Source of the DNA: Escherichia coli
GTDB taxonomy: Bacteria; Pseudomonadota; Gammaproteobacteria; Enterobacterales; Enterobacteriaceae
DNA: 64,000 nt
Assembly (NCBI GenBank): GCA_005400705.1
Contig: GCA_005400705.1_4079.1
Reading direction: 5' to 3' (one strand)
Shown: positions 1-64,000 of the stretch, in pieces
How positions within the stretch are numbered: position 1 is the stretch's first letter
Layout of the letters: each line of letters begins with the position of its first letter
Notes under the pieces: model-generated
Database searches by the model: none
What the model saw: the letters and a program-made list of their open reading frames with translations, nothing else
Told to the model about the DNA's origin: nothing
Made by a program: the position numbers and the translations under genes

Positions 1-283
1 ATACAAAAGAACTTATTCCTGATATTGAGAAAAAATATTATCTTAGTATCACATTTGATGAACAAGGAAAACTAAATGCGTATTCCATAAATTCATCAGC
101 ACACGTTCCATTACATTCAACGTCAATTGGTGATAAACAATTACTAATCGATTCATCAACATGGCACAATAGGGAAAGTTTCTCCGCTGAAACTTTTCAG
201 TACTCGGTATCTGAACCAAAGTCTCCATTTGATTTTGTGTTTGTTAATAACATCCTTTTACGTTTTGGTGTAGGAGTCTAATT

Positions 284-637
284 ATGCTAATTTATTTGAG
301 TGTTCTTGTTATTTCATTACTGGTATCATTAGCAGTACTGAAAGCTGTTGCCATCGGTCGTAGTAAAATTGACAGTACTGAAACGAGTTCCGTTCTAGAT
401 TTGATTATGGATCATCCTAAAGTCTGTGGTATTATTGTATTGTTTGTTATTCTGATTAATACGTATATTGTCAGGGATCATTTATATAATATGTATGATT
501 GTAGTGTTAGATCTATATCACAAGGTGTTGAAACTGACTATAGCTGGTACTATGAGAAATGTAGATTTAAAAATCAGCATGGTATTTGGGTTGATTTTGA
601 CAAACTACGTGGAACTCCTTCAGGAGAAGAAGAATAA
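284..637 (+). CDS. small membrane protein (hypothetical)
   Basis: ORF with SD GGAG upstream; hydrophobic N-terminal segment MLIYLSVLVISLLVSLAVL. Confidence 0.5.
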   Translation: MLIYLSVLVISLLVSLAVLKAVAIGRSKIDSTETSSVLDLIMDHPKVCGIIVLFVILINTYIVRDHLYNMYDCSVRSISQGVETDYSWYYEKCRFKNQHGIWVDFDKLRGTPSGEEE

Positions 638-639
638 TT

Positions 640-1131
640 ATGTTTGAGTTCCCAGAAGAGTCATTTGACTTTATTGACCCTACTGATGATGGATACCGAC
701 ACATTAACATTTATAGTAAAGCTAGAACTAAGTTAGGTAGAGATCTATCTAACTTTTCTTCGCATAGCTTCACACTTGAACCATATGGTTGGTTCCCTTC
801 AGTTGAAACATTTTACTTTTGGTTTTTAACTGGGCAAAAACATGATGACCTTAGAAAAGTATCTGGTGCAGCAGCAAAAGCAGCCGCTAACAAATATATG
901 CATGATCGAATTGAAATGACGGATGATTGTATTTCTATTATTCAAGATGCTATTTGTGCTAAGATAATTCAAAATCCAGAGTTAGCCGAAAGATTAAGAA
1001 AAAGCAAGTTACCTTTTTACCATTACTATGTATATGGTGGTAAAGTTGTAGATGTATCCGACGAACATGATTGGTTTGTTAAAACATTCGAATATATAAG
1101 AACGGTGTTAAAGGAAAACTATAATGGGTAA
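640..1131 (+). CDS. NADAR/YbiA-like (DUF1768) protein, putative ADP-ribose-processing hydrolase
   Basis: Segment FSNFSSHSFTLEPYGWFPSVETFYFW resembles the YbiA/NADAR core (FSNF...W..SEHYFQ); ATGA overlap with upstream ORF. Confidence 0.5.
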   Translation: MFEFPEESFDFIDPTDDGYRHINIYSKARTKLGRDLSNFSSHSFTLEPYGWFPSVETFYFWFLTGQKHDDLRKVSGAAAKAAANKYMHDRIEMTDDCISIIQDAICAKIIQNPELAERLRKSKLPFYHYYVYGGKVVDVSDEHDWFVKTFEYIRTVLKENYNG

Positions 1132-1402
1132 ATGTTGGGTATGCTTCAAGGTGTTTGATGAAGAATATGAAATAATATTAGATGTATTGCCACAGCAGTA
1201 CATGGTGTGTAATGAAAAATACAAATTGGACACCTACCCGACCCCCAAGTACATGGGAATATGTCCTTTGTGTGATGCAAATGGCGTGTCCAATAGTGAG
1301 ATTTCATTCACTAACCAAGCCACAACTAACTGTGTATCTGGGTATATAAGAGAGAATCGAGAATATTTTATTAGGAGATTATATGAACGACAAAATCTTT
1401 GA
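1124..1402 (+). CDS. hypothetical Cys-rich small protein
   Basis: ORF overlapping upstream stop; CxxC...CxxC pattern suggests a zinc ribbon. Confidence 0.4.
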   Translation: MGKCWVCFKVFDEEYEIILDVLPQQYMVCNEKYKLDTYPTPKYMGICPLCDANGVSNSEISFTNQATTNCVSGYIRENREYFIRRLYERQNL

Positions 1403-1613
1403 TACATATGACATCGATACTTTACTAACACCATCTGATAACAGTACTGTTAAAATGGACATGTACTGGATTGTCGTTGATAAAAAAGTATTTAGACATA
1501 AAATTACTAAAGTTTGGCAATGTAATAAAAACAAATCTATTGTTGAAGGATTGGCACAATGCATTCCTAATGCAGAGGTTTTATTTTTACCATATGCATA
1601 TACAAAGGAATAA
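1383..1613 (+). CDS. hypothetical protein
   Basis: ORF with SD GGAG; translationally coupled to neighbours. Confidence 0.4.
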   Translation: MNDKIFDTYDIDTLLTPSDNSTVKMDMYWIVVDKKVFRHKITKVWQCNKNKSIVEGLAQCIPNAEVLFLPYAYTKE

Positions 1614-1614
1614 A

Positions 1615-1776
1615 ATGAAAAAAACTTGGAAAATATTCACAATACCTGCTATAATGTTGTTATTGGCACTTTTCACACCGCAGAGTCATGTATTGTCTCT
1701 TAACATTGTGGAAATAATTCTTCTTGTAATTCACTGTGTCGTGTGTTATAATTATGTAAAAGGTGATAAAGAATGA
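1615..1776 (+). CDS. small membrane protein (hypothetical)
   Basis: Internal ATG of track ORF 1471-1776 preceded by AAGGA; hydrophobic MKKTWKIFTIPAIMLLLALF. Confidence 0.45.
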   Translation: MKKTWKIFTIPAIMLLLALFTPQSHVLSLNIVEIILLVIHCVVCYNYVKGDKE

Positions 1777-2195
1777 AGTTCTTTAAAATTCGAATTGGTG
1801 TAAGTTCTGGTTTATCTCATTGGGTATTTTATGATTTACCTGATAGTTATACTATTGATGATGTAATTGATTTATATACCGAAGATCAACAATGGGTGTT
1901 AGATACCGAAACACATAGAATTGATTGTCAAGAGATTAGTGAAGAAGATTACAAGCACGGAAAGCAAGCCATGAAGTATTTTGAAACAAATATCAAAATG
2001 CTGTCTGAAAACGTATTTCCTGTAAAAGAATGGGCAATTTTACTTGCTAATCCTAAAAAACCTGTTAGAATTGGTTATCCAAATTTTCATATGGTGTATC
2101 GTATGAATGATAAGCGAGAGCTTAACTATCAATACGATTACGATTCATCTAAGTTTGGAGTTCTTAAACAATTTTTAAAGGCTTATCCAGTATGA
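1773..2195 (+). CDS. hypothetical protein
   Basis: ORF, SD AAAGGTGA, ATGA overlap with upstream gene. Confidence 0.5.
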   Translation: MKFFKIRIGVSSGLSHWVFYDLPDSYTIDDVIDLYTEDQQWVLDTETHRIDCQEISEEDYKHGKQAMKYFETNIKMLSENVFPVKEWAILLANPKKPVRIGYPNFHMVYRMNDKRELNYQYDYDSSKFGVLKQFLKAYPV

Positions 2196-2527
2196 GTGAA
2201 GATAGTAAAGAGTATATTTTACGTTGTTCTTGTGGTGATAAAATGGAGCATTGCGTTCACATTGCACAATTTGACTTGACAGAGGAATATGGAGATGATA
2301 AACTTGGTCAATGTCTGATAAGTATGCGTTTAAATCCTTTTTTAAAATGGTATAACCGTGTATGGGTTGCAGTAAAGTATGTTTTTGGTGTAAACGACTA
2401 TCAATATGTAGAAGCAACAATTGATGTTGACATTCTAAAAGAAGTTGTGTTACAATTAGAAGATACTAGAACTGATGAGGTTAAAAAAGAACAAAGAGAA
2501 AAACGTACTGATGTGAAGGTTTTATGA
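2192..2527 (+). CDS. hypothetical protein
   Basis: ORF overlapping neighbours by 4 nt. Confidence 0.45.
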   Translation: MSEDSKEYILRCSCGDKMEHCVHIAQFDLTEEYGDDKLGQCLISMRLNPFLKWYNRVWVAVKYVFGVNDYQYVEATIDVDILKEVVLQLEDTRTDEVKKEQREKRTDVKVL

Positions 2528-2718
2528 GTACTGAACTTTATGAAAAAAAGTACTGTACAAATTGCTCAACTGAGTATACAATACAAGGTATGTTGATTTG
2601 TACAATATGTCAGTCAAAGAAATCAGCAACTTTCATCGTTGATGATAGATTTGGTGATTTGAAACAGTTTAAAGCAAACCGCAATCTTCGTATTTTTAGC
2701 AATCTAAATAAGGAATAA
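2524..2718 (+). CDS. hypothetical zinc-ribbon protein
   Basis: CTNC...CTIC pairs of cysteines in a 64 aa ORF. Confidence 0.45.
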   Translation: MSTELYEKKYCTNCSTEYTIQGMLICTICQSKKSATFIVDDRFGDLKQFKANRNLRIFSNLNKE

Positions 2719-2721
2719 TAT

Positions 2722-3150
2722 ATGAATATCGAACAAACTATCCGTGAACATTCTTTCTTCGCTCCAGAAACTGGTCGTGTTATTGAGAGCGTCAAAATCG
2801 AAGAACTAATGGTCAATGTTAAATACAAAGAACCAAATGATGAGATTAGCAGTACTTTTTGTGCTCTACGTGCACCATTCCGTAATGAAAAAGCTAAGAA
2901 ACCAGCATATGTTCTTGCCATTGCACTGGGTTGTGTTGTAAAACTTGCAGTTGATGAAAATCTTCTGAATATTAAAGTTGCACCAAGCAATGACGATGAA
3001 AACATTGATTTGAACTTTGATGGTTCTCTTGATGAAGATGTATTTTTCCAACAGTCACTTGTTTACGACTTCCGTACAGTGACACATTCTCACATCAAGT
3101 TCATTAATGAAATGGTTGAGATTGTTGCTGAATACGAAGAATCTCTCTAA
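2722..3150 (+). CDS. hypothetical protein, EExFFQxS-motif paralog family
   Basis: SD AAGGA; C-terminal region LDEDVFFQQSLVYDF. Confidence 0.6.
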   Translation: MNIEQTIREHSFFAPETGRVIESVKIEELMVNVKYKEPNDEISSTFCALRAPFRNEKAKKPAYVLAIALGCVVKLAVDENLLNIKVAPSNDDENIDLNFDGSLDEDVFFQQSLVYDFRTVTHSHIKFINEMVEIVAEYEESL

Positions 3151-3162
3151 GTAAATACAAAA

Positions 3163-3184
3163 GCCTCCATCATGGAGGCTTTTA
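3163..3184 (+). terminator. intrinsic terminator
   Basis: GCCTCCAT-CAT-GGAGGC hairpin followed by TTTTAT. Confidence 0.6.
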
Positions 3185-3203
3185 TCACATAAGGAAATGA
3201 AAT

Positions 3204-3755
3204 ATGATAGACCAAATTAAAATCCTTACAAAGCAAATCACTGATTTTCTTTCTGATAAAGATGGATTTAATACAGAAGTAAAAATGCACGGTGTTAGTG
3301 TTGATGTAATTGCACCAAATGGTAATGTAACAAGTTACGACATGTATGAATTACTTCTTTATACTCTAGCAGTACGTAAACTAGGTAGTGATATTGAACT
3401 CAACATCAATACTGATGAAAGTGGAAATAAAATTTTTGCAATCAACACCAGTGCTAAATTCGATATCAGTACTGAAATTAAAAAAATAAATGAAAGTTTT
3501 ATTGGCTTTAAGCATGAATCAATTCAAAGTGTTTTTATTGGAAAGCAAACTTCTAATAGTGAATGCCCATATTGTGTAATGACTTTATATAAAGATGGAA
3601 ACTGGATGCGTCAAGATTTAGTATTTGCTGAACTTCTGTATGCATTTACACATGAACTTAAAATCGAATTGGACGATAGTGTTTATTGCTTTAAGAAAAT
3701 TCGCAATATAACTAAAGATATACAAACCCAACTTAAAGAATTAAATGATAAATAA
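3204..3755 (+). CDS. hypothetical protein
   Basis: 183 aa ORF with SD AAGGAAA. Confidence 0.55.
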   Translation: MIDQIKILTKQITDFLSDKDGFNTEVKMHGVSVDVIAPNGNVTSYDMYELLLYTLAVRKLGSDIELNINTDESGNKIFAINTSAKFDISTEIKKINESFIGFKHESIQSVFIGKQTSNSECPYCVMTLYKDGNWMRQDLVFAELLYAFTHELKIELDDSVYCFKKIRNITKDIQTQLKELNDK

Positions 3756-3871
3756 ATATACCAGAAATGGTTAACATATCATGTTACTTTCCTCCCTTAC
3801 ATAATAATGATGCGTTATTATATTTTCATTTTGTTCTTATTCCCCTTTTGGTACAAAATCATTTTAGTACT

Positions 3872-3895
3872 GCCCCGTTCTTCGGGGCATTTTTA
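3872..3895 (+). terminator. intrinsic terminator
   Basis: GCCCCG-TTCT-TCGGGGC hairpin followed by ATTTTTATT; lies inside the 5' part of track ORF 3767-4312, so that ORF start is probably too far upstream. Confidence 0.55.
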
Positions 3896-3916
3896 TTATC
3901 TAAAATTCGAGTATAT

Positions 3917-4312
3917 ATGAAAAATAATATTGGAACTTCAATAATTAAACCACTTTCTTATTACCTTGAAAAATTTAGAAGCACAAATGGTAATAAATTT
4001 AATAATATATTTCAGTTCTCTCATAAAGAATATATTACAATTGATCATTTTTCAAAGAAACTAATGTATGTAAATGATAATATTAATATTATTAAATTAT
4101 CATTCGATATTGAGTTAGATAAATTAACATTTACTGAATACATTAATAAAAAAACTTCTTTTTTATGTCAATACAATAGGAAAGTATATAGTAATATTTC
4201 TATGTATCTAAATGATGAATATCACTTTCAACAATCTACAATAGAAGAAGTATTATTCAGTACTGAAGAATTAAAAGAACTATATTACTGGTATAATTAT
4301 TTTACATCTTGA
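3917..4312 (+). CDS. hypothetical protein, EExFFQxS-motif paralog family
   Basis: In-frame ATG downstream of the terminator; motif NDEYHFQQSTIEEV; no obvious SD. Confidence 0.5.
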   Translation: MKNNIGTSIIKPLSYYLEKFRSTNGNKFNNIFQFSHKEYITIDHFSKKLMYVNDNINIIKLSFDIELDKLTFTEYINKKTSFLCQYNRKVYSNISMYLNDEYHFQQSTIEEVLFSTEELKELYYWYNYFTS

Positions 4313-4367
4313 CATTATTGTGGGTTTATCCTACAATACATGATGATGCTGCATTGAGGATAAATTT

Positions 4368-4778
4368 ATGAGTTTAGATTTACACAATGAAATAAAATAT
4401 TTTTTAGATTTGAACATATCAGAATTGAACCACCACGTCAATCATATGACTAGTACTGTATGGTGGTCTAATGAACAAGACGACCCAATTATCCAACTAA
4501 GTGATGAATCGTCAATTATGCGATTTTATAAGATTAATTATAAAAAGAACATCAAGATCACATATGTACCATACAAAAACATACTACTAGTCGAAACACT
4601 TAATCCAAGTTCTTTATTAAAAATCACCGATTTAGATACATTACAAACAAGTGAATCTTTATTCCAACGTTCATTAGTTGATGATCTTGGTGGTATTACT
4701 TTTGAAGATATATTACAATTCAAGAAGATGTATAGTGAATTGTTAGAGATTAAAAACACTTTAGTAATGAGGAATTGA
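4368..4778 (+). CDS. hypothetical protein, EExFFQxS-motif paralog family
   Basis: SD GAGGA; motif SESLFQRSLVDDLGGITFEDI. Confidence 0.6.
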   Translation: MSLDLHNEIKYFLDLNISELNHHVNHMTSTVWWSNEQDDPIIQLSDESSIMRFYKINYKKNIKITYVPYKNILLVETLNPSSLLKITDLDTLQTSESLFQRSLVDDLGGITFEDILQFKKMYSELLEIKNTLVMRN

Positions 4779-4779
4779 T

Positions 4780-5184
4780 ATGGTAAGTTTACTAGATATT
4801 GACAATACCAGTTTAGTGCTGGTGAAAAAAGGTTTAATTCCCAATTCTACAAAAATTGATTATGCTGTTATTGAAACAAATATGGGAAATATCTGGTATG
4901 ATTCAGAAAGTGATATTGTGATTAGCTGTGTAGACAGTGATCGTTCTGAATGTTGTAGAGTCGGGCATGACGGACAATTTGTTTTTGAATTTCGTTATTG
5001 GAAGGACTCAAAATTTCACCAAGAACTGGTTGCATTGTCAAATGAACTGTATACAGAAGAAACTTTCTTCATGGAAAGTACTATTAATAATGTTGGTTCA
5101 GTAACATATGAGCACTATAAAAAAGTATATGCACTATTCAGAGAAGTTATGAAAATTATCAGAACTGCTGAAGGTAACGAATAA
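4780..5184 (+). CDS. hypothetical protein, EExFFQxS-motif paralog family
   Basis: SD GAGGAA; motif TEETFFMESTINNVGSVT. Confidence 0.6.
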   Translation: MVSLLDIDNTSLVLVKKGLIPNSTKIDYAVIETNMGNIWYDSESDIVISCVDSDRSECCRVGHDGQFVFEFRYWKDSKFHQELVALSNELYTEETFFMESTINNVGSVTYEHYKKVYALFREVMKIIRTAEGNE

Positions 5185-5185
5185 C

Positions 5186-5563
5186 ATGACTACTATATAT
5201 GATATTTTGGGTGTTCTGAGTAAAAATATAGATGATGATTTTGTTATTGTTCAAGATACTAGAAATACATTTCAACTACCATTAGGTTCACCAGATAGGT
5301 TAATTTTTAATAGATACTCAAATGAACTAACTTACATCCATGATGGGATTGCAATTGTATCAGTTTCTATAAACGACTATACAATACGATATGTATATGA
5401 CTTCAACAATTATTGTACAAGAATCCACAGTATTGATATTTCCGAAGAGGAACTATTCCAATTGTCAGTGATTGAGAAAAATGTAATAGGAATTACAGAA
5501 ATTAATATTGTTAAAAAAGCATTAAACTATACGAATATAAGAATTAATGGTGGGTGCAGATGA
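5186..5563 (+). CDS. hypothetical protein, EExFFQxS-motif paralog family
   Basis: Motif SEEELFQLSVIEKNVIGITEI. Confidence 0.55.
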   Translation: MTTIYDILGVLSKNIDDDFVIVQDTRNTFQLPLGSPDRLIFNRYSNELTYIHDGIAIVSVSINDYTIRYVYDFNNYCTRIHSIDISEEELFQLSVIEKNVIGITEINIVKKALNYTNIRINGGCR

Positions 5564-6015
5564 ATGTTGACGAAATAAAAAATCATTTTGAAATTGCAAT
5601 GTCATGTGAATTTGACACACAACGTGTTCATGACCCGAAAGAACATATACGCATTTGTTGTGAATTGTCAGATGATTGTAATATTTTTATTGGAAAAACC
5701 TATGACATGATCGATCTTTCATGTATAGATCCATTGGAAAGAAAAACAAAATATTTATATCTGTACAACACAACATCAGATACGATTGCAATACAACTAA
5801 TATCAACCACAACATCCCAAAGTTATTATAACATAACTGAGGTTAGTAGTTTATCGTTAACCGAAGAAGGATTCTTTCAACAATCGCTTATTCGTGAAAT
5901 TGGTGTTAGTTATGATGAGTTAAATGTATTAGTAGATTGTTTCGAAAAATTGAGTACTTTTGTATTATCCCTTTTTAATATACAGTCGCAAAATCCAATG
6001 GTGGTGAAATGCTAA
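5554..6015 (+). CDS. hypothetical protein, EExFFQxS-motif paralog family
   Basis: Motif TEEGFFQQSLIREIGVSYDEL. Confidence 0.6.
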   Translation: MQMNVDEIKNHFEIAMSCEFDTQRVHDPKEHIRICCELSDDCNIFIGKTYDMIDLSCIDPLERKTKYLYLYNTTSDTIAIQLISTTTSQSYYNITEVSSLSLTEEGFFQQSLIREIGVSYDELNVLVDCFEKLSTFVLSLFNIQSQNPMVVKC

Positions 6016-6449
6016 ATCCAAGTAAATTTCTCCACTTACTTTCGATAACATCAATACCGGATCTTACCAGTGAAACTAATGAATATCGTGAAGCTGGGGT
6101 GGTGTCTATGGAACTCGATACATTTGACCACAAATGCTATGTGACATATGACCCACCGCGTTATGGTAAAGAACATTCTTCTTTTATTTTTGTATTCGTA
6201 TACACTGTATATGATAATACAACACTTGATGATGTTTGTATTGACACTTACGAAATTTGTGATAATATCATAACTGATGACAACAATAACTCATTTGATA
6301 TGTCACTATATAACACAGAAGAATCGTTGTTTCAACTTAGTACTGTTATTGATGCACCATCATTAGAAGATATAAAACAATTTCAAGAACATCTTGACGC
6401 AGTTCGTGAGATGTTCTATAATCATTATCCAGAAGTAGAGTTCAATTAA
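6009..6449 (+). CDS. hypothetical protein, EExFFQxS-motif paralog family
   Basis: Motif TEESLFQLSTVIDAPSLEDI. Confidence 0.6.
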   Translation: MLNPSKFLHLLSITSIPDLTSETNEYREAGVVSMELDTFDHKCYVTYDPPRYGKEHSSFIFVFVYTVYDNTTLDDVCIDTYEICDNIITDDNNNSFDMSLYNTEESLFQLSTVIDAPSLEDIKQFQEHLDAVREMFYNHYPEVEFN

Positions 6450-6463
6450 CTAAAGGTAATAAG

Positions 6464-6724
6464 ATGACTAAAGTAGTTCGTAAACGCCACATGATGAACA
6501 TGGATGAATTTCGTACATTTGACAAATATCGTACTATGTTTCGTATGCTTTCACAGGGCCGTCCAATCGTCATTGTAACAGAGAATTACATGTCACCTGA
6601 GATTATGTTTGGTAATTATGAAAAGGTCTTCATGTTGTACGTGAAGCGTGGATTACTTACAATCAAGACATTAGCTGAAGCAACTGATGAAGATATGGAT
6701 GGTGATAATACCTTTACCATGTGA
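6464..6724 (+). CDS. hypothetical protein
   Basis: 86 aa ORF with SD AAGGTAA. Confidence 0.5.
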   Translation: MTKVVRKRHMMNMDEFRTFDKYRTMFRMLSQGRPIVIVTENYMSPEIMFGNYEKVFMLYVKRGLLTIKTLAEATDEDMDGDNTFTM

Positions 6725-6802
6725 GGAAATATATGTCTGAAAAGCCAAAAGAACCATTAGATCGTGATGATGATTTTTATGACGAACGATATGGAGATGA
6801 TG

Positions 6803-7054
6803 ATGAGTGAACATAGTGCTGTGCTTAAAAAGATTTTAAAGGAACTTGATGGTGAGTTTAATGTCACAGAAGAAGAATATCAGCATTGGAAGAAAGGTTT
6901 TGAACAACTAACCGAGTATGATAAAGTGTTCAATATGATTGGTGTAATTAGCCAGTACTTACTTGGTGGAGGACGTGCAAGTGCTTCAATTCTGGCATCT
7001 GCAATCATCTGTACATCACGATGGTGTGATGAAAAAAGTTTGGAAGATTTCTAA
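6803..7054 (+). CDS. hypothetical protein
   Basis: Track ORF 6764-7054; the ATG at 6803 follows GGAG at a good spacing, exact start uncertain. Confidence 0.4.
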   Translation: MSEHSAVLKKILKELDGEFNVTEEEYQHWKKGFEQLTEYDKVFNMIGVISQYLLGGGRASASILASAIICTSRWCDEKSLEDF

Positions 7055-7069
7055 ATAAGATGCTATAAT
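7040..7069 (+). promoter_or_regulatory. sigma70-like promoter upstream of methyltransferase gene
   Basis: TTGGAA - 18 nt - TATAAT. Confidence 0.4.
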
Positions 7070-7106
7070 ATATCAGAGTACCTTAACAATATAAAAAGGA
7101 TTTTAT

Positions 7107-8987
7107 ATGAAACCTATCCGAGTACTATCTCTTTTTAATGGAATGAGTGTAGGATACATGGCATTAAAAGATGCTGGTATCCCTGTTGAAAAATATTATT
7201 CATCCGAAATTGACAAATTTGCTATAGCTGAATCCCAAGCTAACTTCCCCGATATAATCCAATTGGGTGATGTAACTAGATGGAGAGAATGGGATATTGA
7301 ATGGGATAAGATAGATCTACTGATGGGTGGTTTTCCATGCTTCCCAGCAGGAACTATGATAATGACAAATAAAGGTCATAAAGATATAAAAGATATAAAA
7401 ATTGGTGATATGGTTCTTACACACACTGGACAGTACCAAAAAGTATTGAGTACTGGTGTTAAAAAGGCTCCCACTCGTATTATTACAGGTCAAGGTCACC
7501 TTCCAATTGAGTGTACCGATAATCATCCATTTTGGAGTAGGGAACGTCTAGCCAATAAATGGAATAATCAACGCCGAAGATATGATTCTGTGTTTTCTGA
7601 ACCGCAATGGGTAAATGCTATAGATCTTACTAAACAAAGTTATATTTGTAATGTTAAAAATATTACACATAATACAGTAAGTGATAAAGATGAAAAATAT
7701 TGGTATTTTGTTGGTCGTTTTATGGGTGATGGATGTGCTAGTGTATCTAATAACAAATACAGTATTACTATTGTAGATTCATTAGATAAAGTTGATGAAT
7801 TGAAAAAATGTTTTGATGATTTTGGATACAAATACACATTAGCTATTAAAGATAATCATGTAAGATGTGATATATATAGCAAAAAGCTTTATGATGAATT
7901 AATATGTATTGGGCATAAATCACAAAACAAATGTTTACCACCTGAAATATTCAATGAAACTATCAATAACAAAGAAGCATTTATTAAAGGATACATGGAT
8001 GCAGATGGTTGTGAGGATAAACACAATAAAAAATACAAATTTACCACCACAAGTTATAAAATAGTTCTTGGTATGCAACAGTTAATCTTAGATACTTATC
8101 AACGTCATTGTACTATTAGTCAAACTGTTCCAAAAACAAAAAAATATATAAAAAATAAGTTGGTTAATCAGCTTCCGTATTGGAATGTTCATTTTAGCTA
8201 TAATAAAATTAAAAGAGATGATGTAATATATGATGAAATTTATATATGGAATCGTGGTGTAAAAAGTAATGTACCAACCGGAGAATGGAAAACCGTTTAC
8301 AATATTGAAGTTGCAGTAGATAACACATATACGGCGAACAATATTGTAGTTCATAACTGCCAAGCGTGGTCAGTTGCAGGTAAACAGGGTGGAATAAATG
8401 ATCCTCGTGGTATGTTATTCCATACAATGGTTGATATTTACCAGCACATAAAAAGTCTCAATCCAGACTTGAAAGTACTGTTCGAGAATGTTAAAATGAA
8501 AGAAGATTTCAAGCAATACATTAATAGTGTTCTTGAGATGACACCAGTACTGATAAATTCCCAGCATTATACGCCTCACTTCAGGCAGAGATATTACTGG
8601 TACAGTACTGATAAACTTTTTATACCACCTGCATTATCAAATGCACCTAAACTTCAAGATATTATTGAAGATGGTTGGTACACTGACAGAACCGCTTCGT
8701 ACTGTATAGATGCTAACTATTTTAAGGGTGGTGATTGTAACCAGTACTTTAATAAATCAAGAAGACAAATTGTTTTCAAAGAACCTGATATCGATAGGGA
8801 TTTCCTTATTGAACATGGTAAGCGAAATGTGGACTATCGTCATTTAACAGTACAAGAGTGTTGCATGTTGCAAGGAATTGATGTAAACTACTTCAAAGTT
8901 AGTAGTTCAACACAAGCATACAAAATGCTTGGGAATGGATGGACTATGCCAGTTATATCACACTTACTACGAGATATATTCTTTTGA
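7107..8987 (+). CDS. DNA (cytosine-5)-methyltransferase, intein-containing precursor
   Basis: C5-MTase motif I FNGMSVG, split motif IV GGFP / CQAWSVAG, motif VI ENV (VLFENVKM); a 340 aa insertion lies between them. Confidence 0.8.
   Translation: MKPIRVLSLFNGMSVGYMALKDAGIPVEKYYSSEIDKFAIAESQANFPDIIQLGDVTRWREWDIEWDKIDLLMGGFPCFPAGTMIMTNKGHKDIKDIKIGDMVLTHTGQYQKVLSTGVKKAPTRIITGQGHLPIECTDNHPFWSRERLANKWNNQRRRYDSVFSEPQWVNAIDLTKQSYICNVKNITHNTVSDKDEKYWYFVGRFMGDGCASVSNNKYSITIVDSLDKVDELKKCFDDFGYKYTLAIKDNHVRCDIYSKKLYDELICIGHKSQNKCLPPEIFNETINNKEAFIKGYMDADGCEDKHNKKYKFTTTSYKIVLGMQQLILDTYQRHCTISQTVPKTKKYIKNKLVNQLPYWNVHFSYNKIKRDDVIYDEIYIWNRGVKSNVPTGEWKTVYNIEVAVDNTYTANNIVVHNCQAWSVAGKQGGINDPRGMLFHTMVDIYQHIKSLNPDLKVLFENVKMKEDFKQYINSVLEMTPVLINSQHYTPHFRQRYYWYSTDKLFIPPALSNAPKLQDIIEDGWYTDRTASYCIDANYFKGGDCNQYFNKSRRQIVFKEPDIDRDFLIEHGKRNVDYRHLTVQECCMLQGIDVNYFKVSSSTQAYKMLGNGWTMPVISHLLRDIFF
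7338..8357 (+). other. intein with LAGLIDADG homing-endonuclease domain, inside the methyltransferase gene
   Basis: Begins with Cys (CFPAGT...), ends ...VVHN followed by Cys; two LAGLIDADG-type motifs (YFVGRFMGDGCAS, FIKGYMDADGCED); the +1 residue is the PCQ catalytic Cys. Confidence 0.75.
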
Positions 8988-9469
8988 ACATAAACAAACA
9001 CCAAACTTATATAAAACGTGCAGAAAGTTTCAAACGTCTGGCTGTAAAATCTGAATTAGAATTTAATTTGTATTATCCTAATATTGGTGATGAGGTATTT
9101 TATTGCTCTCATTCAAAGAATGGAACTTTACTTAAATCGGGTAAAGGAACTATTGTTGATATGACCGCAAATTTCAGAGGTAAACTTAATGTAATGTACA
9201 AAGTACAAGATTCAAGTACTGAGTGTATTCATGAAGTGATGCATAACATACCTGCATATCCAAAAGATTTTGTTCAGCTAATATCTCGAAGGGAGAAACC
9301 TATGTTTTATTGTGGTTATGACAAATTAACCAAACAAATTATTCCTAATACTATGGGAAAATTTAAAAGTGATGTGAAATCTGAACTTGAAAAGAAATTT
9401 GGCACGTCATGGGAAACTGAAAACGAGTTTATCGAAATTCGTTTAATTGAAATTACTATACTTGAATAA
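8939..9469 (+). CDS. hypothetical protein (start uncertain)
   Basis: Track ORF overlaps the 3' end of the methyltransferase gene; true start likely further downstream. Confidence 0.35.
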   Translation: MDYASYITLTTRYILLNINKHQTYIKRAESFKRLAVKSELEFNLYYPNIGDEVFYCSHSKNGTLLKSGKGTIVDMTANFRGKLNVMYKVQDSSTECIHEVMHNIPAYPKDFVQLISRREKPMFYCGYDKLTKQIIPNTMGKFKSDVKSELEKKFGTSWETENEFIEIRLIEITILE

Positions 9470-9474
9470 TTACA

Positions 9475-9499
9475 AATCCACGCATTGCGTGGATTTTTC
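9475..9499 (+). terminator. intrinsic terminator
   Basis: ATCCACGCA / TGCGTGGAT hairpin followed by TTTTTCAT. Confidence 0.55.
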
Positions 9500-9511
9500 A
9501 TAGGTGCATAT

Positions 9512-10027
9512 ATGCCAATTCCTTATGTTAAAATTATTAATAATATTCTCGATTCATGGGAAGATGTTATTACTGGTAAAAAGCAACCATCACCAGTACA
9601 TGCTTTATCTGGGAAACTTCAATTCAGAATGTCAAACCAAACTGAAACATTTAATAATCATGATATTTGCATTACATTAAAAACACCTATCAGTATTGTA
9701 ATTAAAAAAAATAAAGATGATGAATTGACATTATCTATTGGTCGTGATAAAATCATTTTAAGTAATTTGTCTGAAGAAGAATTCTTTCAAAGAAGTACTA
9801 TTATCGATATGAAAGATTTCACATATGAATCATTGGTTGAACTCAATACACGTTTTAACGATATTCAGGAACGATTGCGACCAATTCTTCGTATCGAAGA
9901 AGAAGCCTGGATTGAAAGTATTAGGAAGATGCAAGAAATGTTGAAAGAAAATATTAACAATCTGGGTAAAGCTACAATGGAATTTGGTAAAACTTTTAAA
10001 CTGAACTTTTCAAAGGATCGTAAATGA
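9512..10027 (+). CDS. hypothetical protein, EExFFQxS-motif paralog family
   Basis: ATG after the terminator (track ORF starts 9485); motif SEEEFFQRSTIIDM. Confidence 0.55.
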   Translation: MPIPYVKIINNILDSWEDVITGKKQPSPVHALSGKLQFRMSNQTETFNNHDICITLKTPISIVIKKNKDDELTLSIGRDKIILSNLSEEEFFQRSTIIDMKDFTYESLVELNTRFNDIQERLRPILRIEEEAWIESIRKMQEMLKENINNLGKATMEFGKTFKLNFSKDRK

Positions 10028-10479
10028 AAATTGATAATTTGATTCATGTTTTAGGATCTTTACATAAAATATTATCACATCTACATGAGATAAAGAAACT
10101 GGGATTTAACATCTCAAATTCAATTGAAACTACATTTAAATATCAATCAATTACTGGTGATGGTTATTACATAATCGAATATACTTATGAAACCGATCCA
10201 GACTTCTATCCTCTTACGTTGAGAATTTATCCAACAAATCCGAGAGGAATTCACGACATATCATCAATTTCACTTGATCCAGATGGTGAAACGAGTATTG
10301 AATACAATAATGATTCAAAACCAGAATTTTACATTGATGATATTAAAATGATGTTCAACGATGAATATGTGTTCCAGCAAAGTACTGTGCATGATGTTGG
10401 AAGTACTAATGGACAATTTTGGAATACATGTTATTATCATATGATTGAAATTTGTAAATTACTAAAAGGCGATGATTAA
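10024..10479 (+). CDS. hypothetical protein, EExFFQxS-motif paralog family
   Basis: SD AAGGA; motif NDEYVFQQSTVHDVG. Confidence 0.6.
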   Translation: MKIDNLIHVLGSLHKILSHLHEIKKLGFNISNSIETTFKYQSITGDGYYIIEYTYETDPDFYPLTLRIYPTNPRGIHDISSISLDPDGETSIEYNNDSKPEFYIDDIKMMFNDEYVFQQSTVHDVGSTNGQFWNTCYYHMIEICKLLKGDD

Positions 10480-10862
10480 TGAAATACAGCATTGAAGTAC
10501 ATTACACTACAGGGGACACTGAAAATTGTTATGACGTTCTTAATACAATTGATATTCAATGGTCTTCTAAAGAGGAAGCAGTTGCTGCTTTACAGTGCCT
10601 AAAAGAGCATTGGGTGTTTTATATGAAGCAAGATAATTGCTATACTAAAGAACACGAAACTATCGTTGAAAATGCTAAACAAAAAGAGTGGTTTGACCCA
10701 ATATCACCAGAATATTCATTCTTGGTTAAAGTTGGCGATGTGACAGTTCCATTACGAACACCGTGGAACGGCTACTTTGAAACTCTTCATAATGCACGAG
10801 TTGTCGCTGTTGATAATCCTGAGCAAATCGATTTCGATTCATTGGACTGGAAAAAACTATGA
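10479..10862 (+). CDS. hypothetical protein
   Basis: 127 aa ORF, overlapping stop/start with neighbours. Confidence 0.5.
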   Translation: MKYSIEVHYTTGDTENCYDVLNTIDIQWSSKEEAVAALQCLKEHWVFYMKQDNCYTKEHETIVENAKQKEWFDPISPEYSFLVKVGDVTVPLRTPWNGYFETLHNARVVAVDNPEQIDFDSLDWKKL

Positions 10863-11302
10863 CAGTACTGCACCAATTAAAGAAGGTTAAGCATCCAGTT
10901 GTATACGAGGATTGGAAACGACAGAAGTTGATGGGTGATTTTTATTTCCCAAAATCTAAAGTTCTTGCGAATTCAAGATGTACATATTTCAAACATAATG
11001 ATAAAGATACAGTATTTGTTGAAATGGGTTTCAATCCATCAAATACAATGTTCAGTACTAACCAAACATTTTACAAATTTCATATCCAAAAAGATTCATT
11101 TTCTATCATGATTTTAAAACTTTTAGTTGAAGATCTGCTATACCGTGGTGAAAGTGTTCCTTTATCATTAGTGGATATTCCTTATAATAATTTAGAGGAA
11201 ATGTACTTCCAACAGTTGACAGTGCAAGAAAACTTCGGTATGATAGGACTTCAAGAGTTAGAGATGATTAAGCAAATTCGTGATATCTACTTTAAGGAGT
11301 AA
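10859..11302 (+). CDS. hypothetical protein, EExFFQxS-motif paralog family
   Basis: Motif LEEMYFQQLTVQENFG. Confidence 0.55.
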   Translation: MTVLHQLKKVKHPVVYEDWKRQKLMGDFYFPKSKVLANSRCTYFKHNDKDTVFVEMGFNPSNTMFSTNQTFYKFHIQKDSFSIMILKLLVEDLLYRGESVPLSLVDIPYNNLEEMYFQQLTVQENFGMIGLQELEMIKQIRDIYFKE

Positions 11303-11304
11303 CT

Positions 11305-11448
11305 ATGCCAGTACGTAACAGTACTTCACGCTTTACGCTTCAACAGAAAGCAGATCTTTTGAATATGGCAAACAAAGATTCTAATTTTCACTATCTAGTA
11401 CTCGGTGGTTCAGTTGAAAAGATTGATCTACGTGAGTGTATGAAATAA
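11305..11448 (+). CDS. small ORF (47 aa), hypothetical
   Basis: ATG preceded by AAGGAG; below the ORF-track size cutoff. Confidence 0.35.
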   Translation: MPVRNSTSRFTLQQKADLLNMANKDSNFHYLVLGGSVEKIDLRECMK

Positions 11449-11463
11449 CAAAAGGGGACTAAA

Positions 11464-11634
11464 ATGAGTCTACGTGAATCATGGGAACAATTTAAAGAAG
11501 AGATTGGTTATCGTGGTGTGAAGATTGAACAAATCAATCGTACAGAAAGCATCAAAGCTAGTACGAATGGTACTACTTATGACCGTTATGATGAAAAGTA
11601 TGGTTTACATTCTAAACCGAAGGATACTGAATAA
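11464..11634 (+). CDS. small ORF (56 aa), hypothetical
   Basis: ATG preceded by AAAGGGGA. Confidence 0.35.
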   Translation: MSLRESWEQFKEEIGYRGVKIEQINRTESIKASTNGTTYDRYDEKYGLHSKPKDTE

Positions 11635-11777
11635 TGGTGTATACGAACATTTTTACTGGTATTATGCGTAAGTTTGTTAATGGTACTGGATATGTATCCA
11701 ATGACAACGGTAGTACATGGGTTAAAAATAATACGTCCGAATCTTTAGTGAAAAGTCTTCCGTATTATAAAGCTTGA
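11634..11777 (+). CDS. small ORF (47 aa), hypothetical
   Basis: ATG overlapping the upstream TAA (TAATG). Confidence 0.3.
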   Translation: MVYTNIFTGIMRKFVNGTGYVSNDNGSTWVKNNTSESLVKSLPYYKA

Positions 11778-11834
11778 CACATGAAAATGGAGTATGTATA
11801 ATACTCCTATATTAATCAAATGAGGATATACGAA

Positions 11835-12407
11835 ATGGCTGGTGTTGATAAAATTTGTGAATTCAGTGGAGATTATGAAGGTTACGAGATGTACAAGTCC
11901 AAGCGTAATCACATTCAAGTACTGTCAAAGTACCGTAAAGAATTCCGAGGCCACAAAGCAACATTGTATGTTTTTGAGAATGGCTATTCTGAAGTTTTCG
12001 AAAGCGGAGGATACAGTACAGCTAACATGGCACATATCAACCCAAACCCAACTGAAGATGATTGGAATAGTGGTAACGCTTTTCGTATTTCAATTCTTAA
12101 TAAAATGAATCGTTACGACCGTTATTGTACATTCTTTGAAAATATTTCAGAATACAAGCAAGCATTAAAGAAATATAATCAACGCTTACTAATGAATTAT
12201 AATTACATTCTTCATGTGCCAACTGTTCCAGGTCAGGTTAATGGTCTGTATACGAATAGTACACATGATTTAACTGCGGTGAAGCGTCGCCTCAAACGTA
12301 TGTTGGGTTGTCGTAATTTAACAATCAAGGTTATGCGTAATGAATCAATGTATAACTTTTTAGATGTACTACACTACACATTGAAGGATAATAATGGAAA
12401 CGATTAA
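11835..12407 (+). CDS. hypothetical protein
   Basis: Track ORF 11820-12407; ATG at 11835 follows GAGGA. Confidence 0.5.
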   Translation: MAGVDKICEFSGDYEGYEMYKSKRNHIQVLSKYRKEFRGHKATLYVFENGYSEVFESGGYSTANMAHINPNPTEDDWNSGNAFRISILNKMNRYDRYCTFFENISEYKQALKKYNQRLLMNYNYILHVPTVPGQVNGLYTNSTHDLTAVKRRLKRMLGCRNLTIKVMRNESMYNFLDVLHYTLKDNNGND

Positions 12408-12591
12408 GTTTATGTTTGAGGTGTTTGTTGCATTCATCTTATGTGCTGTGTCTATTACTATTGCTTTAATCCCAGTAATCGTTTACCAAGTTAATGGTGG
12501 GACAGATCCAACAATTGATATTTTACTTCGTTGTTTCGGGTTTTTTATATGGTTGGCGATGTTTATGTACTACATGCATCTTGAGGATTGA
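12394..12591 (+). CDS. small membrane protein (hypothetical)
   Basis: Two hydrophobic segments in 65 aa. Confidence 0.45.
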   Translation: METIKFMFEVFVAFILCAVSITIALIPVIVYQVNGGTDPTIDILLRCFGFFIWLAMFMYYMHLED

Positions 12592-12593
12592 TT

Positions 12594-13424
12594 ATGTCAT
12601 TAGAAAAAATAATCATTTCTGAATTCCGAAAGTATATCATGGATTGTGATAGAGATGTACAGCGTAAGTTCAATGAGTACCTTGACAAATATCCGTATTT
12701 GATGTTTAATCCGTTTGAAACTGATGATGATTTATATCTTGGTTTTTACATAGGATTTACTCAACGAATTCTTCATAAAGATGAAATGAAACAATCTGAG
12801 ATTTGGGTAGAAACTGACTCATCAGAGTCTAATGTTTTTTATCTTTATACATATTATGCCGAAATTGTTAGAGATACGACACCTGATGGTTGTCTATTTG
12901 TACAATCTTCTGATATTGAAAGAATATATATCGAACCTGTATCTTTAGATATGGTTGCACAGCTTCCAACTATCCAACAGTTAGATGCAGACGAATTAAC
13001 TTATTCTGTATTTGAATATCTAGGTAGAGATGATTTAACTCAAGAAATTGATAAAATGGTTTCTAAATATACTTCATCACTTATTTCGAATGGTAAACTT
13101 AAATTAGAATTAATTTTTGAAGATACTAGTATTAATCCAGTAAGAGGGGTTACAATTGGAAAAGTTACCATACGTGTTGTTTACGATAATGAAGTACTAG
13201 GATATATTTCAAAACGTGGACATGATTTATGTATAATTAGTACATTCGTTATTTCTCGTAAAAAATGGAATGATTTAATGCAAAAAATCGTGGACGGTAG
13301 TAAAATTCGTGATATAATATGTAATGACATGGTAATTATTAATCCTGATGTTGACTGTGATGTATATTTTCCAGTTCCTGGATTTACACGAGAAAACTTT
13401 AGTAAATTGAAGGATACGAAATGA
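12594..13424 (+). CDS. hypothetical protein
   Basis: ATG after GAGGA (track ORF begins at a TTG at 12588). Confidence 0.55.
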   Translation: MSLEKIIISEFRKYIMDCDRDVQRKFNEYLDKYPYLMFNPFETDDDLYLGFYIGFTQRILHKDEMKQSEIWVETDSSESNVFYLYTYYAEIVRDTTPDGCLFVQSSDIERIYIEPVSLDMVAQLPTIQQLDADELTYSVFEYLGRDDLTQEIDKMVSKYTSSLISNGKLKLELIFEDTSINPVRGVTIGKVTIRVVYDNEVLGYISKRGHDLCIISTFVISRKKWNDLMQKIVDGSKIRDIICNDMVIINPDVDCDVYFPVPGFTRENFSKLKDTK

Positions 13425-13711
13425 AAATTTTAGAAGTCTTGCTAGAAAAAGATGCATCTGGTACTCTTTATGTTGGTAATGAGTTTAGTCCAGATCCAAT
13501 TGATATGTTACAGAGAATCCAAACACTGACTCAAAACATCTCGGTTAAAAAACCGTTTCAGAAAGAATTGGAAATCTTTTGTGATAAAGATATTGAACAG
13601 CATGATAATGTGATTTCAGATATTAAAAGTCTATTGACAAAAAATGGTTATGTAGAGTATAATCCTCCTATCGTAATCGTTATTCCAGACTTCATGAAAG
13701 GAACAATCTAA
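13421..13711 (+). CDS. hypothetical protein
   Basis: SD AAGGA; ATGA overlap. Confidence 0.5.
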   Translation: MKILEVLLEKDASGTLYVGNEFSPDPIDMLQRIQTLTQNISVKKPFQKELEIFCDKDIEQHDNVISDIKSLLTKNGYVEYNPPIVIVIPDFMKGTI

Positions 13712-13980
13712 TGACTAAAGACGAAATGAAATATCGCTTAAGCGAACTGAAGAAAGAACGTAAACTAGTACGTTTAGACTGGGATATCCTTAACAGGAAA
13801 GATGAGCAATCATATGCTAACTGGAGTTCTGATAAAGTACGAAATGACCGTTCTAAAGAAGATGCAAAGCAATTCATGGCATTATCGAAGCGACTATCAT
13901 CTTTGAACAGTGAAATTACTGGCCTTCAGAAAGAGATCATTTTCATTCTTAAAGCGGAGATTGAATCACTCTATGAATAA
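13711..13980 (+). CDS. hypothetical protein (charged, predicted helical)
   Basis: SD AGGAA; K/E-rich sequence. Confidence 0.5.
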   Translation: MTKDEMKYRLSELKKERKLVRLDWDILNRKDEQSYANWSSDKVRNDRSKEDAKQFMALSKRLSSLNSEITGLQKEIIFILKAEIESLYE

Positions 13981-14269
13981 ACATGAAGTAATTCATTTTG
14001 ATGATAAGATCTATATTCCAAATATTGATAGTACTGAAACATATTACCTAATCAATAAGATTATGGCTGAAACAAATACGTGTTGTCGTCAACAGCCAGG
14101 AAAATATGAGTTCAGTCAGACTATTGGTTATTACCGATATGATATGTTAGAATCATTTACAATTGATAAGTCTAAAGTTATTGACATTCTTGTACAGAAT
14201 GGATATAATGAACAACGTGTAAATGATACAGATTTACCAGTTTCAAAAATTGTTCTTTCTAATAATTAA
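13973..14269 (+). CDS. hypothetical protein
   Basis: In-frame ATG overlapping upstream stop (track ORF 13910-14269). Confidence 0.45.
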   Translation: MNKHEVIHFDDKIYIPNIDSTETYYLINKIMAETNTCCRQQPGKYEFSQTIGYYRYDMLESFTIDKSKVIDILVQNGYNEQRVNDTDLPVSKIVLSNN

Positions 14270-14272
14270 AAA

Positions 14273-14301
14273 TTGGACAAGAACGGATATTGTGATATAA
14301 T
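14273..14301 (+). promoter_or_regulatory. sigma70-like promoter with extended -10
   Basis: TTGGAC - 17 nt - TGTGATATAAT. Confidence 0.5.
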
Positions 14302-14334
14302 GTTTGTTATCGGCAGATATTAAAATGCAAACCA

Positions 14335-14357
14335 TTCCTCAATGATGAGGGTTTTTC
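14335..14357 (+). terminator. hairpin + T-run immediately downstream of promoter (attenuator or small-RNA terminator)
   Basis: CCTCA-ATGA-TGAGG followed by GTTTTTC. Confidence 0.4.
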
Positions 14358-14384
14358 ATAAAAAAGAAATAAAAGGGTATTAAA

Positions 14385-14594
14385 ATGGCTAAAGAAACTA
14401 ACGCACAAGTACTAGATATCACCGACTTCGACCGCACTGTGAACTACATTCAATTCCAGATTCATCAAGCAGAAGAAGCTCTAGCAGTATTCCACGGTAC
14501 TGGTGCAAGGCCAATCCGTTTTGCTCACTTGATTGCATGGAAGAAAAGTCTTCAAGAAGAACTATCTGAACTGCGTAAAGCAAATCGTAAGTAA
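14385..14594 (+). CDS. hypothetical protein
   Basis: 69 aa ORF with SD AAAGGG. Confidence 0.5.
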   Translation: MAKETNAQVLDITDFDRTVNYIQFQIHQAEEALAVFHGTGARPIRFAHLIAWKKSLQEELSELRKANRK

Positions 14595-14605
14595 TTTATC
14601 TTACC

Positions 14606-14634
14606 GCCTCATCATTTTTGATGGGGCATTTTAA
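14606..14634 (+). terminator. intrinsic terminator
   Basis: 9 bp stem GCCTCATCA / TGATGGGGC followed by ATTTTA. Confidence 0.5.
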
Positions 14635-14659
14635 TCATATAAAGTAAGAGGATTTATAA

Positions 14660-15166
14660 ATGAGTGTTGAATATTGGTTTTTGTTTGTGTGTATTGGTAC
14701 ACTTGCATTAATCACCATTGGATTGATTTTCAATACCATGATTAGTGGAAGTAATTACTTTAAGACATTCCAACTTTTAATGTCTGCTATGCCATATAGT
14801 GCTGATGCCGAAAAAACAATTTCTCTAATTTTAGATAAGTTCGATGCAAATCTTTTGGTGGCTAAAATTTCAGCATGTGATACAAATATTTCATTCTACT
14901 CGTTAGACACGGATCTAGATGGAATTGATACACAATACTCAAATCCAGTAGTTGCTGAAATTTTCATTGGTTCAAAATATTATGCATATGGATATGTAAG
15001 AAAATATTATTCAGAAGCAAAAGCTGAGTTGACGAAGAAGCGACCATCAATAAAAACTTTAAAACGCATCATTGCGTTGGAAAAATCACTTCGTGGTCAA
15101 ACAAGCGTTAATGAGCCACCATCAGTGATTAAATCCAAAAAAAGTAATGTTGTGGAGTTGGAGTAA
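14660..15166 (+). CDS. membrane-anchored protein (hypothetical)
   Basis: SD AGAGGA; N-terminal TM segment. Confidence 0.55.
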   Translation: MSVEYWFLFVCIGTLALITIGLIFNTMISGSNYFKTFQLLMSAMPYSADAEKTISLILDKFDANLLVAKISACDTNISFYSLDTDLDGIDTQYSNPVVAEIFIGSKYYAYGYVRKYYSEAKAELTKKRPSIKTLKRIIALEKSLRGQTSVNEPPSVIKSKKSNVVELE

Positions 15167-15456
15167 TGGAACCAGAAAAATCAAGAAAAATTCTTATTGA
15201 TGTCCAAACTAAATTACTAGATATTATGGAAATCATCAATGAGTTACCACAGGGTTATCAGTACAAAGTTCGTGAAATGTTATCTTGTGCCGAAACCGTT
15301 GTTTCTATGTACGATGATATTCAACATGGTATTATCCCTGATATTCTCAAAGATGACGTAAATATTAACACTGAGGTAAAAGAAACTAAATTAGAATCAG
15401 AAACAGTATCTAATAAAAAAGTTCTAGACCTTAGTGGTATAAAAATTAATATCTAA
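15166..15456 (+). CDS. hypothetical protein
   Basis: SD GGAG; ATGA overlap. Confidence 0.5.
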   Translation: MEPEKSRKILIDVQTKLLDIMEIINELPQGYQYKVREMLSCAETVVSMYDDIQHGIIPDILKDDVNINTEVKETKLESETVSNKKVLDLSGIKINI

Positions 15457-15478
15457 AAAACATCCAATAGGAGAAGTA

Positions 15479-15628
15479 ATGAGTAATCAAAAAATCGACT
15501 TAGTAGTAAAACTTCAAGAGATTCAAGCACTAGCTAAAGACCTTGATAACACACGTGCATCAGTAGTTGATTCACTATGTGCAACAATCCTGACTGTTTT
15601 TACAGATTACGAAAATAAATCTGATTAA
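15479..15628 (+). CDS. small ORF (49 aa), hypothetical
   Basis: ATG preceded by GGAGAAG; directly followed by a terminator. Confidence 0.35.
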   Translation: MSNQKIDLVVKLQEIQALAKDLDNTRASVVDSLCATILTVFTDYENKSD

Positions 15629-15643
15629 ACGTTACTTTGTAAA

Positions 15644-15671
15644 TACCCAGTCAAGTACTGGGTATTTTTTT
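15644..15671 (+). terminator. intrinsic terminator
   Basis: TACCCAGT / ACTGGGTA hairpin followed by a T7 run. Confidence 0.6.
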
Positions 15672-15682
15672 AAGGAAATAAA

Positions 15683-16075
15683 ATGACTGAATCAGAACTA
15701 CACGAAATGATAGATTTCATTTATGAAATGGTACAAGATAAAAATAACATCAATACAATTGCATCAGGCCCAAGACAAATTGGTAACCAAATAACATATT
15801 CTTTGTCCTTATGGTTACACCCGTGCATTAAGGTTGATTGTTTGTATTTCCTTCCTGATATTGATGCTTATTATTTTGTCAATCATGATGCATTAATGAA
15901 ACCACATAATCGTCCAGTTGATGATACCTTTGTGACACACCCATTTTACCTGGCTGATTCCGAAGAAGATGAGTTTCAAAAGAACACAACGTTAAGCCCA
16001 GGTGAAATTTGCATCCCTTACGTACTTAAAGATAAAATGAATCACATCACAGAAGTTATGAAAACATGCTGGTAG
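15683..16075 (+). CDS. hypothetical protein, divergent member of EExFFQxS family
   Basis: SD AAGGAAA; motif variant DSEEDEFQKNTT. Confidence 0.5.
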   Translation: MTESELHEMIDFIYEMVQDKNNINTIASGPRQIGNQITYSLSLWLHPCIKVDCLYFLPDIDAYYFVNHDALMKPHNRPVDDTFVTHPFYLADSEEDEFQKNTTLSPGEICIPYVLKDKMNHITEVMKTCW

Positions 16076-16123
16076 ATGCAATGAAACTCTGATATAATAC
16101 AAATAATGATAATAGGAGGATAT

Positions 16124-16342
16124 ATGAAATTTATTGATTTTGATATTTCTAAGGCCAAAGAATTATTTGTAAGAAATGAAGTTTATGATATCATGTTACA
16201 TAACGGCACTGTACAAGAAGATGTTGTGTTGTTTTCGTTTGATGGTGAAAATCTCGAAACTATATATAAATTCAGCAACTTAGATGGTGACTTTTGGGAA
16301 ACCAGTGCTGTTAAAATGTATAGAATTAAAAAGGAGCATTAA
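16124..16342 (+). CDS. hypothetical protein
   Basis: ATG after AGGAGG (track ORF 16106-16342). Confidence 0.5.
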   Translation: MKFIDFDISKAKELFVRNEVYDIMLHNGTVQEDVVLFSFDGENLETIYKFSNLDGDFWETSAVKMYRIKKEH

Positions 16343-16343
16343 C

Positions 16344-16832
16344 ATGCCAATTCGTGGTGTACCAGAACCATTAATGGAAGTTATTAAGCATGTTCGCATT
16401 GGAGATCGAGAAGTTAATCTTCGCCGTAATAACATTTATTACTTTAAAACTTCAGAAATGAGTTCTGTACAGATTGTCATTGGTACATCTATTAAGATTA
16501 CTCGTGTACTTGATGGTAGTACTGATTTCGTTGAATATAATGTACTTACTAACAAAGTAATACACACATATAAATGGAGTGGGTATAAAACTATTAAGTA
16601 TGAGTTTGATGTTGCTAGAACTGAAGAAGAACGATTTATGTTAAGTACTATCAATCCAGCAAACTACCCTGACCTTGATACATTTTTGCTAATTTTAAAA
16701 CTGTATAATGAAGCAAATGGGAAAGCGAAGGAGTATGATAGAATTATGTATGAACGCAAAAAAGAACGTGCTCAGAAAAGTTATGATCTTTATGATAACC
16801 CATATGTAAAATATAATAAGGGGAGAAAATGA
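16344..16832 (+). CDS. hypothetical protein, EExFFQxS-motif paralog family
   Basis: ATG after AAGGAG (track ORF 16284-16832); motif TEEERFMLSTINP. Confidence 0.55.
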   Translation: MPIRGVPEPLMEVIKHVRIGDREVNLRRNNIYYFKTSEMSSVQIVIGTSIKITRVLDGSTDFVEYNVLTNKVIHTYKWSGYKTIKYEFDVARTEEERFMLSTINPANYPDLDTFLLILKLYNEANGKAKEYDRIMYERKKERAQKSYDLYDNPYVKYNKGRK

Positions 16833-17233
16833 ATAACGAAGTTCAAATTATCATAACTCCACCTATACAAAGTCTTGATGTATCTATTAGTGATTTTTTA
16901 GAAAAATATTATGAATGGTTTAATAATGATAATACCATTTATAATCATTCATTACCAGATGGTTTCGTGGAGCTTATCGAATTAAATTCAAAATCACTAT
17001 ACTTCTGTGTTGAATACAATGATTATATGACAGATGAAGCTTATCGCTTTCGTTGTACATTGTATCCGAATTATTTTTCAATAGGTTATAAAGATTACCA
17101 GTACTGTACCACTAACTATAGTGTTGAGGAAGAATTTCAGTACAATTTACTTTATCCTGATTTAGATTATACGATTGCAGTACTGTTGACTAAAATCATG
17201 GATTTTTATAAAGATAAATATAATGCAGCCTAA
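16829..17233 (+). CDS. hypothetical protein, divergent member of EExFFQxS family
   Basis: SD GGGGAG; motif variant VEEEFQYNLLYPDLDY. Confidence 0.5.
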   Translation: MNNEVQIIITPPIQSLDVSISDFLEKYYEWFNNDNTIYNHSLPDGFVELIELNSKSLYFCVEYNDYMTDEAYRFRCTLYPNYFSIGYKDYQYCTTNYSVEEEFQYNLLYPDLDYTIAVLLTKIMDFYKDKYNAA

Positions 17234-17408
17234 GACATTTGATGAGTGGTATCAAATGCATTACAATATAAATGCAGGTGATGTATACTTCTTTAAGTTG
17301 GAGTTGTTTTTATTGTTAAATGATCCCGAATCGTACTATAACAATATCATTTATTGTGATGATTTTAGTACATATTTTAGTATTGCAGTTATGGATATAA
17401 AAAGATGA
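17223..17408 (+). CDS. hypothetical protein
   Basis: 61 aa ORF overlapping neighbours. Confidence 0.4.
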   Translation: MQPKTFDEWYQMHYNINAGDVYFFKLELFLLLNDPESYYNNIIYCDDFSTYFSIAVMDIKR

Positions 17409-17467
17409 CACATGAAGAATGGTTGGTACAAACTGAACACTTGGTTATAGCAAGTATGAAATTTTGA
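17405..17467 (+). pseudogene. truncated MTHEEW-family ORF (20 codons)
   Basis: Starts ATGACACATGAAGAATGG like four longer paralogs but hits a stop after 20 codons. Confidence 0.35.
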
Positions 17468-17768
17468 AATGAACAGTTGATGCACTTGGTAAGTAATAAA
17501 GCGTATTACGATGCATTCTTTGGGAAAATGCTACAATTGAGGTTCATGTGTATTATGCTATTACATTTGGTGATTAATTTATGAAATATGAACATTTAAA
17601 ATACTATGCTGATAGAATAAATTATTATCCCTTTTATATAAGATTAGATGCATTAATATCAAAAAAAGTTGTATATAAACGTTCTCAAGCTGAACTAACC
17701 AATATAGCATTCATTCTTGCAGTACTGTCTAAAATGGGATAATATTAAATTAAGATGGATATTAAGAG

Positions 17769-17945
17769 ATGACACATGAAGAATGGTTAGATGAACTAAA
17801 ATTCAAACATAATCCTTTTGGTTTTGGTATACGCCAAGGTCATTATGATGTGTTAAAAGATAAACAACTTTTCAAATCATTTGTACTTGATGCGGATAGC
17901 AACCACTGGTTCATCTATGAGCTTGCAATTAGAGACAAAAAATAG
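17769..17945 (+). CDS. small protein, MTHEEW family
   Basis: MTHEEWLDELKFKHNPFGFGIRQGHYDVLKD...NHWFIYELAIRDKK; paralog of 18287-18469. Confidence 0.5.
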   Translation: MTHEEWLDELKFKHNPFGFGIRQGHYDVLKDKQLFKSFVLDADSNHWFIYELAIRDKK

Positions 17946-17950
17946 TAAGA

Positions 17951-18049
<99 letters not shown>

Positions 18050-18069
18050 TATAATAAAGGTGATTTAAT

Positions 18070-18285
18070 ATGAAAGTCATTATCAATCCAGCAGGAAACT
18101 TTTTTGGTGAGGTTTTCGGTGCAGACTGTGTTGTGCAAAATTTTCCACGAATTGAAATTGACGGAATTGATGTTCAACAATATGGAAACCTGTACTATGT
18201 AGTTGATGAGACTGGTTCTATTGTTCATGACAGTGCTTTCTTTACAAAAGAAGAGATGAAGCACTTAATTGTACTGGATACATAA
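18070..18285 (+). CDS. hypothetical protein
   Basis: SD AAAGGTGA. Confidence 0.5.
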   Translation: MKVIINPAGNFFGEVFGADCVVQNFPRIEIDGIDVQQYGNLYYVVDETGSIVHDSAFFTKEEMKHLIVLDT

Positions 18286-18286
18286 A

Positions 18287-18469
18287 ATGACACACGAAGA
18301 ATGGATGTCCAAACAGTATAAAGAACATGACTGCTTTGGGAATGGTATTCGTCAGGTACATTATGATATTCTCAAAGATATAAATTTATTCATAAAATAT
18401 GTTTTGGATGAAAATAAACATTGGTTTATATATGAGATTGCATATAGAAACTCAAATAAACAAAAATAA
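18287..18469 (+). CDS. small protein, MTHEEW family
   Basis: Internal ATG of track ORF 18269-18469; MTHEEWMSKQ...HWFIYEIAYR. Confidence 0.5.
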   Translation: MTHEEWMSKQYKEHDCFGNGIRQVHYDILKDINLFIKYVLDENKHWFIYEIAYRNSNKQK

Positions 18470-18483
18470 ATAAGGAATATATT

Positions 18484-18702
18484 ATGGAAACAACGTTATT
18501 TGAAGTTATTCAAGCATTAAAAACTGGTGATGACATTCAAGTATTGCTACATGGTTATCGTTTAAAAGGCACTGTGGTTTTAGTTAATGACACAACGTTA
18601 GTTATTGCCGAAACAAATCCATATGATAGTAATCAAGTTGCTAATATCCATATTGATATTAAAAGCATTATTGGTGTAGGCGTAAATAAAAATCAAGAAT
18701 AA
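18484..18702 (+). CDS. hypothetical protein
   Basis: SD AAGGAA. Confidence 0.5.
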   Translation: METTLFEVIQALKTGDDIQVLLHGYRLKGTVVLVNDTTLVIAETNPYDSNQVANIHIDIKSIIGVGVNKNQE

Positions 18703-18782
18703 CAAATGTTTTTGAAAAAACCAGAAAATGAATGATTTTTTTTTGGGACAACTCAAAAATATATGATATAATAATTAGTACA

Positions 18783-18872
<90 letters not shown>

Positions 18873-18876
18873 ATAT

Positions 18877-18977
<101 letters not shown>

Positions 18978-18979
18978 CC

Positions 18980-19144
18980 ATGACGCATAAAGAATGGATG
19001 AATGACATTAATTTTAGATATGCAGGTTTCGGTAACTGGAGAAAGTATCATTGGGAAATCATGTCAGACCCAGCAGAATACGATAAACTTATAAACCATG
19101 AAGCGTATCCGTGGTTCTTTATTGAAATAATGGTACGAACATGA
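18980..19144 (+). CDS. small protein, MTHEEW family
   Basis: MTHKEWMNDINFRYAGFGNW...; below ORF-track cutoff. Confidence 0.4.
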   Translation: MTHKEWMNDINFRYAGFGNWRKYHWEIMSDPAEYDKLINHEAYPWFFIEIMVRT

Positions 19145-19305
19145 CACATGAAGAGTGGATGAAACGCCAAAAATTAAAGTGGAATCCTTATTATCTCTCG
19201 TTAGAGCCGAGAATGTGGGATGTGATACGTGTTAAATGTATGTACAAATCATTTCTTTGTGATATAATGGATGTTGAAGTTCTGATGCATATTGTGTACA
19301 GATGA
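19141..19305 (+). CDS. small protein, MTHEEW family
   Basis: MTHEEWMKRQKLKWNPYY...; ATGA overlap with previous paralog. Confidence 0.4.
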   Translation: MTHEEWMKRQKLKWNPYYLSLEPRMWDVIRVKCMYKSFLCDIMDVEVLMHIVYR

Positions 19306-19315
19306 TTAAAAAAAG

Positions 19316-19729
<414 letters not shown>

Positions 19730-19786
19730 CTAAATAATTCAGTACCAAGGAGATTAATATGTTTAAAGATGAACGTCCAGATTTGT

Positions 19787-19824
<38 letters not shown>

Positions 19825-19899
19825 GAATTCCACAATCAGACGTATATGGTGTAAGTTACGTCGATGCAATCCAGAACAAGATCTCTGGTACTCTAGGAA

Positions 19900-20109
19900 G
19901 TGGTGAATGTTAACCTAGACGGGTTTGATAATTGGACGATAGGCAATTATTACTTGACTAGCAGGTTTAAACTAGAGGTGATAGTCCTTCACCAAACTGG
20001 AAAACCGGATGGACTTTTATTTAAAAGGGTAAGGCGTGGAAATATGTTTACAGAAGTTGCTTTTAGTAGCCTGTACGCCCCACGTCAAGGTAGCCGAAAG
20101 GCAAGTTAA
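19900..20109 (+). CDS. possible small basic protein, or part of a non-coding transcript
   Basis: 69 aa ORF in a locally GC-richer, structured-looking segment between a promoter and a T8-run terminator; coding status uncertain. Confidence 0.3.
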   Translation: MVNVNLDGFDNWTIGNYYLTSRFKLEVIVLHQTGKPDGLLFKRVRRGNMFTEVAFSSLYAPRQGSRKAS

Positions 20110-20187
20110 AACGGGTGGTTATAAAGCTGAATTAACAGCGGCGTTTAAAAGCGTCACCATCCATTTTTTTTAATTAAAGTTGGTGAT

Positions 20188-20577
<390 letters not shown>

Positions 20578-20602
20578 TATTCAGTACTGATATAATTAAT
20601 TT

Positions 20603-20839
<237 letters not shown>

Positions 20840-20912
20840 CTTTTTAATTTAAAAGTACTTTACTGTAGTGTTTAGTACCGTATAATGTAAACAAAAGGAT
20901 AAAATAAAACTC

Positions 20913-21437
<525 letters not shown>

Positions 21438-21459
21438 TTAAAAAATCAGTACTTTATTA

Positions 21460-21750
<291 letters not shown>

Positions 21751-21751
21751 T

Positions 21752-21844
<93 letters not shown>

Positions 21845-21861
21845 TTCACATGATATAGGGA

Positions 21862-22347
<486 letters not shown>

Positions 22348-22431
22348 AAGAACGAAATGTAGACGGTTGTATTCAGTACTGAATCACATGGGGAGGTTGT
22401 GATTCCCGATTCAGTAGCTTATAAAGCAATT

Positions 22432-22537
<106 letters not shown>

Positions 22538-22556
22538 AGAGGTACTTCGAGTATGC

Positions 22557-22682
<126 letters not shown>

Positions 22683-22684
22683 TA

Positions 22685-22771
<87 letters not shown>

Positions 22772-22826
22772 GACTGCCAAACAGCTTGAAGTACTTTGTA
22801 GTGCTGCACCTATGCCGACACTTGGC

Positions 22827-22936
<110 letters not shown>

Positions 22937-22940
22937 ATCT

Positions 22941-23011
22941 GGTTGATTAGTTAAATGGTATAACACGGATCTTGTAAGTCTGAGTCATTAGTTCGATTCT
23001 AATATTGACCA
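22941..23011 (+). tRNA. tRNA-Thr (anticodon UGU)
   Basis: Acceptor GGTTGAT / ATTGACC (with G-U pairs), D arm GTTA-AATGGTA-TAAC, anticodon loop CTTGTAA, T arm ATTAG-TTCGATT-CTAAT; no encoded CCA. Confidence 0.7.
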
Positions 23012-23076
23012 CAAATATATTCTTAGAAATAACATTTTTCTTGAAAATAAATACTCCATACTATATGGAGAACTAT

Positions 23077-23472
23077 ATGAAAGAAAAACGTTATTGTGCA
23101 TGTTGTAAAATTGAATTGGTTCGAAAGGGTCAAACAAAATATTGTAGTGTTGCATGTCAACAAGAGCTACAATATCAACAGAAAGTTGATAAATGGCTTA
23201 ACGGTGAACATCCAGGATATAAAGGTATTACTATACAGTTATGTCCATTTGTGAGAAGATATCTACATGAAACACGCGGAACTGCATGTGAAGAGTGTGG
23301 ATGGGATAAACGTCATCCAATAGATGGTGCAGTACTGACAGAAGTTGAGCACATTGATGGTGATGCTACAAATAATGACCTACCGAATTTAAAAATCCTT
23401 TGCCCTAATTGTCATTCGATGACACCAACATTCAGAGCGAGGAACAAGAACTCCGCAAGGAATCGTAAATAA
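23077..23472 (+). CDS. HNH endonuclease with zinc-ribbon
   Basis: EVEHIDGDATNNDLPNLKILCPNCHS HNH motif; start moved to the ATG after GGAG because track ORF start overlaps tRNA-Thr. Confidence 0.7.
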   Translation: MKEKRYCACCKIELVRKGQTKYCSVACQQELQYQQKVDKWLNGEHPGYKGITIQLCPFVRRYLHETRGTACEECGWDKRHPIDGAVLTEVEHIDGDATNNDLPNLKILCPNCHSMTPTFRARNKNSARNRK

Positions 23473-23489
23473 ATTTTTTAAGGTAAACT

Positions 23490-23906
23490 ATGAAATACAA
23501 CATTGTTAAAATGGTGAACTATGTATTAAAAAACAACAAATGGTCACTCCTGGATGAATATATAGATGATATTGGTGAAGTTAGAGTATTTTGCTATGAT
23601 CCATATTTGAATCAAACCACAGATTTGAGTAAATGTTTTAATATTTTTCTTGGTTATGAATTCAATAATCATTTTTATTCATTTGATGTGTATTTTGAAA
23701 AAGTTATATTCAGAAGTTATAAATGTGATAATCAAGATTATGATGAATCAATTGAATTGAATGTTAACGATATTGATACTGAAGAAAAATTCTTCCAGTA
23801 CTGCCTCGTTAACAACACATTAGGATTAACATTTGATGACATTAGTGCTATCCTTAAAGTTCAAAGATTGATTCCAGAAGAGGTATTAAATCCGTTAAAT
23901 GACTAG
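23490..23906 (+). CDS. hypothetical protein, EExFFQxS-motif paralog family
   Basis: Motif TEEKFFQYCLVNNTLGLTFDDI. Confidence 0.6.
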   Translation: MKYNIVKMVNYVLKNNKWSLLDEYIDDIGEVRVFCYDPYLNQTTDLSKCFNIFLGYEFNNHFYSFDVYFEKVIFRSYKCDNQDYDESIELNVNDIDTEEKFFQYCLVNNTLGLTFDDISAILKVQRLIPEEVLNPLND

Positions 23907-24264
23907 TCTAATAGTACGTATAATGCAAGATGTTTGTAATAACCTTTATACAGGCAATTTTGACGATCCGAACATAAAAATATTATGTTATGATGGTTTT
24001 ACAATGGTACATCCAGCCTATTCAAATAATATCTACGTAGCATATACAGGTGAAAATCTATTATATCAATTTGATATATATAGTACAATGACAAAGATAA
24101 TTTTGGATGCATCTAAACCAGCAATCTTTATTGCTTCTCATGATTACCATTACACTGAAGAATCACTATTTCAGTACTCAATGATTAATGACATTGGTGG
24201 GTTGACATTGGATGAGGTTAATGCTATACTAGCTGTCTCACGTTTGGTTAAAACCCACAATTAG
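23899..24264 (+). CDS. hypothetical protein, EExFFQxS-motif paralog family
   Basis: Motif TEESLFQYSMINDIGGLTLDEV. Confidence 0.6.
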   Translation: MTSLIVRIMQDVCNNLYTGNFDDPNIKILCYDGFTMVHPAYSNNIYVAYTGENLLYQFDIYSTMTKIILDASKPAIFIASHDYHYTEESLFQYSMINDIGGLTLDEVNAILAVSRLVKTHN

Positions 24265-24273
24265 GAGATTCAT

Positions 24274-24465
24274 ATGTTCTGGAATTTATTATGCTTGTTT
24301 GGTCGTACATTGGTTCTTGCTATTATTCATACACCTGGTATTCGTAATTATGTTTCTTATGAATTTAAGAAAAATTATCACAACAATACTGAAGTTCGTA
24401 CAACTAAGATGTGCAAAGACTTCAAGGTAGATGTTCCACCATTCAAGAAGTACGAGGATGAATAA
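24274..24465 (+). CDS. small membrane-associated protein (hypothetical)
   Basis: SD AGGAG; hydrophobic N-terminus. Confidence 0.45.
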   Translation: MFWNLLCLFGRTLVLAIIHTPGIRNYVSYEFKKNYHNNTEVRTTKMCKDFKVDVPPFKKYEDE

Positions 24466-24749
24466 TGGAATTCATTGTTGCACCTGATGAACTTAAAACA
24501 TTCACGTTCAGAGATAATAACAATTATCCTTATACAAATCATTCATTGAATTCATTACATGTTATTGCAATCATTGCATCTGAATACAGGGATAATCCAT
24601 GTATTGATTTTAAAACCACTGATGGCGAATATACATGGGTGATCCCAAAAGATAAATATAGTTATCAAGGGGCAGTAGAAATTCGTGACTCGATTCTAAA
24701 ACAAATCGAAGATGGAAATACTCATCCTAAACTAAACACTCAGTACTGA
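24465..24749 (+). CDS. hypothetical protein
   Basis: ATGA overlap with upstream ORF. Confidence 0.5.
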   Translation: MEFIVAPDELKTFTFRDNNNYPYTNHSLNSLHVIAIIASEYRDNPCIDFKTTDGEYTWVIPKDKYSYQGAVEIRDSILKQIEDGNTHPKLNTQY

Positions 24750-24762
24750 AATCGTTTAACCC

Positions 24763-24817
24763 GATAGCTTCTAGTCAGTACTGATTCCTCCTTATGTATA
24801 GAAGCTATCACTTTTTT
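24763..24817 (+). terminator. long hairpin + T-run (terminator or regulatory structure)
   Basis: 11 bp arms GATAGCTTCTA / TAGAAGCTATC around a 24 nt loop containing TCAGTACTGA, followed by a T6 run. Confidence 0.45.
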
Positions 24818-24938
24818 ACGTATAATGATATTACCCTCAAATTCATTATATTCGTTACCCTCTAACAGTATCTTTTTATTCCTCTTGGATGCTGTAATTT
24901 AGAAGTTGACTTTTTAACTTCTACTGTGTTATACTTAA

Positions 24939-24966
24939 GGCTGATTCGATGAATCGGCCTTTTTTC
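24939..24966 (+). terminator. intrinsic terminator
   Basis: GGCTGATTC-GAT-GAATCGGCC hairpin followed by a T6 run. Confidence 0.55.
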
Positions 24967-24974
24967 TTATATAG

Positions 24975-25403
24975 GTGAATGCAATGAGTTATTTGTTTAC
25001 TTTAATTGATAAGTATGTTGACATTGTATACCGTCAAGTTTGTAGTGATACGTTTGAAACAAAAAACCCAATTAGAGATGGCATTTTTGATGTTGTCGTT
25101 GGATCATTTTTGAATGGATACACAGAGACATTATACAACAGTAATAATATTTTTATTTCAGTTCAATCCAGACATACATCAGACTATGCTGTTAGCATTG
25201 ATATTTGGGAAAATAATATAGAAATAGATATAACGGAACATACTAACATTCATGTTGATGATACATTTAATCAATTAACTGAAGAAATGTACTTGCAGTT
25301 GAATTTTGTACATGATCTTACAAATATCAGTTATGATACATTAAGGAAAATATGTTTTCTTAGTGGGGTGATCCGTAGTAATATGAGTAAGGATGGGAAG
25401 TGA
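24975..25403 (+). CDS. hypothetical protein, EExFFQxS-motif paralog family
   Basis: Motif TEEMYLQLNFVHDLTNISYDTL. Confidence 0.55.
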   Translation: MNAMSYLFTLIDKYVDIVYRQVCSDTFETKNPIRDGIFDVVVGSFLNGYTETLYNSNNIFISVQSRHTSDYAVSIDIWENNIEIDITEHTNIHVDDTFNQLTEEMYLQLNFVHDLTNISYDTLRKICFLSGVIRSNMSKDGK

Positions 25404-25821
25404 AATGTTAAAAATTCCACCTAAGTCGTTAACACATCTTATTGAATGTGGTGTAATATTTTCCGAAGGTGATACCTCATCATACACATTGGTCGATGAA
25501 CCTTATAATTTTTCATACCAATCTTATAAAAATAATTCTAAAATTTCTTGTAGATATGCTGAAAACATATTAATAGATGTTTCGTTACATAATGTTCCGA
25601 AATTTTACATTGATATCTTTGGTGATTCTTTGACAATTCGAACATATGATTATTTTATTAATAAAGACCTCTTGAGTCTTCCAATTGAACATGATACTAT
25701 AGATTCAGAGATGTTCTTTCAGCTATCAACAGTTTACGATTTACAGGGTTTAACTGTTGAGCAGTTGAATGGAATATTTGAGATTTCACGAAACATACGA
25801 AGCAGGAATAAAAATGTCTAA
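25393..25821 (+). CDS. hypothetical protein, EExFFQxS-motif paralog family
   Basis: Motif DSEMFFQLSTVYDLQGLTVEQL. Confidence 0.6.
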   Translation: MGSEMLKIPPKSLTHLIECGVIFSEGDTSSYTLVDEPYNFSYQSYKNNSKISCRYAENILIDVSLHNVPKFYIDIFGDSLTIRTYDYFINKDLLSLPIEHDTIDSEMFFQLSTVYDLQGLTVEQLNGIFEISRNIRSRNKNV

Positions 25822-26224
25822 TATTTTAAATGAAAAAACAGTTGATGTTGTTATTGGTGTTCTTAACACCGCAACTTCATTTCAGAAGAAACACAGTGTT
25901 GTATACTTTGGTGAAGATTGTTGGCTGAACTATACTAATAATTCGTTTATAATTCGTGTAGAGGCTGATGATATTGGATTAACCGTTCAGGTAGGATGTG
26001 CCAAAACTGACAAACAAATCACTGTCATTGTTGATAAACTTACGTCTTCTTTTTATGATAGTATAGATGATTGTGAACACTATAGTTCAACATTTTATGA
26101 TACAGAAGAAGAACATTTTATGGAAAGTACTGTTCAAGAGTTAGCTATTCCATATAAGCTAATGAAAGCCGTGAGTGATTTAATTTTAAAATATAAAAAA
26201 ATAGGAGTTACTAATGCAATTTAA
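25814..26224 (+). CDS. hypothetical protein, EExFFQxS-motif paralog family
   Basis: Internal ATG after AGGAA (track ORF 25769-26224); motif TEEEHFMESTVQEL. Confidence 0.55.
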   Translation: MSNILNEKTVDVVIGVLNTATSFQKKHSVVYFGEDCWLNYTNNSFIIRVEADDIGLTVQVGCAKTDKQITVIVDKLTSSFYDSIDDCEHYSSTFYDTEEEHFMESTVQELAIPYKLMKAVSDLILKYKKIGVTNAI

Positions 26225-26660
26225 TGGTAAAGTTTCCAAAGTAGGTTTGGTTTTTGAAAACTGTGAATTTGTTGATATTGATGTAAAGAATGTTTTATGG
26301 ATGCATATTGCTGATGAGAAGACTCTTTGTAGCCGTTTTTCAAACGGACTGACAATTAGTACTGTTATCGGTGAGTTCGGTATTGCATTACGCAGCAATA
26401 CACCATCGGATTTCATGGACAACTCTACACTGTTAGACCGTTTAAAAATGCGTGACGTTACACACGTTTATCTATATGATACTAACGGTGTTGAACAGCG
26501 TTATGTAGTTGAATGGGCTAATTATAACCTTAGTGATCAATATTCAGTAAACCAGCGTGTTCAAATCACCCCTGGTGGTAATATTGTGTTTGTTAGTTCA
26601 ACTGGTAAATTAATCAGTGTAGATGATAAAAATATTGATCTATTCACTGCATATAACTAA
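26214..26660 (+). CDS. hypothetical protein
   Basis: SD AGGAG. Confidence 0.5.
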   Translation: MQFNGKVSKVGLVFENCEFVDIDVKNVLWMHIADEKTLCSRFSNGLTISTVIGEFGIALRSNTPSDFMDNSTLLDRLKMRDVTHVYLYDTNGVEQRYVVEWANYNLSDQYSVNQRVQITPGGNIVFVSSTGKLISVDDKNIDLFTAYN

Positions 26661-26671
26661 CAAGAGCTTTT

Positions 26672-27091
26672 ATGAAAACAATCAAAGTGCATTTCAAAGA
26701 CACATGGACAGAAGTGAGTACTGGTAATATTCAGGATATTTTATATAGTACTGAAACTATTCATGTTTATGATGAAGATACTGCTGCCGAGCAGTTAAAA
26801 GTTTTGCATCGTAGTGTTGGTGAGCACACTGAATATGGCATTAAACATACTCGTGAATTACTTAATACTAATCACATTGAAACCCGTAAAGCAAACTTAT
26901 CAAAAGAAGAAATGTTCGATTTCATCCTGAACCATAAAGTTCATATTGAGCCTGATGGGTCTATATGGGAGAACACTGCTGGACAAAAAGTGCTGAAAAA
27001 ATATCATGTTTCAATTGATAATGTAAAAATGTCAGGGTATGATTTGGAAGATGCAATTAATGAATATGTATCTAGGCAGAGGGCAAATTGA
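26672..27091 (+). CDS. hypothetical protein
   Basis: 139 aa ORF. Confidence 0.5.
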   Translation: MKTIKVHFKDTWTEVSTGNIQDILYSTETIHVYDEDTAAEQLKVLHRSVGEHTEYGIKHTRELLNTNHIETRKANLSKEEMFDFILNHKVHIEPDGSIWENTAGQKVLKKYHVSIDNVKMSGYDLEDAINEYVSRQRAN

Positions 27092-27462
27092 TGAGCTTGA
27101 TAACATTTACAATTATTTGTTGCATTACTATTGTACTTTGTCGCCTGATTCATGTATACTCATATCATAAAGCGTTGCGAATCGAACAAGAGATTTACAA
27201 CGAAAACCGAGAACCAGAACCAGTCAAGAAGCCACCATCACCTTATGGGTTGAAACGTGAGATGCATTCTCAAAGTAAAAAGTGGGGTTATGCAATTACT
27301 AAAAATGGCTACATCTATACTGCAAGTAATGGTTATTTTCAAATTCACCACGAATTAGAAGTGGCAGTTCAAATTTTGTGGGAGATGGAGGACATTGGTG
27401 GTTATGAGCGTACTAAGTTTGAATTCATATCAAATGATCCAGGAACTTCACGAGAAACATGA
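27088..27462 (+). CDS. membrane-anchored protein (hypothetical)
   Basis: N-terminal TM segment; ATGA overlap. Confidence 0.5.
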   Translation: MMSLITFTIICCITIVLCRLIHVYSYHKALRIEQEIYNENREPEPVKKPPSPYGLKREMHSQSKKWGYAITKNGYIYTASNGYFQIHHELEVAVQILWEMEDIGGYERTKFEFISNDPGTSRET

Positions 27463-27607
27463 TATAATTGTTGATGTGGAGAAGAAGGAAGTCGTTATGA
27501 AAAAGCAAGCATATAGAATTTTAGAAGACTTCCATCTAAAAGCATTTATAATGAAGTTCTGTACAGATGAACATCTTACCGGACGAGTAATACGTAAGGA
27601 GTTGTAA

Positions 27608-27949
27608 ATGAACTTAAGTTCAACAATTCAGTACTTGAGCAGTAACTTCGAGAAAATTATTTCTCGCGGTGGGATGATTGTACACCCAGAAACAGAGGAA
27701 ATGTACATCATTGGATTTGATAAAAAATCTTATGATCAAGTACTTGTAATTTCCAAGTTAGAAAGTTATAATGAAGTTGTTCAGTTTTGCTGTACCGAAT
27801 TTGGTATCTATATTAAAGACGCTGAAACTAATACAATTTCGCATTATTTTTACCACACACTGATGGGTACTAAAGACTTCGGCTTGAAGTTCGATGATTT
27901 AGTACAATGTCACTATATGTTTAAAACCTTCCCAGCTAGTGGGCATTAA
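27608..27949 (+). CDS. hypothetical protein
   Basis: SD AAGGAG. Confidence 0.5.
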   Translation: MNLSSTIQYLSSNFEKIISRGGMIVHPETEEMYIIGFDKKSYDQVLVISKLESYNEVVQFCCTEFGIYIKDAETNTISHYFYHTLMGTKDFGLKFDDLVQCHYMFKTFPASGH

Positions 27950-27962
27950 GGAGTATATCAAT

Positions 27963-28751
27963 ATGAGCAACATTTTCTTCAAAACTATTTCTTTCAAAAA
28001 AGCATCTTACTCCTACGCCTACGTTGATGGTAAAGTGCTTAATATTGTACTGGATGGTGTTGACGTACCAGTTGAATTTAAAACACATGAAGAAGCAGTT
28101 GAAGGTGCTAAAGAATTGAATTCAATTCTTAATGGTGAAGTAAGTCAAAAACAACATGTAAAATCTGATTTAGATGTACTTTTGGAAAAAATCAAAACTG
28201 GTGAAGTATTAGAAATTTTAGACAACTGTAATGAAAAACTTCGTAATGTAGTTAATAATGTTCGTGACCAGATTCAAGAAAAAGCACTAGAGCAAGCATT
28301 CAAACATGTATCCAAGAATGCTGAATCTCGTATTGACGGTATGGTTAAAAATCTTGATGATGTACTATCTCATCTCTTTACTAAAGAATACGAACAAGAA
28401 GTTGAAGAAGAACCAGTAAAAGAAACTAAAAAAGAAAAACGTAGCTTTGGCTCAGGTGATGATGTGTTTGGTTTTACGAATGTCCGAACAAGTGCAGATG
28501 AACCAAAAGAAATTAGTGAGATGCTCATTGGTGACATGACAACTAAGCAGCTTCGTAATGAAATTGACAAGTTTGTAACTAGTTGTATCAAATCAGAACG
28601 TGCACAAAGTATGTTTAAAAGCATTAGTGAGAACTTTGGTCCAGAAGCAACTGAGCAGGCACTAACTGCATTTAAAGAATTGATTTATAATGTAGCCATT
28701 AGCAATCCAGATAAAACACTTGAAGAAGTTCTACGTGACAATTTCAAATAA
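27963..28751 (+). CDS. hypothetical acidic protein
   Basis: ATG after AAGGAG (track ORF 27939-28751); E/K-rich. Confidence 0.5.
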   Translation: MSNIFFKTISFKKASYSYAYVDGKVLNIVLDGVDVPVEFKTHEEAVEGAKELNSILNGEVSQKQHVKSDLDVLLEKIKTGEVLEILDNCNEKLRNVVNNVRDQIQEKALEQAFKHVSKNAESRIDGMVKNLDDVLSHLFTKEYEQEVEEEPVKETKKEKRSFGSGDDVFGFTNVRTSADEPKEISEMLIGDMTTKQLRNEIDKFVTSCIKSERAQSMFKSISENFGPEATEQALTAFKELIYNVAISNPDKTLEEVLRDNFK

Positions 28752-28766
28752 TTAGATAAAATTAAA

Positions 28767-28792
28767 GCCACTACAATGTAGTGGCTTTTTTT
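28767..28792. terminator. bidirectional intrinsic terminator
   Basis: GCCACTA-CAATG-TAGTGGC hairpin flanked by an A-run upstream and a T7 run downstream, between convergent genes. Confidence 0.6.
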
Positions 28793-28793
28793 A

Positions 28794-29948
28794 TTATGCG
28801 TTGTAACCAACTATTACGACTGAGCAGTCAAGCGGTTCTACTACTTTAAGAATTACATTATCATCTTCATCCACTTGTATTTCACTATGAACTACATGAT
28901 TGTCTGAAGAATATAATTGAACTTGTGGTAGTGCTTTACCATGTTCAGTTACTGGAACTGAGATAGAGTACATAGAGTCTTCACTGAGAACCCACTCACT
29001 TAAAGTATATTCTTTATGGAAAGGAGTAGTATGCAGTGTTTTTCCGATTATACTCAAAGAAACAGGTAAATTATCAGTTTGATACACAGTAATATTACCT
29101 TCTGCGTCTACAGAAAGATCTACACCAACTTGATATAAGTCACCACTGTATGCTTGAAGTGCTAAGTACTGTCCACGATCATGAACATCAAATGGAACAA
29201 CCGCAGAAAATACACCTTCCGAAACAGGTTCAAATTGGGATAGAAGAACTGATGTAACAAAATCAATATCCTCACCACTTTCAAGAACATCAAATTCCAC
29301 CACTTTAGTGTTATAATATGGAGAAGTGAGCGTAGCAGTACCTTTCCCTGATTGTGTGATAACATCAACTGGAATTGTAAATGCATCATTAACAAATTGG
29401 GTAGTAAAGTATTCTGTCCCGTCTGGTAATACGATTGTTATTACCATACCGTTAGTATCAATTTCTGAACCAGTGTTGAATAATTTACCACTAATTGAGT
29501 CATTACCAACAAATACTGGTGAAATGAGAATATTATCTATATCACGATCTATAATACCACATTCAGGTGTATACATATGATACAAGGTTTGTGAACTACC
29601 TAAAATTGTTTTATGTAGCATAAATTTATATACAAATCCAGTATCAGTTTCTTGTGGCTCTTCAGAATATCCACGAACAAAGAAACAATTTTTATTAATT
29701 TCACTTAATAGTTGGTCATTAGTTTTATTGTAATTTAATAGATAACCTTTATTATCTTTAGTTGTTATTTGTACTTTACGATATATTATATTAGTTCTTG
29801 GATCAATTAAATCATATAATCTATGGCTTCTTTGGCGATAGATTCTAATATTTTTTAGTCTAGTTCCATCGTTGAGGATTGCACCATCAACAACATAACC
29901 ACATTCACCAAACTTATAGTGTCCAGCCGCAGCAATTGACCTTGACAT
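28794..29948 (-). CDS. large hypothetical protein (384 aa), possibly structural or host-interaction
   Basis: Only long minus-strand ORF in the middle of the plus-strand block; preceded on the minus strand by GGAGGGATAA-ATG. Confidence 0.6.
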   Translation of the reverse strand: MSRSIAAAGHYKFGECGYVVDGAILNDGTRLKNIRIYRQRSHRLYDLIDPRTNIIYRKVQITTKDNKGYLLNYNKTNDQLLSEINKNCFFVRGYSEEPQETDTGFVYKFMLHKTILGSSQTLYHMYTPECGIIDRDIDNILISPVFVGNDSISGKLFNTGSEIDTNGMVITIVLPDGTEYFTTQFVNDAFTIPVDVITQSGKGTATLTSPYYNTKVVEFDVLESGEDIDFVTSVLLSQFEPVSEGVFSAVVPFDVHDRGQYLALQAYSGDLYQVGVDLSVDAEGNITVYQTDNLPVSLSIIGKTLHTTPFHKEYTLSEWVLSEDSMYSISVPVTEHGKALPQVQLYSSDNHVVHSEIQVDEDDNVILKVVEPLDCSVVIVGYNA

Positions 29949-30008
29949 TTATCCCTCCATTGGTATAATTATTATAACGTATTTATTATGCATATCCAAA
30001 AAATGAGC

Positions 30009-30037
30009 TTGACTGGTGTATGATTTGGTGTTATCAT
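30009..30037 (+). promoter_or_regulatory. sigma70-like promoter
   Basis: TTGACT - 17 nt - TATCAT. Confidence 0.45.
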
Positions 30038-30064
30038 GTAATGAATGAATAATGAGGTGTTTTT

Positions 30065-30649
30065 ATGAATGTTATTGATAATAGATTAGTACTGAAAAAT
30101 GGAAAAATGACTGTTAAGTTATATAAAGATGAAGCAGATTCTTTTATGGCAAAAGCGATTGAAAAATCAGAACGATATAAACTTTTGGCTCCAGCCAGTA
30201 AATCGCCATATGGTTTTAATCATGCACATAGTCATTTTGTTGGTATGGTATGTGAGCACGCATCTTTAGTACTTTTTAATGAAATTGAAAACAATACTGG
30301 TATTAAACTTAATATCGATCCAGCATTCCAAAATGAAGCACGTGACGGTGAATGTGATATTAAGGTAAACAACCTTCGTATTGAAGTAAAAGGTATCAAG
30401 TATAAATCATGGACTGACTTTGGACCATGTGTTAGTACTCGACAGTTAAAAAATATCCAGAAAAAAGCTGACGTAATACTATGGGTATTGTATAATGAGA
30501 AAAAACAAGAGTTCACGTTTGAGGGATTCAACTATGTAAAAGATATTAGTTCTATCCCAGTTATCCTCACTGGTGTACCAGGGCGACCAATGATTGAAAA
30601 TCACCCAGTACTCGGTATTATGAAACCACTACAGGAGTTACCATTGTGA
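30065..30649 (+). CDS. hypothetical protein (possible nuclease-like D...E.K pattern)
   Basis: 194 aa ORF; DGECDIKVNNLRIEVKG is weakly PD-(D/E)xK-like. Confidence 0.45.
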   Translation: MNVIDNRLVLKNGKMTVKLYKDEADSFMAKAIEKSERYKLLAPASKSPYGFNHAHSHFVGMVCEHASLVLFNEIENNTGIKLNIDPAFQNEARDGECDIKVNNLRIEVKGIKYKSWTDFGPCVSTRQLKNIQKKADVILWVLYNEKKQEFTFEGFNYVKDISSIPVILTGVPGRPMIENHPVLGIMKPLQELPL

Positions 30650-30873
30650 TTACTGCAACTGTATATCAAGATATCAATGAAGAATTTCATTCTAAAATTG
30701 CGTTCTTATCATTTCCTGTACTCCCAGCAGTTGGGTCAACGTTGAATCTTACCATTTGTGGTTTTGAGAAATATTATAAAGTACTAGATATTGAGTACTG
30801 TGCTGATGTATATTCATGTAATAGTGAAATTGCAATTCCAGTATCAATCGATATTATTGTAAAAGAGGTTTGA
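30646..30873 (+). CDS. hypothetical protein
   Basis: GTG start overlapping the upstream stop. Confidence 0.4.
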   Translation: MITATVYQDINEEFHSKIAFLSFPVLPAVGSTLNLTICGFEKYYKVLDIEYCADVYSCNSEIAIPVSIDIIVKEV

Positions 30874-30875
30874 TT

Positions 30876-31331
30876 ATGTTTAAGAATTTTATGGTTATCG
30901 TAGCAGTACTGTTTGGTACATCATGTTTCATTTCCCCAGTACACGCAGAAGAACAACGTCAAACTATTAAAACTATTGGGACTGGTAAAACTCCCCCTAA
31001 ACGTACTGCTGAAGAATACATGCCTGAAATGCGTGAACGTTATCGTCAGACATACAGGGAAAAACATGCTAATGATAAACCCATCAAGAAGCATAAATGG
31101 GAAGTTGTTAAATCTCCTTCATTTTGTGCTGGATATGCTAAAGTAAAGATTGAGCAGCACAAAAAACAGTACTATAAAGATATGTATTACTTCTATGACT
31201 CCAGAATTTCTGACACAGATATGATGGCAGGGAAGGTTGATAAAGAAGAATTTCTACAAGGCTATGATATGATGGACGATGACAAAATCATGGAATGCGT
31301 TGAAGTGTATGAAAAATACAGAGGCTTCTGA
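30876..31331 (+). CDS. secreted protein (signal peptide), hypothetical
   Basis: ATG after AGAGG; MFKNFMVIVAVLFGTSCFISPVHA then charged mature region. Confidence 0.5.
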   Translation: MFKNFMVIVAVLFGTSCFISPVHAEEQRQTIKTIGTGKTPPKRTAEEYMPEMRERYRQTYREKHANDKPIKKHKWEVVKSPSFCAGYAKVKIEQHKKQYYKDMYYFYDSRISDTDMMAGKVDKEEFLQGYDMMDDDKIMECVEVYEKYRGF

Positions 31332-31807
31332 TGTTAACAATAGTGTTGTTGGTAAGTCCATTTGTGTATTTTGTGCTGTATAATATTTTTAGTAATGCTA
31401 ATCATTTTAAATATGCACAAACAATTGCAAAACATGAAGGATTTTGGAATTTTTTCCCAGCGTTACTATGCTCATATCTATACCATGAACGCTATTTCAT
31501 TTTTCCTGAATATAAAAATTATGGTTATGATTCTAAAGTAAATGGTATAATTGAGTACTGTATAAGAAATTATCTTAATAATAATGATAACGTCCAAGTA
31601 AGAATAGGAAATGGTAATATACCAAGAATAGTTTTCATACCTGATATACAAGACCCAATATACTTATATCCATATGATTATAGTATTAGTGTAGGTTGTT
31701 CGATACATGGTAGTAAATCTATGTACGATTACTTTATCTTACCACCAACACAAATTAGATTAATAGAAAAATATTTGATGGAAAAGTTTGACAACAAAGA
31801 TTCTTAG
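31331..31807 (+). CDS. membrane-anchored protein (hypothetical)
   Basis: N-terminal hydrophobic segment; ATGA overlap. Confidence 0.5.
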   Translation: MLTIVLLVSPFVYFVLYNIFSNANHFKYAQTIAKHEGFWNFFPALLCSYLYHERYFIFPEYKNYGYDSKVNGIIEYCIRNYLNNNDNVQVRIGNGNIPRIVFIPDIQDPIYLYPYDYSISVGCSIHGSKSMYDYFILPPTQIRLIEKYLMEKFDNKDS

Positions 31808-31848
31808 TATTATAATTAACACACCAAGTAACCCAAGGGGGATGGAAA

Positions 31849-32307
31849 ATGGATGTATTAGCTACAAATTTCAAACGTAATGTTGAAGAGCGTGAAGGTT
31901 ATTTTAGTATTAGTGAAGTTGTCGATGACAATTTTAAACAATACATTTTTAATAGTGCAATTAAATTAAAATGCACAAAGGATTCACCTGATCGTAGCTT
32001 TACTAAATGGATTGCATATTGGGAGGATTCACCAGTTGCAATTGAAATGACTGTGATTACAACAGTACTTGAAACTGGTTACATCAAAGCCATTATAGTT
32101 GATAAGAAAGTCCGTACTCTTGATGAAATTAATCCATATCCAGCCCGAAATTCTAAAGTTTTTGGTGTGTTGGTTGATGGTAAATTTATGATAGAAAAAG
32201 ATGCAAAGGAATATGTAATTAATAAACTTCAAACTACATCAGAAAAAAAGGAAGTATTGGATCAAAACTCTGTTGATGCAATCAAAAAAGCATGGGGACT
32301 AAAGTAA
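31849..32307 (+). CDS. hypothetical protein
   Basis: SD GGGGGATGG. Confidence 0.5.
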   Translation: MDVLATNFKRNVEEREGYFSISEVVDDNFKQYIFNSAIKLKCTKDSPDRSFTKWIAYWEDSPVAIEMTVITTVLETGYIKAIIVDKKVRTLDEINPYPARNSKVFGVLVDGKFMIEKDAKEYVINKLQTTSEKKEVLDQNSVDAIKKAWGLK

Positions 32308-32308
32308 T

Positions 32309-32731
32309 ATGTTCACACTAAGTAATGCAAAATATCTTTTTCTTATTAGTATTATTGGTTGGGTTATGGCTCCAGTGCTAAATGCACTGGGGTTTTCCGA
32401 TGAACATAAACTTTTAAATGTTTCAGGTTTAATTCAGGGTATTTCATGGTATACATTAATTACATTTTCAGTGTGCATCAATACATTTGCCCGTGAACAT
32501 CGACGTTTGTTATATCTGAAAGTATTTGGAACTACCCGATATAGTTTTGTTTACACTTTCATTTTAGTACCGTGTATGTTATATGCATTTGTATTTGATT
32601 ACTATACATATCTATGGGTATGTGGAACTATGTTTGTTATGTTGGAATACATCAGAACTGTTCAAAACTCATATGCCGATGAATTTCATGATCTAGAAGT
32701 TAAACGAAAATTAACGGAGCTAAACAAATGA
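32309..32731 (+). CDS. multi-TM membrane protein (hypothetical)
   Basis: Several hydrophobic segments. Confidence 0.5.
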   Translation: MFTLSNAKYLFLISIIGWVMAPVLNALGFSDEHKLLNVSGLIQGISWYTLITFSVCINTFAREHRRLLYLKVFGTTRYSFVYTFILVPCMLYAFVFDYYTYLWVCGTMFVMLEYIRTVQNSYADEFHDLEVKRKLTELNK

Positions 32732-33153
32732 GAGGTTATAATAAGATTTGTATTTTTGTATTTTTAGTTTGTGCATTCAATTCGTTTGGTTACTACTGTA
32801 CAGAAAATAATATTTCATATGGTTTAAATCCTTTGTGGTTTACAATTTCTAATGTAGCACAAATTGGTATTGCTCTTATGTCTGCACTTATGTTCTGTCC
32901 AATTGTCACTATGGATACTGATCATGAAAGGCTTGGATTTCTCCGTGATACTGGAGACGAACCTTACAGTAGATTGATTGTGTTGTATCCATTTATTGTT
33001 ATTTTAGGTACTAACATCCAACTTGGGTCATTATCTAATAGTGTTACATCAGCAGCTATTGCTATATTTGCATTCACATTTTTTATGGTACACAAATCAG
33101 TACTTAATTGGTATATCACAAAAATGGCAGAAGAAGGTACTAAAAATACTTGA
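32728..33153 (+). CDS. multi-TM membrane protein (hypothetical)
   Basis: Several hydrophobic segments; ATGA overlap. Confidence 0.5.
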   Translation: MRGYNKICIFVFLVCAFNSFGYYCTENNISYGLNPLWFTISNVAQIGIALMSALMFCPIVTMDTDHERLGFLRDTGDEPYSRLIVLYPFIVILGTNIQLGSLSNSVTSAAIAIFAFTFFMVHKSVLNWYITKMAEEGTKNT

Positions 33154-33178
33154 CATAATTTAGTATGTTATATATAAT
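33150..33178 (+). promoter_or_regulatory. sigma70-like promoter
   Basis: TTGACA - 17 nt - TATAAT. Confidence 0.55.
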
Positions 33179-33212
33179 TATTTTGTTAAAAACAAATTAG
33201 AGTAAGGAACTT

Positions 33213-33464
33213 ATGAACATCGATAAGGTCAAAGAACTTAGTGCTGCACTAATTAAGAATGAAGAAGTTTGTGAAGAACTTCGCAGTACTATCAAAGTTG
33301 AGTACGCACGACTCCAAGGTATGCTTCAAGAATCAGAATGGGTAGTAACTAAATCTATCGAAGCAATCTATAAGGATATCGAATCCCTTTTCAACAAGAA
33401 AAGTAAGATTGAATCTGATTCATATAACAAACGTAAAGAGTTATCTACTGCACTTGGTATCTAA
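33213..33464 (+). CDS. hypothetical protein
   Basis: SD AAGGAA. Confidence 0.5.
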   Translation: MNIDKVKELSAALIKNEEVCEELRSTIKVEYARLQGMLQESEWVVTKSIEAIYKDIESLFNKKSKIESDSYNKRKELSTALGI

Positions 33465-33470
33465 AAGTAT

Positions 33471-33499
33471 TTGACATAACAAATAATATGGAGTACAAT
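33471..33499 (+). promoter_or_regulatory. sigma70-like promoter
   Basis: TTGACA - 17 nt - TACAAT. Confidence 0.5.
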
Positions 33500-33538
33500 G
33501 TGCTCCTAATTTAATTATCAGCTAAAAAGGAAAACATT

Positions 33539-33799
33539 ATGAAATCTATTCTCGTTGCAGTTAACCTGGTTGCTTCCCCATCTTTCAACTTCAAACAAGT
33601 TGTTGCTGATAATCTGAAGAAGATCTGTCCAAACGCTGAATTAACTTTCTGTGTGTTTGATTCAGAAAAAGTAACTAAAGTTGATCTAAACTATCTTTTG
33701 AACGAAGTAAAAAGCGTTTCTGGTGAAAGTAACTTAAAAGTTCTTCATGATATTGCTGATGATTATGATGATACACTTGTAATTTCGGAGAAATTCTAA
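33539..33799 (+). CDS. hypothetical protein
   Basis: SD AAAAGGAAA. Confidence 0.5.
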   Translation: MKSILVAVNLVASPSFNFKQVVADNLKKICPNAELTFCVFDSEKVTKVDLNYLLNEVKSVSGESNLKVLHDIADDYDDTLVISEKF

Positions 33800-33804
33800 A
33801 TAAA

Positions 33805-34224
33805 ATGTTTAGATTTCTTCAGTACTTAATCATTAAGTTCTTTGGTTATCATACGATTGAAGGAAAAGCTACACTTGCACATAAAATCTTTGTAGCATTA
33901 TGTACGGGTGATTATGACGTATTGAATAAGTACTGTAAATCGCAAGCATGTATTGATATAATGGCACTTCGTATCTATGAGTGCCAGTTCAATAGATATA
34001 ATTTTTACCAGTACAGATTTGATAAAGAAGAATTTGATAGCATCAAAATGCTAAAGAATTTATGTAACAATAAAAAGAATATGCATATATCAGAATTTGT
34101 TGCTTTGTATTTTTATTTAAAAAGTTCATTGTATATGAACACGATGCAAAGATTCGATACTAGAATTAATGTATTCACCGATAAAGAATTTTATATATAC
34201 GATAAATTCTTAGATAAGGTTTAA
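33805..34224 (+). CDS. hypothetical protein
   Basis: 139 aa ORF. Confidence 0.5.
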   Translation: MFRFLQYLIIKFFGYHTIEGKATLAHKIFVALCTGDYDVLNKYCKSQACIDIMALRIYECQFNRYNFYQYRFDKEEFDSIKMLKNLCNNKKNMHISEFVALYFYLKSSLYMNTMQRFDTRINVFTDKEFYIYDKFLDKV

Positions 34225-34225
34225 T

Positions 34226-34723
34226 ATGACAACTGTTTATATTGATAAACGATTAAATTTATTGATTACCGATTCTAGAGTTACGTCAACTATACCACGA
34301 AACTTATTTGGTTTTTTTCCACTAAGACCAAAATATCAATATGGAGTTGTTAATCAAAAAACTTTATATGTACATGACCGTTTATTCAGTGCTAGTGGGG
34401 CAGTAAGTGAAATTGATAAAGTACTGGATTGGTTAATTAATAAAGTACCAGTTATACCTGACAGAAAGTTAAGTTGCCATTGTGTGCTTCTTTCTAAAGA
34501 TTATGTTATTCATATGATTTTAACTAAAGGAAAGTTTATTAAAAAACTTGAATATCTACATGAAGACTACACTTTCTTTATGGGAAGTGGTGGAGAATAC
34601 ATGGTAGATGCTGCTATTCATGAAGAACATACAACTTTATATGATAAAGTGTTTAGTACTTTCATGGATGTGCATAACCATGATTGCTTCACAGATGATA
34701 ATATTAATGTATATCGATTTTGA
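34226..34723 (+). CDS. hypothetical protein
   Basis: 165 aa ORF. Confidence 0.5.
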   Translation: MTTVYIDKRLNLLITDSRVTSTIPRNLFGFFPLRPKYQYGVVNQKTLYVHDRLFSASGAVSEIDKVLDWLINKVPVIPDRKLSCHCVLLSKDYVIHMILTKGKFIKKLEYLHEDYTFFMGSGGEYMVDAAIHEEHTTLYDKVFSTFMDVHNHDCFTDDNINVYRF

Positions 34724-34744
34724 TTTCGTCATTAGGAGATGTAA

Positions 34745-35710
34745 GTGAAAAAGCTTGATTTAAATACAATTGCCGAAGAAGTTCTGGATGAATGTTTTGC
34801 TAATGAAGAAGTCAACACACTAGAAGCCTTAGATTTCGTTGAAGATAAAGATGAAAATGAAGGTAAAGTACAAAGCAGTTTCAAATATAATATTACACTT
34901 AAGCGACCACCAAATGTTTCCAATGAAGATCTAATTCGTGATATTCAAGCTGGTATCAATGTAAAGAAAAACACTGAACTGTTAGTTCGTTACAATTATG
35001 GACTGATTATTGATGTAGCAAGTAAATGTACTTGTTATATCCCATTTGAAGATAAGATTTCATATGGTGTTGAGGGGTTCATGAGAGCACTAAAAACCTT
35101 TGATCTTAATAAGAATGTGAAGTTCATTACCTATGCTTCTTCTAGTATTTACATGACAGTTTATAACGAAAGTTCTGACGCTAACTATATGGTACACTTC
35201 CCACGTTATATGAGTGTTCATAAGATCAAAGTAAAAAGATTCTGCCAGGAATATATGCGTAAACATGGTGTTCGCCCAACTCCTGAAATAATCTCAGAGG
35301 GTACTGGGATTGAGATTCAGCATGTTAATAATTGTTTGTTATTTCAAAGCGAATACACTTCACTGGATGCACCATTAGACGGTGTTACAGATGGTACACT
35401 AGGTGACATTATTCATTCACCTGCTTCTGATTTTAACCTCAATGTTGATAGTATTCGTGCACCTTTACGTTATGCTATCAATGAACTGACTAACGAATTG
35501 AGTACTAAAGAACGTGAGATTATCCAGCGTGTTCATGGTCTAGGTGAATATGAACCTGAAACGCTTCGTGAGATTGCTGATAATGGTTTTGTTGATGATA
35601 ATGGAAAATATGTTAAATCCCGTTCATCAATACACCGAAAGTACAGTGAAGCTATGCAAAAGCTTAAGAAGCTAGTACTTGCAAAAGGGTACGAATACGA
35701 AGATTTCTAA
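34745..35710 (+). CDS. sigma70-family RNA polymerase sigma factor
   Basis: GTG start after AGGAG; region 2 (EGFMRALKTFDLNKNVKFITYASSSIYMTV) and region 4 helix-turn-helix (LSTKEREIIQRVHGL...ETLREIAD...KSRSSIHRKYSEAMQKLKK). Confidence 0.75.
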   Translation: MKKLDLNTIAEEVLDECFANEEVNTLEALDFVEDKDENEGKVQSSFKYNITLKRPPNVSNEDLIRDIQAGINVKKNTELLVRYNYGLIIDVASKCTCYIPFEDKISYGVEGFMRALKTFDLNKNVKFITYASSSIYMTVYNESSDANYMVHFPRYMSVHKIKVKRFCQEYMRKHGVRPTPEIISEGTGIEIQHVNNCLLFQSEYTSLDAPLDGVTDGTLGDIIHSPASDFNLNVDSIRAPLRYAINELTNELSTKEREIIQRVHGLGEYEPETLREIADNGFVDDNGKYVKSRSSIHRKYSEAMQKLKKLVLAKGYEYEDF

Positions 35711-35717
35711 AGAAAAA

Positions 35718-35743
35718 GGGTTGGCTTATGCCAACCTTTTTTT
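35718..35743 (+). terminator. intrinsic terminator
   Basis: GGTTGGC-TTAT-GCCAACC hairpin followed by a T7 run. Confidence 0.65.
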
Positions 35744-35749
35744 ATGGGA

Positions 35750-36360
35750 TGAAGTAAAAGTTTGTGATATAATTATCTTGTACAATTCTGTTGGCATGAT
35801 ATTCATGTACCTGATCCACTCGAAAACGTAGAGGGCAGTTGAGCAGTCCGACAGTGCGAACAGCAAAAGAAACCCGTTAGATGTGGGCATAGTTTGAACC
35901 CCTCACGGCAATGCGGCTGTATAAAGAACCACGTTAGGATAGCTGGTGGTTCCTTGATAGACATATAAGGATAACACCTTACGAATTATCTAAGGGAGAG
36001 TTATCAAATTTTGTACAGGAAAGTTGCGTCCAGAATTTGAGTACTCACATTAAGTATTTGATTGCATAGATACTTAATGAAGATACACTATGTTTAAAAG
36101 TGTAGACCGTCATATGAAACTGAAGTAGAGAGAAACAGGATGACCCGCTTTCGCACTCGTTATGAGTAATCTTCAATGCAATAGCTCTGATACCATCAGC
36201 GTCAAATTTCCCTCCTTGTGGGGGGGAAGAAAAATCCCTTCCTCAAATCCCGTCAATATTAAAAGTCCTTGACAGTTATTAATCATTCGCGTAGAATACG
36301 TAGTATTAGAAGCGAACAGACATCTCTTCGAGATGGATGATTAACCATTAAGGAATATCA
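35750..36360 (+). ncRNA. candidate structured non-coding RNA (unclassified)
   Basis: About 610 bp with no ORF of 60 aa or more on either strand in an otherwise saturated genome; locally GC-richer; extended -10-like TGTGATATAAT at 35763-35773. Confidence 0.3.
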
Positions 36361-36361
36361 A

Positions 36362-36571
36362 ATGAATTCAGTAATCTTTTTAGTAGTCGCTTTCTCTGTT
36401 AATTCCGGTGTACAAATTACCCCAATGAACTCAATGAACCAATGTTTTTCTGTACGTGACAGTACTTATGATCAAGTAAACCACATGTCACTTATGACAG
36501 TTAGTAAAGAAAGTATGTGGTGTTACAATAGTAATACTAACACAAAGCTTATTGTAGGACAAACTCAATGA
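36362..36571 (+). CDS. hypothetical protein
   Basis: SD AAGGAA. Confidence 0.5.
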   Translation: MNSVIFLVVAFSVNSGVQITPMNSMNQCFSVRDSTYDQVNHMSLMTVSKESMWCYNSNTNTKLIVGQTQ

Positions 36572-36798
36572 GTTATGGTGTTCGTTTTGAGATTCGTTCT
36601 ATTGTCATCAATGCAGAGAAACAAGTATCGTTGGATGGTGATATACGTGAAATTTATCTATCATGTATCCGTGCGAAATCTGAAGCAGATGCCTTAGTAC
36701 AAATGTATAGTTTTAACTTTTCAAATGGATTCTATTTGGTACGAGTTGTTGAAGTTAAAAAAGTAATTCTTGGTTGTTGCATAGAAGGAATAATGTAA
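36568..36798 (+). CDS. hypothetical protein
   Basis: ATGA overlap. Confidence 0.5.
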   Translation: MSYGVRFEIRSIVINAEKQVSLDGDIREIYLSCIRAKSEADALVQMYSFNFSNGFYLVRVVEVKKVILGCCIEGIM

Positions 36799-37587
36799 AT
36801 GAGCACTATCGATGAACTGATTCAACGGAATTCAAAATATTACCAACCATCAGAAATTGTGGATAACATTACTAAATCTGAGTTTGGACCGAACACACGC
36901 AAACTCATTCATGTAATGTCACGTGATGGCTTTAAATGTGATTGTTGTGGTGAATCAAATGTAGTATTCACTTTACACAAGCACAGTACTAAAGAACGTT
37001 ATAAATTCAGACCTTATGTACTTAAAGGGAAACGTCTTGTACGCATGACGTTAGACCATAACGTACTGGACTGTCTTCAGGGCGGTAATGATAAAGAGAA
37101 CATGACTGCACTGTGTGAAGATTGTAACGCATTACGCCAGCATAAGTTTGCTGAATACAGTGAGTTTAAACACTGGTATCATAACGCGGATCGTTCAATC
37201 GAGCCTGACGTTAACTACTGCTTCATTGAGTACATTAAGAATGCAAAAGATACATACATTCTTAAATCAATGTCACCTATTACCGTGTTTCCTGAGAACC
37301 TATTCACTACATTAAAGAATAGTTTTATTGTAGGTGATATTGATGCATTCAAGTATTTTGACAAAGGTGCAAAACATTTTGAAATTCAATGTCTTAGTAC
37401 TGCACTATGTGAACTCATTAAAATTTACATAAAAGAGTGTTTGGGTATTGACAATGTACGTGTACCAGAGTATACTTTTTCTATTGAATTCGATTGTGAA
37501 TCAATCAAAGAGTTTGGAATTCTTTTCAATAAACAAATAGAACTTGCAATTCAAAACGAAATCAAGTACTATACTACTAACATTTAA
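36799..37587 (+). CDS. HNH-motif endonuclease-like protein
   Basis: FKCDCCGE ... LDHNVLDCLQGGNDKENMTALCEDCNALRQHK resembles the HNH signature. Confidence 0.55.
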   Translation: MSTIDELIQRNSKYYQPSEIVDNITKSEFGPNTRKLIHVMSRDGFKCDCCGESNVVFTLHKHSTKERYKFRPYVLKGKRLVRMTLDHNVLDCLQGGNDKENMTALCEDCNALRQHKFAEYSEFKHWYHNADRSIEPDVNYCFIEYIKNAKDTYILKSMSPITVFPENLFTTLKNSFIVGDIDAFKYFDKGAKHFEIQCLSTALCELIKIYIKECLGIDNVRVPEYTFSIEFDCESIKEFGILFNKQIELAIQNEIKYYTTNI

Positions 37588-37602
37588 TCAGAGGAAATTA
37601 TC

Positions 37603-37785
37603 ATGCAAATCATCATTCTTATCGTTGGTATCATGTTAGGTGTTTATGGTCACTCATGGATGAACGAGAAGTTTCCTAATACGCGTCCTGAATATTGCAG
37701 TACTAATGTATTCCAGAATGGTGAGAAACCAAAGGAAAGTATTGGTAAAAAGCTGGACAAAGTACTTGATGTAATCAACGAATAA
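37603..37785 (+). CDS. small membrane protein (hypothetical)
   Basis: SD GAGGAAA; N-terminal TM. Confidence 0.5.
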   Translation: MQIIILIVGIMLGVYGHSWMNEKFPNTRPEYCSTNVFQNGEKPKESIGKKLDKVLDVINE

Positions 37786-37794
37786 GGGGAAAGT

Positions 37795-37995
37795 ATGTTT
37801 AAATCAAATTCGAATGTTGGTAAGAAGGTTCAATTACTTGAGGATGTATCCACTCTGAGTGGGATTTTCCCAAGAGGTCACATCATGACTATTATTGCCG
37901 AAACATCCCGTGGTTGGGACTTGGAAGATGCTGATGGTAATCGCATCCTTGAGGCTGGCTTCTATGGTCATCGTGAATATAAAATTATCGATTAA
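37795..37995 (+). CDS. hypothetical protein
   Basis: SD AAGGGGAAA. Confidence 0.5.
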   Translation: MFKSNSNVGKKVQLLEDVSTLSGIFPRGHIMTIIAETSRGWDLEDADGNRILEAGFYGHREYKIID

Positions 37996-38091
37996 GGATA
38001 TAAAATGATGTTAGAGGCTATCATTGGTATTGTTAGTTTTAGTCATCTGTGTTGCTTGCTTTGGGTATATGATGATTTTTGGTGATTAATA

Positions 38092-38119
38092 CTTGACAGA
38101 AGATATCAGTACTGTATAA
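38092..38119 (+). promoter_or_regulatory. sigma70-like promoter with extended -10
   Basis: TTGACA-GAAGATATCAGTACTG-TATAAT. Confidence 0.6.
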
Positions 38120-38165
38120 TGTTTATATCAAACGAAATCCACTTTAACAAATGATAGGAAATATT

Positions 38166-38444
38166 ATGTCTTTTTCTAAAGAAGAACGTGACCTTATTAA
38201 AAAAGCAATTTGGTTTTATGCTAATGAAGGGAAGTGCGATGAAGAAAAAGCACGTGAACTGTGTAATATCCTTGAGAAGAAACAAGAACTGAAAGTGTTT
38301 CGTATCCGTGATTTGGATGAAGGGGATCGTATTGTCCTAGCTGAAACAAAAGAAGAAGCAGAACAAATCTTCACTGATAAAAACGAAAATCCACATTGGA
38401 TGGAAGAAGTCTGTGATGTTAAAAAAGGTACTTATATCGATTGA
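38166..38444 (+). CDS. hypothetical protein
   Basis: ATG after AGGAAA (track ORF 38151-38444). Confidence 0.5.
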   Translation: MSFSKEERDLIKKAIWFYANEGKCDEEKARELCNILEKKQELKVFRIRDLDEGDRIVLAETKEEAEQIFTDKNENPHWMEEVCDVKKGTYID

Positions 38445-38469
38445 CAGTACTGAATAATAGCAGTATAAT
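38441..38469 (+). promoter_or_regulatory. sigma70-like promoter
   Basis: TTGACA-GTACTGAATAATAGCAG-TATAAT. Confidence 0.55.
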
Positions 38470-38481
38470 GTTTATATCAAA

Positions 38482-38540
38482 GGGAATGCAGTGAAAGGAA
38501 AGACAGCATAATCGTACTCGTCACTGCGTTCCCGCCCTTT
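38482..38540 (+). terminator. 13 bp hairpin + T-run just downstream of promoter (terminator, attenuator or small RNA)
   Basis: Arms GGGAATGCAGTGA / TCACTGCGTTCCC with a 26 nt loop, followed by GCCCTTTT. Confidence 0.45.
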
Positions 38541-38562
38541 TAAATTAAATGAGGAATTAACT

Positions 38563-38871
38563 ATGTTTCAAACTAACACTCAAGGTTTTGTAATCATCGA
38601 TTTGAATCAAAACAGCGGTTATTGGATGAAACCTACTGACGCATGTATGCAGTTTGATTTCTTAGGTTACAGAATTAGTGTAAGTACTGGTGCTTCTGTA
38701 CTGAGAGGTGGTTGTATCGTTGAACATCTGGTAACTGATCCAGAAGGTCGTGAGTATGAAATCGCAGGTTCAGTACAAGATGCCATTATGTTTGTATGTC
38801 AGCGTGAAATGAATGGTTCGAATTCAAATGCACTGACTCATGCTCTTTCTCAAGAAGTGGAGGTTCGTTAA
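38563..38871 (+). CDS. hypothetical protein
   Basis: SD GAGGAA. Confidence 0.5.
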   Translation: MFQTNTQGFVIIDLNQNSGYWMKPTDACMQFDFLGYRISVSTGASVLRGGCIVEHLVTDPEGREYEIAGSVQDAIMFVCQREMNGSNSNALTHALSQEVEVR

Positions 38872-39116
38872 TGAAATATATTGTAGCAGTACTAATCGCT
38901 TTTCTACTCACTGCATGTGATGCTTCTACCAAAGAACGTACAAGTGATTTTGTTCTACCTGCTGAATTAAAAGAAGCAGGGTGTAAGATTTATCGTATGC
39001 AACAAGATGGTGCTGGTGCGACTTTGTACACTGTGTACTGTCCTAATGCAAACACTTCTACGTCGCATACGAGTGGGAAAATTCGTATGAATACATCAGT
39101 GGTTCATGGAGAATAA
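38871..39116 (+). CDS. putative lipoprotein
   Basis: Signal peptide ending in lipobox LTAC (MKYIVAVLIAFLLTACDAS). Confidence 0.55.
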   Translation: MKYIVAVLIAFLLTACDASTKERTSDFVLPAELKEAGCKIYRMQQDGAGATLYTVYCPNANTSTSHTSGKIRMNTSVVHGE

Positions 39117-39118
39117 CA

Positions 39119-39487
39119 ATGAGTCTTGATACAACTCGTGCAGCAAATATCTTAGAACGTTTGAATGATGAAGAATATCTTGCTAATGCAAAATATCAGC
39201 TTGAAAAACTCATTCGAAATGTAAAATATGTTGATATCACTACACAGCTTCCACTAGATGAATATCATAAGCTAAACGAAAATATTGTATATCACCCAAA
39301 TGAAATTTGGATTGAGTGGGAATCATGGACCCATTCGGTTCTCCGTATCGAGGGCTATTGTGTGAAATATGAAAGTTCACCAGGTGATTTTACAAAAAAA
39401 CTGTCGATATTGTGCACTGACACACATGAAATAGTTGAGGTGAATTTGAATCATATGAAGGGTTGCCGTTGGGGAGATCTTAAATGA
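39119..39487 (+). CDS. hypothetical protein
   Basis: SD GGAGAA. Confidence 0.5.
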   Translation: MSLDTTRAANILERLNDEEYLANAKYQLEKLIRNVKYVDITTQLPLDEYHKLNENIVYHPNEIWIEWESWTHSVLRIEGYCVKYESSPGDFTKKLSILCTDTHEIVEVNLNHMKGCRWGDLK

Positions 39488-39759
39488 TTAAAAAACTATT
39501 GACTGTGTTTGTTGTATTCTGTACAATGTTTCTTACAGCATGTAATGATGACGGCAGGTTTAGTGCAAAAGACTTAGTTCGTCAGGATTGTACATTCACA
39601 GGCAAGTCTTTTATTAACGAGTATGAAATATGTACACAATCAGGTCGTATCTGTGGTGGTTGGGAAAAACGTCAGGAGCGATTGTATGTATATGAATGCC
39701 CTGGACATCACAACAAAGTACTAAGCACACACAAACTTGTTTATGATAAGGTTGAATAA
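39484..39759 (+). CDS. putative lipoprotein
   Basis: Signal peptide with lipobox LTAC (MIKKLLTVFVVFCTMFLTACNDD). Confidence 0.55.
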   Translation: MIKKLLTVFVVFCTMFLTACNDDGRFSAKDLVRQDCTFTGKSFINEYEICTQSGRICGGWEKRQERLYVYECPGHHNKVLSTHKLVYDKVE

Positions 39760-39974
39760 TGACTACCAATGAAATGATGCAGGTTATTTGGGATAAAGGT
39801 TGTGATATTAAAATCACTAGTACTGATGTTCGTGTATTCAAAACTGAATATATGGAGTACTTGGATCTTGATACTTATAATAATATTGTATCAATCGAAC
39901 ACAAAGGTGCAGTACTGGAAACGATTGATGTAGTACTCAAGAAAGCTACCGACCTATTAGGAGTGGCAGTGTGA
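39759..39974 (+). CDS. hypothetical protein
   Basis: 71 aa ORF, overlapping stop/start. Confidence 0.45.
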   Translation: MTTNEMMQVIWDKGCDIKITSTDVRVFKTEYMEYLDLDTYNNIVSIEHKGAVLETIDVVLKKATDLLGVAV

Positions 39975-40125
39975 ATAACAAAGAGTGGGAAGATTACCGC
40001 AAGAAGTGCCGAGAGTTTGATAAAGAACTCACAGGTGCAGTGAACGCGGTAATGTGGGTATCTGCAATTATTGCAGTACTTGGTTTGGGTGCTATTATTA
40101 TTAATAAATTATTGTAAGGACTAAT

Positions 40126-40326
40126 ATGTTTACTTTATATCTTGCAGTAGTACTAACTAATGGTGAAATCACTCGCACCGTTGGTGAAGGTGTATATAAA
40201 ACACCTGAGCAGTGTTACTCTGCAACTCATTGGCCTCGTGATGCTGGTGATGAATCTCGCACTGAATACAAATGTATGAAGGTTAAAGGTGATTTTGTAA
40301 ATCTAAAGGTTATTGAGACTAAGTAA
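40126..40326 (+). CDS. hypothetical protein
   Basis: SD AAGGA. Confidence 0.45.
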   Translation: MFTLYLAVVLTNGEITRTVGEGVYKTPEQCYSATHWPRDAGDESRTEYKCMKVKGDFVNLKVIETK

Positions 40327-40844
40327 TGGATATTAATGAGTTGTTGAAATTAGTGTTTAATCGTGAACGCCGCGATACAAGACCAATTGAATATCAAGAT
40401 GTGATACGCATTGAAACTGATTTCTGTTATGGTAAAACAACTCATGACCTTTTGAATCTCTCTGGAAAACGCTATGCTGATGTTTGTTTTTCAGAGAGAA
40501 GTGATGGTTCAGAAATAACGAGTACTGATATTGTTTGTTACGCACGCAGTGCTGATAAATCTTATGAAATAGAACTTATATATTCCCCTAGTTCTAAAAC
40601 AAATCATCACCGCCATATTTTATATGATGTTTACACACCACCTGGTATTGCTGAATATTTTGTTATTGATTATAGTACTGAAGAAAATGTGTTTCAACAA
40701 AGTTTGATTCATAACTTTGAGGTGAATGATCCATTAGTACCAAAGTTGTTCAAACTACTTGACACCATAGATGTTGATTTTGAATTTGTTATGTGCATTA
40801 GAACTTCTTTATTCAATGAATTCATGGAACTTTTTAATATATGA
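40326..40844 (+). CDS. hypothetical protein, EExFFQxS-motif paralog family
   Basis: Motif TEENVFQQSLIHNFEV. Confidence 0.6.
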   Translation: MDINELLKLVFNRERRDTRPIEYQDVIRIETDFCYGKTTHDLLNLSGKRYADVCFSERSDGSEITSTDIVCYARSADKSYEIELIYSPSSKTNHHRHILYDVYTPPGIAEYFVIDYSTEENVFQQSLIHNFEVNDPLVPKLFKLLDTIDVDFEFVMCIRTSLFNEFMELFNI

Positions 40845-41062
40845 ATAGATACTATGTTGTGTATGAACACGTCTCTGAATTTAATAACATACGCGGGTTT
40901 TCCAGAGTAGTCACCAAGATGGATGTATTCATTCGTGCTCTTAGTGAAGTAGATGCACTGTTTAAATTGTTTGATGAAATTACAAAGTATAACACACCTA
41001 AAACACACCGCTATGTGGAAACTGTACATAGCATTATGCTAACTGAAAGTGATGAGGAATGA
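40841..41062 (+). CDS. hypothetical protein
   Basis: ATGA overlap. Confidence 0.45.
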   Translation: MNRYYVVYEHVSEFNNIRGFSRVVTKMDVFIRALSEVDALFKLFDEITKYNTPKTHRYVETVHSIMLTESDEE

Positions 41063-41065
41063 TAA

Positions 41066-41284
41066 ATGAATTTATATCTAGTTGAAGGTTTAGTACAAGT
41101 CTATAAACCAGAAGGTGAAGGTCAACGTTTTTCACACGTAGAAGAATTTAAGTACGTTGTACAGGCTGATGGTCAGTACGATGCGGAAATTCAAGTAGAT
41201 GAATCATTCCGTAAGAAAAATGAAATTGGTAAATTTCAATACCAGAACTTACAATATAAAGTATGGCCTAGTATAAATGACTAA
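41066..41284 (+). CDS. hypothetical protein
   Basis: SD GAGGAA. Confidence 0.45.
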   Translation: MNLYLVEGLVQVYKPEGEGQRFSHVEEFKYVVQADGQYDAEIQVDESFRKKNEIGKFQYQNLQYKVWPSIND

Positions 41285-41492
41285 GATGTGGTGGTGTCAT
41301 GGTGTATATAACGTGTATGTAAATGGTAGATATAAAATGTCTAGTACCTATACAAGACGTGTTAATGCGAACAACCAAGTTGATGCTGCTTGTGAGATCA
41401 TTGAGTGGTATGCTGAGTTCAATGCACCTGACTATATGTACGAAATAGTTACAATAAATGTTGTACAAATCGATACATCTTTGATACAATAA
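41277..41492 (+). CDS. hypothetical protein
   Basis: 71 aa ORF overlapping upstream gene. Confidence 0.4.
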   Translation: MTKMWWCHGVYNVYVNGRYKMSSTYTRRVNANNQVDAACEIIEWYAEFNAPDYMYEIVTINVVQIDTSLIQ

Positions 41493-41524
41493 CCACATCA
41501 AAAAAATTGCATCTGAGGATACTT

Positions 41525-42187
41525 ATGTTAGTTAATCTTAATTTCATCACTTCACCTGACTGGGCATTACGTGGAGTTTCTTTAAACTTCAAGGAAACTA
41601 TGTTTGATTACATTGGTGAGTGTACATTGGTAAATGCAACTTTTGACCCAAATCATCCGTTCTGGGCTGAAATTCATGATCCAACTGTAAACAACAATAC
41701 ATCTGTTATGACTATTGTCCAGACTAAACATGCAGGTATCCTTGCAGGTTATCGACCTGGACATGCAATTGAACACTTCACTGATTACGATGTAGTGGAT
41801 GAATACCCAATGATCCATGAAGATGGAAGTCTATACACATCTGAGGACTTCCGTGCTATCTTTAATAGTACTGATGATATTCTACCAAGTGGACGTCCAC
41901 GTCCTGAGTCTTATCTTATGCATCCATCTTATGGTGTAGCAGATACGCTTGAACAGATTATGAATAAGTACAAGAACCTAATTGAAGGTCCAGAAGAAAT
42001 TGTCCTGTGCTATCACCCAGTACTGAAGTCTGAACAACCAAAGGATGGTGGATGGCGTTGGCATAAGAATGGTGAGTATATCGGTACTAAACGAAGTAAA
42101 GAACGTTTTGAGTACTTGTATGATGAGCCAGATGTTGATGTGGTTTTGTGTTATAATTTTATTAAGGTGAAAAAGAAATGTATCTAG
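41525..42187 (+). CDS. hypothetical protein
   Basis: ATG after GAGGA (track ORF begins at a TTG at 41507). Confidence 0.5.
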   Translation: MLVNLNFITSPDWALRGVSLNFKETMFDYIGECTLVNATFDPNHPFWAEIHDPTVNNNTSVMTIVQTKHAGILAGYRPGHAIEHFTDYDVVDEYPMIHEDGSLYTSEDFRAIFNSTDDILPSGRPRPESYLMHPSYGVADTLEQIMNKYKNLIEGPEEIVLCYHPVLKSEQPKDGGWRWHKNGEYIGTKRSKERFEYLYDEPDVDVVLCYNFIKVKKKCI

Positions 42188-42417
42188 TACTAAGTTTTGT
42201 TGTTGCACTATTGTTTATGTTTTATCCTACACTAGTAGCATTAGCCACTAAACGACCGATTGTAGATATCACTACTGTATTCTTGCTAAACGTGGCATTA
42301 GTACTGGTTTCTATTATCATTCCCGTGAGCTTTACTGTTATTGATATTGTGTCGGTATTACTCTTCGTAATCAGTTATCTTATGCTTATTGAAGAAAAAC
42401 CAGTTGACAACCATTAG
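42178..42417 (+). CDS. small membrane protein (hypothetical)
   Basis: Two TM segments. Confidence 0.45.
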   Translation: MYLVLSFVVALLFMFYPTLVALATKRPIVDITTVFLLNVALVLVSIIIPVSFTVIDIVSVLLFVISYLMLIEEKPVDNH

Positions 42418-42431
42418 TAGTACTGTATAAT
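42404..42431 (+). promoter_or_regulatory. sigma70-like promoter with extended -10
   Basis: TTGACA-ACCATTAGTAGTACTG-TATAAT. Confidence 0.55.
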
Positions 42432-42477
42432 GGTTCCTGTAGTCTGAAACTTAACACTTAAACTTGAGGTAAAAAAT

Positions 42478-42804
42478 ATGCTATCAGTACTAATTTCAAT
42501 TCCGTCTTTAATTCTGATTTGGCTTCTGGTTTACGAATGCTTTATTACTGATGATAATGATAAAAAAGAGTTCTCTGAGTTGTTTATGCTTGATTCACCG
42601 ATTGTGCGTATTTTCTATACAGTCGTTGTGGTTTCAGTAATTGTATGGGTTTTGAGTTTTATCTTCCCACTCGGTGCAGTAGTTAAAACTTTGGATTTAG
42701 TTGAGAACTTTGTTGCAATTATGTGGCTAATCAAAGCACTATTTGCAGGAAATGTTAAAATTTGGATTGATATTATCAAATTCAAGTTCACGAATAAGAT
42801 GTAA
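42478..42804 (+). CDS. small membrane protein (hypothetical)
   Basis: SD GAGG; multiple hydrophobic segments. Confidence 0.5.
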   Translation: MLSVLISIPSLILIWLLVYECFITDDNDKKEFSELFMLDSPIVRIFYTVVVVSVIVWVLSFIFPLGAVVKTLDLVENFVAIMWLIKALFAGNVKIWIDIIKFKFTNKM

Positions 42805-42882
42805 CAGTCAAAATACCTCTATAGTATTAAATACTTCTGTACATATATATAGTACAGAAGTATTTCTCGTTAGAGGTTTGTT

Positions 42883-43242
42883 ATGAAAAGTTATATAAAA
42901 TTAATAGCACTTGTGTGTGCATTATTTTCATGTTTTAGTTATGGTGCAGCAGCAGAAACATATTGTCGTAGTACTAAGGGAACGTGGCATGTATTGACTA
43001 ACGACCCTAGAAATGGTAAAAATATAGTTGTTGATGGCGTGATTTATCGTTTTAAAGTAGAAAGTATTATTGGTAATAAAAAAATCTCGACTTATAGAGA
43101 TGATTCTGGTACATTAGCAAACGTAATATTAATTGTAGACCCAAGAACTGGTAATGGTGATATCTATATAGTAATTTACTTGGACTCATCGGTACGCCGT
43201 GACCTAGATATAGATAAATTGAACTTACACTGTGAAATATAG
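42883..43242 (+). CDS. secreted small protein (signal peptide)
   Basis: MKSYIKLIALVCALFSCFSYGAAA; Cys near both ends of the mature part; paralog of 43634-43984. Confidence 0.5.
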   Translation: MKSYIKLIALVCALFSCFSYGAAAETYCRSTKGTWHVLTNDPRNGKNIVVDGVIYRFKVESIIGNKKISTYRDDSGTLANVILIVDPRTGNGDIYIVIYLDSSVRRDLDIDKLNLHCEI

Positions 43243-43253
43243 GACTTAAAAAA

Positions 43254-43631
43254 ATGGTAAACACTATTTTACTTTTGTTGTTGAATATTCCAATTATTCT
43301 GTCTTTTTTAATTTCTATTTTTATGGCAGGATATTGTTTAGTTGCAGTAATTCATTTTATTTTAACAAACAAATATGTCCTAATTTCTAAGCTTGATTCT
43401 ATTTTTGCTTGCGATTCAATGGCTTATAACTTATGGTTAATTTGTTCTTGCATTATGGGAGTAACTTTCCTTCTGCATGTATTTGATGTCCTTGACCAAA
43501 AGTTCGTATACATCAGTACTGGATTGGCTCTTTATCCTGCTACGTGGTACTTGATTTACGTTGGTGATATATGGTATAGTACTTATAAAGAATATCAGTA
43601 CAAGAAATCACTTAACGTTGGAGGAAAATAA
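43254..43631 (+). CDS. multi-TM membrane protein (hypothetical)
   Basis: Hydrophobic throughout. Confidence 0.5.
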   Translation: MVNTILLLLLNIPIILSFLISIFMAGYCLVAVIHFILTNKYVLISKLDSIFACDSMAYNLWLICSCIMGVTFLLHVFDVLDQKFVYISTGLALYPATWYLIYVGDIWYSTYKEYQYKKSLNVGGK

Positions 43632-43633
43632 TC

Positions 43634-43984
43634 ATGAAAATTATTTTATTTTTTGTATGTATGTTAATGTGTGGATTGTCATATGCTGAACCATTGGAAG
43701 GTTTAGTTTGTACAGATGGTAATATTAAACATATCTATCAAGGTGATAGTGACGATCGAGATATTGTATATATTGATGGACAATCATATACGTTTGTTAA
43801 AGTGCATACAGTAGGCGACATTAGCTTCACTGAGTTTTCTAACGACACAGACCCTAACTTCTTAGCGTTTATTGAAGTAGATGTATATGAAGATAGTAAT
43901 GGTACACAATATGCTAAATTAGTTATGATGCGTCGTGGTGCTAAAGAAACTAGTTTTGGTGGCTTGTGTAAATATAAGGATTGA
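43634..43984 (+). CDS. secreted small protein (signal peptide)
   Basis: SD GGAGGAAA; MKIILFFVCMLMCGLSYAEP; similar architecture to 42883-43242. Confidence 0.5.
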   Translation: MKIILFFVCMLMCGLSYAEPLEGLVCTDGNIKHIYQGDSDDRDIVYIDGQSYTFVKVHTVGDISFTEFSNDTDPNFLAFIEVDVYEDSNGTQYAKLVMMRRGAKETSFGGLCKYKD

Positions 43985-43988
43985 TATT

Positions 43989-44180
43989 ATGTTGATTTAT
44001 CAAAGTGAAAATATTCGTGTTATGCAGCATCCCTACTTACAAATCTTTGATGTGCAGCAGTATATGGAAGGTGATGACCCAAGAACCTATGGTCGTAAGT
44101 ATGATTACTTCACTGTAAAGCAGTGTAAAAATATTAACGAAGTACGACAATTAGTTCAAGAACTTCAAAACAAAGGTTGA
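43989..44180 (+). CDS. hypothetical protein
   Basis: ATG after AAGGA (track ORF 43935-44180). Confidence 0.45.
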   Translation: MLIYQSENIRVMQHPYLQIFDVQQYMEGDDPRTYGRKYDYFTVKQCKNINEVRQLVQELQNKG

Positions 44181-44198
44181 CTTCGGTCAGCCTTTTTT
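44175..44198 (+). terminator. terminator hairpin GGTTGAC-TTCG-GTCAGCC (repeat family) overlapping a -35 box
   Basis: 7 bp stem with UUCG loop and T6 run; TTGACT inside the stem is 18 nt upstream of TATAAT. Confidence 0.6.
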
Positions 44199-44234
44199 GT
44201 TATAATTCTCTTAATAAATTAGAGGATTTTAATT

Positions 44235-44675
44235 ATGTATGTATATCGTTTTGAACTTAAATTTAGTTACATTGAACCTAACTTAGATCCTGCACGAACT
44301 GTAGGTCCGTTTGCACGGTATTCAACCAGATACAGTACTAAAAATGGATTTGACCGTTTGCTCATGACTACACCTTCTCAATTCCAACCTGAACCAACTG
44401 AGGATGGGATCTATTCAATCAAAAGTGGATGGGTATTTGGCTGTCAAAGTTTGAAAGATTTGTTCAGATTCTTCACTATGGACTTAGGTAAATTGCATCG
44501 TGCTGGGTTTGCTATATCTGTATATGAAGTTCCAGACCACCATGTAGACATTGGTCGTAATCAGGTTCAGTACTATTGCGGTAGTGCTAAATTAGTTCGT
44601 ATCATGTCAGTTAAGGAAGCAAAGGATGAGTTCCGACAAAGTAAAAGAGAAACAAATGAGGTAATATATGGATAA
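44235..44675 (+). CDS. hypothetical protein
   Basis: SD GAGGA. Confidence 0.5.
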   Translation: MYVYRFELKFSYIEPNLDPARTVGPFARYSTRYSTKNGFDRLLMTTPSQFQPEPTEDGIYSIKSGWVFGCQSLKDLFRFFTMDLGKLHRAGFAISVYEVPDHHVDIGRNQVQYYCGSAKLVRIMSVKEAKDEFRQSKRETNEVIYG

Positions 44676-45012
44676 AACTCAAATAGAATTAAAGAAATTT
44701 GTTTCATTCTATCTTCCTGATGACCCACGTAATTCACAAAAAGATATTGAATATTATAATATCCTATCTAAACAGTTAATGAGAAAGTTTCAACAGTGTT
44801 TAACAATATTCAATACAGATGGAAGACGTAGATACCGAATCGTTTCAATGAATGATGAAAACGCAAATTTCTTTGATTACGATGTAGTCTTTAGGGCATA
44901 TAATGATGATCGTATAAAATTAAATTATGATCAAATTATACTTGACCTGAATGTTATATGTGTTATAATTACTCACATAGCCGAACTTAATGGTTTTAAA
45001 GAATGGTATTGA
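44668..45012 (+). CDS. hypothetical protein
   Basis: SD GAGG. Confidence 0.5.
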   Translation: MDKTQIELKKFVSFYLPDDPRNSQKDIEYYNILSKQLMRKFQQCLTIFNTDGRRRYRIVSMNDENANFFDYDVVFRAYNDDRIKLNYDQIILDLNVICVIITHIAELNGFKEWY

Positions 45013-45026
45013 ATATAGGATAACAT

Positions 45027-45293
45027 ATGAAGCTTAAATTACAATATAATGGATTTACTTTACGTAATGATACTGAATTTATTAATCGTTCTCCTGGTGC
45101 TGAACTGTTTTTACGAGAGATGAACATTCCTTTCATCATTACTACAGTGGGCGACCGTGAAGTTCTACAATACGCAGAGCATCCGATCATTGATGTTCCT
45201 TGGTACTCTGAGCATATGTACATGGATATGGCACGTCGCTACAACTGTAAGTTCGTAGTTGAAGGTGATAAAATTACAGTCGAATTTAAATAA
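45027..45293 (+). CDS. hypothetical protein
   Basis: SD GGA. Confidence 0.45.
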   Translation: MKLKLQYNGFTLRNDTEFINRSPGAELFLREMNIPFIITTVGDREVLQYAEHPIIDVPWYSEHMYMDMARRYNCKFVVEGDKITVEFK

Positions 45294-45304
45294 GGTAAAT
45301 TAAA

Positions 45305-45598
45305 ATGATCAGTACTTCAGTTAATGAAAGCATCGTCGCTGACGTAGAAATGGTTAAAGAATGTGCAGATGAAACTCTTCGTGATATGTACATTAATGAT
45401 TTAATTACTGAATACGGTAGTCGTGGTGTACACGAATTTATTCGTTTAAGTGGAGAGTTGATGAAAAATCGAATTCGTATGAAGCTTAACGTACATCCAA
45501 AAGCATGGGCATTTACATTAAAATACGCAGAAGATATTGTGAATTTGCGTCGAACTGAAGTATATGAACGTTTGCACAATGGTATGTTAGATAAATGA
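45305..45598 (+). CDS. hypothetical protein
   Basis: SD AAGG. Confidence 0.5.
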   Translation: MISTSVNESIVADVEMVKECADETLRDMYINDLITEYGSRGVHEFIRLSGELMKNRIRMKLNVHPKAWAFTLKYAEDIVNLRRTEVYERLHNGMLDK

Positions 45599-45607
45599 TT
45601 GTAAAAT

Positions 45608-45634
45608 AGGAATTCTTAAATGAATTCCTTTTTG
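45608..45634 (+). terminator. intrinsic terminator
   Basis: AGGAATTC-TTAAAT-GAATTCCT hairpin followed by a T run. Confidence 0.6.
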
Positions 45635-45650
45635 TTTATAAGGTATAGTA

Positions 45651-45872
45651 ATGAAATATATAGTACTTGTACTGATATTATTCAGTACTGTTGTAAGTGC
45701 TAAACAAAAAGAATATGTTAAATGTATAAATTATGAAGAGAAATATGTTGAAACATATAAAAAAAGTATAATTAAAAACGTTTCGATTACTAACAGAGCA
45801 ACAATCATTGTACTTAAAAATGGGTTAATTATGCTATATAAACCACACGTTAAATGTGAAATTATTAATTGA
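45651..45872 (+). CDS. secreted small protein (signal peptide)
   Basis: MKYIVLVLILFSTVVSA. Confidence 0.5.
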   Translation: MKYIVLVLILFSTVVSAKQKEYVKCINYEEKYVETYKKSIIKNVSITNRATIIVLKNGLIMLYKPHVKCEIIN

Positions 45873-45879
45873 GGAAATT

Positions 45880-46452
45880 ATGAATCGTAAAGGTCGTTTT
45901 AAAGTATCAAAAAAGAACAAAAGTTCTAGGTTTAAACCTATTGTTTTAACAGTTAAATCTAACAAAGAATTAACTGCACTTAGTAAAAAGATAATTTCAT
46001 CTAAGATTGAAGTATCATACGTAAATTCATTAAAATATATGAATGTCAAACCACTGGACCAACTCATTTCACTTATATTTGAACGTAATGATTTTGAGAT
46101 ATCAGTAGATGATTATAGAGCCTATAATGCTGGTTTCATTAATGTTACTTGTAATAAAAAACTAACTGAGTTGGAAAATTTGTCATGTATAATAAATCTA
46201 GATAAAGGTGTAGTGAAGTACCATTTTGTACATTTCACTAATATCAATAATGGAATGGGTGTACAATCCAGACCTATAGTGCCTACGTGTGATGTTACTA
46301 AATTAGCAAAGCTCAATGATGAAGAATATTTTCAAGAAAGCATTGTAACTGAGCATTTAGATGATATAATAGCTACTTACAAAGAATGCATATGGGTGTT
46401 GAATGCTATAAAACCTAAATTGTGTTTAATGAATATTGTTCGTGATTTATGA
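45880..46452 (+). CDS. hypothetical protein, EExFFQxS-motif paralog family
   Basis: ATG after GAGGAAA (track ORF 45856-46452); motif NDEEYFQESIVTEHL. Confidence 0.55.
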   Translation: MNRKGRFKVSKKNKSSRFKPIVLTVKSNKELTALSKKIISSKIEVSYVNSLKYMNVKPLDQLISLIFERNDFEISVDDYRAYNAGFINVTCNKKLTELENLSCIINLDKGVVKYHFVHFTNINNGMGVQSRPIVPTCDVTKLAKLNDEEYFQESIVTEHLDDIIATYKECIWVLNAIKPKLCLMNIVRDL

Positions 46453-46465
46453 ATGGGGAATCGTA

Positions 46466-46909
46466 ATGAGTTGGGTAAATGTTAATAGTATTGAACTTAA
46501 CGAACAAGATATTTTTGCATTTGTAAATTTAACTAATAACACAGTACTAAAAGGGCGTTTGTTCAGTGCGAGTGATGGATATAAATGGATCTCTTTGATG
46601 GATGATAGTGGTGTGATTTATAATGTAATGCAATTACCCCAATGGGTATATAGTAACACTGCCGACGATGTTCTTGCCGCAGTTATGCGTGAGTTTGAAA
46701 AACTCCCAGGTGGTGATATCAAAAACAAAGTTTTTAATGCAGAACGGAAAAATTATACAGCACAGCAGTTGGAATCCCTTGCCATTGCTGCTTATCAAGC
46801 TGCTATTAAGAAGCCAGAGTGCGTTATTCTTAAGTATGTACCAGACTTAAAACTTACGTTGGAAGACATGGATGCATTCATTTTTACATCTGAACTTGAT
46901 CAGTACTAA
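46466..46909 (+). CDS. hypothetical protein
   Basis: Internal ATG of track ORF 46436-46909. Confidence 0.45.
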   Translation: MSWVNVNSIELNEQDIFAFVNLTNNTVLKGRLFSASDGYKWISLMDDSGVIYNVMQLPQWVYSNTADDVLAAVMREFEKLPGGDIKNKVFNAERKNYTAQQLESLAIAAYQAAIKKPECVILKYVPDLKLTLEDMDAFIFTSELDQY

Positions 46910-47024
46910 TTTAACTTTGGGACAACCATTCTTATTATGATATAATGTTTTATGTCATTCGATATAAATGACAACGGAACTATAAATATTATAGTAAAAT
47001 TTATCTCTTATAGGAGTTATAAAA

Positions 47025-47408
47025 ATGGTTGATAAATGGAATAAGAAAGATCCATCACATGATGTTGATATTTCTGGTCTAGACAATGCACATAAGCACA
47101 AGTATCTAGATTCACTAGGTCTTCTAAAACCGGACCAAAGTCTTGCACATGATCGTCCATCCCGTGAAAAAGCATTTAGCCTAGAATCACTAGGTCATGA
47201 GCTTAATCGTGTGTTTGAGGATCACCCAATCTATGTACGTGATATTATCGAGAAACTTAAAGTAACTCCTAAAGAGCACTTTAAAGCAACAGTACACTCT
47301 GCATTCCGTGCATTGCATGATTCTCTCAAGAAAACTCACAATCTTCGTAAAATTCATGATGAAATCGTGAATGCAATCGAAAGTGAAAAACATAAGTTCA
47401 AGAAGTAA
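47025..47408 (+). CDS. hypothetical protein (shares YLDSLGLL motif with 47655 gene)
   Basis: SD AGGAG; KYLDSLGLLKPDQ. Confidence 0.5.
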   Translation: MVDKWNKKDPSHDVDISGLDNAHKHKYLDSLGLLKPDQSLAHDRPSREKAFSLESLGHELNRVFEDHPIYVRDIIEKLKVTPKEHFKATVHSAFRALHDSLKKTHNLRKIHDEIVNAIESEKHKFKK

Positions 47409-47415
47409 TAAAAAG

Positions 47416-47440
47416 GGGTTGACTAAGGTCAGCCCTTTGT
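47416..47440 (+). terminator. terminator hairpin (GGTTGAC repeat family variant)
   Basis: GGGTTGAC-TAAG-GTCAGCCC followed by TTTGTTG. Confidence 0.5.
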
Positions 47441-47477
47441 TGTATCATAACTTCTCAATATAACTGAGGTATCATAT

Positions 47478-47591
47478 ATGCAAGGTTTGAAATTTGTAGT
47501 TGCTGCACTCATCGCCGCAGTACTGGTTGGTGGTGTATTCTATGTAGTGGATCAAAAAGTAAATCCACCTGCACAAGAACAATCTAAGTAA
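47478..47591 (+). CDS. small membrane peptide (37 aa)
   Basis: MQGLKFVVAALIAAVLVGGVFYVV... between two terminator hairpins. Confidence 0.35.
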   Translation: MQGLKFVVAALIAAVLVGGVFYVVDQKVNPPAQEQSK

Positions 47592-47599
47592 CAAAATAA

Positions 47600-47624
47600 G
47601 GTTGACTTCGGTCAGCCTTTTCTT
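47600..47624 (+). terminator. terminator hairpin GGTTGAC-TTCG-GTCAGCC (repeat family)
   Basis: Identical stem-loop to 44175, followed by TTTTCTTT. Confidence 0.6.
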
Positions 47625-47654
47625 TATACTATAAATATAGTCATAGAGAAAAAA

Positions 47655-48932
47655 ATGAAATCTATGGAGAGAAATCAAATGCCAAGTAATTTTACTGATA
47701 AAAATGGTGGTAACATGGCTGGTCACTCTGATAAATGGAGTGAACGCAACCGCCGTCCAAATAGTTATCAAGCAGGTCAAGGTTCACGTGGGTCACGTAA
47801 TCAAGGAACTGGTCTAGCTGGTAAAGCAAACGCAGAAGCAGGTGAAGTTAAGAGTACTGAGAACATGACTGAGCTAGAAAAGCTACGTTATGTTAATTCA
47901 TTGGGACTTCTTAATGCTACACAAAAACAACGTCTAGCTGATATGGAACGTGAAGAAAAAGAAAAATCTGCTCCTGCTAAAGAAGAACCAAAACAAGAAG
48001 CACCAAAGGCGGTTAACCCTGTCAAAGAACTGTCTGATAAGTTAGGTAAGATTTTTGCTAATAAACCACAACTTATCCAAGGTATTGTGAAAGAATTGCA
48101 ATCTGTACCTAAAGAAGAATTAAAAGTCAAAGCACAAGCTGTACTTGATGCAATGAGTGGAAATACCAGTACTGAACCAACTGAAGTATTCAGTACTATA
48201 ATGCGTGCACTTGAAGGTACGCAACAAGGTGATGTGCCTGCACAAGAGGAAGTAAGTCTTGAAAGCGTACTTAAAACATTTGATAGTATTGGTAAAGAAG
48301 ACCGTGCTAATGCTCAACAAGTTAAGAATGTACTAGCTAAGTTAGAAAACCGTCTGGAAGGTAAAGACGATAAGATTAAATTAGTATCTGATGCAGTTAA
48401 CGATGCACTTAAATCTTACGTACAAGGTGAAAAGAGTCGTTTTGTAACTGCAATGGATGCTGCATTCAATACTATGAAAAAGTATGAAGCTGATCACGGT
48501 GAGAAGGTTACACGAGATGGTTATCTGATGCGTGATGATGAAGAAGGTGCAGTAGAACAGAACGATGTTCATTCAGACGAAGAAATTGATGACATGGAAG
48601 CTGAACTGTCACAAGACCGCCAAATGACTGAAAAATCCCATAACGAACTACAGAAATTAATGCAATGGGTTGCAGATGTTGGTGAAAAAGCTGGTGCTGA
48701 TAAGAAGAGTATAAACCGAAATCTTAGTTGGATTAAAGATAAAGTTGGTAACAACGCTCGTAAACTACAAAAAGCGTGGACTGATGTAGTGAATGGTGCT
48801 GTTGACATTGATGTTGAATCCGGTGAGGCATATGATTATGCATTGACTACACTTGATGACTCTTTCCGTGATTACGAAAATGGAAATGTAACTCCTTGGG
48901 AAAAGGACATCATGAGCAAATACGGTAAATGA
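47655..48932 (+). CDS. large hydrophilic protein (425 aa), hypothetical
   Basis: Gly/Ser/Asn-rich N-terminus, charged helical remainder; contains YVNSLGLLNATQ; exact start among three nearby ATGs uncertain. Confidence 0.55.
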   Translation: MKSMERNQMPSNFTDKNGGNMAGHSDKWSERNRRPNSYQAGQGSRGSRNQGTGLAGKANAEAGEVKSTENMTELEKLRYVNSLGLLNATQKQRLADMEREEKEKSAPAKEEPKQEAPKAVNPVKELSDKLGKIFANKPQLIQGIVKELQSVPKEELKVKAQAVLDAMSGNTSTEPTEVFSTIMRALEGTQQGDVPAQEEVSLESVLKTFDSIGKEDRANAQQVKNVLAKLENRLEGKDDKIKLVSDAVNDALKSYVQGEKSRFVTAMDAAFNTMKKYEADHGEKVTRDGYLMRDDEEGAVEQNDVHSDEEIDDMEAELSQDRQMTEKSHNELQKLMQWVADVGEKAGADKKSINRNLSWIKDKVGNNARKLQKAWTDVVNGAVDIDVESGEAYDYALTTLDDSFRDYENGNVTPWEKDIMSKYGK

Positions 48933-48942
48933 TAAAACAAAA

Positions 48943-48967
48943 GGTTGACTTCGGTCAGCCTTTTTTT
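48943..48967 (+). terminator. terminator hairpin GGTTGAC-TTCG-GTCAGCC (repeat family)
   Basis: Stem-loop followed by a T7 run. Confidence 0.6.
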
Positions 48968-49003
48968 GTAAATACAAAAGAGGAATTAAGAAGAGGGATT
49001 ACA

Positions 49004-49255
49004 ATGAAAAAATATATTATATTTGGAATTGTATTATTTTCCAGTACTACTTATGGTGCAGATTATCATTGCTCCGTAGCAAGGCAGGATTTCAGAAATG
49101 GGGAGTTCTATACTACCTCATACACAAAAGGAATAATACACGACACCGACAGAACTATTGGATTTAATGCGTTTGACAACAAAGATTCATATACTTCAGG
49201 TATACTATCTGAGCGTAAGACGGATGTACTCGGAATAGAAAAAGAGTTTCGGTGA
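49004..49255 (+). CDS. secreted small protein (signal peptide)
   Basis: ATG after AGAGGG (track ORF 48929-49255); MKKYIIFGIVLFSSTTYGA. Confidence 0.5.
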   Translation: MKKYIIFGIVLFSSTTYGADYHCSVARQDFRNGEFYTTSYTKGIIHDTDRTIGFNAFDNKDSYTSGILSERKTDVLGIEKEFR

Positions 49256-49259
49256 TTCC

Positions 49260-49589
49260 GTGGCAATGTGTAATGACATTGAAAGTACTAAAAAAATTTA
49301 TTATAATAATGAAATAAATTATCGTTTTCATAATTTAACCACAAATAAAAGTTTACTATTTTACAATTGTAAAGAAGTAAAACTCCCACCAGACAATAGC
49401 TGTACTCCAACTAATCAACCCCCAGCACAATGTAATACTCCCTCTGAACCTGATAAAAATAAAAAAGACAAAGATAAAGATAAAAAAGAAGACAAAAAAC
49501 CTTTAAAAGATAAAAAGAAAGATAAAAAACCTAATCCGTTTAAAAATAATAAACCAGCACAACCCGATATGACGTGTAAAATAAAATAA
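49260..49589 (+). CDS. hypothetical protein with K/D-rich low-complexity tail
   Basis: GTG start; Cys-containing N-part then KDKDKDKKEDKKPLKDKKKDKK. Confidence 0.4.
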   Translation: MAMCNDIESTKKIYYNNEINYRFHNLTTNKSLLFYNCKEVKLPPDNSCTPTNQPPAQCNTPSEPDKNKKDKDKDKKEDKKPLKDKKKDKKPNPFKNNKPAQPDMTCKIK

Positions 49590-49598
49590 GGATATAAA

Positions 49599-50018
49599 AT
49601 GAAAAAGATTTTTTTAAGTATTATTTTAGTACTTTTTAGTTTTAATGTATATGCAGCAGATGCTAAACAGGTTGCTAATACAGTAAAAGATGTTATAGTA
49701 GACAATGCTCCTACCTTAGAGGAAATTGGGGTAAAAACTTGTGATATTGTAATATATAATTTAGTTAATGATGAACGAGTTATGTTGAATACGTATGAAC
49801 AAGTAGTCCCATTGGTTGAATCTGGTGCTGCTTTTAGCTTTACATATAAAGTTAAATTAACAGGAGGGGTTGAAGTTAATCTTGACATTGATACCGCTTC
49901 AGTACTAAAAGATAAACTAGGATATGTGTTCAATCGTATTCGTGAAGAAGGTCATCTTAAGTATGTTTATGAAAGTAAAATACTAAAACGTGCAATAGTT
50001 ATAGAAAACTGTAAATGA
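49599..50018 (+). CDS. secreted protein (signal peptide)
   Basis: SD AAGGA; MKKIFLSIILVLFSFNVYA. Confidence 0.55.
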   Translation: MKKIFLSIILVLFSFNVYAADAKQVANTVKDVIVDNAPTLEEIGVKTCDIVIYNLVNDERVMLNTYEQVVPLVESGAAFSFTYKVKLTGGVEVNLDIDTASVLKDKLGYVFNRIREEGHLKYVYESKILKRAIVIENCK

Positions 50019-50027
50019 TAATAAAAG

Positions 50028-50051
50028 GGTTGACTTCGGTCAGCCTTTTTT
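50028..50051 (+). terminator. terminator hairpin GGTTGAC-TTCG-GTCAGCC (repeat family)
   Basis: Stem-loop followed by a T6 run, then -10-like TATGAT. Confidence 0.6.
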
Positions 50052-50087
50052 GTTATGATGTTGATATTAACTACAGAGGATAAAGTA

Positions 50088-50729
50088 ATGACTAAGCAAG
50101 AAATATTCAAAACTTTAATTGACATTTTGCGTCCATCAAAAACTCGTTGTGCGATGGAGTTTGATATTCCTTATGCTGAACGCGTAATCTTTCCACAAGT
50201 TAAAGCTGCTGGACTTACTTTGCTTGGAATGGGGATGTACTCTGTAGTAGTTGAACATAAAAACTATCCTGGGCGTGCATTTAAAGTAACCACTTCACGC
50301 TGGGATGGTTTTCGTGCTTATGCAATGTACTGCATTGAAAACGCAGGAACCAAGTTTCTTCCAGTGATCTACAGTGCAAACGAACAAGGAAACTTTGGAT
50401 GGTATGAGATGGACAAGTACTATCCTATAATTAAACAAAAAAATAATTATGATGACTTTGTTAGTACTAAAATTGGAGATTTATATTCTTATGCACATGC
50501 TGGTCAGTATGCTACTTCAGTGAATGATATGCGTGGAAATTCTGAAGAGATTGCTATTGCGACGGTCGCTGCTAACATCATGAAAGAGTTTCACGGGTGT
50601 TTTGTACCAGACATTCATTCCAGTAATGTCATGATGGATAAAGATGGCAATGTATTCATTACTGATCCTCTTTCGTGTGATGTACGTAGAGAAATACCAG
50701 TTACTGAAGAAGATCCAGTTTTTTATTGA
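50088..50729 (+). CDS. protein-kinase-like (phosphotransferase fold) protein
   Basis: ATG after AGAGGA (track ORF 50055-50729); catalytic-loop-like FVPDIHSSNVMMDKDGNVFITDP compares with aminoglycoside-phosphotransferase HGDLxxxNxx...DGxxxxIDL. Confidence 0.45.
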   Translation: MTKQEIFKTLIDILRPSKTRCAMEFDIPYAERVIFPQVKAAGLTLLGMGMYSVVVEHKNYPGRAFKVTTSRWDGFRAYAMYCIENAGTKFLPVIYSANEQGNFGWYEMDKYYPIIKQKNNYDDFVSTKIGDLYSYAHAGQYATSVNDMRGNSEEIAIATVAANIMKEFHGCFVPDIHSSNVMMDKDGNVFITDPLSCDVRREIPVTEEDPVFY

Positions 50730-50791
50730 CAGAACTGATGTAATGAGGTATTCTTAATAAACCATTAAAAAGTGCGGTAAAGGATAAAATC

Positions 50792-51073
50792 ATGCGTTCA
50801 TTTGAAAACTTAATAGGTAAGAATCTTTTATCTGAAATTGATGCAGACGTTAAAGAATTATCCAAATCAAAAAGTTACATTCATTTGGATGAACTATTTG
50901 TTAAGTACGGTGAGATTGGTTTTAAGTCATTATTTGTTTTTACTATGAAAGTACATAGTTTAAAGTACTTCGATTTGAGTGCTAAAGATGGTGAACCGAA
51001 TCTATATTACATGTATTACCTTAAGAACAAAGATGAAGCTAATACATTACTCTCTGAATATATATTGGGGTAA
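50792..51073 (+). CDS. hypothetical protein
   Basis: SD AAAGGA. Confidence 0.5.
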   Translation: MRSFENLIGKNLLSEIDADVKELSKSKSYIHLDELFVKYGEIGFKSLFVFTMKVHSLKYFDLSAKDGEPNLYYMYYLKNKDEANTLLSEYILG

Positions 51074-51075
51074 AA

Positions 51076-51414
51076 ATGGAACAATATTTTGAATTAATAA
51101 ACAAAGTATCATTTTATGTAGTATCTTTGGTTTGGGTGTATTATATGTTTTGCTACATTATTGCATTCTTCCGATACACTACTTTATATGAACGTATCTA
51201 CTATGATGCCCCAATTTCATTCTTGATGTTTTGTGCATGTACGTGGGGAATATTAGAAGTACTGATATGTGGGTATAGTACTGATGAATTAAATCTGGTA
51301 TCGGTGTTGACTGGGTTTTCATTTGTTGTTATGATAGCTGCCGTTCCAGTATGGTTGTTCTTTGGACTAGTTCATCGCATTGATATATGGCGTTCTAATA
51401 TCCCTGAAAAGTAA
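51076..51414 (+). CDS. small multi-TM protein, array A member 1
   Basis: About 112 aa, 3-4 TM segments, FFRYTTLYERIYYDAPI after TM1, C-terminal RSNIPEK. Confidence 0.55.
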   Translation: MEQYFELINKVSFYVVSLVWVYYMFCYIIAFFRYTTLYERIYYDAPISFLMFCACTWGILEVLICGYSTDELNLVSVLTGFSFVVMIAAVPVWLFFGLVHRIDIWRSNIPEK

Positions 51415-51423
51415 GGATTGGTA

Positions 51424-51765
51424 ATGATTTATTACACTAACATGTTTGCCTATGCTGTTGCTTGCATTTACATTGTTTACTTCTTATTCGGTGGAGTACT
51501 GTGCTTCTTTAAGTACAAAACGTTGTTCAACCGAATGTACCCAAATCATCCAATTGTAGTTGTACTTTTGATTCTTTCAGTTTCTCAAATAATCGTTGAA
51601 ACTACAATGGGTATCAGTAGTGTACATTATAGTTTTGGTACTATAGTAATTATTACTATGCTTATTGCATACATTTTAGTACTTGGATATGGTATCTTTG
51701 GTAATATTGGTATGAAAATGTATCATCGAATTAAAACATTACGTGATAATCTACCGGAGCGTTGA
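51424..51765 (+). CDS. small multi-TM protein, array A member 2
   Basis: ATG after AAGGA (track ORF begins at a TTG at 51418); FFKYKTLFNRMYPNHPI; C-terminal LRDNLPER. Confidence 0.55.
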   Translation: MIYYTNMFAYAVACIYIVYFLFGGVLCFFKYKTLFNRMYPNHPIVVVLLILSVSQIIVETTMGISSVHYSFGTIVIITMLIAYILVLGYGIFGNIGMKMYHRIKTLRDNLPER

Positions 51766-51766
51766 T

Positions 51767-52111
51767 ATGTATAATTTGAACCTAATCTCATATATTATAA
51801 CAACACTGTTTACATTCTATGCCTTTGTTGGTATAATCCTACTGTACTTTAAATTTTATAAAGTGTTTAACCGTTTCTATCCTTCAATGGAGAATGAGTT
51901 TTTCTTTGTGTTGTACGTATGTTACACATTCATGGCTACATGTTTCACTGTAGTCGATGGTGTCATCGGCATTAAAACTGCTGCACCAAATGGTAGTACG
52001 CTGGTTGCATTTATTCTTACCGGATTCCTTGCAACTTATATTGCCTTCATTGCAACATGGTCAGTGGTTGAATTTCTCTTGCGACTACGAAAGAATATGC
52101 CGAATCGATAG
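51767..52111 (+). CDS. small multi-TM protein, array A member 3
   Basis: ATG after GGAG (track ORF 51743-52111); YFKFYKVFNRFYPSMEN; C-terminal LRKNMPNR. Confidence 0.55.
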   Translation: MYNLNLISYIITTLFTFYAFVGIILLYFKFYKVFNRFYPSMENEFFFVLYVCYTFMATCFTVVDGVIGIKTAAPNGSTLVAFILTGFLATYIAFIATWSVVEFLLRLRKNMPNR

Positions 52112-52120
52112 GAGACATAT

Positions 52121-52375
52121 ATGTTTGCATTGCGTAACAAAAACACTAAAGAAATATTATGTTTAGATACCGTATGGGATTGTGCGGGATCAACTACAGT
52201 TCTTGAAGAAGGAACTGGATATTGCGTGTTTGTTGTACATGATAGGAATGAACTCGAATTATTACTTGCTGAGTTCAATGCTGGTGGTAATCCTAACAGT
52301 ACTGAATACCCTGAGATTATCAATCCAGCACCACCAGGCTCTTATGAAATTCTACAACTGTGGGAGTTGAAGTAA
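52121..52375 (+). CDS. hypothetical protein
   Basis: SD GGAGA. Confidence 0.5.
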   Translation: MFALRNKNTKEILCLDTVWDCAGSTTVLEEGTGYCVFVVHDRNELELLLAEFNAGGNPNSTEYPEIINPAPPGSYEILQLWELK

Positions 52376-52755
52376 TGCGTCAAATGCACAAAGTAACCGA
52401 GCTAAACAAGCGTCTGGTTAAACAATCAATGTTCGAGGATAAAGAGTCTTATTATAACTTTAAACGTGCTGTAGAGGCTGCTATCCACATTCAGAAGCTT
52501 AAAGAACGTGGTTGTATTATTCTGGAAAATGGGTCGGAAGTTGTAACGGATGACTTTAGTGTAGCGTTTGATGTTTCACCTGACGGGACGCTATCAATGC
52601 CCCGCTTAGGAACTGGAAACATGACTGTTTGGGTTGGCTTCACTATGGGGAATGTACCTGGTACTGTGTACGTAGATGATGCGGAATTGAAAGACAGTTT
52701 CAAAAACTTATCTTATCTTGAACCACAATACGCACATGAAATGAATTTATTTTGA
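52375..52755 (+). CDS. hypothetical protein
   Basis: ATG after GGAG (track ORF 52360-52755). Confidence 0.5.
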   Translation: MRQMHKVTELNKRLVKQSMFEDKESYYNFKRAVEAAIHIQKLKERGCIILENGSEVVTDDFSVAFDVSPDGTLSMPRLGTGNMTVWVGFTMGNVPGTVYVDDAELKDSFKNLSYLEPQYAHEMNLF

Positions 52756-52756
52756 G

Positions 52757-52784
52757 TTGACAAACACATTCAGTACTGTATAAT
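52757..52784 (+). promoter_or_regulatory. sigma70-like promoter with extended -10
   Basis: TTGACA-AACACATTCAGTACTG-TATAAT. Confidence 0.6.
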
Positions 52785-52831
52785 GCTTATCAAGGGGATG
52801 AACTTCTCATCCCTACAATCGAGGAACTACC

Positions 52832-53386
52832 ATGATTACTTTTAAGAAAACTGCTAACCACATCCATGAAATCTACATTAACGGTCACAAAGCTGGCCTT
52901 CTTCGTTTACTCGCCCATCATCCTGATGTTACCGTATCTGATAATGAACCTAAAGATTGGCGTGTATTTTTCTTTGGAAAGTACAGTGATTTTCAAGTAT
53001 CAAACCTGAAGAACATTCGTTCAGTATGCACGTTAACTGAAATTAAAGAAAAGTTAGAAAAAGCATTGAAAACTAATCCAGATGGTGTTCTTCCACCTGA
53101 TAACTTTGTAGAGAAAGGTTATGCATTAGCTCATTTCAAAGATGGTACTATTCAATCTATCAGTACTGAATATGAATATCAATGGACTGAGTACTTCACT
53201 TATGGATCGCGTAATACATTGATGGCTTCACGTAGTAAATTGGAAGAAGTACTGACTCGTATGAATGAACGCGAACGTCAATTTTATGACAAACCAGAAA
53301 TGTGGAGTTCAACTTACATTGACCGTATTGACTATGTTATTATGACTCCAATCTTTGACACTGCTTACTATGATTCTTTGAAATAA
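52832..53386 (+). CDS. hypothetical protein
   Basis: SD GAGGAA. Confidence 0.55.
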   Translation: MITFKKTANHIHEIYINGHKAGLLRLLAHHPDVTVSDNEPKDWRVFFFGKYSDFQVSNLKNIRSVCTLTEIKEKLEKALKTNPDGVLPPDNFVEKGYALAHFKDGTIQSISTEYEYQWTEYFTYGSRNTLMASRSKLEEVLTRMNERERQFYDKPEMWSSTYIDRIDYVIMTPIFDTAYYDSLK

Positions 53387-53397
53387 GGATAACTTAT

Positions 53398-53574
53398 ATG
53401 AAACTACGTACTCGTAATCGACTGATGGATGCACTGTACCATGAACAGCTTTCACTGAATGAAGTGAAGCGACAGTTAATGTACACATATCTGTTACCCG
53501 CTCGCATTGCAAAACAACGTGCTAAAGAATTGCTGAAAGAAGCAATCGAGTACTGGGAATCTGATTCATACTAA
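53398..53574 (+). CDS. small ORF (58 aa), basic, hypothetical
   Basis: ATG after AAGGA; below ORF-track cutoff. Confidence 0.35.
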   Translation: MKLRTRNRLMDALYHEQLSLNEVKRQLMYTYLLPARIAKQRAKELLKEAIEYWESDSY

Positions 53575-53613
53575 TATTACGTGATATGTCACGTTAATTA
53601 AGTGAGGCGATAA

Positions 53614-53865
53614 ATGAAAATATTATTAGTTTTAATACTACTAATAGTTTTACCATTTACTTTAGTATCCCCTGGACTTGCATGGAATGTATTTGTGTAC
53701 TTAGTATGTACTATTGTAGTAAATGGTATCTTGTTCTTAGTTCTATTCATAAATGGAATAGGACACGGTGGAGGATGGACCAGTACTGCTGATATTGTAC
53801 ATAAAACCACTATGTCTTTATTTGTAGTGTGGAATTTATTCTGGACTTGGTTTGTGTTCTTCTAA
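53614..53865 (+). CDS. small membrane protein (hypothetical)
   Basis: SD GAGG; three hydrophobic segments. Confidence 0.5.
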   Translation: MKILLVLILLIVLPFTLVSPGLAWNVFVYLVCTIVVNGILFLVLFINGIGHGGGWTSTADIVHKTTMSLFVVWNLFWTWFVFF

Positions 53866-53874
53866 TTAAAAAAT

Positions 53875-54246
53875 ATGAATATAGATTTGAAAGGTGCAAC
53901 CCGAACTGTTATCCTCATTGGGGAATACGCTATCAAGATTCCAACCTTTAAAAGTTGGAAGCTATTCTTAACAGGGATGATAGCTAACCTCAATGAACGT
54001 TCGTGGATGCAGTACTCCAAGCGTAGTGATACTGGTATCTGTCCTACTTTGTGGTCATCATGTACTGGACTAGTAACTGTACAGAAACGTTGTAAGCCAG
54101 TGCAACATAGGGGTTTATTTTGGGTGGAGTTGTGTGCTTTAGCATTGAATACAGAGTTAAGTACTGACTTCTTCTATTCAGATGCGAAGCCAGAAAACTT
54201 TGGGTATCTGGGTGGTAAGTTAGTTAAACTTGATTATGGAGATTAA
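53875..54246 (+). CDS. hypothetical protein
   Basis: 123 aa ORF. Confidence 0.5.
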   Translation: MNIDLKGATRTVILIGEYAIKIPTFKSWKLFLTGMIANLNERSWMQYSKRSDTGICPTLWSSCTGLVTVQKRCKPVQHRGLFWVELCALALNTELSTDFFYSDAKPENFGYLGGKLVKLDYGD

Positions 54247-54247
54247 T

Positions 54248-54517
54248 ATGTACGCACTGTATAATAAAGAAAAGAAACGATTTGCTAAGGTTGAAATTTC
54301 GATTGATACATTTGATATGTTGGAGTACTGTATTGTAACTGACCTATCTGCTAACTTGTATTACGTTCATGATGACGTATCAGTACTGCAACGATTGCTT
54401 GAGAATTCCAAAAGTCAATGCCAGGACATCCATGATGGTTCATCTTATGAAACACCTGAGTGTCCCCACGGGCAACTCGATGGGTATGAGATTGTTAAGT
54501 TGGGAATTGTTGAGTAA
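54248..54517 (+). CDS. hypothetical protein
   Basis: ATG after GGAG (track ORF 54230-54517). Confidence 0.45.
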   Translation: MYALYNKEKKRFAKVEISIDTFDMLEYCIVTDLSANLYYVHDDVSVLQRLLENSKSQCQDIHDGSSYETPECPHGQLDGYEIVKLGIVE

Positions 54518-54523
54518 AAGGTA

Positions 54524-54552
54524 TTGACACCGTACTCATTTAACTGTATTAT
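54524..54552 (+). promoter_or_regulatory. sigma70-like promoter with extended -10
   Basis: TTGACA - 17 nt - TGTATTAT. Confidence 0.5.
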
Positions 54553-54582
54553 GTATGTACACCAACTAATGAGGAATCGGAA

Positions 54583-54942
54583 ATGGCATCTTTATCTGAA
54601 ATCACTGAACTGAATCCACTGGTAATTAGTACTGTTCAACGCACCAAGACGTTTTACTTCCGTCCTGCTGATGGATGGAAACGTGGAATGAATGGTGACT
54701 ATCGAGTACTGGAAGATTCGCTCATCGAGCGTATCAACTCTGAACTACAGAAGTATGAAGGTGTTAAAGTTGTCCGTTCAACTTCTCGTTATTTTGAGTA
54801 CTACATTGAGTCTTCAACTGTAAATGAAAACTCATCATTCTCGGTGGATAACACTGATATTCTTCGCAATGCAGTTGGTTTGCTATGCAACATTGCAGAA
54901 GAAATGGGATTAACTATCACCACAATGAGTGAGTTAGAATAG
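54583..54942 (+). CDS. hypothetical protein
   Basis: SD GAGGAA. Confidence 0.5.
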   Translation: MASLSEITELNPLVISTVQRTKTFYFRPADGWKRGMNGDYRVLEDSLIERINSELQKYEGVKVVRSTSRYFEYYIESSTVNENSSFSVDNTDILRNAVGLLCNIAEEMGLTITTMSELE

Positions 54943-54952
54943 AATAAAAAAA

Positions 54953-54976
54953 GGGTTGACTTAGGTCGGCCCTTTT
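54953..54976 (+). terminator. terminator hairpin (GGTTGAC repeat family variant)
   Basis: GGGTTGAC-TTAG-GTCGGCCC followed by TTTT, then -10-like TATTAT. Confidence 0.55.
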
Positions 54977-55012
54977 GCTATTATATCTATATCGAAACGA
55001 AGGAGACAAACC

Positions 55013-55786
55013 ATGACCCGTCAAGAGAAAGCAATCCAAATCGAAAAAAACTTCAATAGCATGATGGCTGCACTGGAATGCCTTCTTGATACACAAGCTA
55101 ACTCTATCAACTCTCTGATCGTATCAGGTAAAGGTGGTGTTGGTAAAACTTATAACGTTGACCAACGGTTGCAGAAAGCTGATGATAACTTTGAAATCGA
55201 CTACAAGAAAATCAGTGGTAAAGTAACTACTTTGGGTCTGTACGAAGCACTGTATCGTTCACGTCATGCCGCATCAGTACTGTTACTTGATGACGTTGAT
55301 ATCTTCTCTGACGAGACTAATATTGATTTGCTTAAAGCTGTGTTGGATACGTCAGAGAAGCGTGTAGTTTCTTACGCGACTTCTGCTAAGTACCTGGAAC
55401 AGCAGGGTATCCCTAAGCAGTTTGAATTCCGTGGTAAAGTAATCTTTCTGACTAACAAAAACCTGTCACAGATTGCTAAAGGTAAAAGCAGCTTAGCACC
55501 ACACATCGATGCACTGATCACTCGTAGTATCTTTGTTGACCTGCAACTGTTCACCAACGAAGAAGTGATGATTCACATTGAGAACATCATGAACAAAACT
55601 AACATCCTTGAAAACAATGGTGTTAACAAAAATGGTTGTAAAGCAATCCTGAATTGGATGCTGAACAACGAAGAACGTTTGCGTAGTCCATCACTGCGTA
55701 TGCCAGTACTGATCGCTGGTTTGTATAATAAATTCCCATACGATTGGGAATCAATGGCAGAGAATATGTTCCTTGAGAAAATTTAA
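55013..55786 (+). CDS. P-loop NTPase (deviant Walker A, ParA/MinD-like signature)
   Basis: SD AAGGAG; Walker A SGKGGVGKT and Walker B-like VLLLDDVD; codon choice (CTG, CGT, GGT) differs from neighbours. Confidence 0.55.
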   Translation: MTRQEKAIQIEKNFNSMMAALECLLDTQANSINSLIVSGKGGVGKTYNVDQRLQKADDNFEIDYKKISGKVTTLGLYEALYRSRHAASVLLLDDVDIFSDETNIDLLKAVLDTSEKRVVSYATSAKYLEQQGIPKQFEFRGKVIFLTNKNLSQIAKGKSSLAPHIDALITRSIFVDLQLFTNEEVMIHIENIMNKTNILENNGVNKNGCKAILNWMLNNEERLRSPSLRMPVLIAGLYNKFPYDWESMAENMFLEKI

Positions 55787-55853
55787 TTACATGTATTGAC
55801 AGTACTACACTATGGTAGTACTATAACTTAATATTCACCACCGGAGATACGAT

Positions 55854-56192
55854 ATGCTTGAGTTTTTTAATTCAGATACAATGCTTAGTATTACTTTGAT
55901 TTATCTGTTTGGTTTTTTCTTTTATCATGCACTAGTTGTAGTACTATGGTATTTTAAAAAGAAAATCGTTTTCAAACTGTATCCTGATGGAAACATTTCA
56001 CTACTTCTTTTCACTATTATCCAAGGTATGTTTGCAATTGTTGGTCTTATCGCACACTTAATTTATTGTGCTAATCCACAGTTGAACTCAATATCACAAT
56101 ATATTGTATTCCTTGGATTACTAATTTGGGTGCTGATATACTTGTTTAATCTCATCATTAATGGAAGAGCAAAAATTCGTGGGGACTTCTAA
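55854..56192 (+). CDS. small multi-TM protein, array B member 1
   Basis: 112 aa, 3-4 TM segments, YFKKKIVFKLYPDGNI after TM1. Confidence 0.55.
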   Translation: MLEFFNSDTMLSITLIYLFGFFFYHALVVVLWYFKKKIVFKLYPDGNISLLLFTIIQGMFAIVGLIAHLIYCANPQLNSISQYIVFLGLLIWVLIYLFNLIINGRAKIRGDF

Positions 56193-56539
56193 TGTTTGAA
56201 TCTTATCTTGAGTTTTTAAAGAGTAGTTCTGTTGCACATTCAATTGCAGGGATTATTCTAACAGGTTATGTAACATTTTGGGTAGTTATGTTTCTAGGAT
56301 GGTATTTTAAACGACAATTCTATAAGCGTAATGGTGAAGATTTTATGAATTCTTTCATTAATCAATCGTTGTTTGCATCAACATTGATAGCATGTATTGT
56401 AGCAACACTCACAGGAAAGGTACTGCCAGCATTCTCCGCAGTTTACGGTACATTGGGTATGATATGTGTAGTTTTTTACTTGACCATTAAAATTTGTTGT
56501 GTTATGATTGAACTTCGAAATAAGATACCGGAGGAATGA
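56192..56539 (+). CDS. small multi-TM protein, array B member 2
   Basis: YFKRQFYKRNGEDF after TM1; C-terminal ELRNKIPEE. Confidence 0.55.
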   Translation: MFESYLEFLKSSSVAHSIAGIILTGYVTFWVVMFLGWYFKRQFYKRNGEDFMNSFINQSLFASTLIACIVATLTGKVLPAFSAVYGTLGMICVVFYLTIKICCVMIELRNKIPEE

Positions 56540-56874
56540 TGGAGTACTTTATTGATTTACTGCCGTGGTATATGAAAGTTAGTACTTTGTACTATATTAT
56601 TAGTGCTGGATTCTACTTTCTGATGTGGTTCTTTAAACGACCAATTTCAGTATTCATCGCTGATAACATGCTGCAATTAAAATTACACGCATGGTTTGGT
56701 ATGGCGATGATTATGCCTATTATTCACTACTCAATGATTAGTAGAGGTTTCCGTTCTAATGGTGAACCAATTGTATTAGTATTCTATTGGGGTTCAACTA
56801 TTGCATATGTAAGTTTGTTGTTGTTCCCAGTCGTTCATAAGTTACGTGCTAAAATTCCTGATGCGAGGTACTAA
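56536..56874 (+). CDS. small multi-TM protein, array B member 3
   Basis: FFKRPISVF after TM1; C-terminal KLRAKIPDARY. Confidence 0.55.
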   Translation: MMEYFIDLLPWYMKVSTLYYIISAGFYFLMWFFKRPISVFIADNMLQLKLHAWFGMAMIMPIIHYSMISRGFRSNGEPIVLVFYWGSTIAYVSLLLFPVVHKLRAKIPDARY

Positions 56875-57188
56875 TGGATATAGTAACATTGATTTACACG
56901 TTGTATTCATTCTATTTCATTATGTGTTGGGTTGGATTTTTATTTGTACTCAAGATGTTTGATTATGTTGAAAAACAGATAAAAGAATTTTGTATTCCTT
57001 TTATCGGTTCAACCATTATTAGTGTTTCTTGTGTGTATTTTTTGGTTTTTGATCCACCAGATAACACTGCAATGATTGACTTGATGTTACTACCAACAAC
57101 TGTTACTTTTTTATGTAGTCTGATGCCGCCGATTAGCCGTGGACTAACAGAATTTAGACGCAATCAAAAGCGTAAACGAGGGATGTAA
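56874..57188 (+). CDS. small multi-TM protein, array B member 4
   Basis: Hydrophobic, basic C-terminus RRNQKRKRGM. Confidence 0.5.
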   Translation: MDIVTLIYTLYSFYFIMCWVGFLFVLKMFDYVEKQIKEFCIPFIGSTIISVSCVYFLVFDPPDNTAMIDLMLLPTTVTFLCSLMPPISRGLTEFRRNQKRKRGM

Positions 57189-57556
57189 TGGAAATTGCTC
57201 TTATTATCTTAACTGCTATGCTGTTTATTAGTACTGTGGTTATAATTGGTAAATTCTTTTGTGTATCATTTTTAGAAACGGTATACGATGAAATTGCTGA
57301 TGATTATGAATTACAAGCCGGATTTTTCATTACGTATTGGCTTAGTTTATTTTGTCTAGTCATTGCTTGGATTTTACATATCTTTAAATGGGGTATGGTA
57401 GACGGTGATCCTATTATGGCAATTATTGTTCTAGTGTTTGGTATCCTTGGTGGTGCAGTGCATAATCTAATGGTTATCTGGCAAACTGTTCAATATGTTT
57501 TGGTTCCCTATTTCGAAAAGATGCACAGTACAATTAAAAAACGTAAACGAGGTTAG
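57188..57556 (+). CDS. small multi-TM protein, array B member 5
   Basis: Hydrophobic, basic C-terminus KKRKRG. Confidence 0.5.
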   Translation: MEIALIILTAMLFISTVVIIGKFFCVSFLETVYDEIADDYELQAGFFITYWLSLFCLVIAWILHIFKWGMVDGDPIMAIIVLVFGILGGAVHNLMVIWQTVQYVLVPYFEKMHSTIKKRKRG

Positions 57557-57557
57557 T

Positions 57558-57920
57558 ATGAACGGGATAGAATTATCTTTCGTTGGTCAATTACTAGTAA
57601 TGGCGTATACATTTATCTTCTCACTGAATGCATTCGTGTGCATTGGGAAGTACTTCCATAAGCGACCATTATCAAATATATATGATGTAATCCAAAAGAG
57701 ATATAGTCCAGCATATACTGTGTTGGGTACAGTATTCAATTTTGGTTTTATTGTATTAATAATTGGACTGTTCACATCCTCTTTGAATACAATAACCTTC
57801 GGTCTTATGATATGTTCATTGGTATTAGCCGTAATTATATGTTGTTTAGTACTACACCTTGTGATACTATTATATATAAAGATCTCTGAAATCCACCAAC
57901 GTTTGGGTATGAGGAAATAA
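57558..57920 (+). CDS. small multi-TM protein, array B member 6
   Basis: ATG after GAGG (track ORF 57495-57920); YFHKRPLSNIYD after TM1. Confidence 0.5.
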   Translation: MNGIELSFVGQLLVMAYTFIFSLNAFVCIGKYFHKRPLSNIYDVIQKRYSPAYTVLGTVFNFGFIVLIIGLFTSSLNTITFGLMICSLVLAVIICCLVLHLVILLYIKISEIHQRLGMRK

Positions 57921-57921
57921 T

Positions 57922-58293
57922 ATGAGTTACCGTGAGATATTTTCCATTATTTCAATTATTATGTTCAGTACTGGAACACTGGTATGGTTATTATATTTCT
58001 TCTGTATTAATCCAGTGTATAATATGTTATGTAATATTAAATCAAGTGCCGGATATATCACTTTTATGGTCTTTATGGGATATTATTGTCTAAGCATTTT
58101 AGGTGTTGTTTTGGTTGTTATATTTGATGTGGGGCCAAATAGTGATGGTATGGAAATACATGAATTAATAACCATGTTTGGATGTATGATACCAACAGCA
58201 CTACTGTTTGTAGCTACTGGTAGTGGATTGATAAAATTATATAATTATTTAAAATCCATTCATAATTCCATTCATAATAAGCGTATGTCATAA
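57922..58293 (+). CDS. small multi-TM protein, array B member 7
   Basis: SD GAGGAAA; hydrophobic, C-terminal basic tail. Confidence 0.5.
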   Translation: MSYREIFSIISIIMFSTGTLVWLLYFFCINPVYNMLCNIKSSAGYITFMVFMGYYCLSILGVVLVVIFDVGPNSDGMEIHELITMFGCMIPTALLFVATGSGLIKLYNYLKSIHNSIHNKRMS

Positions 58294-58335
58294 TAAAAAA
58301 TCCAGTACTATTAAGTACTGGATGTATAAGGAGTT

Positions 58336-58998
58336 ATGATGAAATCAAAATTAGGTTTGTTTTATAAAAACTATTTTGTTAAACAACGTAAATTTATAAA
58401 AAAATATTTCTCTGGTGAGAAGTCTAGTCCTATAATTTTTAAAAGACCAAGTTATAATACTTACTTAGCTTGTGCTAAACAGTCTAAGAAATTTATTACT
58501 CTTTTAAATAAAAACAAAATTAAAGCTTCTTATGTTGAAACGAGAAGAAACTCATCAATAACTCCTGGTGATTTTATTGAGTACGGATGTTTCAATATTA
58601 AGTATAATGATAATACATACTTTATGGATATTGATTGTAATACATCCAATCTTTTTAACATTGTAGTAAATCCATTAAAACAATATAATGTTTATGGTGA
58701 TTCTATTATCAAATTAATCAAAAACAAAGATGGCTTTGATTTTGAAATAAATGTTTTAGATGATAATTTTGACGAAGTACCCGTAAACCCTGAAATCTGT
58801 GATATTTTAAACAGTTTAAAAGGTAGTACCTACAATATATCATCTGATTTAATGTTTCAGTACTCATTAATCCATAAAGATATTGAAAAGTATATTGAAT
58901 GCTCCAGAATTTTGAATTTTCTCTATGATGAATTTAAAAAGAGTTCTAAAATAACTGCATACACTTTGTACAATATTCCTAAAATGGTGAATCTTTAA
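58336..58998 (+). CDS. hypothetical protein, divergent member of EExFFQxS family
   Basis: SD AAGGAG; motif variant SSDLMFQYSLIHKDIEKYIE; last plus-strand gene before the minus-strand block. Confidence 0.5.
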   Translation: MMKSKLGLFYKNYFVKQRKFIKKYFSGEKSSPIIFKRPSYNTYLACAKQSKKFITLLNKNKIKASYVETRRNSSITPGDFIEYGCFNIKYNDNTYFMDIDCNTSNLFNIVVNPLKQYNVYGDSIIKLIKNKDGFDFEINVLDDNFDEVPVNPEICDILNSLKGSTYNISSDLMFQYSLIHKDIEKYIECSRILNFLYDEFKKSSKITAYTLYNIPKMVNL

Positions 58999-59402
58999 CA
59001 AATACAGTACTGGCAACTCCACCGTCTGTAATATATTGTCCAGTACTGTAAATTTGTATACCATCGGTTAAGTAAGTTCTGTATAAAGTTGCTGTAACAT
59101 ATACGTTATTCATATTCATCTCTATTGGTAGTACACATTTGGTATAGGCCGACACATCTGTTTGTGTACCTATACCCAATTGACCTGCGTTATCGCCTGT
59201 GTTATTACCAGTTGCGTAAACACCCAATGAAGTTATAATATGATTAGAAAAATATGAATAACCCAAACTCTTGAGATTCTCTACTGTACAACGTACCATC
59301 TGACATAAGGGCAAAAACTGTTGTATCAGATGAAGCTATTTTTGTTACAGAAGGTTGTATGTTCTGTTTTGATGATGTGATAATTCTTCGAAAGGGTAGC
59401 AT
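58979..59402 (-). pseudogene. frameshifted, internally deleted copy of the RCC1-like repeat gene family
   Basis: Minus-strand ATG at 59402 after GGAGGA gives MLPFRRIIT... which stops after about 52 codons; the +1 frame continues as track ORF 58979-59314 whose C-terminus (AGQLGIGTQTDV...YRTYLTD...YSTGQ) matches the C-termini of the full-length paralogs. Confidence 0.45.
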
Positions 59403-59494
59403 TGTATCCTCCAAATGTAAATCATTATTATATTTAGGACAAAAAAATGCCAGTACAAGGCACTGGCATAAAATCTAAGCAGAAGGCATATCCT

Positions 59495-59605
59495 TCATCT
59501 TAATAAATGAAAATTGTGTACCAGTATTTGTGGTTCCAATTTCTTTATTTCAGGAAGAGTTGGTTTAATATTTCCGTACTTGACCATTCTTGCAAAAGGT
59601 AACAT
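59495..59605 (-). pseudogene. N-terminal fragment (36 codons) of an RCC1-like repeat gene paralog
   Basis: GGAGGGAATT-ATG then MLPFARMVKYGNIKPTLPEI... ending at a stop; carries the family promoter/SD context. Confidence 0.4.
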
Positions 59606-59678
59606 AATTCCCTCCTTTTATTTGTTATACTATATTTAATACAAATAAGAAAGCCAGTATCAAGTACTGGCTTTTACA

Positions 59679-60869
59679 TTACAATTGTCTAGGTGTATCC
59701 AGTACATATCTATTTGTACGAGGACCACCATCATCATCAGTTCCGGTTGAATATATATTTTTCATATCAGCAGTTAGGAAAGTACGATACGAACCGCGAT
59801 ATATTTTTATTTTATCATACATAGAATATGTTATTTCTGACGGCAATGGACATGCAGTAAATTTACCAATGGTAACATCAGAACCAACACCCAATGTGCC
59901 AGCATAACTACTCGCATTTAAACCAGTTGCATATACACCTGCACTCGTAACTAGTATACTAGATTGTGTTGGGTATCCAGTATGAATTGAATACAAAGTA
60001 CCGGGTGGTAAGGTTGTACTATTGTTTCCTAAAACTCCATTAACAGTGCTAGATGTAGTTTTATTTCCCCATGCTCCATTATTAGCTAATCCACCAACTA
60101 GAAACTGACGTGCTCCTGTATTTGGATTCTCCACTAAAGCACTGACTGAACCCATTGAGCATACAGTGTATTGTAACGTTTTTGTGTATGTTGTACTTGG
60201 CTGATATAAAGTATATTCATTATATAAAGTCCATGTAGTGCTGGAACTTATACCGGATGTACCACCACCAATATATAAATTATTTTGTGTATCAAAAAAC
60301 ATTGCACAGCTATTTGTTGACATTATTTGTGCAATATCAACATCTGGTGTTACAGCTTTAACAAATGAACCATCGGTTATTTGTTGAGTTTTTCCAGTAC
60401 CATCAGCGAATTGTTTAGCCCCACTCCAACCAGTACTCCATATTGTATTATTATCCATTAAGAAAGTAAACCACGTAGTACCTGCATACATCTGTTTAAT
60501 TGAAGTACTTGAACTTTGTGTGAACAAATTTTCAATATATTGGTTATAACTTAAAAATGATGTAGTACTAGTTTCTAAACCAATATGACTACCATATCCA
60601 CAATAAAAATAATTTAAGTCATTATCTTGTACTAACAAAGTTCCTTCTGACATCCAACAATCGTTAACGTTTTCTCTAATTAATGTCCATGTTCTTAATG
60701 CAGTGTTGTTTCCTCTCCCAAACTTCCCAAAACTATTATTGCCTCGTGCGTATAGTTGACCATCAGTATAAAGTACAACAACATCACTATTGATTGGTAT
60801 TATTTTCTTAATTTGAAGAGGCTCAGGTGTAATATTTCCATAATCAAACATTCTAACAAAAGGTAACAT
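59679..60869 (-). CDS. RCC1-like repeat protein with conserved MLPFVRMFDYGNI N-terminus
   Basis: Start set to the ATG after AAGGAGGAAAT (track ORF extends 22 codons further into the upstream repeat); repeated G-x-N-x-x-G-x-x-G motifs (YARGNNSFGKFGRGN, YATGLNASSYAGTLGVG). Confidence 0.6.
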   Translation of the reverse strand: MLPFVRMFDYGNITPEPLQIKKIIPINSDVVVLYTDGQLYARGNNSFGKFGRGNNTALRTWTLIRENVNDCWMSEGTLLVQDNDLNYFYCGYGSHIGLETSTTSFLSYNQYIENLFTQSSSTSIKQMYAGTTWFTFLMDNNTIWSTGWSGAKQFADGTGKTQQITDGSFVKAVTPDVDIAQIMSTNSCAMFFDTQNNLYIGGGTSGISSSTTWTLYNEYTLYQPSTTYTKTLQYTVCSMGSVSALVENPNTGARQFLVGGLANNGAWGNKTTSSTVNGVLGNNSTTLPPGTLYSIHTGYPTQSSILVTSAGVYATGLNASSYAGTLGVGSDVTIGKFTACPLPSEITYSMYDKIKIYRGSYRTFLTADMKNIYSTGTDDDGGPRTNRYVLDTPRQL

Positions 60870-60939
60870 ATTTCCTCCTTTATTCATTATACTATATTTA
60901 ATACAAAAAGAAATGCCAGTATCAAGTACTGGCATAATA

Positions 60940-62118
60940 TTATCGGTTAAATTTAAAATCTGTTATGTGTGTCCATGTATGATTTAATGGTGTACTCATT
61001 GGTGTAAAGCCAGCAGGGTCTGACAAAGCTGTACCACGTGCGTACATAAATTGATTGCCAGTACAATCCATTATAGCATAAGAACGTGTTGCTGTGCCAC
61101 ATTTGAACCCAACTGCACTACTTGGGGTCGGTAATACTTCAAATGTAGGTGCATTTGAACTACCACCCCCATCTTTTGTTCCAGCTATGTACAGAACTCC
61201 ATTAGTATCAATGATTAAGTTAGTCCAATATGCTTGTTCTCGACCAGCATAAAAATATGTTAAATCACCGGGTACAAATGGTAACGTTCCTTTATATATT
61301 GTGGTATTAACATTCACTGGTGCACCAGCTACACCCCATGAACTCATATAGTTTCTCCCACTTGCGTAGAATGTAGTTCCTTTACCGTAAAGTATTAATG
61401 TTGCTTGACTTGTTCGCATTGCATTATATTCAAACTCAGGATCATCAGTAGCGTCCTTAAAAATCTGTGTCCATGTTGTTATATTGCCAGTAGTTGTAAC
61501 ACCCATTTGATAATAATAATTATCACCAGTAGCATAGAATTCTTTAGGGCCAGTTTGTACAATTGCATTCCCATTAGTTAACCAAAAATCTAATGTATTA
61601 GTCTTGATCTTGGTTGGTGTGTAATTCGCCACGGTATTTCCTTTTCCGAAATAACCATTAGCGTTATTTCCATGACCCCATAAATCACCATTAGTTGTGC
61701 GTAGGAATAATGTACCAGTATTGAATCCAACTTTTTCTATAGTACTTATGTCAATACCAACAGCAGTGTACTTCGTTGTAAAATCTTGAAAAGTACTCCA
61801 ATAATTTGATGAACCATTAAACATGGTTTGTCTGCCAGTGTACTTCACTTTATTATCGTTAGTGATAAGTAATGTCCCCCACACTGACGCGAACATTAAC
61901 TTAACATTTTCCATAACAAAGTATGGCTTACCGTATGCTGACGCGGTAGTGTTTAAACCTAATAGTTGTCCATCATTACTACAACCCCATACTTCGCCGT
62001 TATCCAAAAGCATCAACATAGTAGGTTTGCCAGATGATACATCCAAAAAGAAATCTTTTGGTGTTGGTACACCAGGTGTGATATTCCCATAATCAAACAA
62101 TCTTACAAAAGGTAACAT
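60940..62118 (-). CDS. RCC1-like repeat protein with conserved MLPFVRLFDYGNI N-terminus
   Basis: AAGGAGGGAAAT-ATG; motifs WGHGNNANGYFGKGN, YATGDNYYYQMGV. Confidence 0.6.
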   Translation of the reverse strand: MLPFVRLFDYGNITPGVPTPKDFFLDVSSGKPTMLMLLDNGEVWGCSNDGQLLGLNTTASAYGKPYFVMENVKLMFASVWGTLLITNDNKVKYTGRQTMFNGSSNYWSTFQDFTTKYTAVGIDISTIEKVGFNTGTLFLRTTNGDLWGHGNNANGYFGKGNTVANYTPTKIKTNTLDFWLTNGNAIVQTGPKEFYATGDNYYYQMGVTTTGNITTWTQIFKDATDDPEFEYNAMRTSQATLILYGKGTTFYASGRNYMSSWGVAGAPVNVNTTIYKGTLPFVPGDLTYFYAGREQAYWTNLIIDTNGVLYIAGTKDGGGSSNAPTFEVLPTPSSAVGFKCGTATRSYAIMDCTGNQFMYARGTALSDPAGFTPMSTPLNHTWTHITDFKFNR

Positions 62119-62189
62119 ATTTCCCTCCTTTATTCATTATACTATATTTAATACAAATAAGAATGCCAGTATCAAGTACTGGCATTATG

Positions 62190-63299
62190 TTATTTTGGTA
62201 AATCAATTTTAGTAAAGACTGCAACATCTTCACTTGCTCCTGGTATTGCGTAATAAGAACCAGTACTATACACATCTCCATTTTTGGTTAATATCGATGT
62301 CAAACCATCACTAAAAAGAACATCCCTAATCTCACTAACTTCAACTGGTAATTGTAAATTGGTAGCACTATATATAGCACCAGTTTGAGAATTGTTTAAT
62401 CCCAAACCACGGTTCGCCCCAACACCCTTCTGATATGTACTAGTAATTACCATTTGTGTAGCAGTATTTAAGGCAGGTGAATTCGTCATAAACAACGGAG
62501 AACTATTAGGCAAAGTACTTACAGGAACGGCACGGAATGTAGTCGTACCTGAACTAAGAAAGTTTGGAGTTTGACCACATACGAAATATGATGTACCATT
62601 ATAGTAATTGAATGCATTACCACCAATGGCTGCATCGATTACACCAGAACTACGCAATCCCCAAGTGTTAATTTGTGTTTGGTTCCCCGTACCATGCTGT
62701 CCACTACTATTCCATCCAGAACTATATAGCTTATTATCTAATGTAAGATACATACTATCATTCGCATTGGTCATTACTTTACGAACGTTCGTAGCACATT
62801 GAGTTAATGTGTAAATTGATGAGGAACCAATACCCAAAGAACCACGATATCCATTATCTCCTGCACCATAGAGTACTGAATTAGTGCTAAGTACAAATAT
62901 TAAACCATTTGTACATACAATATTAGCAATTTCACTTACTGGTATAGCATTGGTAAACCAATTAGTCCTTTCAACTAATACAGTACTGTAAGAAGTAGTT
63001 GTAGAAGATGAGAACCAGTACGTTTGACCTGATGTCCATATCGTATTATCATTTTTAATAATAACAAGTGTACGATCACCCACGAAAAAATTAGAAACAT
63101 CTGTACTTACTAATATCCATGAAGATACCGTGTTGGTATTACCATTTCCAGATTCACCACCTTGATTTCTACCTATGTAATATAAATCATGTGAATCAGT
63201 CAATAAGAATTGACCTTGTGTAGAAGCACCAACTTTAATTATATTTTTAGGACCAGGTACAATATTTCCGTACTTAACCATTCTTGCAAAAGGTAACAT
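62190..63299 (-). CDS. RCC1-like repeat protein with conserved MLPFARMVKYGNI N-terminus
   Basis: AAGGAGAGAATT-ATG; motifs YYIGRNQGGESGNGN, YGAGDNGYRGSLGIG, YSSGWNSSGQHGTGN. Confidence 0.6.
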   Translation of the reverse strand: MLPFARMVKYGNIVPGPKNIIKVGASTQGQFLLTDSHDLYYIGRNQGGESGNGNTNTVSSWILVSTDVSNFFVGDRTLVIIKNDNTIWTSGQTYWFSSSTTTSYSTVLVERTNWFTNAIPVSEIANIVCTNGLIFVLSTNSVLYGAGDNGYRGSLGIGSSSIYTLTQCATNVRKVMTNANDSMYLTLDNKLYSSGWNSSGQHGTGNQTQINTWGLRSSGVIDAAIGGNAFNYYNGTSYFVCGQTPNFLSSGTTTFRAVPVSTLPNSSPLFMTNSPALNTATQMVITSTYQKGVGANRGLGLNNSQTGAIYSATNLQLPVEVSEIRDVLFSDGLTSILTKNGDVYSTGSYYAIPGASEDVAVFTKIDLPK

Positions 63300-63309
63300 A
63301 ATTCTCTCC

Positions 63310-64000
63310 TTAATTTAATAATGCCCCTGGCAAATCCACTTTGACGAATTGTGCATATGCTGAGGAATTTTGATCAAAGTTTGGTCCCAATCCATAAAAT
63401 GAGCTAATGCCGTCTTCATTTGTGTATATGATATAAACGTTCTTTACATCATTTCCGCATATAAATCGAATGTCTTTCGTTTGTGTTCCCGCTGGAACAT
63501 TACGAAGGTTCACAACGCCATTACTTGCATTGTTATCAGCCGACGCAATTGGTAATTGATTTTGACCATATTGACCACGCATATTTTTTGCATCTAAACC
63601 AAACACAGTATTTGATACCGCACCAACTTTCAAAAATGAACCAAAACTATTATTGAATGACTTTGGAAATGTACCACTATAAACACTTCTCCCATCTGAT
63701 AATACCGCTGAACTGAATTTCCCGTTATTCGATATGGCAAATTCATTGTAAGGAAGTGTACCCATTTTGGTATATACAGAATATGAATTAGTGGAAGTAT
63801 TATCAATAATCTTATTACCATTATATCCAATACCATACTGGTATCCGTCTGCATCTTGAACTATACACAAAGGACCACTTGGGGTTTGTGTCAACGAAAC
63901 AACACGTTCAACTTGTATATCACCAAATGTATTTCTTCGCCATGTTCTATCTATTATAGTACTAGTATTACCCAAAGATAATTCCACACTATATAATAGA
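63310..64000 (-). CDS. repeat protein, 5' end beyond the window (partial); probable further paralog
   Basis: Open minus-strand frame runs to the window edge with no upstream stop; contains YGIGYNGNKIIDN and GLGPNFDQNS. Confidence 0.5.
   Translation of the reverse strand, partial: LLYSVELSLGNTSTIIDRTWRRNTFGDIQVERVVSLTQTPSGPLCIVQDADGYQYGIGYNGNKIIDNTSTNSYSVYTKMGTLPYNEFAISNNGKFSSAVLSDGRSVYSGTFPKSFNNSFGSFLKVGAVSNTVFGLDAKNMRGQYGQNQLPIASADNNASNGVVNLRNVPAGTQTKDIRFICGNDVKNVYIIYTNEDGISSFYGLGPNFDQNSSAYAQFVKVDLPGALLN

Follow-up and report, generated by a model that had tools for sequence, protein, structure and literature searches.

The locus lies in a window of 64 kb, the whole stretch of DNA that was analysed, of which open reading frames (ORFs) of at least 60 aa cover 90%. 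The longest gap without such a frame on either strand spans positions 35711-36361 (651 nt). It directly follows an ORF at 34745-35710, which matches Sigma70 regions 2, 3 and 4 (region 3 above the Pfam cut-off, regions 2 and 4 just under it), in agreement with the sigma factor gene that an initial annotation of the sequence had placed here. The same annotation had described the segment 35750-36360 as free of ORFs, enriched in G and C and a candidate structured RNA. The gap confirms the first point, and the second holds as well: the GC content of 35780-36265 is 0.41 compared with 0.333 for the whole window, which is the 99.4th percentile among all 486-nt segments and hence within the top 1%. The strings quoted as examples were found at 35831-35864 (GAGGGCAGTTGAGCAGTCCGACAGTGCGAACAGC) and 36210-36229 (CCCTCCTTGTGGGGGGGAAG), and a terminator and an extended -10-like string do precede the segment (Table 1). 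A structured RNA is indeed present, but the conserved element is narrower than the segment proposed and extends from about 35780 to 36265. Positions 35790-36290 match Escherichia phage PBECO4 (195012-195512, minus strand) at 100% and 121Q at 99.8% identity; the phage in the window is an Asteriusvirus jumbo phage.

Table 1. Features of the RNA locus in window coordinates. Percentages give the paired cells among the aligned copies.
Feature	Position	Strand	Sequence elements and support
Intrinsic terminator of the sigma-factor gene	35719-35743	+	Stem GGTTGGC/GCCAACC (35719-35736), loop TTAT, then T7 (35737-35743)
RNA promoter	35746-35773	+	Extended -10 TGTGATATAAT (35763-35773); -35-like GGGATGAAG ~17 nt upstream
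Conserved structured RNA, ~485 nt	~35780-36265	+	nhmmer matches 35805-36267; both ends inferred
P1	35788-35854	+	Leader CTGTTGG (35788-35794) pairs with CCGACAG (35848-35854)
Hairpins enclosed by P1	H0 35795-35807; H1 35811-35838	+	H1 with conserved loop GAAAACGTA
H2s, 3-bp stem flanking the 3' strand of P1	35843-45 with 35855-57	+	Pseudoknot 1 together with P1
Pa	35860-64 with 35916-20	+	Encloses Pb; 99.4% paired, 3 covarying pairs
Junction strands		+	AAAAGAAA and CAATGCG
Hairpin Pb	35874-35908	+	Conserved loop GGCATAGTTTGAACC; base 88% paired
Hairpin Pc	35926-35952	+	GAACCAC...GTGGTTC; 7/7 pairs covary; 87% paired
Invariant run	35957-35967	+	GATAGACATAT, immediately upstream of the single-stranded TAAGGGAG/Pd region
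Hairpin Pd	35966-35981	+	TAAGG/CCTTA; 86% paired, 3 covarying pairs
Near-invariant single strand	35991-35998	+	TAAGGGAG, 3' of Pd
Hairpin Pe	36004-36040	+	Conserved loop GTACAGGAAAGTTGCGTCCAG; family consensus GUACAAUAUAGAUCCGUCCA
Hairpin Pf	36048-36079	+	10-bp stem, loop TTGATTGCATAG; 10/10 pairs covary; 85% paired
Pseudoknot 2 (PK2)	36061-36182	+	Pf loop ATTGCAT (36061-67) with ATGCAAT (36176-82), the strand just 3' of Ph
Hairpin Pg	36085-36103	+	ACACT...AGTGT; 4/5 pairs covary; 88% paired
3' core	36105-36175	+	Invariant GACCGT leads into pseudoknot 3
Pseudoknot 3 (PK3)	36109-13 with 36140-44	+	GTCAT with ATGAC (in the Pi loop); 100% paired, 3 covarying pairs
Helix Ph	36121-25 with 36171-75	+	99.1% paired; 5/5 pairs covary
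Hairpin Pi	36128-36152	+	Loop AAACAGGATGACCCG; 100% paired; 4/5 pairs covary
Hairpin Pj	36155-36167	+	95% paired
3' region	36200-36256	+	CGTCAA motif 1 (36200-05); Pl; tail CAAATCCCGTCAA with motif 2 (36251-56)
Hairpin Pl	36207-36228	+	TTTCCCTCC/GGGGGGGAA; core 79% paired, many C-G to U-G changes
Second, shorter conserved non-coding stretch	36266-36361	+	From the RNA up to the next gene (ATG 36362)
Features of the second stretch	36269-36355	+	TTGACA (36269-74); hairpin ATTC-GCGTA-GAAT (36285-97); ACGTAGT; hairpin 36321-36335; SD AAGGAA (36350-55)

The terminator behind the sigma-factor gene insulates the RNA unit from transcription upstream. Judged from the position of the promoter, transcription would start at about 35780, 8 nt ahead of the first strand of P1, whereas the 3' end was placed where conservation stops, since it drops sharply past the second CGUCAR motif at about 36265. 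The promoter is itself conserved. TGnTATAAT precedes 46 of the 47 inspected copies of the RNA (the remaining copy has TATACT), and TGAAAC, GGAAC or GGGACA is located about 17 nt upstream of it. Promoters of this type occur 24 times on the plus strand of the window and four times on the minus strand; three tRNA genes (18783, 20603, 21499) have one 12-19 nt ahead of them. This common promoter type suggests that the RNA is wired like the stable RNAs of the phage.

Most copies have no intrinsic terminator behind the RNA and ahead of the next gene. An extra hairpin with a U-run is found in some copies, either at the 5' end or within the 3' region, but not in the window copy; where such an internal element is present conservation extends beyond it. 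Instead of a terminator, the second conserved stretch leads into the next gene, in phages and islands alike. Hairpins with C-GNA-G loops are common to the phage and island copies of this stretch, and the motif CG[AT]AG occurs 1.34 times per 250 nt compared with 0.24 in the window, a 5.6-fold enrichment. In 36266-36361 the arrangement TTGACA-17-TAGAAT was scored as a promoter by prediction; it is either a promoter or part of the hairpin module.

The family extends far beyond the immediate relatives of PBECO4. A blastn search with the core returned matches of about 70% identity over approximately 430-440 nt in distant RaK2-like phages across genera, namely Serratia BF, Erwinia pEa_SNUABM, Pectobacterium CBB, Cronobacter GAP32, Yersinia fHe-Yen9 and Salmonella 7t3/Munch, mostly in unannotated DNA and at 3-5 places per genome. 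Homologues were then collected by pattern scans followed by nhmmer profile filtering (one loose DNA pattern gave mostly chance matches), which, applied to IMG/VR, metagenomes and GTDB genomes, gave over 100 copies of full length that form about 24 sequence groups. In RaK2-like jumbo phages there are 2-5 paralogues per genome, which have diverged but keep their synteny and are spaced 60-130 kb apart. In 121Q they are located at about 90.3 kb (the copy of the window), 192.9 kb and 326.7 kb. BF, GAP32, CBB and fHe-Yen9-04 each showed five places by blast, and four copies were located in each, at about 25-35, 93-99, 174-178 and 335-341 kb in the first three and at 24, 93, 260 and 335 kb in fHe-Yen9-04. 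The RaK2 copies (191 and 280 kb) are divergent. The 64-kb window contains no second copy of the RNA; only the terminator motif recurs. No neighbouring gene is fixed across the paralogous phage loci, and no protein family is common to all loci, those on islands included. Several GenBank records have 3-5 short hypothetical proteins in the RNA region, while the best-annotated records leave it empty.

Full-length copies were also found in chromosomes of Enterobacterales, including a complete chromosome of Serratia fonticola and contigs assigned to Citrobacter amalonaticus, Enterobacter chinensis, Silvania, Buttiauxella and another Serratia. Two of 5426 complete E. coli genomes contain the RNA, and no copy was detected in the plasmids searched. 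The chromosomal copies are single copies on small integrative islands with an integrase adjoining the RNA. These integrases are of two unrelated types, large serine or tyrosine, and the phage loci are devoid of an integrase. The commonest island order is integrase, RNA, a CI-like HTH/S24 repressor on the opposite strand (convergent) and a membrane protein of 286 aa; for the island membrane protein F15 no homologue was found in phages. In another island type the RNA lies at the island edge beside two ParB/RepB-like genes and a serine recombinase. The island of E. coli LR-29-1 adjoins ffs and carries the candidate defence genes PDC-M45. A copy from phage BF and the E. coli island copy are 81% identical, and this similarity ends at the borders of the RNA, so that promoter and RNA appear as a self-contained unit. 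At least four of the sequence groups contain island RNAs, and in one case an island copy groups with a phage copy, which suggests that the RNA has passed between phages and islands more than once.

The secondary structure was evaluated on 65 non-redundant copies (pairwise identity <93%) by mapping the helix list of the window copy onto their alignment. Paired cells amount to 81.1% compared with 66.6% in shuffled controls, none of which (0 of 500) reached the observed value, and only 38-41% of the cells pair when the partners are moved by 1-3 columns. In the same alignment 1107 double-change cells were observed where 364 are expected, and the covariation score is 0.374 compared with 0.143. RNAalifold on 21 copies gave a corresponding picture: of the 56 pairs it predicted, 25 show compensatory double changes, and hardly any are broken. 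Across the 65 copies, about 55 positions never vary and approximately 65 more are conserved at 90% or above. In the supported helices 339 G·U pairs stand against 79 A·C mismatches; the structure therefore belongs to the plus strand, the same strand as the promoter. Nothing in the variation resembles a reading frame, since the indel lengths leave remainders of 1, 2 and 0 after division by three in 631, 294 and 176 cases, so that multiples of three are not preferred, and column variability shows no 3-nt (codon-phase) periodicity (p=0.53).

The best-supported helices are H1, H2s (100%), Pa (99%), Pc, Pd, Pf, Pg, Ph (99%), Pi (100%) and Pj (95%). Among the elements that are 96-100% paired with multiple double changes are two of the pseudoknots, PK2 and PK3, together with Ph, Pi, Pa and H2s. 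In H1 91% of the cells are paired and seven of eight pairs covary, while H0 is variable and poorly aligned; in H2s two pairs show 26 and 10 double changes. P1 was misaligned by MAFFT and was therefore tested independently of the alignment, by matching the transcript leader with the 'loop' between the H2s strands. Of 65 lineages, 45 have a best match of exactly 8 bp and 51 one of 7-9 bp; it always lies 22-34 nt upstream of H1, and has a mean length of 7.29 compared with 5.53 +/- 0.12 for shuffled loops. Its compensated strand variants, written as DNA, are CTGATTGA/TCAATCAG, CTGAAAGG/CCTTTCAG, ATGTTGG/CCAACAT and ACAACGG/CCGTTGT; in RNA letters they read CUGAUUGA/UCAAUCAG, CUGAAAGG/CCUUUCAG, AUGUUGG/CCAACAU, ACAACGG/CCGUUGU and UUUGAAUG/CAUUCAA.

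The tip of Pb is absent or replaced in the RaK2-like and island copies. AAGGGA is invariant in 65 of 65 copies. The stem of Pe can be recognised in the sequence, and its covariation is visible by eye, although its alignment is poor (56-75% paired). In some lineages the hairpin with the GUACAAUAUAGAUCCGUCCA loop is found inside Pj instead, and the E. coli island copy has both sites. This pattern indicates that two ancestral hairpins of this kind may have been lost differentially; a relocation of the module was dropped as explanation because the E. coli island copy carries both. All seven pairs of PK2 covary (95.7% paired), and PK3 takes the family form GACC-GUYRY paired with the Pi loop. Towards the 3' end the two motifs (UCAUCGUCAG... 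and UCUCGUCAG...) vary in parallel in three lineages (TGTCA/TGTCA, CGACA/CGACA and CTTCA/CTTCA). Since this change is parallel and not complementary, it suggests a common partner or an alternative pairing. Two long-range 3-bp pairings proposed by RNAalifold (TGA/TCA and GAC/GTC) were discarded, as they are invariant and uncompensated in the CGACA variant. Likewise, a hairpin at 36187-36199 is specific to the window copy (28% paired across copies) and is not conserved.

Taken together, the comparison shows that the plus strand at approximately 35780-36265 is the gene of a non-coding RNA, some 485 nt in length, whose compact fold contains several pseudoknots. The initial annotation had suggested a covariation analysis against related phages; the compensatory changes seen there support about 13 helices and 3-4 pseudoknots, and the candidate is borne out as a strand-specific conserved RNA with its own promoter. 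It has the general attributes of an independent stable-RNA gene, namely an own promoter, a covarying conserved structure and no coding signal. The folding energy of the single window sequence is unremarkable on both strands (z = -1.5), as is expected of a pseudoknotted RNA, for which this measure is uninformative.

We consider it moderately probable, from the sequence comparisons, that the product is a stable folded RNA which acts in trans, alone or with host factors. This reading follows from the self-contained unit of promoter and RNA, the lack of a protein partner, the convergent gene on some islands and the tRNA-like promoter. The host sigma-70 RNA polymerase would transcribe the RNA from the extended -10 promoter immediately after infection, like the phage tRNA genes with the same type of promoter, and on islands transcription would be constitutive. 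The RNA would then fold to a stable particle and act in trans via its tertiary structure, be it as a ribozyme-like RNA, as an assembly of RNA only or together with a host factor in a complex. Since no phage or island protein travels with the RNA, its partner or target would be the RNA itself or something that every enterobacterial host supplies. The carriers are virulent jumbo phages and islands, one of them with candidate defence genes, and judging purely from these kinds of carrier, conflict between phage and host or between elements would be the likeliest arena. Against a function in trans it can be held that transcription, RNA ends and stability are all inferred, and that the folding energy is unremarkable.

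The same RNA could instead be a cis-acting leader, the structured 5' part of an early operon transcript that controls this transcript by put-like processive antitermination, by protection from Rho or RNases, or by translation control of the genes behind it. The missing terminator in most copies and the co-directional genes downstream in phages would agree with this, as would the additional hairpin module that extends to the SD and the start codon; these features count against the trans reading, because the RNA may be only the beginning of a longer transcript. Moreover, the terminator-like hairpins and U-runs in some copies (at the 5' end or in the 3' region) require read-through by the polymerase. 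However, the genes downstream vary among the paralogous loci, and on the commonest islands the next gene is the convergent CI-like repressor on the opposite strand. A riboswitch or cis-regulatory leader should have downstream genes of one functional class and an expression platform (terminator or SD sequestration) coupled to its aptamer, and the RNA does not show this pattern; conservation also runs on past the internal hairpin with its U-run. In addition, the similarity between phage and E. coli island copies ends at the RNA borders, and a sigma-70-like promoter is predicted past the RNA in the window and its orthologues. The antiterminator RNAs put of HK022 and EAR are likewise promoter-proximal structured RNAs before co-directional phage genes, and the terminator-like hairpins inside or beside some copies add to the likeness. 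Known antiterminator RNAs, however, are about 70-120 nt long, consist of two or three simple stem-loops and have no such knotted core, in contrast to the ~485 nt, the pseudoknots and the convergent island gene of the present RNA. We regard a leader function as unlikely.

Alternatively, each copy might mark a replication origin. Its folded transcript would remain as a hybrid and serve as primer for DNA synthesis by the phage replisome, comparable to ColE1 RNA II or T4 oriF/oriG; islands carrying the RNA would then be replicated by the infecting jumbo phage. ColE1 RNA II and the T4 origins are also promoter-driven transcripts of about 0.5 kb, folding governs priming in RNA II, and T4-type phages have several dispersed origins. 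The copies of the RNA are dispersed in a similar way (at intervals of 60-130 kb in 121Q and fHe-Yen9-04, with similar positions in BF, GAP32 and CBB), a spacing which is not required of a trans-acting RNA. A strong promoter lies ahead of every copy, an invariant G6 run follows a C-rich strand, and the E. coli island has an AT-rich stretch and iteron-like repeats downstream. Furthermore, the small islands also carry the RNA, and no replication gene was found in the 8-40 kb of island sequence examined. Nevertheless, the covarying pseudoknots and about 120 conserved positions go far beyond the needs of a primer, and the RNA is far more conserved and knotted than RNA II or the T4 transcripts. No conserved AT-rich unwinding element adjoins the RNA, no RNase H site was identified at it, and neither skew nor gene orientation shifts at the locus. 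To our knowledge, no satellite borrows the origin of its helper phage. We regard an origin or primer function as quite unlikely.

It is highly improbable that the RNA is a diverged member of a known large class, i.e. a group I intron-like ribozyme, RNase P RNA, tmRNA, ROOL, GOLLD, OLE or HEARO, even though its size and number of pseudoknots are ribozyme-like and some strings resemble, by eye, group I P/Q/R/S or the RNase P motif ACAGAACCCGGCUU (GAAACAG..AACCCGCUU). The Rfam scan that the initial annotation had also suggested was run with 4227 models (Rfam 15): at gathering thresholds only tRNAs were found in the whole window, and under permissive conditions nothing credible appeared at E<=10 (35600-36500) or at E<=5 in eight other copies. 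Its statement that the segment matches neither tRNA, tmRNA, RNase P RNA nor a group I intron is upheld by the lack of Rfam matches to the RNA region and by ARAGORN, which detected no tmRNA in the window. A group I intron was rejected as there is no match to the P3-P8 core (RF00028) at E<=10 or E<=5, respectively, the helix order differs from P1-P9, and the RNA interrupts no gene: it is not flanked by a split ORF but sits between terminator plus promoter and the next gene. In RNase P RNA the leader would pair with the 3' end, and not about 60 nt downstream as observed; a CUUCC resembling the 3' strand of P4 is paired in Pi, which precludes a P4 of the RNase P kind, and the topology is unlike P1-P4. 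The covariance models of ROOL, GOLLD, OLE, HEARO and raiA remained unmatched at gathering and permissive thresholds. A guide-RNA scaffold (omega RNA, bridge RNA or tracrRNA-like) was rejected because integrases adjoin the RNA only on islands and both RNA ends are conserved or paired. All resemblances noted by eye (hammerhead, T-loop, SD-mimic, RNase P P4, group I P/Q/R/S) failed against the covarying helices. A small-protein gene or the decayed remnant of a protein-coding gene, the scenario named by the initial annotation as its refutation, can be dismissed despite the existing short ORFs and the hypothetical proteins in some GenBank records, since related phages keep the same non-coding element with compensatory base-pair changes, indels without preference for multiples of three, no codon-phase periodicity and no ORF kept in position, and the best-annotated records are empty here.

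The RNA family is previously undescribed; it was not found in the literature searched (jumbo phages, RaK2-like phages, Sharanji, EJP2 and a jumbo-phage review), and these searches returned no RNA-seq of a RaK2-like phage. It constitutes a new RNA class that is closest in kind to ROOL (RF03087) and GOLLD (RF01998). These are multiply pseudoknotted RNAs of about 500-800 nt that are borne by phages or prophages without an associated protein gene; they assemble into cages, and some of their covarying loop-loop pairs proved to be contacts between RNA molecules (cryo-EM, PMC12286853). The present RNA is alike in size, pseudoknots, phage carriage and lack of a protein partner. Unlike ROOL and GOLLD, with which it has no match in sequence or structure, it is carried by Enterobacterales jumbo phages and islands, lies away from tRNA arrays (the nearest tRNA is about 13 kb distant) and occurs as 2-5 paralogues per genome. 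The pairing in PK2 could be intra- or intermolecular, and the partners in PK2 or of the twin CGUCAG motif could reside on separate molecules.

HEARO (the omega RNA of IscB) and OLE are comparable as large conserved RNAs of bacteria or mobile elements that were first known from covariation only. They are RNP scaffolds with a fixed partner gene nearby (IscB; OapA/B/C), whereas no protein family accompanies the RNA described here, which also has no variable guide segment at either end and a 5' end that is paired in P1. From the jumbo phage PA5oct, which is related to the RaK2-like phages, RNA-seq has defined two abundant ORF-free transcripts, ncRNA001 and ncRNA002, one of them 451 nt long (PMC7318152). 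Homology was rejected, as the nhmmer profile found no match in the first 30 kb of PA5oct, where both RNAs are encoded, and the motifs are absent by eye; the RNAs are probably unrelated.

We also raise, tentatively, the possibility of a new catalytic or self-assembling class (a ribozyme or an RNA-only particle like ROOL and GOLLD) that might serve as a portable weapon or shield in the conflict between jumbo phage, host and island. In that case the islands might act as satellites or for defence, copying the phage RNA in order to hijack or jam it.

The multi-copy family, its carriage on chromosomal islands and the new class were beyond the reach of the initial annotation. Large natural RNAs with a comparable conserved tertiary structure are rare, and those of known function are ribozymes or RNP cores; ROOL and GOLLD are known only for cage assembly. 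The region is misannotated as several 'hypothetical proteins' in some GenBank records, and the family merits an Rfam entry. With more than 100 sequences, strong covariation and the tractable host E. coli, for which the phages PBECO4, 121Q, phAPEC6 and Sharanji have already been isolated, structure, partners and phenotype are directly testable. The presence of multiple diverged copies per jumbo phage, together with those on islands, suggests that jumbo-phage biology, or the interplay of phages and islands, includes an RNA-based layer which has gone unrecognised.

The short 'hypothetical proteins' that several phage records place over the locus of the RNA are almost certainly spurious. Automated annotation has drawn three to five of them there, in OR699181, OR699183, OR699188, PP886230, PQ330092, PV611058 and others. 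Towards the 3' end of the RNA, the two CGTCAA motifs flanking hairpin Pl have undergone identical, non-complementary changes in lineages independent of one another: both motifs read TGTCA in one, CGACA in another and CTTCA in a third. For these motifs no partner sequence was found.

Features at the RNA locus and the E. coli island. Bare coordinates refer to the window.
Feature	Position	Remark
CGTCAA direct repeats	36200-36205 and 36251-36256	
Second conserved non-coding module	36266-36361	directly 3' of the RNA; equivalent stretch after every copy
262-aa ORF	36799-37587	about 0.5 kb downstream of the RNA
E. coli LR-29-1 island (L263)	NZ_AP027515.1 about 3,473,000-3,483,600	

Equivalents of the module that follows the RNA are present, for example, in the copy-bearing sequences L027, L093, L138, L152 and L263 (20585-20700). 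The module carries the motifs GUrUUrAACGUA and GAAUUGAG, which are followed by hairpins with C-GNA-G loops (ACGAAGUGA, GCGUAGC) and next by AACGAAAAUUCUUGAC and a further hairpin whose loop in some copies holds the Shine-Dalgarno sequence GGAG. CG[AT]AG is enriched 5.6-fold in the module. It might act as a processing signal or a protein-binding signal, or form part of the following promoter. The 262-aa ORF further downstream has no Pfam match; by eye, its spacing of Cys-x2-Cys, His-Asn, Asn and Cys-x2-Cys looks HNH-like.

Extended -10 promoters of the form TGnTATAAT occur 24 times on the + strand of the window (e.g. at 18764, 20588, 21480 and 35765) versus four times on the - strand, and many of them have TTGAC, TGGAC or GGGAC at -35. 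The tRNA genes at 18783, 20603 and 21499 each possess a separate promoter 12-19 nt upstream. The last of these (21499-21590) is called by ARAGORN as a tRNA-Ser bearing the unusual anticodon ACT, and its Rfam score of 49.9 bits is the lowest of the six tRNAs that Rfam detects. A seventh tRNA (Gly, 17973-18045) was called by ARAGORN only and is absent from the Rfam list at the gathering threshold. The terminator hairpin of the sigma-factor gene (35713-35742) resembles four other sites, at about 44169, 48939, 50023 and 54944-54979, with 77-83% identity over about 30 nt, which suggests a terminator consensus common to these sites. Three more long stretches (11303-11819, 17409-17876 and 59315-59678) contain neither an ORF of at least 60 aa nor a tRNA call and could harbour further non-coding elements.

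On small integrative islands in Enterobacterales chromosomes the RNA adjoins an integrase (L152, L149, L147, L150, L151, L155, L138, L140 and L263). The core that recurs on these islands comprises the integrase, the RNA and a CI-like S24 repressor, together with a membrane protein of 286 aa and an LprI-like protein. In E. coli LR-29-1 the island adjoins ffs and has candidate defence genes PDC-M45 inside. About 450 nt 3' of its RNA, an AT-rich segment (L263, 21030-21075) holds three TATCGATCGTT-like direct repeats that, from their appearance, look like iterons or operators. The RNA-bearing islands could be satellites or defence elements linked to jumbo phages.

Follow-up and report, generated by a model that had tools for sequence, protein, structure and literature searches.

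What are the many small, apparently exported proteins that crowd between 38.8 and 50 kb of this DNA doing for the phage that encodes them? The window, i.e. the whole 64,000-nt stretch analysed here, derives from an Asteriusvirus (121Q/PBECO4-like) jumbo coliphage, at 96–98% nucleotide identity. Jumbo phages of the 121Q/RaK2 group are in development for therapy, and of the 600 or more genes that they carry, most have no label but 'hypothetical'. An earlier note on this DNA had singled out two lipoproteins and at least five small signal-peptide proteins in the region, and all seven open reading frames are present where it had placed them:

38871..39116, + strand: p1, an 81-aa lipoprotein with an LTAC lipobox (Cys16) and Asp at +2; phrog_902
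39484..39759, + strand: p2, a 91-aa lipoprotein with an LTAC lipobox (Cys20), Asn at +2 and six further Cys; phrog_31263
42883..43242, + strand: p3, a 119-aa signal-peptide protein, paralogue of p4, with invariant Cys28 and Cys117
43634..43984, + strand: p4, a 116-aa signal-peptide protein, predicted to form an 8-stranded beta-barrel of PliC/MliC-like fold
45651..45872, + strand: p5, a 73-aa signal-peptide protein with two conserved Cys, at 44–49% identity in relatives and absent from UE-S1
49004..49255, + strand: p6, an 83-aa signal-peptide protein with one Cys
49599..50018, + strand: p7, a 139-aa signal-peptide protein with conserved Cys48 and Cys138, absent from UE-S1 and A4

Export signals were scored with our own script, based on hydrophobicity, charge and the residues at −3 and −1. 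A Sec signal peptide was defined by a short n-region without acidic residues and usually basic, a hydrophobic core of 7–15 residues and small residues at −3/−1 (for signal peptidase I), and a lipobox (for signal peptidase II) by [LVI][ASTVI][GAS]C. In this heuristic scan, all seven proteins carry such a signal. The proposed lipoproteins both have the expected L-T-A-C lipobox (MKYIVAVLIAFLLTAC followed by D in p1, with Cys16 as the lipidation residue; MIKKLLTVFVVFCTMFLTAC followed by N in p2, with Cys20), and the other five show the Sec-type n-h-c layout with small residues at −3/−1. Their predicted cleavage sites (marked by a slash) are FSYG/AAAE or AAA/E in p3, LSYA/EPLE in p4, VVSA/KQKE in p5, TTYG/ADYH in p6 and NVYA/ADAK in p7. 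The N-terminal hydrophobicity is retained in orthologues at only 23–60% identity, including those of Klebsiella phage RaK2 and one metagenomic contig, and the mature parts contain conserved Cys pairs. The export of the seven proteins is well supported, and to judge from their sequences the five signal-peptide proteins are Sec-exported, periplasmic and probably stabilised by disulfides. Profile–profile comparison detected no kinship of the other exported proteins to p3/p4 or to each other. The host envelope would receive a minimum of seven small proteins, members of six orphan families that are unrelated in sequence.

In p3 and p4, these signals depend on the choice of start codon. A Shine–Dalgarno sequence precedes the long-form ATG of all seven genes, and none precedes the shorter starts annotated for the p3 and p4 orthologues in 121Q. 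The truncated 121Q starts remove the signal peptides and so hide them in the annotation; the PHROG profiles of both families start from these truncated positions too. Conversely, the longer p6 reading frame from 48929 in the JP4 annotation crosses a terminator hairpin, and 49004 is the correct start. The annotation is corrected here on both counts: truncated starts for p3/p4 orthologues in 121Q and an over-extended start for the p6 orthologue in JP4.

The clustering of exported proteins proposed earlier holds up statistically: 7 of ~27 genes in the region are of this kind, whereas the rest of the window has ~3 among ~108 ORF calls on the plus strand (Fisher p = 5e-4), counts that rest on crude ORF calls. 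Exported and membrane proteins also occur far beyond 38.8–50 kb, a point absent from the earlier note, as are the membrane-protein genes interspersed with p3 and p4 and the layout of promoters and terminators. The window, at 32–36% GC, is rich in small hydrophobic ORFs, and our heuristic scan returned ~29 membrane or signal-peptide candidates at 30–58 kb. Exported and membrane proteins diverge faster than neighbouring genes (mean identity 71 versus 85%, and 81 versus 89%; Mann–Whitney p 0.03–0.04). The region is also indel-prone: p5–p7 are missing from UE-S1, p6–p7 are missing from A4, and relatives carry inserted candidate Imm-like genes in this position. Fast divergence combined with cassette turnover fits a phage–phage or phage–host arms race better than housekeeping, and the stretch is best explained, as far as its sequence indicates, as a hyperplastic accessory region of the Asteriusvirus genome.

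When these genes are expressed, and how they are exchanged, can be read in part from their intergenic elements:

38441..38469, + strand: perfect sigma-70 promoter (TTGACA-17-TATAAT), upstream of the packed gene run 38563–42417
42404..42431, + strand: perfect sigma-70 promoter (TTGACA-16-TATAAT), upstream of 42478–44180
44173..44194, + strand: stem-loop AAGGTTGACTTCGGTCAGCCTT followed by a T-run, putative terminator of the p3/p4 operon
47598..47619, + strand: second, identical copy of the stem-loop
48941..48962, + strand: third identical copy, left boundary of the p6–p6b–p7 cassette
49266..49589, + strand: p6b, a Cys- and Lys-rich protein without signal peptide, passenger in the p6/p7 cassette
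50026..50047, + strand: fourth copy, with 1 mismatch, right boundary of the cassette and putative promoter for a protein-kinase gene

Three perfect sigma-70 matches were found in the region against an estimated ~0.04 expected. All three lie on the + strand and precede gene runs. One shares sequence with the end of 42178–42417, and the one at 38441..38469, with 12 of 12 matching positions, precedes the run that holds both lipoprotein genes. Such promoters suggest early transcription by the host polymerase, and the region is therefore probably transcribed early by host RNA polymerase, to judge from promoter consensus.

The stem-loop occurs in four copies with at most 1 mismatch, where none would be expected; three of the copies have promoter hexamers. 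At 44173..44194, TTGACT within the element and a downstream TATAAT form a promoter, giving a composite element that resembles the PeSLs (promoter-early/stem-loop) of T4-like phages. PeSLs are likewise repeated, near-identical intergenic stem-loops with sigma-70 hexamers, and both kinds of element are located in hyperplastic regions, on either side of ORFan cassettes that vary among close relatives. The differences are that the present elements belong to a non-T4-like jumbo myovirus, have another sequence and carry the −35 hexamer inside the stem-loop. Between two near-identical copies lies the p6–p6b–p7 cassette (JP4 and 121Q share the p6b start used here, ATG at 49266, but not the GTG at 49260), in which p7 is at 41% identity in vB_Ec-M-J. 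UE-S1 lacks the cassette and retains one hybrid stem-loop copy at the empty site. This single hybrid copy, together with the identical stem-loops that flank the cassette, leads us to infer that the cassette is exchanged by recombination between the repeats. The pattern agrees with the PeSL-mediated shuffling described in T4-like phages (PMC2839356, PMC4122927). Repeated stem-loops, sigma-70 hexamers, intergenic position and flanking indels are all found here, and PeSL-like shuffling elements are now documented outside the T4-like phages.

The only database labels that hint at exclusion concern the lipoproteins: the p1 orthologue of vB_Ec-M-J is labelled 'Cor', and the p1 and p2 orthologues of fEgEco12 'lytic conversion lipoprotein'. 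The p1 family is widespread among virulent phages (conserved in 571 phage records, with C38, Y41, V55, C57-P58 and G69-K70 as conserved residues), and p2 is found in Asteriusvirus plus a few related jumbo phages. Cor, the superinfection-exclusion lipoprotein of phi80, HK022, N15 and T1, is similar in length to these likewise small phage lipoproteins, but the likeness is limited to signal peptide and lipobox. The match to phrog_1119 (Cor; E 0.02 to 1e-3) spans residues 1–49 only, the hhalign probability falls from 86% with the signal peptide to 0.6% (p1) and 0.3% (p2) for the mature parts, and neither protein contains the Cor motif AGYPF..W.WVS...F..T.C. At +2, Cor proteins carry Ala, Ser or Lys, and the Asp of p1 does not agree with outer-membrane sorting as in Cor. 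Cor occurs in 244 phage records, most of them of siphovirus-type phages, and no jumbo phage is among those listed. T5 Llp (PDB 7qjf, 8a60), likewise a small lipoprotein, made early by a virulent phage, shares with p1 a short C-x-x-Y-x-M motif after the first mature Cys. Homology to Llp was rejected at mature-domain hhalign probabilities of 0.5% (p1) and 0.2% (p2); Llp is not among the PDB profile matches, and the p1 model used for fold comparison with Llp is poor. Because similarity vanishes without the signal peptide (hhalign probability <1%), the 'Cor' and 'Llp' labels that p1 and p2 are increasingly given in GenBank appear to be signal-peptide artefacts. An identity as o-spanin (Rz1-like) was also rejected, given the Asp at +2 of p1 and only 2 (p1) and 1 (p2) mature Pro residues; the neighbouring genes lack N-terminal TM/coiled-coil i-spanin features, with a PHROG Rz-like match only at E 0.26. 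By the E. coli sorting rule, Asp at +2 causes inner-membrane retention through Lol avoidance. This residue occurs in 30 of 48 p1 family members (Pfam LPAM_1, a lipid attachment site, matches 10 of 49), and on its account p1 probably stays in the inner membrane.

The region also contains a five-gene module in which p3 and p4 alternate with small membrane-protein genes, one such gene preceding each paralogue:

42178..42417, + strand: 79-aa polytopic membrane protein, first gene of the conserved module, with orthologues in RaK2 and contig L019
42478..42804, + strand: 108-aa polytopic membrane protein, directly upstream of p3
43254..43631, + strand: 125-aa polytopic membrane protein, between p3 and p4

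The module is kept across RaK2-like jumbo phages (RaK2, contig L019), its arrangement being found in three lineages; 43254–43631 is its fastest-diverging gene, at 44% identity in vB_Ec-M-J. That p3 and p4 are paralogues with conserved Cys placement had been suggested from their appearance, and both points are borne out. BLASTP gives a weak match (20% identity, E 6e-5) and profile–profile comparison a probability of 96% (E 2e-9), which remains at 92.8% (E 4e-7, 62 columns) without the signal peptides. A Cys near the mature N-terminus and a C-terminal Cys are invariant in both families, in p4 as Cys26 in predicted strand 1 and Cys112 in predicted strand 8; the pattern in p3 is the same. An exhaustive profile search confines the family to RaK2-like jumbo phages, with 4 clusters among 1.84 billion representatives.

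The confident globular model of p4 is all-beta except for the signal-peptide helix and predicts an eight-stranded antiparallel barrel of PliC/MliC type, a likeness at the level of the fold only. MliC and PliC (COG3895, including Brucella PhiA and Neisseria ACP) are periplasmic or membrane-bound inhibitors of C-type lysozymes, not of GH24 enzymes, and like p3 and p4 they are small exported proteins. A sequence relationship was not detectable: p4 shares 3–7% identity with PliC/MliC, hhalign of p3/p4 against an Ec/Pa/Ba MliC–PliC alignment gave a probability of at most 0.2%, and there was no Pfam MliC match at E up to 1, no PDB sequence match and no assignment to COG3895. p3 and p4 also differ in being encoded by a phage, in occurring as a duplicated pair and in sharing transcripts with genes for small membrane proteins. 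In MliC/PliC, the SGxxY motif of a protruding loop enters the lysozyme active site (PMC8334348). It is missing from the corresponding loop, located by strand count, which reads T-V-G-D-I-S-F in p4 and I-I-G-N-K-K-I in p3; here GD (the invariant G61-D62 loop of p4) or GNKK (with invariant N65-K66-K67 in the predicted beta4–beta5 loop of p3) stands in its place. PhiA also has the PliC fold without SGxxY, and its proposed target was not inhibited in vitro (PMC8334348).

A functional model is offered by T4 Spackle (gp61.3), a small protein made early in infection, which has a cleavable signal peptide, contains one disulfide bond and inhibits the gp5 tail lysozyme in the periplasm (PMC7677548). p3 and p4 were rejected as its homologues: there was no PHROG or Pfam match to Spackle, which is an alpha-helical bundle, whereas p4 is all-beta, and the sequences are not similar. 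Asteriusvirus itself has a T4-type lysozyme of family GH24, which the 121Q annotation names baseplate hub/tail lysozyme (PMC12805682), a plausible target. The sigma-70 promoters, indel-prone location, fast divergence, PliC/MliC-like fold and Imm-like insertions fit the earlier suggestion of an action on the envelope or receptors, for instance in superinfection exclusion; this or peptidoglycan-hydrolase inhibition would be a plausible role of the exported proteins. Soon after infection, these proteins would fill the periplasm and membranes and protect the envelope of the infected cell. As the preferred mechanism, p3 and p4 would act as functional analogues of Spackle: the invariant beta4–beta5 loop, sitting where the lysozyme-binding loop of MliC/PliC sits, would bind and block a peptidoglycan hydrolase, most likely the GH24 lysozyme carried in the tail of a superinfecting phage from the same group. 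The partner membrane proteins might hold p3/p4 at the inner membrane, and the lipoproteins and p5–p7 may have different targets in the envelope, for example receptors or the injection machinery. We give this explanation as a whole a probability of about 0.5.

The same proteins might instead manipulate the envelope for reasons other than excluding phages, for instance by masking the phage's own receptor, by blocking host periplasmic proteases, colicins or type VI effectors, or by altering permeability or the shedding of outer-membrane vesicles in the course of the long jumbo-phage cycle. Llp of T5 also masks its phage's own receptor and spares progeny from loss on debris; here no specific pointer exists, and fast divergence and cassette turnover fit arms races better, leaving this a possible but rather doubtful reading. 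Control of lysis timing is more unlikely still. The periplasmic proteins would then resemble T4 RI (itself a small exported periplasmic protein) or antiholins, sensing what happens in the periplasm and binding periplasmic parts of holin-like partners in a holin–antiholin type pairing of 42478 with p3 and 43254 with p4. The conserved alternation of membrane and secreted-protein genes in one operon speaks for such a role; yet none of the three membrane proteins matches a holin family in Pfam, PHROGs or NCBIfam, annotated relatives have no endolysin or spanin gene nearby, the perfect sigma-70 consensus is typical of early genes, and the PliC-like fold differs from RI.

We consider it very improbable that some N-termini are uncleaved anchors, or the genes dispensable ORFans that now lack a function, in a cluster that only reflects AT-rich, hydrophobic-codon bias. 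The low GC content and abundance of hydrophobic candidates, the single Cys of p6 and the dispensability of p5–p7 in UE-S1 and A4 would suit this idea, but the n-h-c layout, −3/−1 residues, lipoboxes and Cys pairs conserved at 23–60% identity do not, nor do the p4 model, the wide distribution of p1 and the enrichment.

Beyond the preferred reading of envelope protection with Spackle analogues, a more ambitious one concerns the module 42178–43984 and, as a separate matter, the p1 family; we put it forward as speculative and, on balance, unlikely. Three small membrane proteins, Imm-like at the inner membrane, and two paralogous periplasmic PliC-fold barrels would give RaK2-like jumbo phages a new two-layer device for superinfection exclusion. 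The barrels, with a new GD/GNKK loop replacing SGxxY, would be the first beta-barrel inhibitors of peptidoglycan hydrolases encoded by a phage, and would do Spackle's job with a bacterial-type inhibitor fold by blocking the GH24 tail lysozymes that incoming phages bring with them. Proteins of the p1 family would form a widespread lipoprotein defence at the inner membrane, common to Felixounavirus, Vequintavirinae, Eneladusvirus, Asteriusvirus and large Vibrio phages.

For the jumbo phages of this group, the stretch gains a concrete reading as a set of probably early, exported, envelope-acting accessory proteins, and it yields a hypothesis open to direct test, namely inhibition of a phage or host muramidase by the periplasmic PliC-fold pair. 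Were this to hold, phages would have put a bacterial lysozyme-inhibitor fold to use, and p3 and p4 would represent a second, structurally unrelated solution to the problem that Spackle solves in T4.

Seven small ORFs within 38871–50018 encode two predicted lipoproteins (p1, 38871; p2, 39484) and five proteins with predicted signal peptides (p3, 42883; p4, 43634; p5, 45651; p6, 49004; p7, 49599), all present as the earlier note had described them. The LTAC lipoboxes that it claimed were located at residues 13–16 of p1 and 17–20 of p2 (L-T-A-C), and p3–p7 bear out the signal peptides claimed for them, with a basic N-terminal region, a hydrophobic core of at least 10 residues and small residues at −3/−1. 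These calls come from our own heuristic scan rather than from SignalP or LipoP, which is the main caveat on export. Among orthologues in vB_Ec-M-J, UE-S1, A4, Klebsiella phage RaK2 and a metagenomic contig, the N-terminal sequences vary while the signal-peptide layout is kept, and the cysteine pairs of the mature parts are retained. Judged from these sequences, export of the seven proteins to the envelope is well supported and very probable.

A Shine–Dalgarno sequence lies 5′ of the long-form ATG of each of the seven genes, and none precedes the shorter p3/p4 starts of the 121Q record, in which genes 188 and 190 (the p3/p4 orthologues) begin 9–10 residues late and lose part of the signal peptide. 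The signal peptides of p3 and p4 are hidden both by these short forms and by the PHROG profiles of the two families, which start at the same truncated positions. The JP4 orthologue of p6 (CDS0182, from 48929) carries an upstream extension that passes through a terminator hairpin, so 49004 is the real p6 start. Public start annotations are thus wrong, being too short for the 121Q p3/p4 orthologues and too long for p6 in JP4.

A megablast search with 38500–50100 gave 31 full-length matches, which are jumbo coliphages of the genus Asteriusvirus (97.5–97.9% identity for SHEFM2K, SP27, phAPEC6 and JP4; 96% for 121Q and PBECO4). The region is annotated almost wholly as 'hypothetical protein' in all matched genomes, and in annotated relatives it is bounded on one side by a gene for a sigma factor and on the other by one for a protein kinase. 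GC content in the window is 32–36%, and up to about 59 kb nearly every gene is on the + strand. None of the seven proteins has a significant family in Pfam, NCBIfam or PADLOC, and published accounts of Sharanji, fEgEco12 and UE-S1, as well as a jumbo-phage genomic overview, are silent on these genes. Elsewhere in the window, a tRNA cluster at 17973–23012 holds seven genes (Gly, three Ser, Met, Asn, Thr); one of the tRNA-Ser genes (21499–21590) has ACT, an unusual anticodon. Four ORFs of 54–66 aa among the tRNA genes (17769–19305) look like a paralogous mini-family, with a common N-terminal motif MTH[EK]EW at the very start in 17769, 18980 and 19141 and after six residues in 18269.

Export-signal genes account for 7 of ~27 genes in the region versus ~3 of ~108 elsewhere in the window (Fisher p = 5e-4, with crude ORF calls). 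The cluster proposed for 38871–50018 is therefore enriched there, but it does not end at those limits: exported or membrane candidates continue beyond them, with ~29 membrane or signal-peptide candidates within 30–58 kb in our heuristic scan. At 30870–31331, a 153-aa protein with a clear classical signal peptide (...SPVHA/EEQ) is followed by membrane proteins 31331, 32309 and 32728, forming a second envelope-directed group (30870–33153). Just upstream of the seven genes, the 69-aa product of 36362–36571 may be a further exported protein; its N-terminus is hydrophobic and has no basic residue, and the ORF, with two conserved cysteines, is kept as far as RaK2. Tandem arrays of 104–141 aa three-TM membrane proteins occupy 51076–52111 and 55854–58293; members of the former are paralogous (BLASTP E 2e-9 and 1.5e-5), with weak links to the latter.

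Promoters and stem-loop elements of the region.
38093–38120, + strand: perfect sigma-70 promoter (TTGACA-N16/17-TATAAT), 5′ of a gene run
38441–38469, + strand: perfect sigma-70 promoter heading the packed run 38563–42417, which contains p1 and p2
42404–42431, + strand: perfect sigma-70 promoter overlapping the end of 42178–42417 and heading 42478–44180, which contains p3 and p4
44173–44194: 22-nt stem-loop AAGGTTGACTTCGGTCAGCCTT, at most one mismatch
47598–47619: second copy, likewise
48941–48962: third copy, likewise
50026–50047: fourth copy, likewise
54952–54973: diverged stem-loop copy

The three perfect TTGACA/TATAAT promoters, versus about 0.04 expected by chance on our estimate, are probably strong early promoters and suggest early transcription by the host polymerase. 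No copies of the stem-loop are expected by chance. Each of the four copies is followed by a T-run, and at three of the four sites its TTGACT is the −35 hexamer for a downstream −10. Kept in all relatives examined, RaK2 included, the element thus unites a terminator and a −35 hexamer of the sigma-70 type and resembles the PeSLs (promoter-early/stem-loop composite elements) of T4-like phages.

The genes p6, p6b (49266–49589) and p7 sit exactly between two stem-loop copies. UE-S1 lacks all three and has a single hybrid stem-loop copy at the site; A4 lacks them as well. Stem-loops mark indel boundaries between relatives, and vB_Ec-M-J carries an additional small-gene cassette between such elements as well as an extra gene adjoining p5. 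This pattern matches the shuffling by PeSLs that has been reported in T4-like phages (PMC2839356, PMC4122927). Mean identity to vB_Ec-M-J is 71% for exported or membrane proteins versus 85% for their neighbours (p 0.03), and to UE-S1 81% versus 89% (p 0.04). Two of the extra vB_Ec-M-J genes encode small membrane proteins, one at 22104–22367 between elements 21901 and 22681 and the other at 20079–20315 just after p5, where no flanking elements were found; their label 'immunity to superinfection' has non-significant PHROG/Pfam Imm matches (E 0.014–6). The passenger p6b shares its cassette with two secreted proteins; it has no signal peptide, six cysteines and a Lys/Asp-rich low-complexity tail (KNKKDKDKDKKEDKK...). 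A programmed +1 frameshift from p6 into p6b at TTT-CGG-TGA was rejected, since JP4 and 121Q have TTC in place of the slippery TTT and the site is not conserved.

That p3 and p4 are paralogues with conserved cysteine placement, as previously proposed, is supported by profile–profile alignment (96% probability, E 2e-9; five orthologues per profile), with cysteine positions common to both. BLASTP similarity is weak (20% identity, E 6e-5), and the profiles without signal peptides give 92.8% probability and E 4e-7. Both proteins place one cysteine soon after the cleavage site and another within the last 2–5 residues, and they have in common an IDG..Y.F strand and a Gly-containing loop. Profile comparison among p0, p3–p7 and the ORF at 40126 gave no other similar pair, and p5, p6, p7, 36362 and 40126, considered as extra paralogues for their 'early Cys ... 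C-terminal Cys' pattern, were rejected for want of profile similarity. In the five-gene module 42178–43984, p3 and p4 alternate with the small polytopic membrane-protein genes 42178, 42478 and 43254, whose products are mutually unrelated; a duplicated two-gene unit was discarded, as no similarity was found between 42478 and 43254. An exhaustive profile search with p4 found only four clusters among 1.84 billion representatives, and on this evidence p4 belongs to an orphan family restricted to jumbo phages of the RaK2 type.

The AlphaFold2 model of p4 (15-sequence alignment; mean pLDDT 80.6) consists of a signal-peptide helix followed by eight beta-strands, with pLDDT of about 84–94 over most of the mature domain, falling to 66 at residues 81–90. 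MliC/PliC lysozyme inhibitors are disulfide-stabilised periplasmic barrels (PMC2267010, PMC8334348). In ACP the disulfide links the first and last strands (PMC5507604). Predicted strands 1 and 8 of p4 hold its invariant Cys26 and Cys112. Searches of p4 gave no Pfam match to MliC, nothing relevant in PDB sequences and a probability of at most 0.2% against an MliC/PliC alignment (hhalign); by sequence, MliC/PliC membership fails. Where MliC/PliC proteins have SGxxY, in the loop inserted into the active site of lysozyme, p4 has an invariant GD and p3 GNKK. PhiA, likewise devoid of SGxxY, had no inhibitory effect in vitro on its proposed target (PMC8334348), so the fold alone is no proof of inhibitor activity. 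In a viral structure library, the only strong matches to p4 were orthologues and a probable RaK2-group p3 homologue.

The lipoprotein p1 is a member of phrog_902 (E 4e-13), with relatives in 571 phage records (tblastn), including ~114 kb Vibrio phages, Felixounavirus and related Ounavirinae, Vequintavirinae and Eneladusvirus. Those relatives whose gene context was inspected sit among small hypothetical genes near replication genes. Across 49 aligned members there is no variation at the lipobox Cys, C38, P58 or K70, and P30, V55 and C57 are nearly invariant. The +2 residue, next to the lipid Cys, is Asp in 30/48 and Asn or Glu in 13/48. Under the Lol-avoidance rule of E. coli, Asp at +2 means inner-membrane retention, which is therefore predicted for p1, unlike Cor and Llp, whose site of action is the outer-membrane receptor FhuA. 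In vB_Ec-M-J the p1 orthologue bears the label 'Cor superinfection exclusion protein', and fEgEco12 labels both p1 and p2 orthologues 'lytic conversion lipoprotein'. The PHROG Cor match of p1 has E about 1e-3 and covers residues 1–49 only; hhalign gives 86% with the signal peptide and 0.6% on mature sequences against seven Cor proteins. Cor membership of p1 and p2 was rejected on this collapse to below 1%, as was T5 Llp membership (0.5% for p1 and 0.2% for p2 against verified T5 Llp), so the 'Cor' and 'Llp' labels are signal-peptide artefacts. An o-spanin role was rejected for both, given their gene context and few Pro residues and the Asp at +2 of p1. The precomputed label PF16225, on every p1-family protein (P0001–P0077), was not reproduced by hmmscan against current Pfam-A at E up to 10 and was set aside. 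The p1 model is poor (pLDDT 60), and a fold search gave no match. p2, with six further cysteines, is present in Asteriusvirus and in a few related jumbo phages; considered as a diverged p1, it aligns over a 13-column motif alone (LYV..CP, 8.5% probability).

We infer that the exported set comprises envelope-acting accessory proteins, most likely serving exclusion or muramidase inhibition, with a probability of roughly 0.5. The narrower idea that p3 and p4 inhibit a peptidoglycan hydrolase is tentative and less likely than not; their closest functional precedent is T4 Spackle (PMC7677548). Alternatively, the set might control the timing of lysis or manipulate the envelope in some other way, or its members might be non-functional ORFans or uncleaved anchors. 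For the module holding p3 and p4, the five-gene order is retained in RaK2 (23–46% identity) and contig L019, which speaks for a functional unit. In addition, the phage group has a gene for a GH24 lysozyme, which carries the annotation baseplate hub/tail lysozyme in 121Q (PMC12805682). The sequences are already public as hypothetical proteins, and what is new appears to be the reading of them. Probable early expression, a location in the envelope, fast turnover and a lysozyme-inhibitor-like fold, together with the group's GH24 lysozyme, fit protection of the envelope of the infected cell.

Follow-up and report, generated by a model that had tools for sequence, protein, structure and literature searches.

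Promoter-early stem-loops (PeSLs) are known from T4-type phages. They were described in phi1/RB49 (Arbiol et al. 2010, PMC2839356) and occur also in PST/T4 and nt-1/KVP40 (Comeau et al. 2014, PMC4122927). In lacZ fusions, phi1/RB49 PeSLs have both promoter and terminator activity, and one tested stem-loop cut lacZ as strongly as rrnB T1 (PMC2839356). Five subclasses have been published; in one of them the stem-loop overlaps the -35 (PMC2839356).

Two further systems are close to the elements that we describe here. The cUUCGg intrinsic terminators of T4 intergenic regions likewise have a short, GC-clamped stem, closed by an extra-stable C(UUCG)G loop and followed by a U-run, and they too come directly behind stop codons. 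Unlike our elements, ordinary terminators are under no constraint to keep a -35 in the stem or a -10 at a fixed spacing downstream. In the Rak2-like phages CBB and GAP32, RpoD-type early promoters with UP-like elements have been predicted (Buttimer et al. 2017, PMC5259590). These promoters come from the same phage group and the same kind of early small-ORF region, and they have the same TTGAC(A/T)-17-TATAAT arrangement behind an A-rich upstream tract. In the CBB study, GGGTTGACTTCGGTCAGCCC appears in the terminator table only (Torf39, 515, 518, 520) and not among its 18 promoters; a dual terminator/promoter reading is not made (PMC5259590).

The DNA analysed here is a stretch of 64,000 nucleotides (the window). 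It comes from an Asteriusvirus, a Rak2-like E. coli jumbo phage of the 121Q/PBECO4/G17 type, and is 95-98% identical to Asteriusvirus genomes. Its elements resemble PeSLs in several ways. Both are repeated intergenic motifs in variable, ORFan-rich (hyperplastic) regions. Both contain, in the same order, a stop codon in an AT-rich tract, sigma70-type -35 and -10 boxes, a stem-loop with G.U pairs, a ribosome-binding site and an ATG, and in both the stem-loop can lie over the -35. Close relatives differ by indels or replacements with chimeric elements at the junctions, and 'half' elements exist in both. Sequence features that mark a PeSL are present: intergenic repeats, a -35 and -10 about 17 nt apart with an AT-rich tract (in five of the six copies), a stem-loop, a Shine-Dalgarno sequence with start codon, and indel junctions.

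The T4-type myovirus host is not shared. Asteriusvirus is a Rak2-like jumbo phage and not a member of the Straboviridae, a difference of taxonomic scope rather than of structure. The architecture also differs. Here it is fixed around a nearly invariant 18-mer (TTGAC in the 5' arm, cUUCGg, U-run spacer), whereas phi1/RB49 PeSLs have GGGG...CCCC stems at variable positions. Furthermore, the Asteriusvirus copies are clustered in about 11 kb, and their promoter and terminator activity is predicted from sequence. We consider it probable that the six copies are PeSL-type cassettes, in which the same ~45 bases would both terminate and initiate transcription, while the copies would also serve as recombination patches. 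The evidence consists of sequence anatomy, predicted RNA folding, conservation, covariation and element-overlap junctions in relatives; from it we infer that the elements terminate and initiate, how efficiently and when they would do so, and how recombination would proceed.

Six copies in the early region

With up to three mismatches allowed, GGTTGACTTCGGTCAGCC has exactly six matches in the window, all on the + strand. They start at 44175, 47417, 47600, 48943, 50028 and 54954. Two carry two mismatches and the other four none. Shuffled sequence gives 0.01 copies on average, and six copies were reached in none of 100 shuffles. The original prediction of six near-identical copies is thus confirmed, with two of its positions (47416 and 54953) including one extra 5' G. 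The 7-bp stem that it described is correct as a core, which flanking A/G-T/C pairs lengthen to 9-12 bp. Four copies have the UUCG loop; the loop of 47417 is UAAG and that of 54954 is UUAG. As predicted, each hairpin is followed by a T-run; two of these runs are short or interrupted (CTTTGTTG at 47435, CTTTTG at 54972). The predicted distance of 17-18 nt between TTGACT and a -10-like hexamer holds for five copies (TATAAT, TATCAT, TATACT, TATGAT, TATTAT) and fails for 48943. Three copies have the TG of an extended -10.

The common layout is an A-tract, an RNA hairpin with TTGACT in its 5' arm, and then the T-run. All six copies are intergenic: a stop codon precedes each of them, and the next ribosome-binding site (GAGG-type) and ATG follow 55-75 nt 3' of the hairpin start. 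The elements are:

44166..44206, + strand, copy 1: A-tract 44166-44174; hairpin 44175-44192, pairing out to 44172-44195; -35 TTGACT 44177-44182; T-run 44193-44198; TGn and -10 TATAAT 44201-44206; fold -14.1 kcal/mol, z -4.7
47408..47448, + strand, copy 2: hairpin 47417-47434 with UAAG loop; -35 47419-47424; T-run CTTTGTTG; -10 TATCAT 47443-47448, spacer 18; -17.0 kcal/mol
47591..47630, + strand, copy 3: hairpin 47600-47617 with UUCG loop; -35 47602-47607; T-run TTTTCTTT; -10 TATACT 47625-47630, spacer 17; -12.4 kcal/mol
48934..48968, + strand, copy 4: hairpin 48943-48960; -35 48945-48950; T-run of 7; -14.3 kcal/mol
50019..50059, + strand, copy 5: hairpin 50028-50045; -35 50030-50035; T-run; TGn and -10 TATGAT 50054-50059, spacer 18; -14.8 kcal/mol
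54945..54984, + strand, copy 6: hairpin 54954-54971 with UUAG loop and two G.U pairs; -35 54956-54961; T-run CTTTTG; TGn and -10 TATTAT 54979-54984, spacer 17; -17.5 kcal/mol

The cluster spans ~11 kb (44.2-55.0 kb) of an early, ORFan-rich region, where most neighbouring proteins have no Pfam match and an alignment of eight genomes is rich in indels. In copy 1, the 63-aa gene upstream ends with its TGA stop codon (44178-44180) within the -35 and 5' arm. Homologues of this gene occur in RB49-like, T7-like and rV5-like phages. A direct link to phi1/RB49 through the gene was rejected: at the phi1 locus there is a 27-nt tandem repeat that contains TTGAC, but no hairpin element of this kind. The gene 3' of copy 5 is annotated in relatives as a gp0.7-like protein kinase; its start codon is likely the ATG at 50088 and not the ATG at 50055 within the -10.

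Copy 4 has no acceptable -10. The best candidates are TAAATA and GTAAAT, and a -10 is also missing at this position in G17, SD-15_S21, 121Q and WPEC3. Hence, this copy would at most be a terminator with a -35 (a terminator-only or 'half' element). A search for half-elements within the window found none.

In Rfam, the window and four related loci matched tRNAs only, with no family for the element or for the downstream CCCATAGGGTG motif. A literature search with the literal element sequence found no evidently related report. In the literature on Rak2-like phages we found no transcript 5' or 3' end or reporter data, and the phAPEC6 paper is without transcription data. A paper on the jumbo phage N1M2 was set aside, as it deals with phiKZ-like promoters.

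RNA pairing and probable termination

The upstream RNA, (A)nGG-UUGAC-UUCG-GUCAG-CC(U)n, would fold into a stable hairpin of 9-12 bp followed by a U-run. Such a structure would act as an intrinsic terminator, or at least as a strong attenuator and 3'-end protector. Predicted folds of the sense strand reach -12.4 to -17.5 kcal/mol (z -4.7 to -5.6), and no shuffled sequence folds as well, whereas the antisense strand reaches only -9.3 to -10 kcal/mol. The anatomy is that of an intrinsic terminator: a GC-rich hairpin with a U-tract immediately behind it, both 3' of a stop codon and in the orientation of the gene. ARNold terminator annotations coincide with these hairpins in G17 and in the CBB supplement.

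Variation among copies preserves the stem. Immediately outside the 18-mer with which copies were retrieved, the pair (n=82) is GC in 64 cases, AU in 11, GU in four and UA in two, and is unpaired in one. Within the core stem, 13 of 17 changes remain paired, as U-G/U-A or G-U/U-G. Altogether pairing is retained in 96.9% of cells, with compensatory changes that are mostly G.U. That stem variants keep their pairing points to selection on the RNA.

The elements could be promoters whose hairpin is an inefficient terminator and instead protects the 3' end of the upstream message after read-through and processing, or acts as a weak attenuator that tunes transcription along the array. Tuerk et al. in 1988 reportedly described cUUCGg hairpins as mRNA-stabilising structures of T4 intergenic regions, which would suit this reading, as would the short U-runs in 47417 and 54954. 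'Terminator/attenuator' is, moreover, the PeSL authors' own wording. We nevertheless regard inefficient termination as unlikely. Four copies have the canonical anatomy, a hairpin of -12 to -15 kcal/mol followed at once by 6-8 U-rich residues, ARNold classes the hairpins as terminators, and the tested PeSL stem-loop lowered lacZ as much as rrnB T1 did.

Within the preferred reading, in which the elements terminate as well as initiate, termination may be partial at 47417 and 54954, given their short or interrupted U-runs and non-UNCG loops. A built-in terminator scan picks up no more than three of the copies. The others are missed apparently because their T-run is absorbed into the extended A-T stem, and we do not take these misses as evidence against termination.

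Predicted promoter parts within the element

In duplex DNA the 5' arm of the hairpin would provide the -35 (TTGACT), with the A-tract upstream in the place of a proximal UP element. The 3' arm and the T-run would form a spacer of 17-18 nt, at the end of which lies an extended -10 (TGn) with its TATAAT-like hexamer. With these parts, host sigma70 RNA polymerase would be expected to start a new early transcript, its 5' end some 20-25 nt upstream of the following start codon.

Alternatively, the elements may be plain intrinsic terminators, in which TTGAC and the TATAAT-like hexamers are by-products of AT-rich intergenic DNA and lead to no meaningful initiation. Public annotations of G17, UE-S1 and CBB record the hairpins as terminators only, and the hairpins are missing from the list of RpoD-type promoters in CBB. 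Copy 48943 has no -10, and promoter-like sites overall are no more common in this AT-rich DNA than in shuffles (107 vs 102.9 expected).

A comparison across phages speaks against by-products. We collected 90 distinct element copies from many phages and counted a -10 when at least five of six positions matched TATAAT at a spacer of 16-19 nt. Such a -10 is present in 69 of the 90 copies (77%) compared with 4.3% of random positions in the same loci, and 70 copies (78%) have TG at -15/-14. When the 14-nt core occurs without hairpin and T-run (that is, by chance), a -10 follows in three of 98 cases; with hairpin and T-run it follows in 58 of 75. The elements thus have the layout of a sigma70 extended -10 promoter (TGn, a TATAAT-like hexamer and a -35 at 17 +/- 1 nt).

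Conservation gives the same picture. The A-tract is conserved across copies. In orthologues of copy 1, whose flanks are ~80% identical, the block from A-tract to -10 is unchanged but for a single A/G substitution in the 3' arm in WPEC3, which leaves the pairing intact. Divergence begins immediately 3' of the -10, exactly where the conserved block stops. Furthermore, termination does not require TTGAC in the stem, yet the same design recurs on unrelated outer stems in the uncultivated phages L148, L269, L118, L048 and L155. We therefore think it improbable that the elements are terminators alone.

The idea that each copy is at once a terminator and the -35 of the next promoter is hence well backed by comparison (77% vs 4%; 3/98; pairing; ARNold; PeSLs), except at 48943 with its missing -10. 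The original prediction that the elements divide the segment into single-gene units did not survive. Consecutive elements enclose 8, 1, 1, 3 and 13 genes (G17-type annotation mapped onto the window), and hairpin-less promoters lie inside these units:

50726: hairpin-less sigma70-type promoter, predicted from sequence, within an inter-element unit
52757..52784, + strand: hairpin-less consensus promoter, TTGACA-16-TATAAT, with CAGTACTG in the spacer
54524..54552, + strand: hairpin-less sigma70-type promoter, TTGACA-17-TATTAT

The promoter at 52757 lies inside the 13-gene unit; units would thus be subdivided further without hairpins. In G17, an element and a denV cassette lie upstream of the promoter equivalent to 54524. 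Judged by sequence, the many hairpin-less promoters of the region suggest that the hairpin is dispensable for promoter function. Since the hairpin lies within the footprint of promoter-bound RNA polymerase, both activities could even interfere instead of cooperating.

If the sites are also promoters, then at least five unannotated early transcription starts are predicted in the region, and annotations that list terminators only would be corrected. An element of about 45 nt would carry a -35 and a -10 together with a UP-like tract, the hairpin and the U-run as spacer; one copy accommodates a stop codon too.

Cassette boundaries and possible spread

The copies are near-identical, in direct orientation and between genes, and may therefore act as short homology patches. 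Recombination between two copies would delete, insert or swap the intervening cassette and leave one intact hybrid element. Excised mini-circles, formed when neighbouring elements recombine, belong to the PeSL description; the genomes compared here show the evolutionary outcome, deletion with a chimeric element. This aspect was absent from the original prediction. Two cassettes of the window are of particular relevance:

47435..47599, + strand: one-gene cassette (37-aa ORF 47478-47591) between copies 2 and 3
48961..50027, + strand: three-gene cassette (genes 49004-49255, 49266-49589 and 49599-50018) between copies 4 and 5

Both are missing from UE-S1. In each case a single chimeric element is found instead, and the alignments overlap by exactly the element (44 bp for the one-gene and 41 bp for the three-gene cassette). 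In WPEC3, three ORFs take the place of the one-gene cassette. In the place of copy 6, G17, CRJP21, phAPEC6 and 121Q have two separate elements, with a variable two-gene cassette between them that is absent from the window. Thus, in three events the alignments overlap by 41-55 bp equal to the element, the signature of recombination between two copies.

Between the window and seven relatives, indel junctions fall at five of six element boundaries compared with six of 37 other gene boundaries (Fisher p = 0.0025). About half of the region's indel events do not involve elements, and viable indels at gene boundaries are expected in any case.

Could the hairpin primarily be a target at the DNA level? 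It might form a cruciform or be a site for a phage recombinase, homing endonuclease or regulator, so that cassette indels are site-specific events rather than products of homologous recombination. Indel junctions do lie within the element, an annotated HNH endonuclease gene adjoins an element directly on its 5' side in WPEC3, and the PeSL authors raise the possibility of a specific protein. We nevertheless consider a DNA target very unlikely. G.U (G.T in DNA) stem variants stabilise an RNA and not a DNA cruciform, the antisense strand folds poorly, and crossovers are not assignable to one fixed nucleotide. When we considered the variable inter-element genes as homing endonucleases, none had an HNH or GIY-YIG Pfam match; the only domain was CapR, in 121Q gp221. 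That endonuclease mobility caused these indels is hence not established. Besides, the 18-mer is common to phage families without an obvious dedicated shared enzyme.

Read as PeSL-type cassettes, the elements extend the PeSL idea from T4-type to Rak2-like jumbo phages: self-contained terminator-plus-promoter linkers would insulate small early genes and double as crossover points for cassette shuffling. Compact, portable and apparently functional across hosts, the element could also be a synthetic insulator part.

The same 18-mer turns up in Aeromonas phage 65, which is T4-type, and in Vibrio phages of the KVP40 kind. The cassette occurs in these phages as well as in Rak2-like jumbo phages, CR3/CR9-type Vequintavirinae and the Gram-positive Brochothrix phage A9. 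This distribution poses a clean question, convergence or horizontal transfer. Tentatively, and with considerable doubt, we suggest that a nearly invariant cassette of ~45-60 nt (A-tract, GGTTGACTTCGGTCAGCC, T-run, TGnTATAAT and often a CATCGAAAC start region) may have passed horizontally between large virulent phages of unrelated families, where it would be a common recombination linker for moving early-gene cassettes from one family to another. The alternative is convergent evolution of a tightly constrained design. At the sensitivity of megablast, the phage collection contains no close relative of contig L003; contig L002 (108 kb) is a fragment of a Rak2-like phage, and L006 is CR9-like.

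Copies of the element and their predicted promoters

The repeated element is a real, non-random feature. A search of the window for GGTTGACTTCGGTCAGCC with up to three mismatches returned all six sites of the original prediction and none extra. Four matches are exact and two carry 2 mismatches, compared to 0.01 matches expected by chance (shuffles). Every copy lies in a short intergenic gap, after a stop codon and before a ribosome-binding site and ATG, with an A-rich tract on its 5' side and a T-run on its 3' side. Half-copies were not found elsewhere in the 64 kb window.

Copies of the element, with the -10-like hexamer and upstream TG of each
44175, + strand: copy 1; -10 TATAAT, upstream TG present
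47417, + strand: copy 2; -10 TATCAT, upstream TG absent
47600, + strand: copy 3; -10 TATACT, upstream TG absent
48943, + strand: copy 4; without a usable -10
50028, + strand: copy 5; -10 TATGAT, upstream TG present
54954, + strand: copy 6; -10 TATTAT, upstream TG present

In the five copies with a -10-like hexamer, TTGACT in the 5' arm of the hairpin precedes it by 17-18 nt. The A-tract and GG adjoining this -35 on its 5' side span about -46 to -38. These are also the positions of the proximal UP-element subsite (AAAAAARNR), whose place we take the A-tract and GG to occupy.

The region from 44 to 56 kb shares 95-98% identity with Escherichia phages CRJP21, phAPEC6, SP27, G17, 121Q and PBECO4 of the genus Asteriusvirus, Rak2-like jumbo phages of ~350 kb. 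Its genes are small and co-oriented, and nearly all are without Pfam matches. Relatives also have a gene in this region with the annotation gp0.7-like protein kinase, and some have an annotated denV. In related phages, such a region has been proposed to be an early, host-takeover region with RpoD-type promoters (PMC5259590). The suggestion that the elements divide this segment into single-gene units does not hold: with the G17 annotation mapped onto the window, the units between elements comprise 8, 1, 1, 3 and 13 genes. Ordinary promoters without hairpins subdivide the region further (50726, 52757, 54524 and 55796).

A 63-aa ORFan (43989-44180) lies 5' of copy 1 and ends ...AAA GGT TGA, so that its stop codon is part of the -35 TTGACT and of the 5' arm of the stem. 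Its product has homologues with 36-54% identity in T7-like, RB49/phi1-like and rV5-like coliphages; it is a small gene that has moved between phage families. In phi1, three tandem 27-nt repeats (AAGTACAACCGAAAATAAGTTGTTGAC), each with TTGAC, sit 5' of the homologue of this gene (815-886 of the fetched locus L047, upstream of ORF260). In the gene annotated as gp0.7-like kinase in relatives, the longest ORF begins at ATG 50055, inside the predicted -10 (TATGAT) of copy 5. RefSeq 121Q gp205 takes this start; G17 and phAPEC6 take the downstream ATG 50088, preceded by a GAGGA ribosome-binding site. A real promoter at copy 5 would make ATG 50055 the wrong start.

Predicted hairpin and promoter across copies

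Folded as sense-strand RNA, the six copies form hairpins of 9-12 pairs, in which A-U or G-C pairs lengthen the 7-bp core. Four copies have a UUCG loop, and the other two have UAAG or UUAG. Folding energies lie between -12.4 and -17.5 kcal/mol, with z-scores between -4.7 and -5.6; none of the shuffled sequences folds as well. The antisense strand reaches just -9.3 to -10 kcal/mol, since C-A replaces the U.G pair there. The U-run has 6-8 residues in four copies and is short or interrupted at 47417 and 54954.

Copies from other phages provide a comparative test. Public viral contigs were scanned for NNTTGACTTCGGTCARNN, and among the matches listed the exact 18-mer is present in 39 stretches. Pooling these with close relatives and collapsing near-identical sequences left 90 distinct copies. 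The flanks lie outside the search pattern and hence are independent evidence. A hexamer with at least five of six matches to TATAAT follows at a 16-19 nt spacer in 69 of the 90 copies (77%), compared to 4.3% at random positions in the same loci. The spacer is 17 or 18 nt in 84 of the 90, and 70 carry TG at -15/-14. As an internal control we scanned with the 14-nt core alone, taking matches that lack the flanking pairs and T-run as chance occurrences. Among the matches listed, such a -10 follows 3 of 98 cores without flanking pairs and T-run, but 58 of 75 cores with hairpin and T-run.

Structure was counted over 82 distinct copies. The pair adjoining the retrieved 18-mer on its outside is GC in 64, AU in 11, GU in 4, UA in 2 and unpaired in 1. 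Thirteen of 17 departures within the core keep the pairing through wobble or Watson-Crick toggles (U-G/U-A, U-A/U-G, G-C/G-U, C-G/U-G). Across the stem alignment 96.9% of cells are paired, versus 19-63% after shifting the 3' partner by one to three columns. Taken together, the tolerance of G.U pairs and the difference between strands argue for selection on an RNA hairpin rather than on a DNA cruciform. Copy 1 can also be followed in its orthologues in UE-S1 and WPEC3, where the flanks are ~80-83% identical. The block running from the A-tract through the final -10 base is unchanged, except that WPEC3 has one A/G change in the 3' arm that keeps the pairing; divergence begins directly past the -10.

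The scans with the 14-nt core also recovered the same design with unrelated outer stems in other uncultivated phages, for example GGCCAC-TTGACTTCGGTCAG-GTGGCC-TTTTATAAT in locus L148, with further cases in L269, L118, L048 and L155. Because the outer stems are unrelated, the arrangement of a -35 in the stem, a UUCG loop, a T-run spacer and a -10 is, at the level of sequence, a recurrent solution and not a single accident.

Probable PeSL-type cassettes as favoured crossover points

Composite elements of this kind are known from T4-type phages. In the variable regions of phi1 and RB49, Arbiol et al. (2010) reported intergenic cassettes present in repeated copies, the promoter-early stem-loops (PeSLs; PMC2839356). 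Each combines an AT-rich tract with near-consensus sigma70 boxes, a G.U-containing stem-loop, and a ribosome-binding site with ATG. The position of the stem-loop defines five subclasses, one of which has it over the -35. A PeSL stem-loop reduced lacZ expression about as much as rrnB T1, a wild-type PeSL had an activity of about 13,000 Miller units, and neighbouring PeSLs recombine to yield deletions and mini-circles (PMC2839356). Comeau et al. (2014) extended PeSLs to PST/T4 and nt-1/KVP40 under the name "composite promoter-terminator motifs"; they also reported degraded "1/2" PeSLs (PMC4122927).

The elements in the window show all sequence-level features that define PeSLs and differ in scope solely by the group of phages that carries them. 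The term PeSL appears in only four papers of the searchable literature, none of them on Rak2-like phages. The CBB paper lists GGGTTGACTTCGGTCAGCCC among terminators only, and the motif is absent from its 18 RpoD-type promoters (PMC5259590). The G17, UE-S1 and Munch records likewise annotate the sites as terminators. Hence the dual reading as terminator and promoter appears not to have been reported before for the Rak2-like group, although the element itself belongs to a known kind.

To see how gene content changes around the elements, we aligned the 41-59 kb part of the window with seven relatives: G17, CRJP21, phAPEC6, 121Q, SD-15_S21, UE-S1 and WPEC3. In UE-S1 the 37-aa gene that separates copies 2 and 3 is missing, and a single element stands in its place, with a left flank matching copy 2 and a right flank matching copy 3; the two alignments share 44 bp, and these are the element. 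UE-S1 lacks the block of three genes from copy 4 to copy 5 in the same manner (41 bp overlap). G17, CRJP21, phAPEC6 and 121Q have two elements around a small gene and a large variable gene of 372-628 aa (with a CapR domain in 121Q) where the window has one element (54954; overlaps of 43-55 bp). In WPEC3, three ORFs lie between the counterparts of copies 2 and 3, and a gene annotated as HNH is inserted immediately 5' of another element. After denV, G17 carries a degraded half-element (GGGTTGACTTCGGTTACAC, position 14373 of the fetched G17 locus L001) that keeps the 5' arm and loop and has lost the 3' arm and T-run, like the "1/2 PeSLs" of T4-type phages.

Five of the six element-bearing gene boundaries, versus 6 of 37 other boundaries, fall at an indel junction in one or more relatives (Fisher p = 0.0025), counted after correcting one mis-called ORF boundary at 48932. 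About half of roughly 15 distinct indel events do not involve an element. One of these is a ~300 nt length polymorphism at 48567-48622, inside a 425-aa gene (47655-48932; virion structural or SMC-like protein by annotation in relatives), which separates the window and phAPEC6 from G17, 121Q, CRJP21 and WPEC3. Another is a clean deletion of 53578-53871 in SD-15_S21. Thus the elements are, judging from these alignments, favoured but non-exclusive crossover points.

The elements are best explained as putative composite terminator-promoter cassettes of the PeSL type that also serve as linkers for recombination. That one element both terminates and initiates transcription we consider probable. Upstream early transcripts would end or be strongly attenuated within the U-run, which would double as the promoter spacer. 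Host sigma70 polymerase would start ~7 nt past the -10, giving 5' leaders of 20-25 nt. Copy 48943 would act as a terminator only. The hairpin presumably blocks read-through into the following gene; lying within the footprint of the promoter-bound polymerase, it would not shield the promoter from an incoming polymerase. With terminator and promoter in one block of ~45 nt, a crossover between any two copies would restore a complete element, and a cassette inserted in this way would be insulated on arrival and supplied with its own promoter.

Distribution and associated motifs

A search with a 40-nt consensus matched 308 GenBank phage records. The element occurs at 4-14 places each in Rak2-like jumbo phages (Asteriusvirus, K64-1, CBB, Serratia BF, Yersinia fHe-Yen9-04, Salmonella Munch and 7t3), and exact 18-mer copies are also found in IMG/VR contigs that are putatively RaK2 and GAP32. 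In 121Q, 9 of ~10 copies fall inside a 21.6-kb stretch (L043), all at most ~14 kb apart. Outside this group, the element is present in T4-type Aeromonas phage 65 (100% over 35 nt), at 4-5 places each in KVP40-like Vibrio phages, in CR3/CR9-type myoviruses (~150 kb), and at two places in the Gram-positive Brochothrix phage A9.

The core is set nearly wholly by function (TTGAC, the C(UUCG)G loop and the complement), so convergence can explain much of this distribution across families. Copies with other outer stems show that either convergence or diversification takes place. That a shared linker has spread horizontally between families seems unlikely to us. About one in six copies, from several phage groups, share CATCGAAAC just past the -10, and CGAAAC is found in 14 of 90 copies (background 3%, a figure for GAAAC). 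This shared sequence implies that the repeated unit reaches beyond the -10.

Copies in Rak2-like, CR9-like and KVP40-like phages share CATCGAAAC(G)A, which abuts the -10 near the expected transcription start (54985-54998 in the window; the Rak2-like fragment L002, the CR9-like L006, and the loci L014, L029, L036 and L040). A second subfamily has ATTTCATCAAC past the -10. Some Rak2-like copies have a conserved CTAACCCATAGGGTGC ~20 nt past the -10 in place of a ribosome-binding site and ATG: L002 (2022, 4946, 7125), the 121Q locus L011 (1965), L018 and L025. The motif is absent from the window and has no Rfam match. In L018 and L025 its reverse complement, GCACCCTATGGG, follows ~60 nt further downstream, and then a second promoter. 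This arrangement may represent a short non-coding transcript.

The palindrome CAGTACTG (ScaI-like core AGTACT) is unrelated to the TTGAC hairpin. It occurs 41 times in the whole window versus 0.85 expected (shuffles), for example at 19331, 19810, 20582, 38107, 38445 and 52771. In several ordinary sigma70-type promoters it occupies the spacer and adjoins the -10 (…TTCAGTACTGTATAATG). It also forms the stems of minus-strand terminator-like hairpins (58300-58323, 59447-59469 and 59650-59674) and is dispersed in coding sequence. It could serve as an operator, as a modification or recognition site, or as a second regulatory motif. Consensus promoters bearing CAGTACTG are also interspersed among the six genes (Rfam) of a tRNA cluster at 18783-23011.

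Follow-up and report, generated by a model that had tools for sequence, protein, structure and literature searches.

An open reading frame (ORF) in a 64,000-nucleotide stretch of DNA (the window) raises two questions: whether its product is a protein kinase, and how much of what is known of the phage T7 kinase, gp0.7 (T7K; UniProt P00513), can be assigned to it. An earlier note on this DNA had called the product kinase-like from a catalytic-loop and metal-binding motif in its C-terminal part.

The kinase gene and its genomic setting

The frame (50088–50729, + strand) has a stop-free translation of 213 amino acids, and a search of the opposite strand found no long ORF there. The peptide quoted in the earlier note, FVPDIHSSNVMMDKDGNVFITDP, corresponds to residues 172–194 of the product (window 50601–50669). 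The D-x4-N...D pattern read from that peptide is present, but its diagnostic value did not hold up: among the window's 267 stop-to-stop ORFs with a length of 60 aa or more, 21 carry it, so the pattern alone proves nothing. Its occurrence here is nonetheless not a matter of chance, because the protein is homologous to PHROG 15752 and PHROG 2828 and because D175, H177, N180, and D193 are invariant. Feature coordinates are collected in Table 1.

Table 1. Features of the kinase gene and its upstream region, in window coordinates
Feature	Position	Strand	Basis or remark
T7 gp0.7-type (T7K) protein kinase CDS, kinase domain only	50088..50729	+	213 aa + stop
N-terminal three-helix extension, residues 1–40	50088..50207	+	Model helices 3–14, 17–25, 27–40; common to T7K
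Gly-rich nucleotide-binding loop G47-M-G49-M-Y51-S52	50226..50243	+	G47, G49, Y51 invariant 21/21
Lys66, β3 strand (FKV), predicted ATP-phosphate-binding	50283..50285	+	Invariant in alignments A1, A3
Catalytic loop D175-I-H177-S-S-N180	50610..50627	+	D175, H177, N180 invariant including T7K
D193-P194-L195-S196, DFG-equivalent "DPV-like" motif and Ser aligned with T7K Ser216	50664..50675	+	BLASTP to D213-P-V-S216
Short C-terminal tail, residues 197–213	50676..50726	+	Motif RREIPVTEEDP conserved in clade; pLDDT ~70
Shine-Dalgarno GAGGA	50076..50080	+	7 nt before ATG 50088; sequence
Intergenic hairpin and promoter-like element	50018..50059	+	Directly 5′ of kinase gene
Hairpin cassette copies	44175–44192, 47417–47434, 47600–47617, 48943–48960, 50028–50045, 54954–54971	+	Repeat search of window

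On sequence grounds, ATG 50088 is a preferable start to the upstream ATG 50055, because the Shine-Dalgarno GAGGA lies 7 nt 5′ of it, Met1 is invariant, homologues are mostly exactly 213 aa long, and a 642-nt CDS is annotated in G17, phAPEC6, and Munch. The upstream ATG is disfavored because, just past the hairpin's T-run, it falls within a −10-like hexamer. The CDS nevertheless begins at ATG 50055, giving 224 aa, in the records for 121Q, PBECO4, and Sharanji; in the extracted loci the longer version runs from 3556 to 4230 in 121Q (L001) and from 1056 to 1730 in Sharanji (L003), the extra stretch corresponding to window 50055–50087. A practical correction is thus that the kinase CDS should be shortened by 33 nt at its 5′ end in several database records.

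The upstream element consists, in order, of an A-run, the stem-loop GGTTGAC-TTCG-GTCAGCC (50028–50045), and a T-run. The 5′ arm of the stem contains a −35-like hexamer, TTGACT (50030–50035), and a −10-like hexamer, TATGAT (50054–50059), lies 18 nt downstream; in a promoter-like scan for sigma-70-like sites, by consensus only, TTGACT-18-TATGAT gave 10/12 matches with a TG. The hairpin, which has a UUCG loop, folds at −16.2 kcal/mol (z = −6.0, RNA fold). Its core, GGTTGACTTCGGTCAGCC, is found six times across the window, where 0.01 copies are expected; all six lie on the + strand and have a −10-like box, a Shine-Dalgarno sequence, and the ATG of the next gene downstream, with the TATAAT-like box placed 17–18 nt past the TTGACT in the stem. 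The G17 record annotates the hairpins as putative terminators only. This arrangement suggests that the repeated cassette combines an intrinsic terminator with a sigma-70, host-type promoter, and therefore that host RNA polymerase may transcribe these genes; the promoter reading is at the level of consensus only, because promoter-like sites are no commoner in the region (24) than in shuffles (30 ± 5.5). "Promoter-early stem-loop" cassettes are known in T4-type phages, and the repeated hairpin cassette recalls them. T7 gp0.7 is an early, leading-end gene with host RNA polymerase promoters, and the genome position of the jumbophage kinase is not comparable.

The kinase gene lies amid small uncharacterized genes, apart from a gene ~1.2 kb upstream (47655–48932) that encodes a virion structural protein of family phrog_20398, whose phAPEC6 orthologue, gp035c, is annotated as "chromosome segregation protein." Three small ORFs separate the two genes. 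One of them (49260–49589) contains a low-complexity stretch very rich in Lys and Asp, KNKKDKDKDKKEDKKPLKDKKKDKKPNPFKNNK, and another (49599–50018) a signal-peptide-like start, MKKIFLSIILVLFSFNVYA; neither has a PHROG match. Just 3′ of the kinase gene are three tandem paralogues of phrog_19285 (51076–51414, 51418–51765, and 51743–52111), ~112–122 aa in length and hydrophobic or membrane-like. With virion proteins encoded 1–3 kb upstream, we considered whether the kinase is packaged in the virion and rejected this, since mass spectrometry of the phAPEC6 virion detected gp035c and gp037c and the kinase, gp031c, was absent. The kinase genes of Munch and of Erwinia phage Hallingskeid also lie in long co-directional arrays of small uncharacterized genes. 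A few Munch neighbors are homologous to window neighbors, but they are rearranged, and no conserved partner gene was found across the Asteriusvirus, Munch, and Hallingskeid loci, the kinase alone being common to all.

Family, fold, and catalytic residues

Megablast of positions 49500–51500 found 98.3–98.9% identity to the Asteriusvirus jumbo coliphages (~350 kb), with matches to slurp01, SP27, phAPEC6, PBECO4, 121Q, G17, and Sharanji. The protein matched PHROG 15752 over its full length (residues 1–213, E = 1.5e-90) and PHROG 2828, the T7 kinase family (E = 2.6e-17), which supports the kinase-like identity proposed earlier. T7 gp0.7 (NC_001604 2021–3100) matched PHROG 2828 at 1.6e-169 and PHROG 15752 at 1.7e-46; the latter profile, which spans residues 1–213 here, covers residues 6–222 of T7K. 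BLASTP aligned residues 41–210 with T7K 68–230 at 26% identity (E = 3e-9). By homology, the protein is thus a member of the T7 gp0.7 kinase-domain family (PHROG 2828/15752; CDD PHA00451), and its homologues carry precomputed Pfam PF27024. A Pfam-A search with the protein returned no family at E ≤ 10, including the Pkinase models PF00069 and PF07714, and an NCBIfam search gave no usable match. The jumbophage kinase is not new, being already annotated and already cited: "protein kinase" annotations exist for 121Q, PBECO4, G17 (CDD PHA00451), Munch, and others, the phAPEC6 annotation reads "Klebsiella phage K11 gp0.7; PKc_like," and the Sharanji orthologue has been named as a T7 kinase homologue (PMC11895373). 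Our result is mainly a confirmation that the gene was rightly recognized as a kinase.

Homologues of the protein are widespread. In a tblastn search of 50,697 phage records, 778 had a match, comprising 23 records above 90% identity (Asteriusvirus), 5 at 60–80%, and 750 below 60%; members sampled from the last group were nearly all ~40-kb T7-like phages, mostly annotated as gp0.7, protein kinase, or serine/threonine kinase. A profile of 21 homologues, searched against 1.84 billion proteins and counted as 50% identity representatives, retrieved 1477 clusters at E ≤ 1e-3 and 198 at E ≤ 1e-10. Lengths among the 150 profile matches listed range from 157 to 1343 aa, and from this spread we conclude that a kinase-only format of ~200–240 aa is common in the T7K family. 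Several metagenomic proteins of 776–1343 aa (P0036, 1021 aa; P0037, 1343 aa; P0039, P0040, P0057, P0059, and P0085) carry a T7K-like domain in mid-protein, some with several matched stretches; Pfam searches of the kinase-domain-containing metagenomic proteins of 572–1343 aa returned no informative domains. A subclade of homologues (P0015 and P0017–P0027, 226–237 aa) has an insertion of ~20 residues between helices αD and αE (columns about 150–175 of alignment A1, which holds the 21 close homologues), where the window kinase has a short, lower-confidence loop. The insertion is basic in most members, for example LKNNMNTRGMRKPKRDKYL, and could form a patch that binds nucleic acid or a partner. 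An HMM search of all 267 ORFs found no second T7K-like gene in the window, and the Sharanji "second kinase" (WNN14351.1) was not located within it.

The AlphaFold2 model, built with the 21-sequence alignment, has a mean pLDDT of 91.8 and a pTM of 0.87. After the N-terminal extension, strands β1–β3 span residues 44–68 (44–48, 52–56, and 63–68) with the glycine-rich loop between β1 and β2, followed by a helix in the αC position (74–84), β4–β5, a small hairpin (115–124), and helices 127–139 and 152–168 in the αD and αE positions. The C-terminal part comprises the D175–N180 loop, two short strands, D193-P-L, and the lower-confidence tail. N-lobe, hinge, catalytic loop, and metal-binding loop are accordingly present in kinase topology, and the structure-prediction check that the earlier note had proposed came out in favor of a kinase fold, though of a truncated kinase: the activation segment with its APE motif and helices αF–αI (subdomains VIII–XI) are absent, there being no room for them in the 20 residues that follow Asp193. 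Foldseek matched the model to Autographiviridae "protein kinase" models in BFVD (TMq 0.71–0.77, E 1e-15 to 1e-13, ~200–224 columns). Sequence searches of the PDB with the single protein and with the family profile A3 gave nothing significant (E ~0.5–1 in the catalytic loop–DFG region), and for this reason the T7K family seems to be without a solved structure.

The family constellation of glycine-rich loop, β3 Lys, D-x-H-x-x-N, and I-T-D-P instead of DFG is found in the window kinase, and its catalytic loop aligns with the HRDxKxxN loop of PAK4 and KSR1. Residues G47, G49, Y51, K66, D73, E107, D175, H177, N180, D193, and P194 are invariant in all 21 close homologues. When the alignment is widened to T7K, T7-type proteins, and further stand-alone forms, G49, K66, D73, P92, D175, H177, N180, M182, T192, and D193 remain invariant and P194 is conserved in at least 90%. 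As judged from these alignments, this is the conservation pattern of an active enzyme and not of a decayed pseudokinase. No conserved αC glutamate is evident in helix 74–84 (position 84 is Glu in 12 of the 21), and the invariant D73 at the start of this helix is the sole obvious candidate partner for Lys66. The kinase reading is thus grounded in homology, fold, and conservation of the catalytic residues.

The kinase domain of T7K (residues 1–242) is homologous to the window protein over essentially its whole length. The two have in common the N-terminal helices, the glycine-rich loop, the β3 Lys, D-x-H-x-x-N, a D-P-hydrophobic motif replacing DFG, and an equally short end to the kinase core without helices αF–αI. 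In T7K the DFG equivalent is DPV (213–215) and the kinase domain ends at 242 (PMC13645617), whereas the window kinase has DPL; the Val of DPV has been reported to be less conserved in jumbophage homologues (PMC13645617), with which the Leu found here agrees. Another difference lies downstream. The shut-off (SO) domain of T7K (residues 243–359, 117 residues, basic and helical) has no aligned segment in the window kinase, which ends at 213, such that 146 residues follow the metal-binding Asp in T7K (Asp213) compared to 20 here (Asp193). The settings differ as well: the T7K gene is at the leading end of a podovirus genome of 40 kb, the window kinase gene in a myovirus-type jumbo phage of ~350 kb.

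Predicted activity and alternative readings

We consider it likely that the product is a T7K-family protein kinase that stands alone, is catalytically competent, and modifies proteins of the infected cell; its kinase activity, substrates, timing, and role are what we infer. Mg-ATP would be bound between the β-sheet lobe and the loops via G47-x-G49, Lys66, Asn180, and Asp193 (DPL), and Asp175 would act as the catalytic base, with phosphate passing onto Ser or Thr, possibly Tyr, of infected-cell proteins. We expect an open, weakly selective active site, as in T7K, with neither T7K-type DNA tethering nor kinase-independent transcription shut-off, because the activation segment with its P+1 loop, αF–αI, and the SO domain are lacking. 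The protein has no substrate-binding lobe, in line with the motif-less promiscuity of T7K and four Autographiviridae homologues. Without tethering, the bias of T7K toward nucleic-acid-binding proteins should be absent, and Ser196, if used, may give fast self-inactivation. The role would most likely be modification of host proteins during infection, in host takeover and/or anti-defense, as the authors of the Sharanji study had already suggested (PMC11895373).

It is unlikely that the kinase, while active, instead has a narrow, dedicated phage or host target and is not a promiscuous takeover or anti-defense enzyme. Such a narrow range would be in keeping with the loss of the SO domain, which drives high-stoichiometry phosphorylation in T7 (PMC13645617), and with the clade-specific acidic tail, which could serve as a docking or regulatory element; Doc of P1, a kinase unrelated to T7K, shows that phage kinases with few targets are possible (PMC13645617). 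It is harder to reconcile with the missing substrate-recognition lobe, with the behavior of the T7K-family members assayed (Bas64, Bas65, Bas66, Bas68, and T7), all of which are hyperpromiscuous and motif-less (PMC13645617), and with the want of a conserved neighboring partner across the Asteriusvirus, Munch, and Hallingskeid loci.

A small-molecule kinase (APH-like, or acting on a lipid, sugar, or nucleotide) is quite improbable. The canonical protein-kinase substrate-binding part is missing, and Foldseek matches in the PDB include APH(3′)-IIIa and APH(4)-Ia, which have the same protein-kinase-like superfamily fold; these matches are weak (E about 5e-5 to 1.6e-4, TM 0.35–0.38), and the protein has neither a sequence-family match to APH (PF01636) nor the C-terminal helical substrate-binding subdomain. 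A pseudokinase or scaffold, able to bind nucleotide or a host protein but not to catalyze phosphotransfer, is in our view very improbable. The truncated C-lobe, the missing αC glutamate, and the want of a significant match to any solved kinase would be expected of one, but the glycine-rich loop, K66, D175, N180, and D193 are invariant across more than 20 diverged homologues and the active T7K, and T7K, which is truncated in the same way, is hyperactive (PMC13645617). Finally, we give next to no credence to the full T7 gp0.7 function set of kinase, host transcription inhibitor, and RNase III/RNase E regulator, a name carried by RefSeq 121Q and PBECO4 and by the PHROG 15752 label (protein kinase, [quoted passage not shown]), since the shut-off part is contradicted by a domain architecture with no SO counterpart and RNase III/RNase E phosphorylation comes from T7-specific experiments, transferred by name only.

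Comparison with T7K and other known kinases

The stand-alone T7K-family kinase that we favor has its closest relatives in other jumbo phages. The G17 protein, at 98.1% identity, is the version of this gene carried by a sister isolate, while the Munch protein is 61–62% identical with the same 213-aa architecture, and Munch-type proteins differ in having Ala in place of Ser196 and in their neighbor genes, which vary by lineage. Further jumbophage homologues of T7K are 121Q gp205, phAPEC6 gp031c, and Sharanji gp144 (WNN14432.1). The G17 and Munch proteins appear in the published T7K phylogeny (Fig. 5b), where the loss of the SO domain is noted (PMC13645617). More distantly, the Hanks Ser/Thr kinases PknB (1mru), TTK (3dbq), and PAK4 have no significant sequence similarity to the window kinase, which, compared to them, has an extra N-terminal three-helix extension and no activation segment, APE, or αF–αI.

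In T7, transcription shut-off resides in the C-terminal SO domain (Gln243–Gly359), which is kinase-independent and DNA-binding, and a ΔSO phage retains about 31% of wild-type phosphopeptides (PMC13645617); because of this retention, we conclude that a kinase-only enzyme of the T7K family works in vivo. JSS1_004 of phage JSS1 belongs to the same kinase family and has an SO domain, in contrast to the window protein, which is the kinase part only. Its N-terminal kinase domain phosphorylates DndFGH on Ser, Thr, and Tyr, inactivating that defense, and full anti-Dnd antagonism requires both the kinase and shut-off domains (PMC12345140). Because the SO domain is absent here and both domains are required in JSS1_004, we read the RefSeq/PHROG product name as over-transferred to the jumbophage kinase, and a second practical correction is that the RefSeq name overstates the functions of this protein.

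The comparison with T7K also bears on self-regulation. Ser216 of T7K is a reported inhibitory autophosphorylation site and Ser227 an autophosphorylation site (PMC13645617); by BLASTP, Ser196 (window 50673–50675) aligns with the former. Ser216 has been stated to be "conserved in all variants" (PMC13645617), with which the jumbophage alignment appears to be at odds: among 21 jumbophage-type homologues (P0002–P0027 set; Munch locus L006 3001–3642), 2 have Ser at position 196, 14 have Ala, and 5 have Gly, and P0010, a Munch-type protein with 99.1% identity to Munch, has Ala. Since sister clades thus do without the Ser (Ala/Gly in 19/21), self-inactivation of the window kinase through Ser196 is uncertain. 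The tail that follows is acidic, REIPVTEEDPVFY, and conserved in the jumbophage clade, with T206 being Thr or Ser in 17 of the 21 and D209-P210 kept in 17–18 of them; Thr206 lies one position off T7K Ser227 in the BLASTP alignment. We speculate that the tail could be an autophosphorylation or docking element. It is a tentative possibility, and one we would not bet on, that the protein is a naturally "untethered," hyperpromiscuous 213-aa T7K in which self-limitation or targeting works by a different mechanism, through the tail (Thr206) and Ser196; if so, it would give jumbo phages a broad anti-defense tool with a substrate bias unlike that of T7. As a natural kinase-only variant, the jumbophage protein bears on whether the minimal core of T7K is itself promiscuous and would be informative on the effect of losing DNA tethering.
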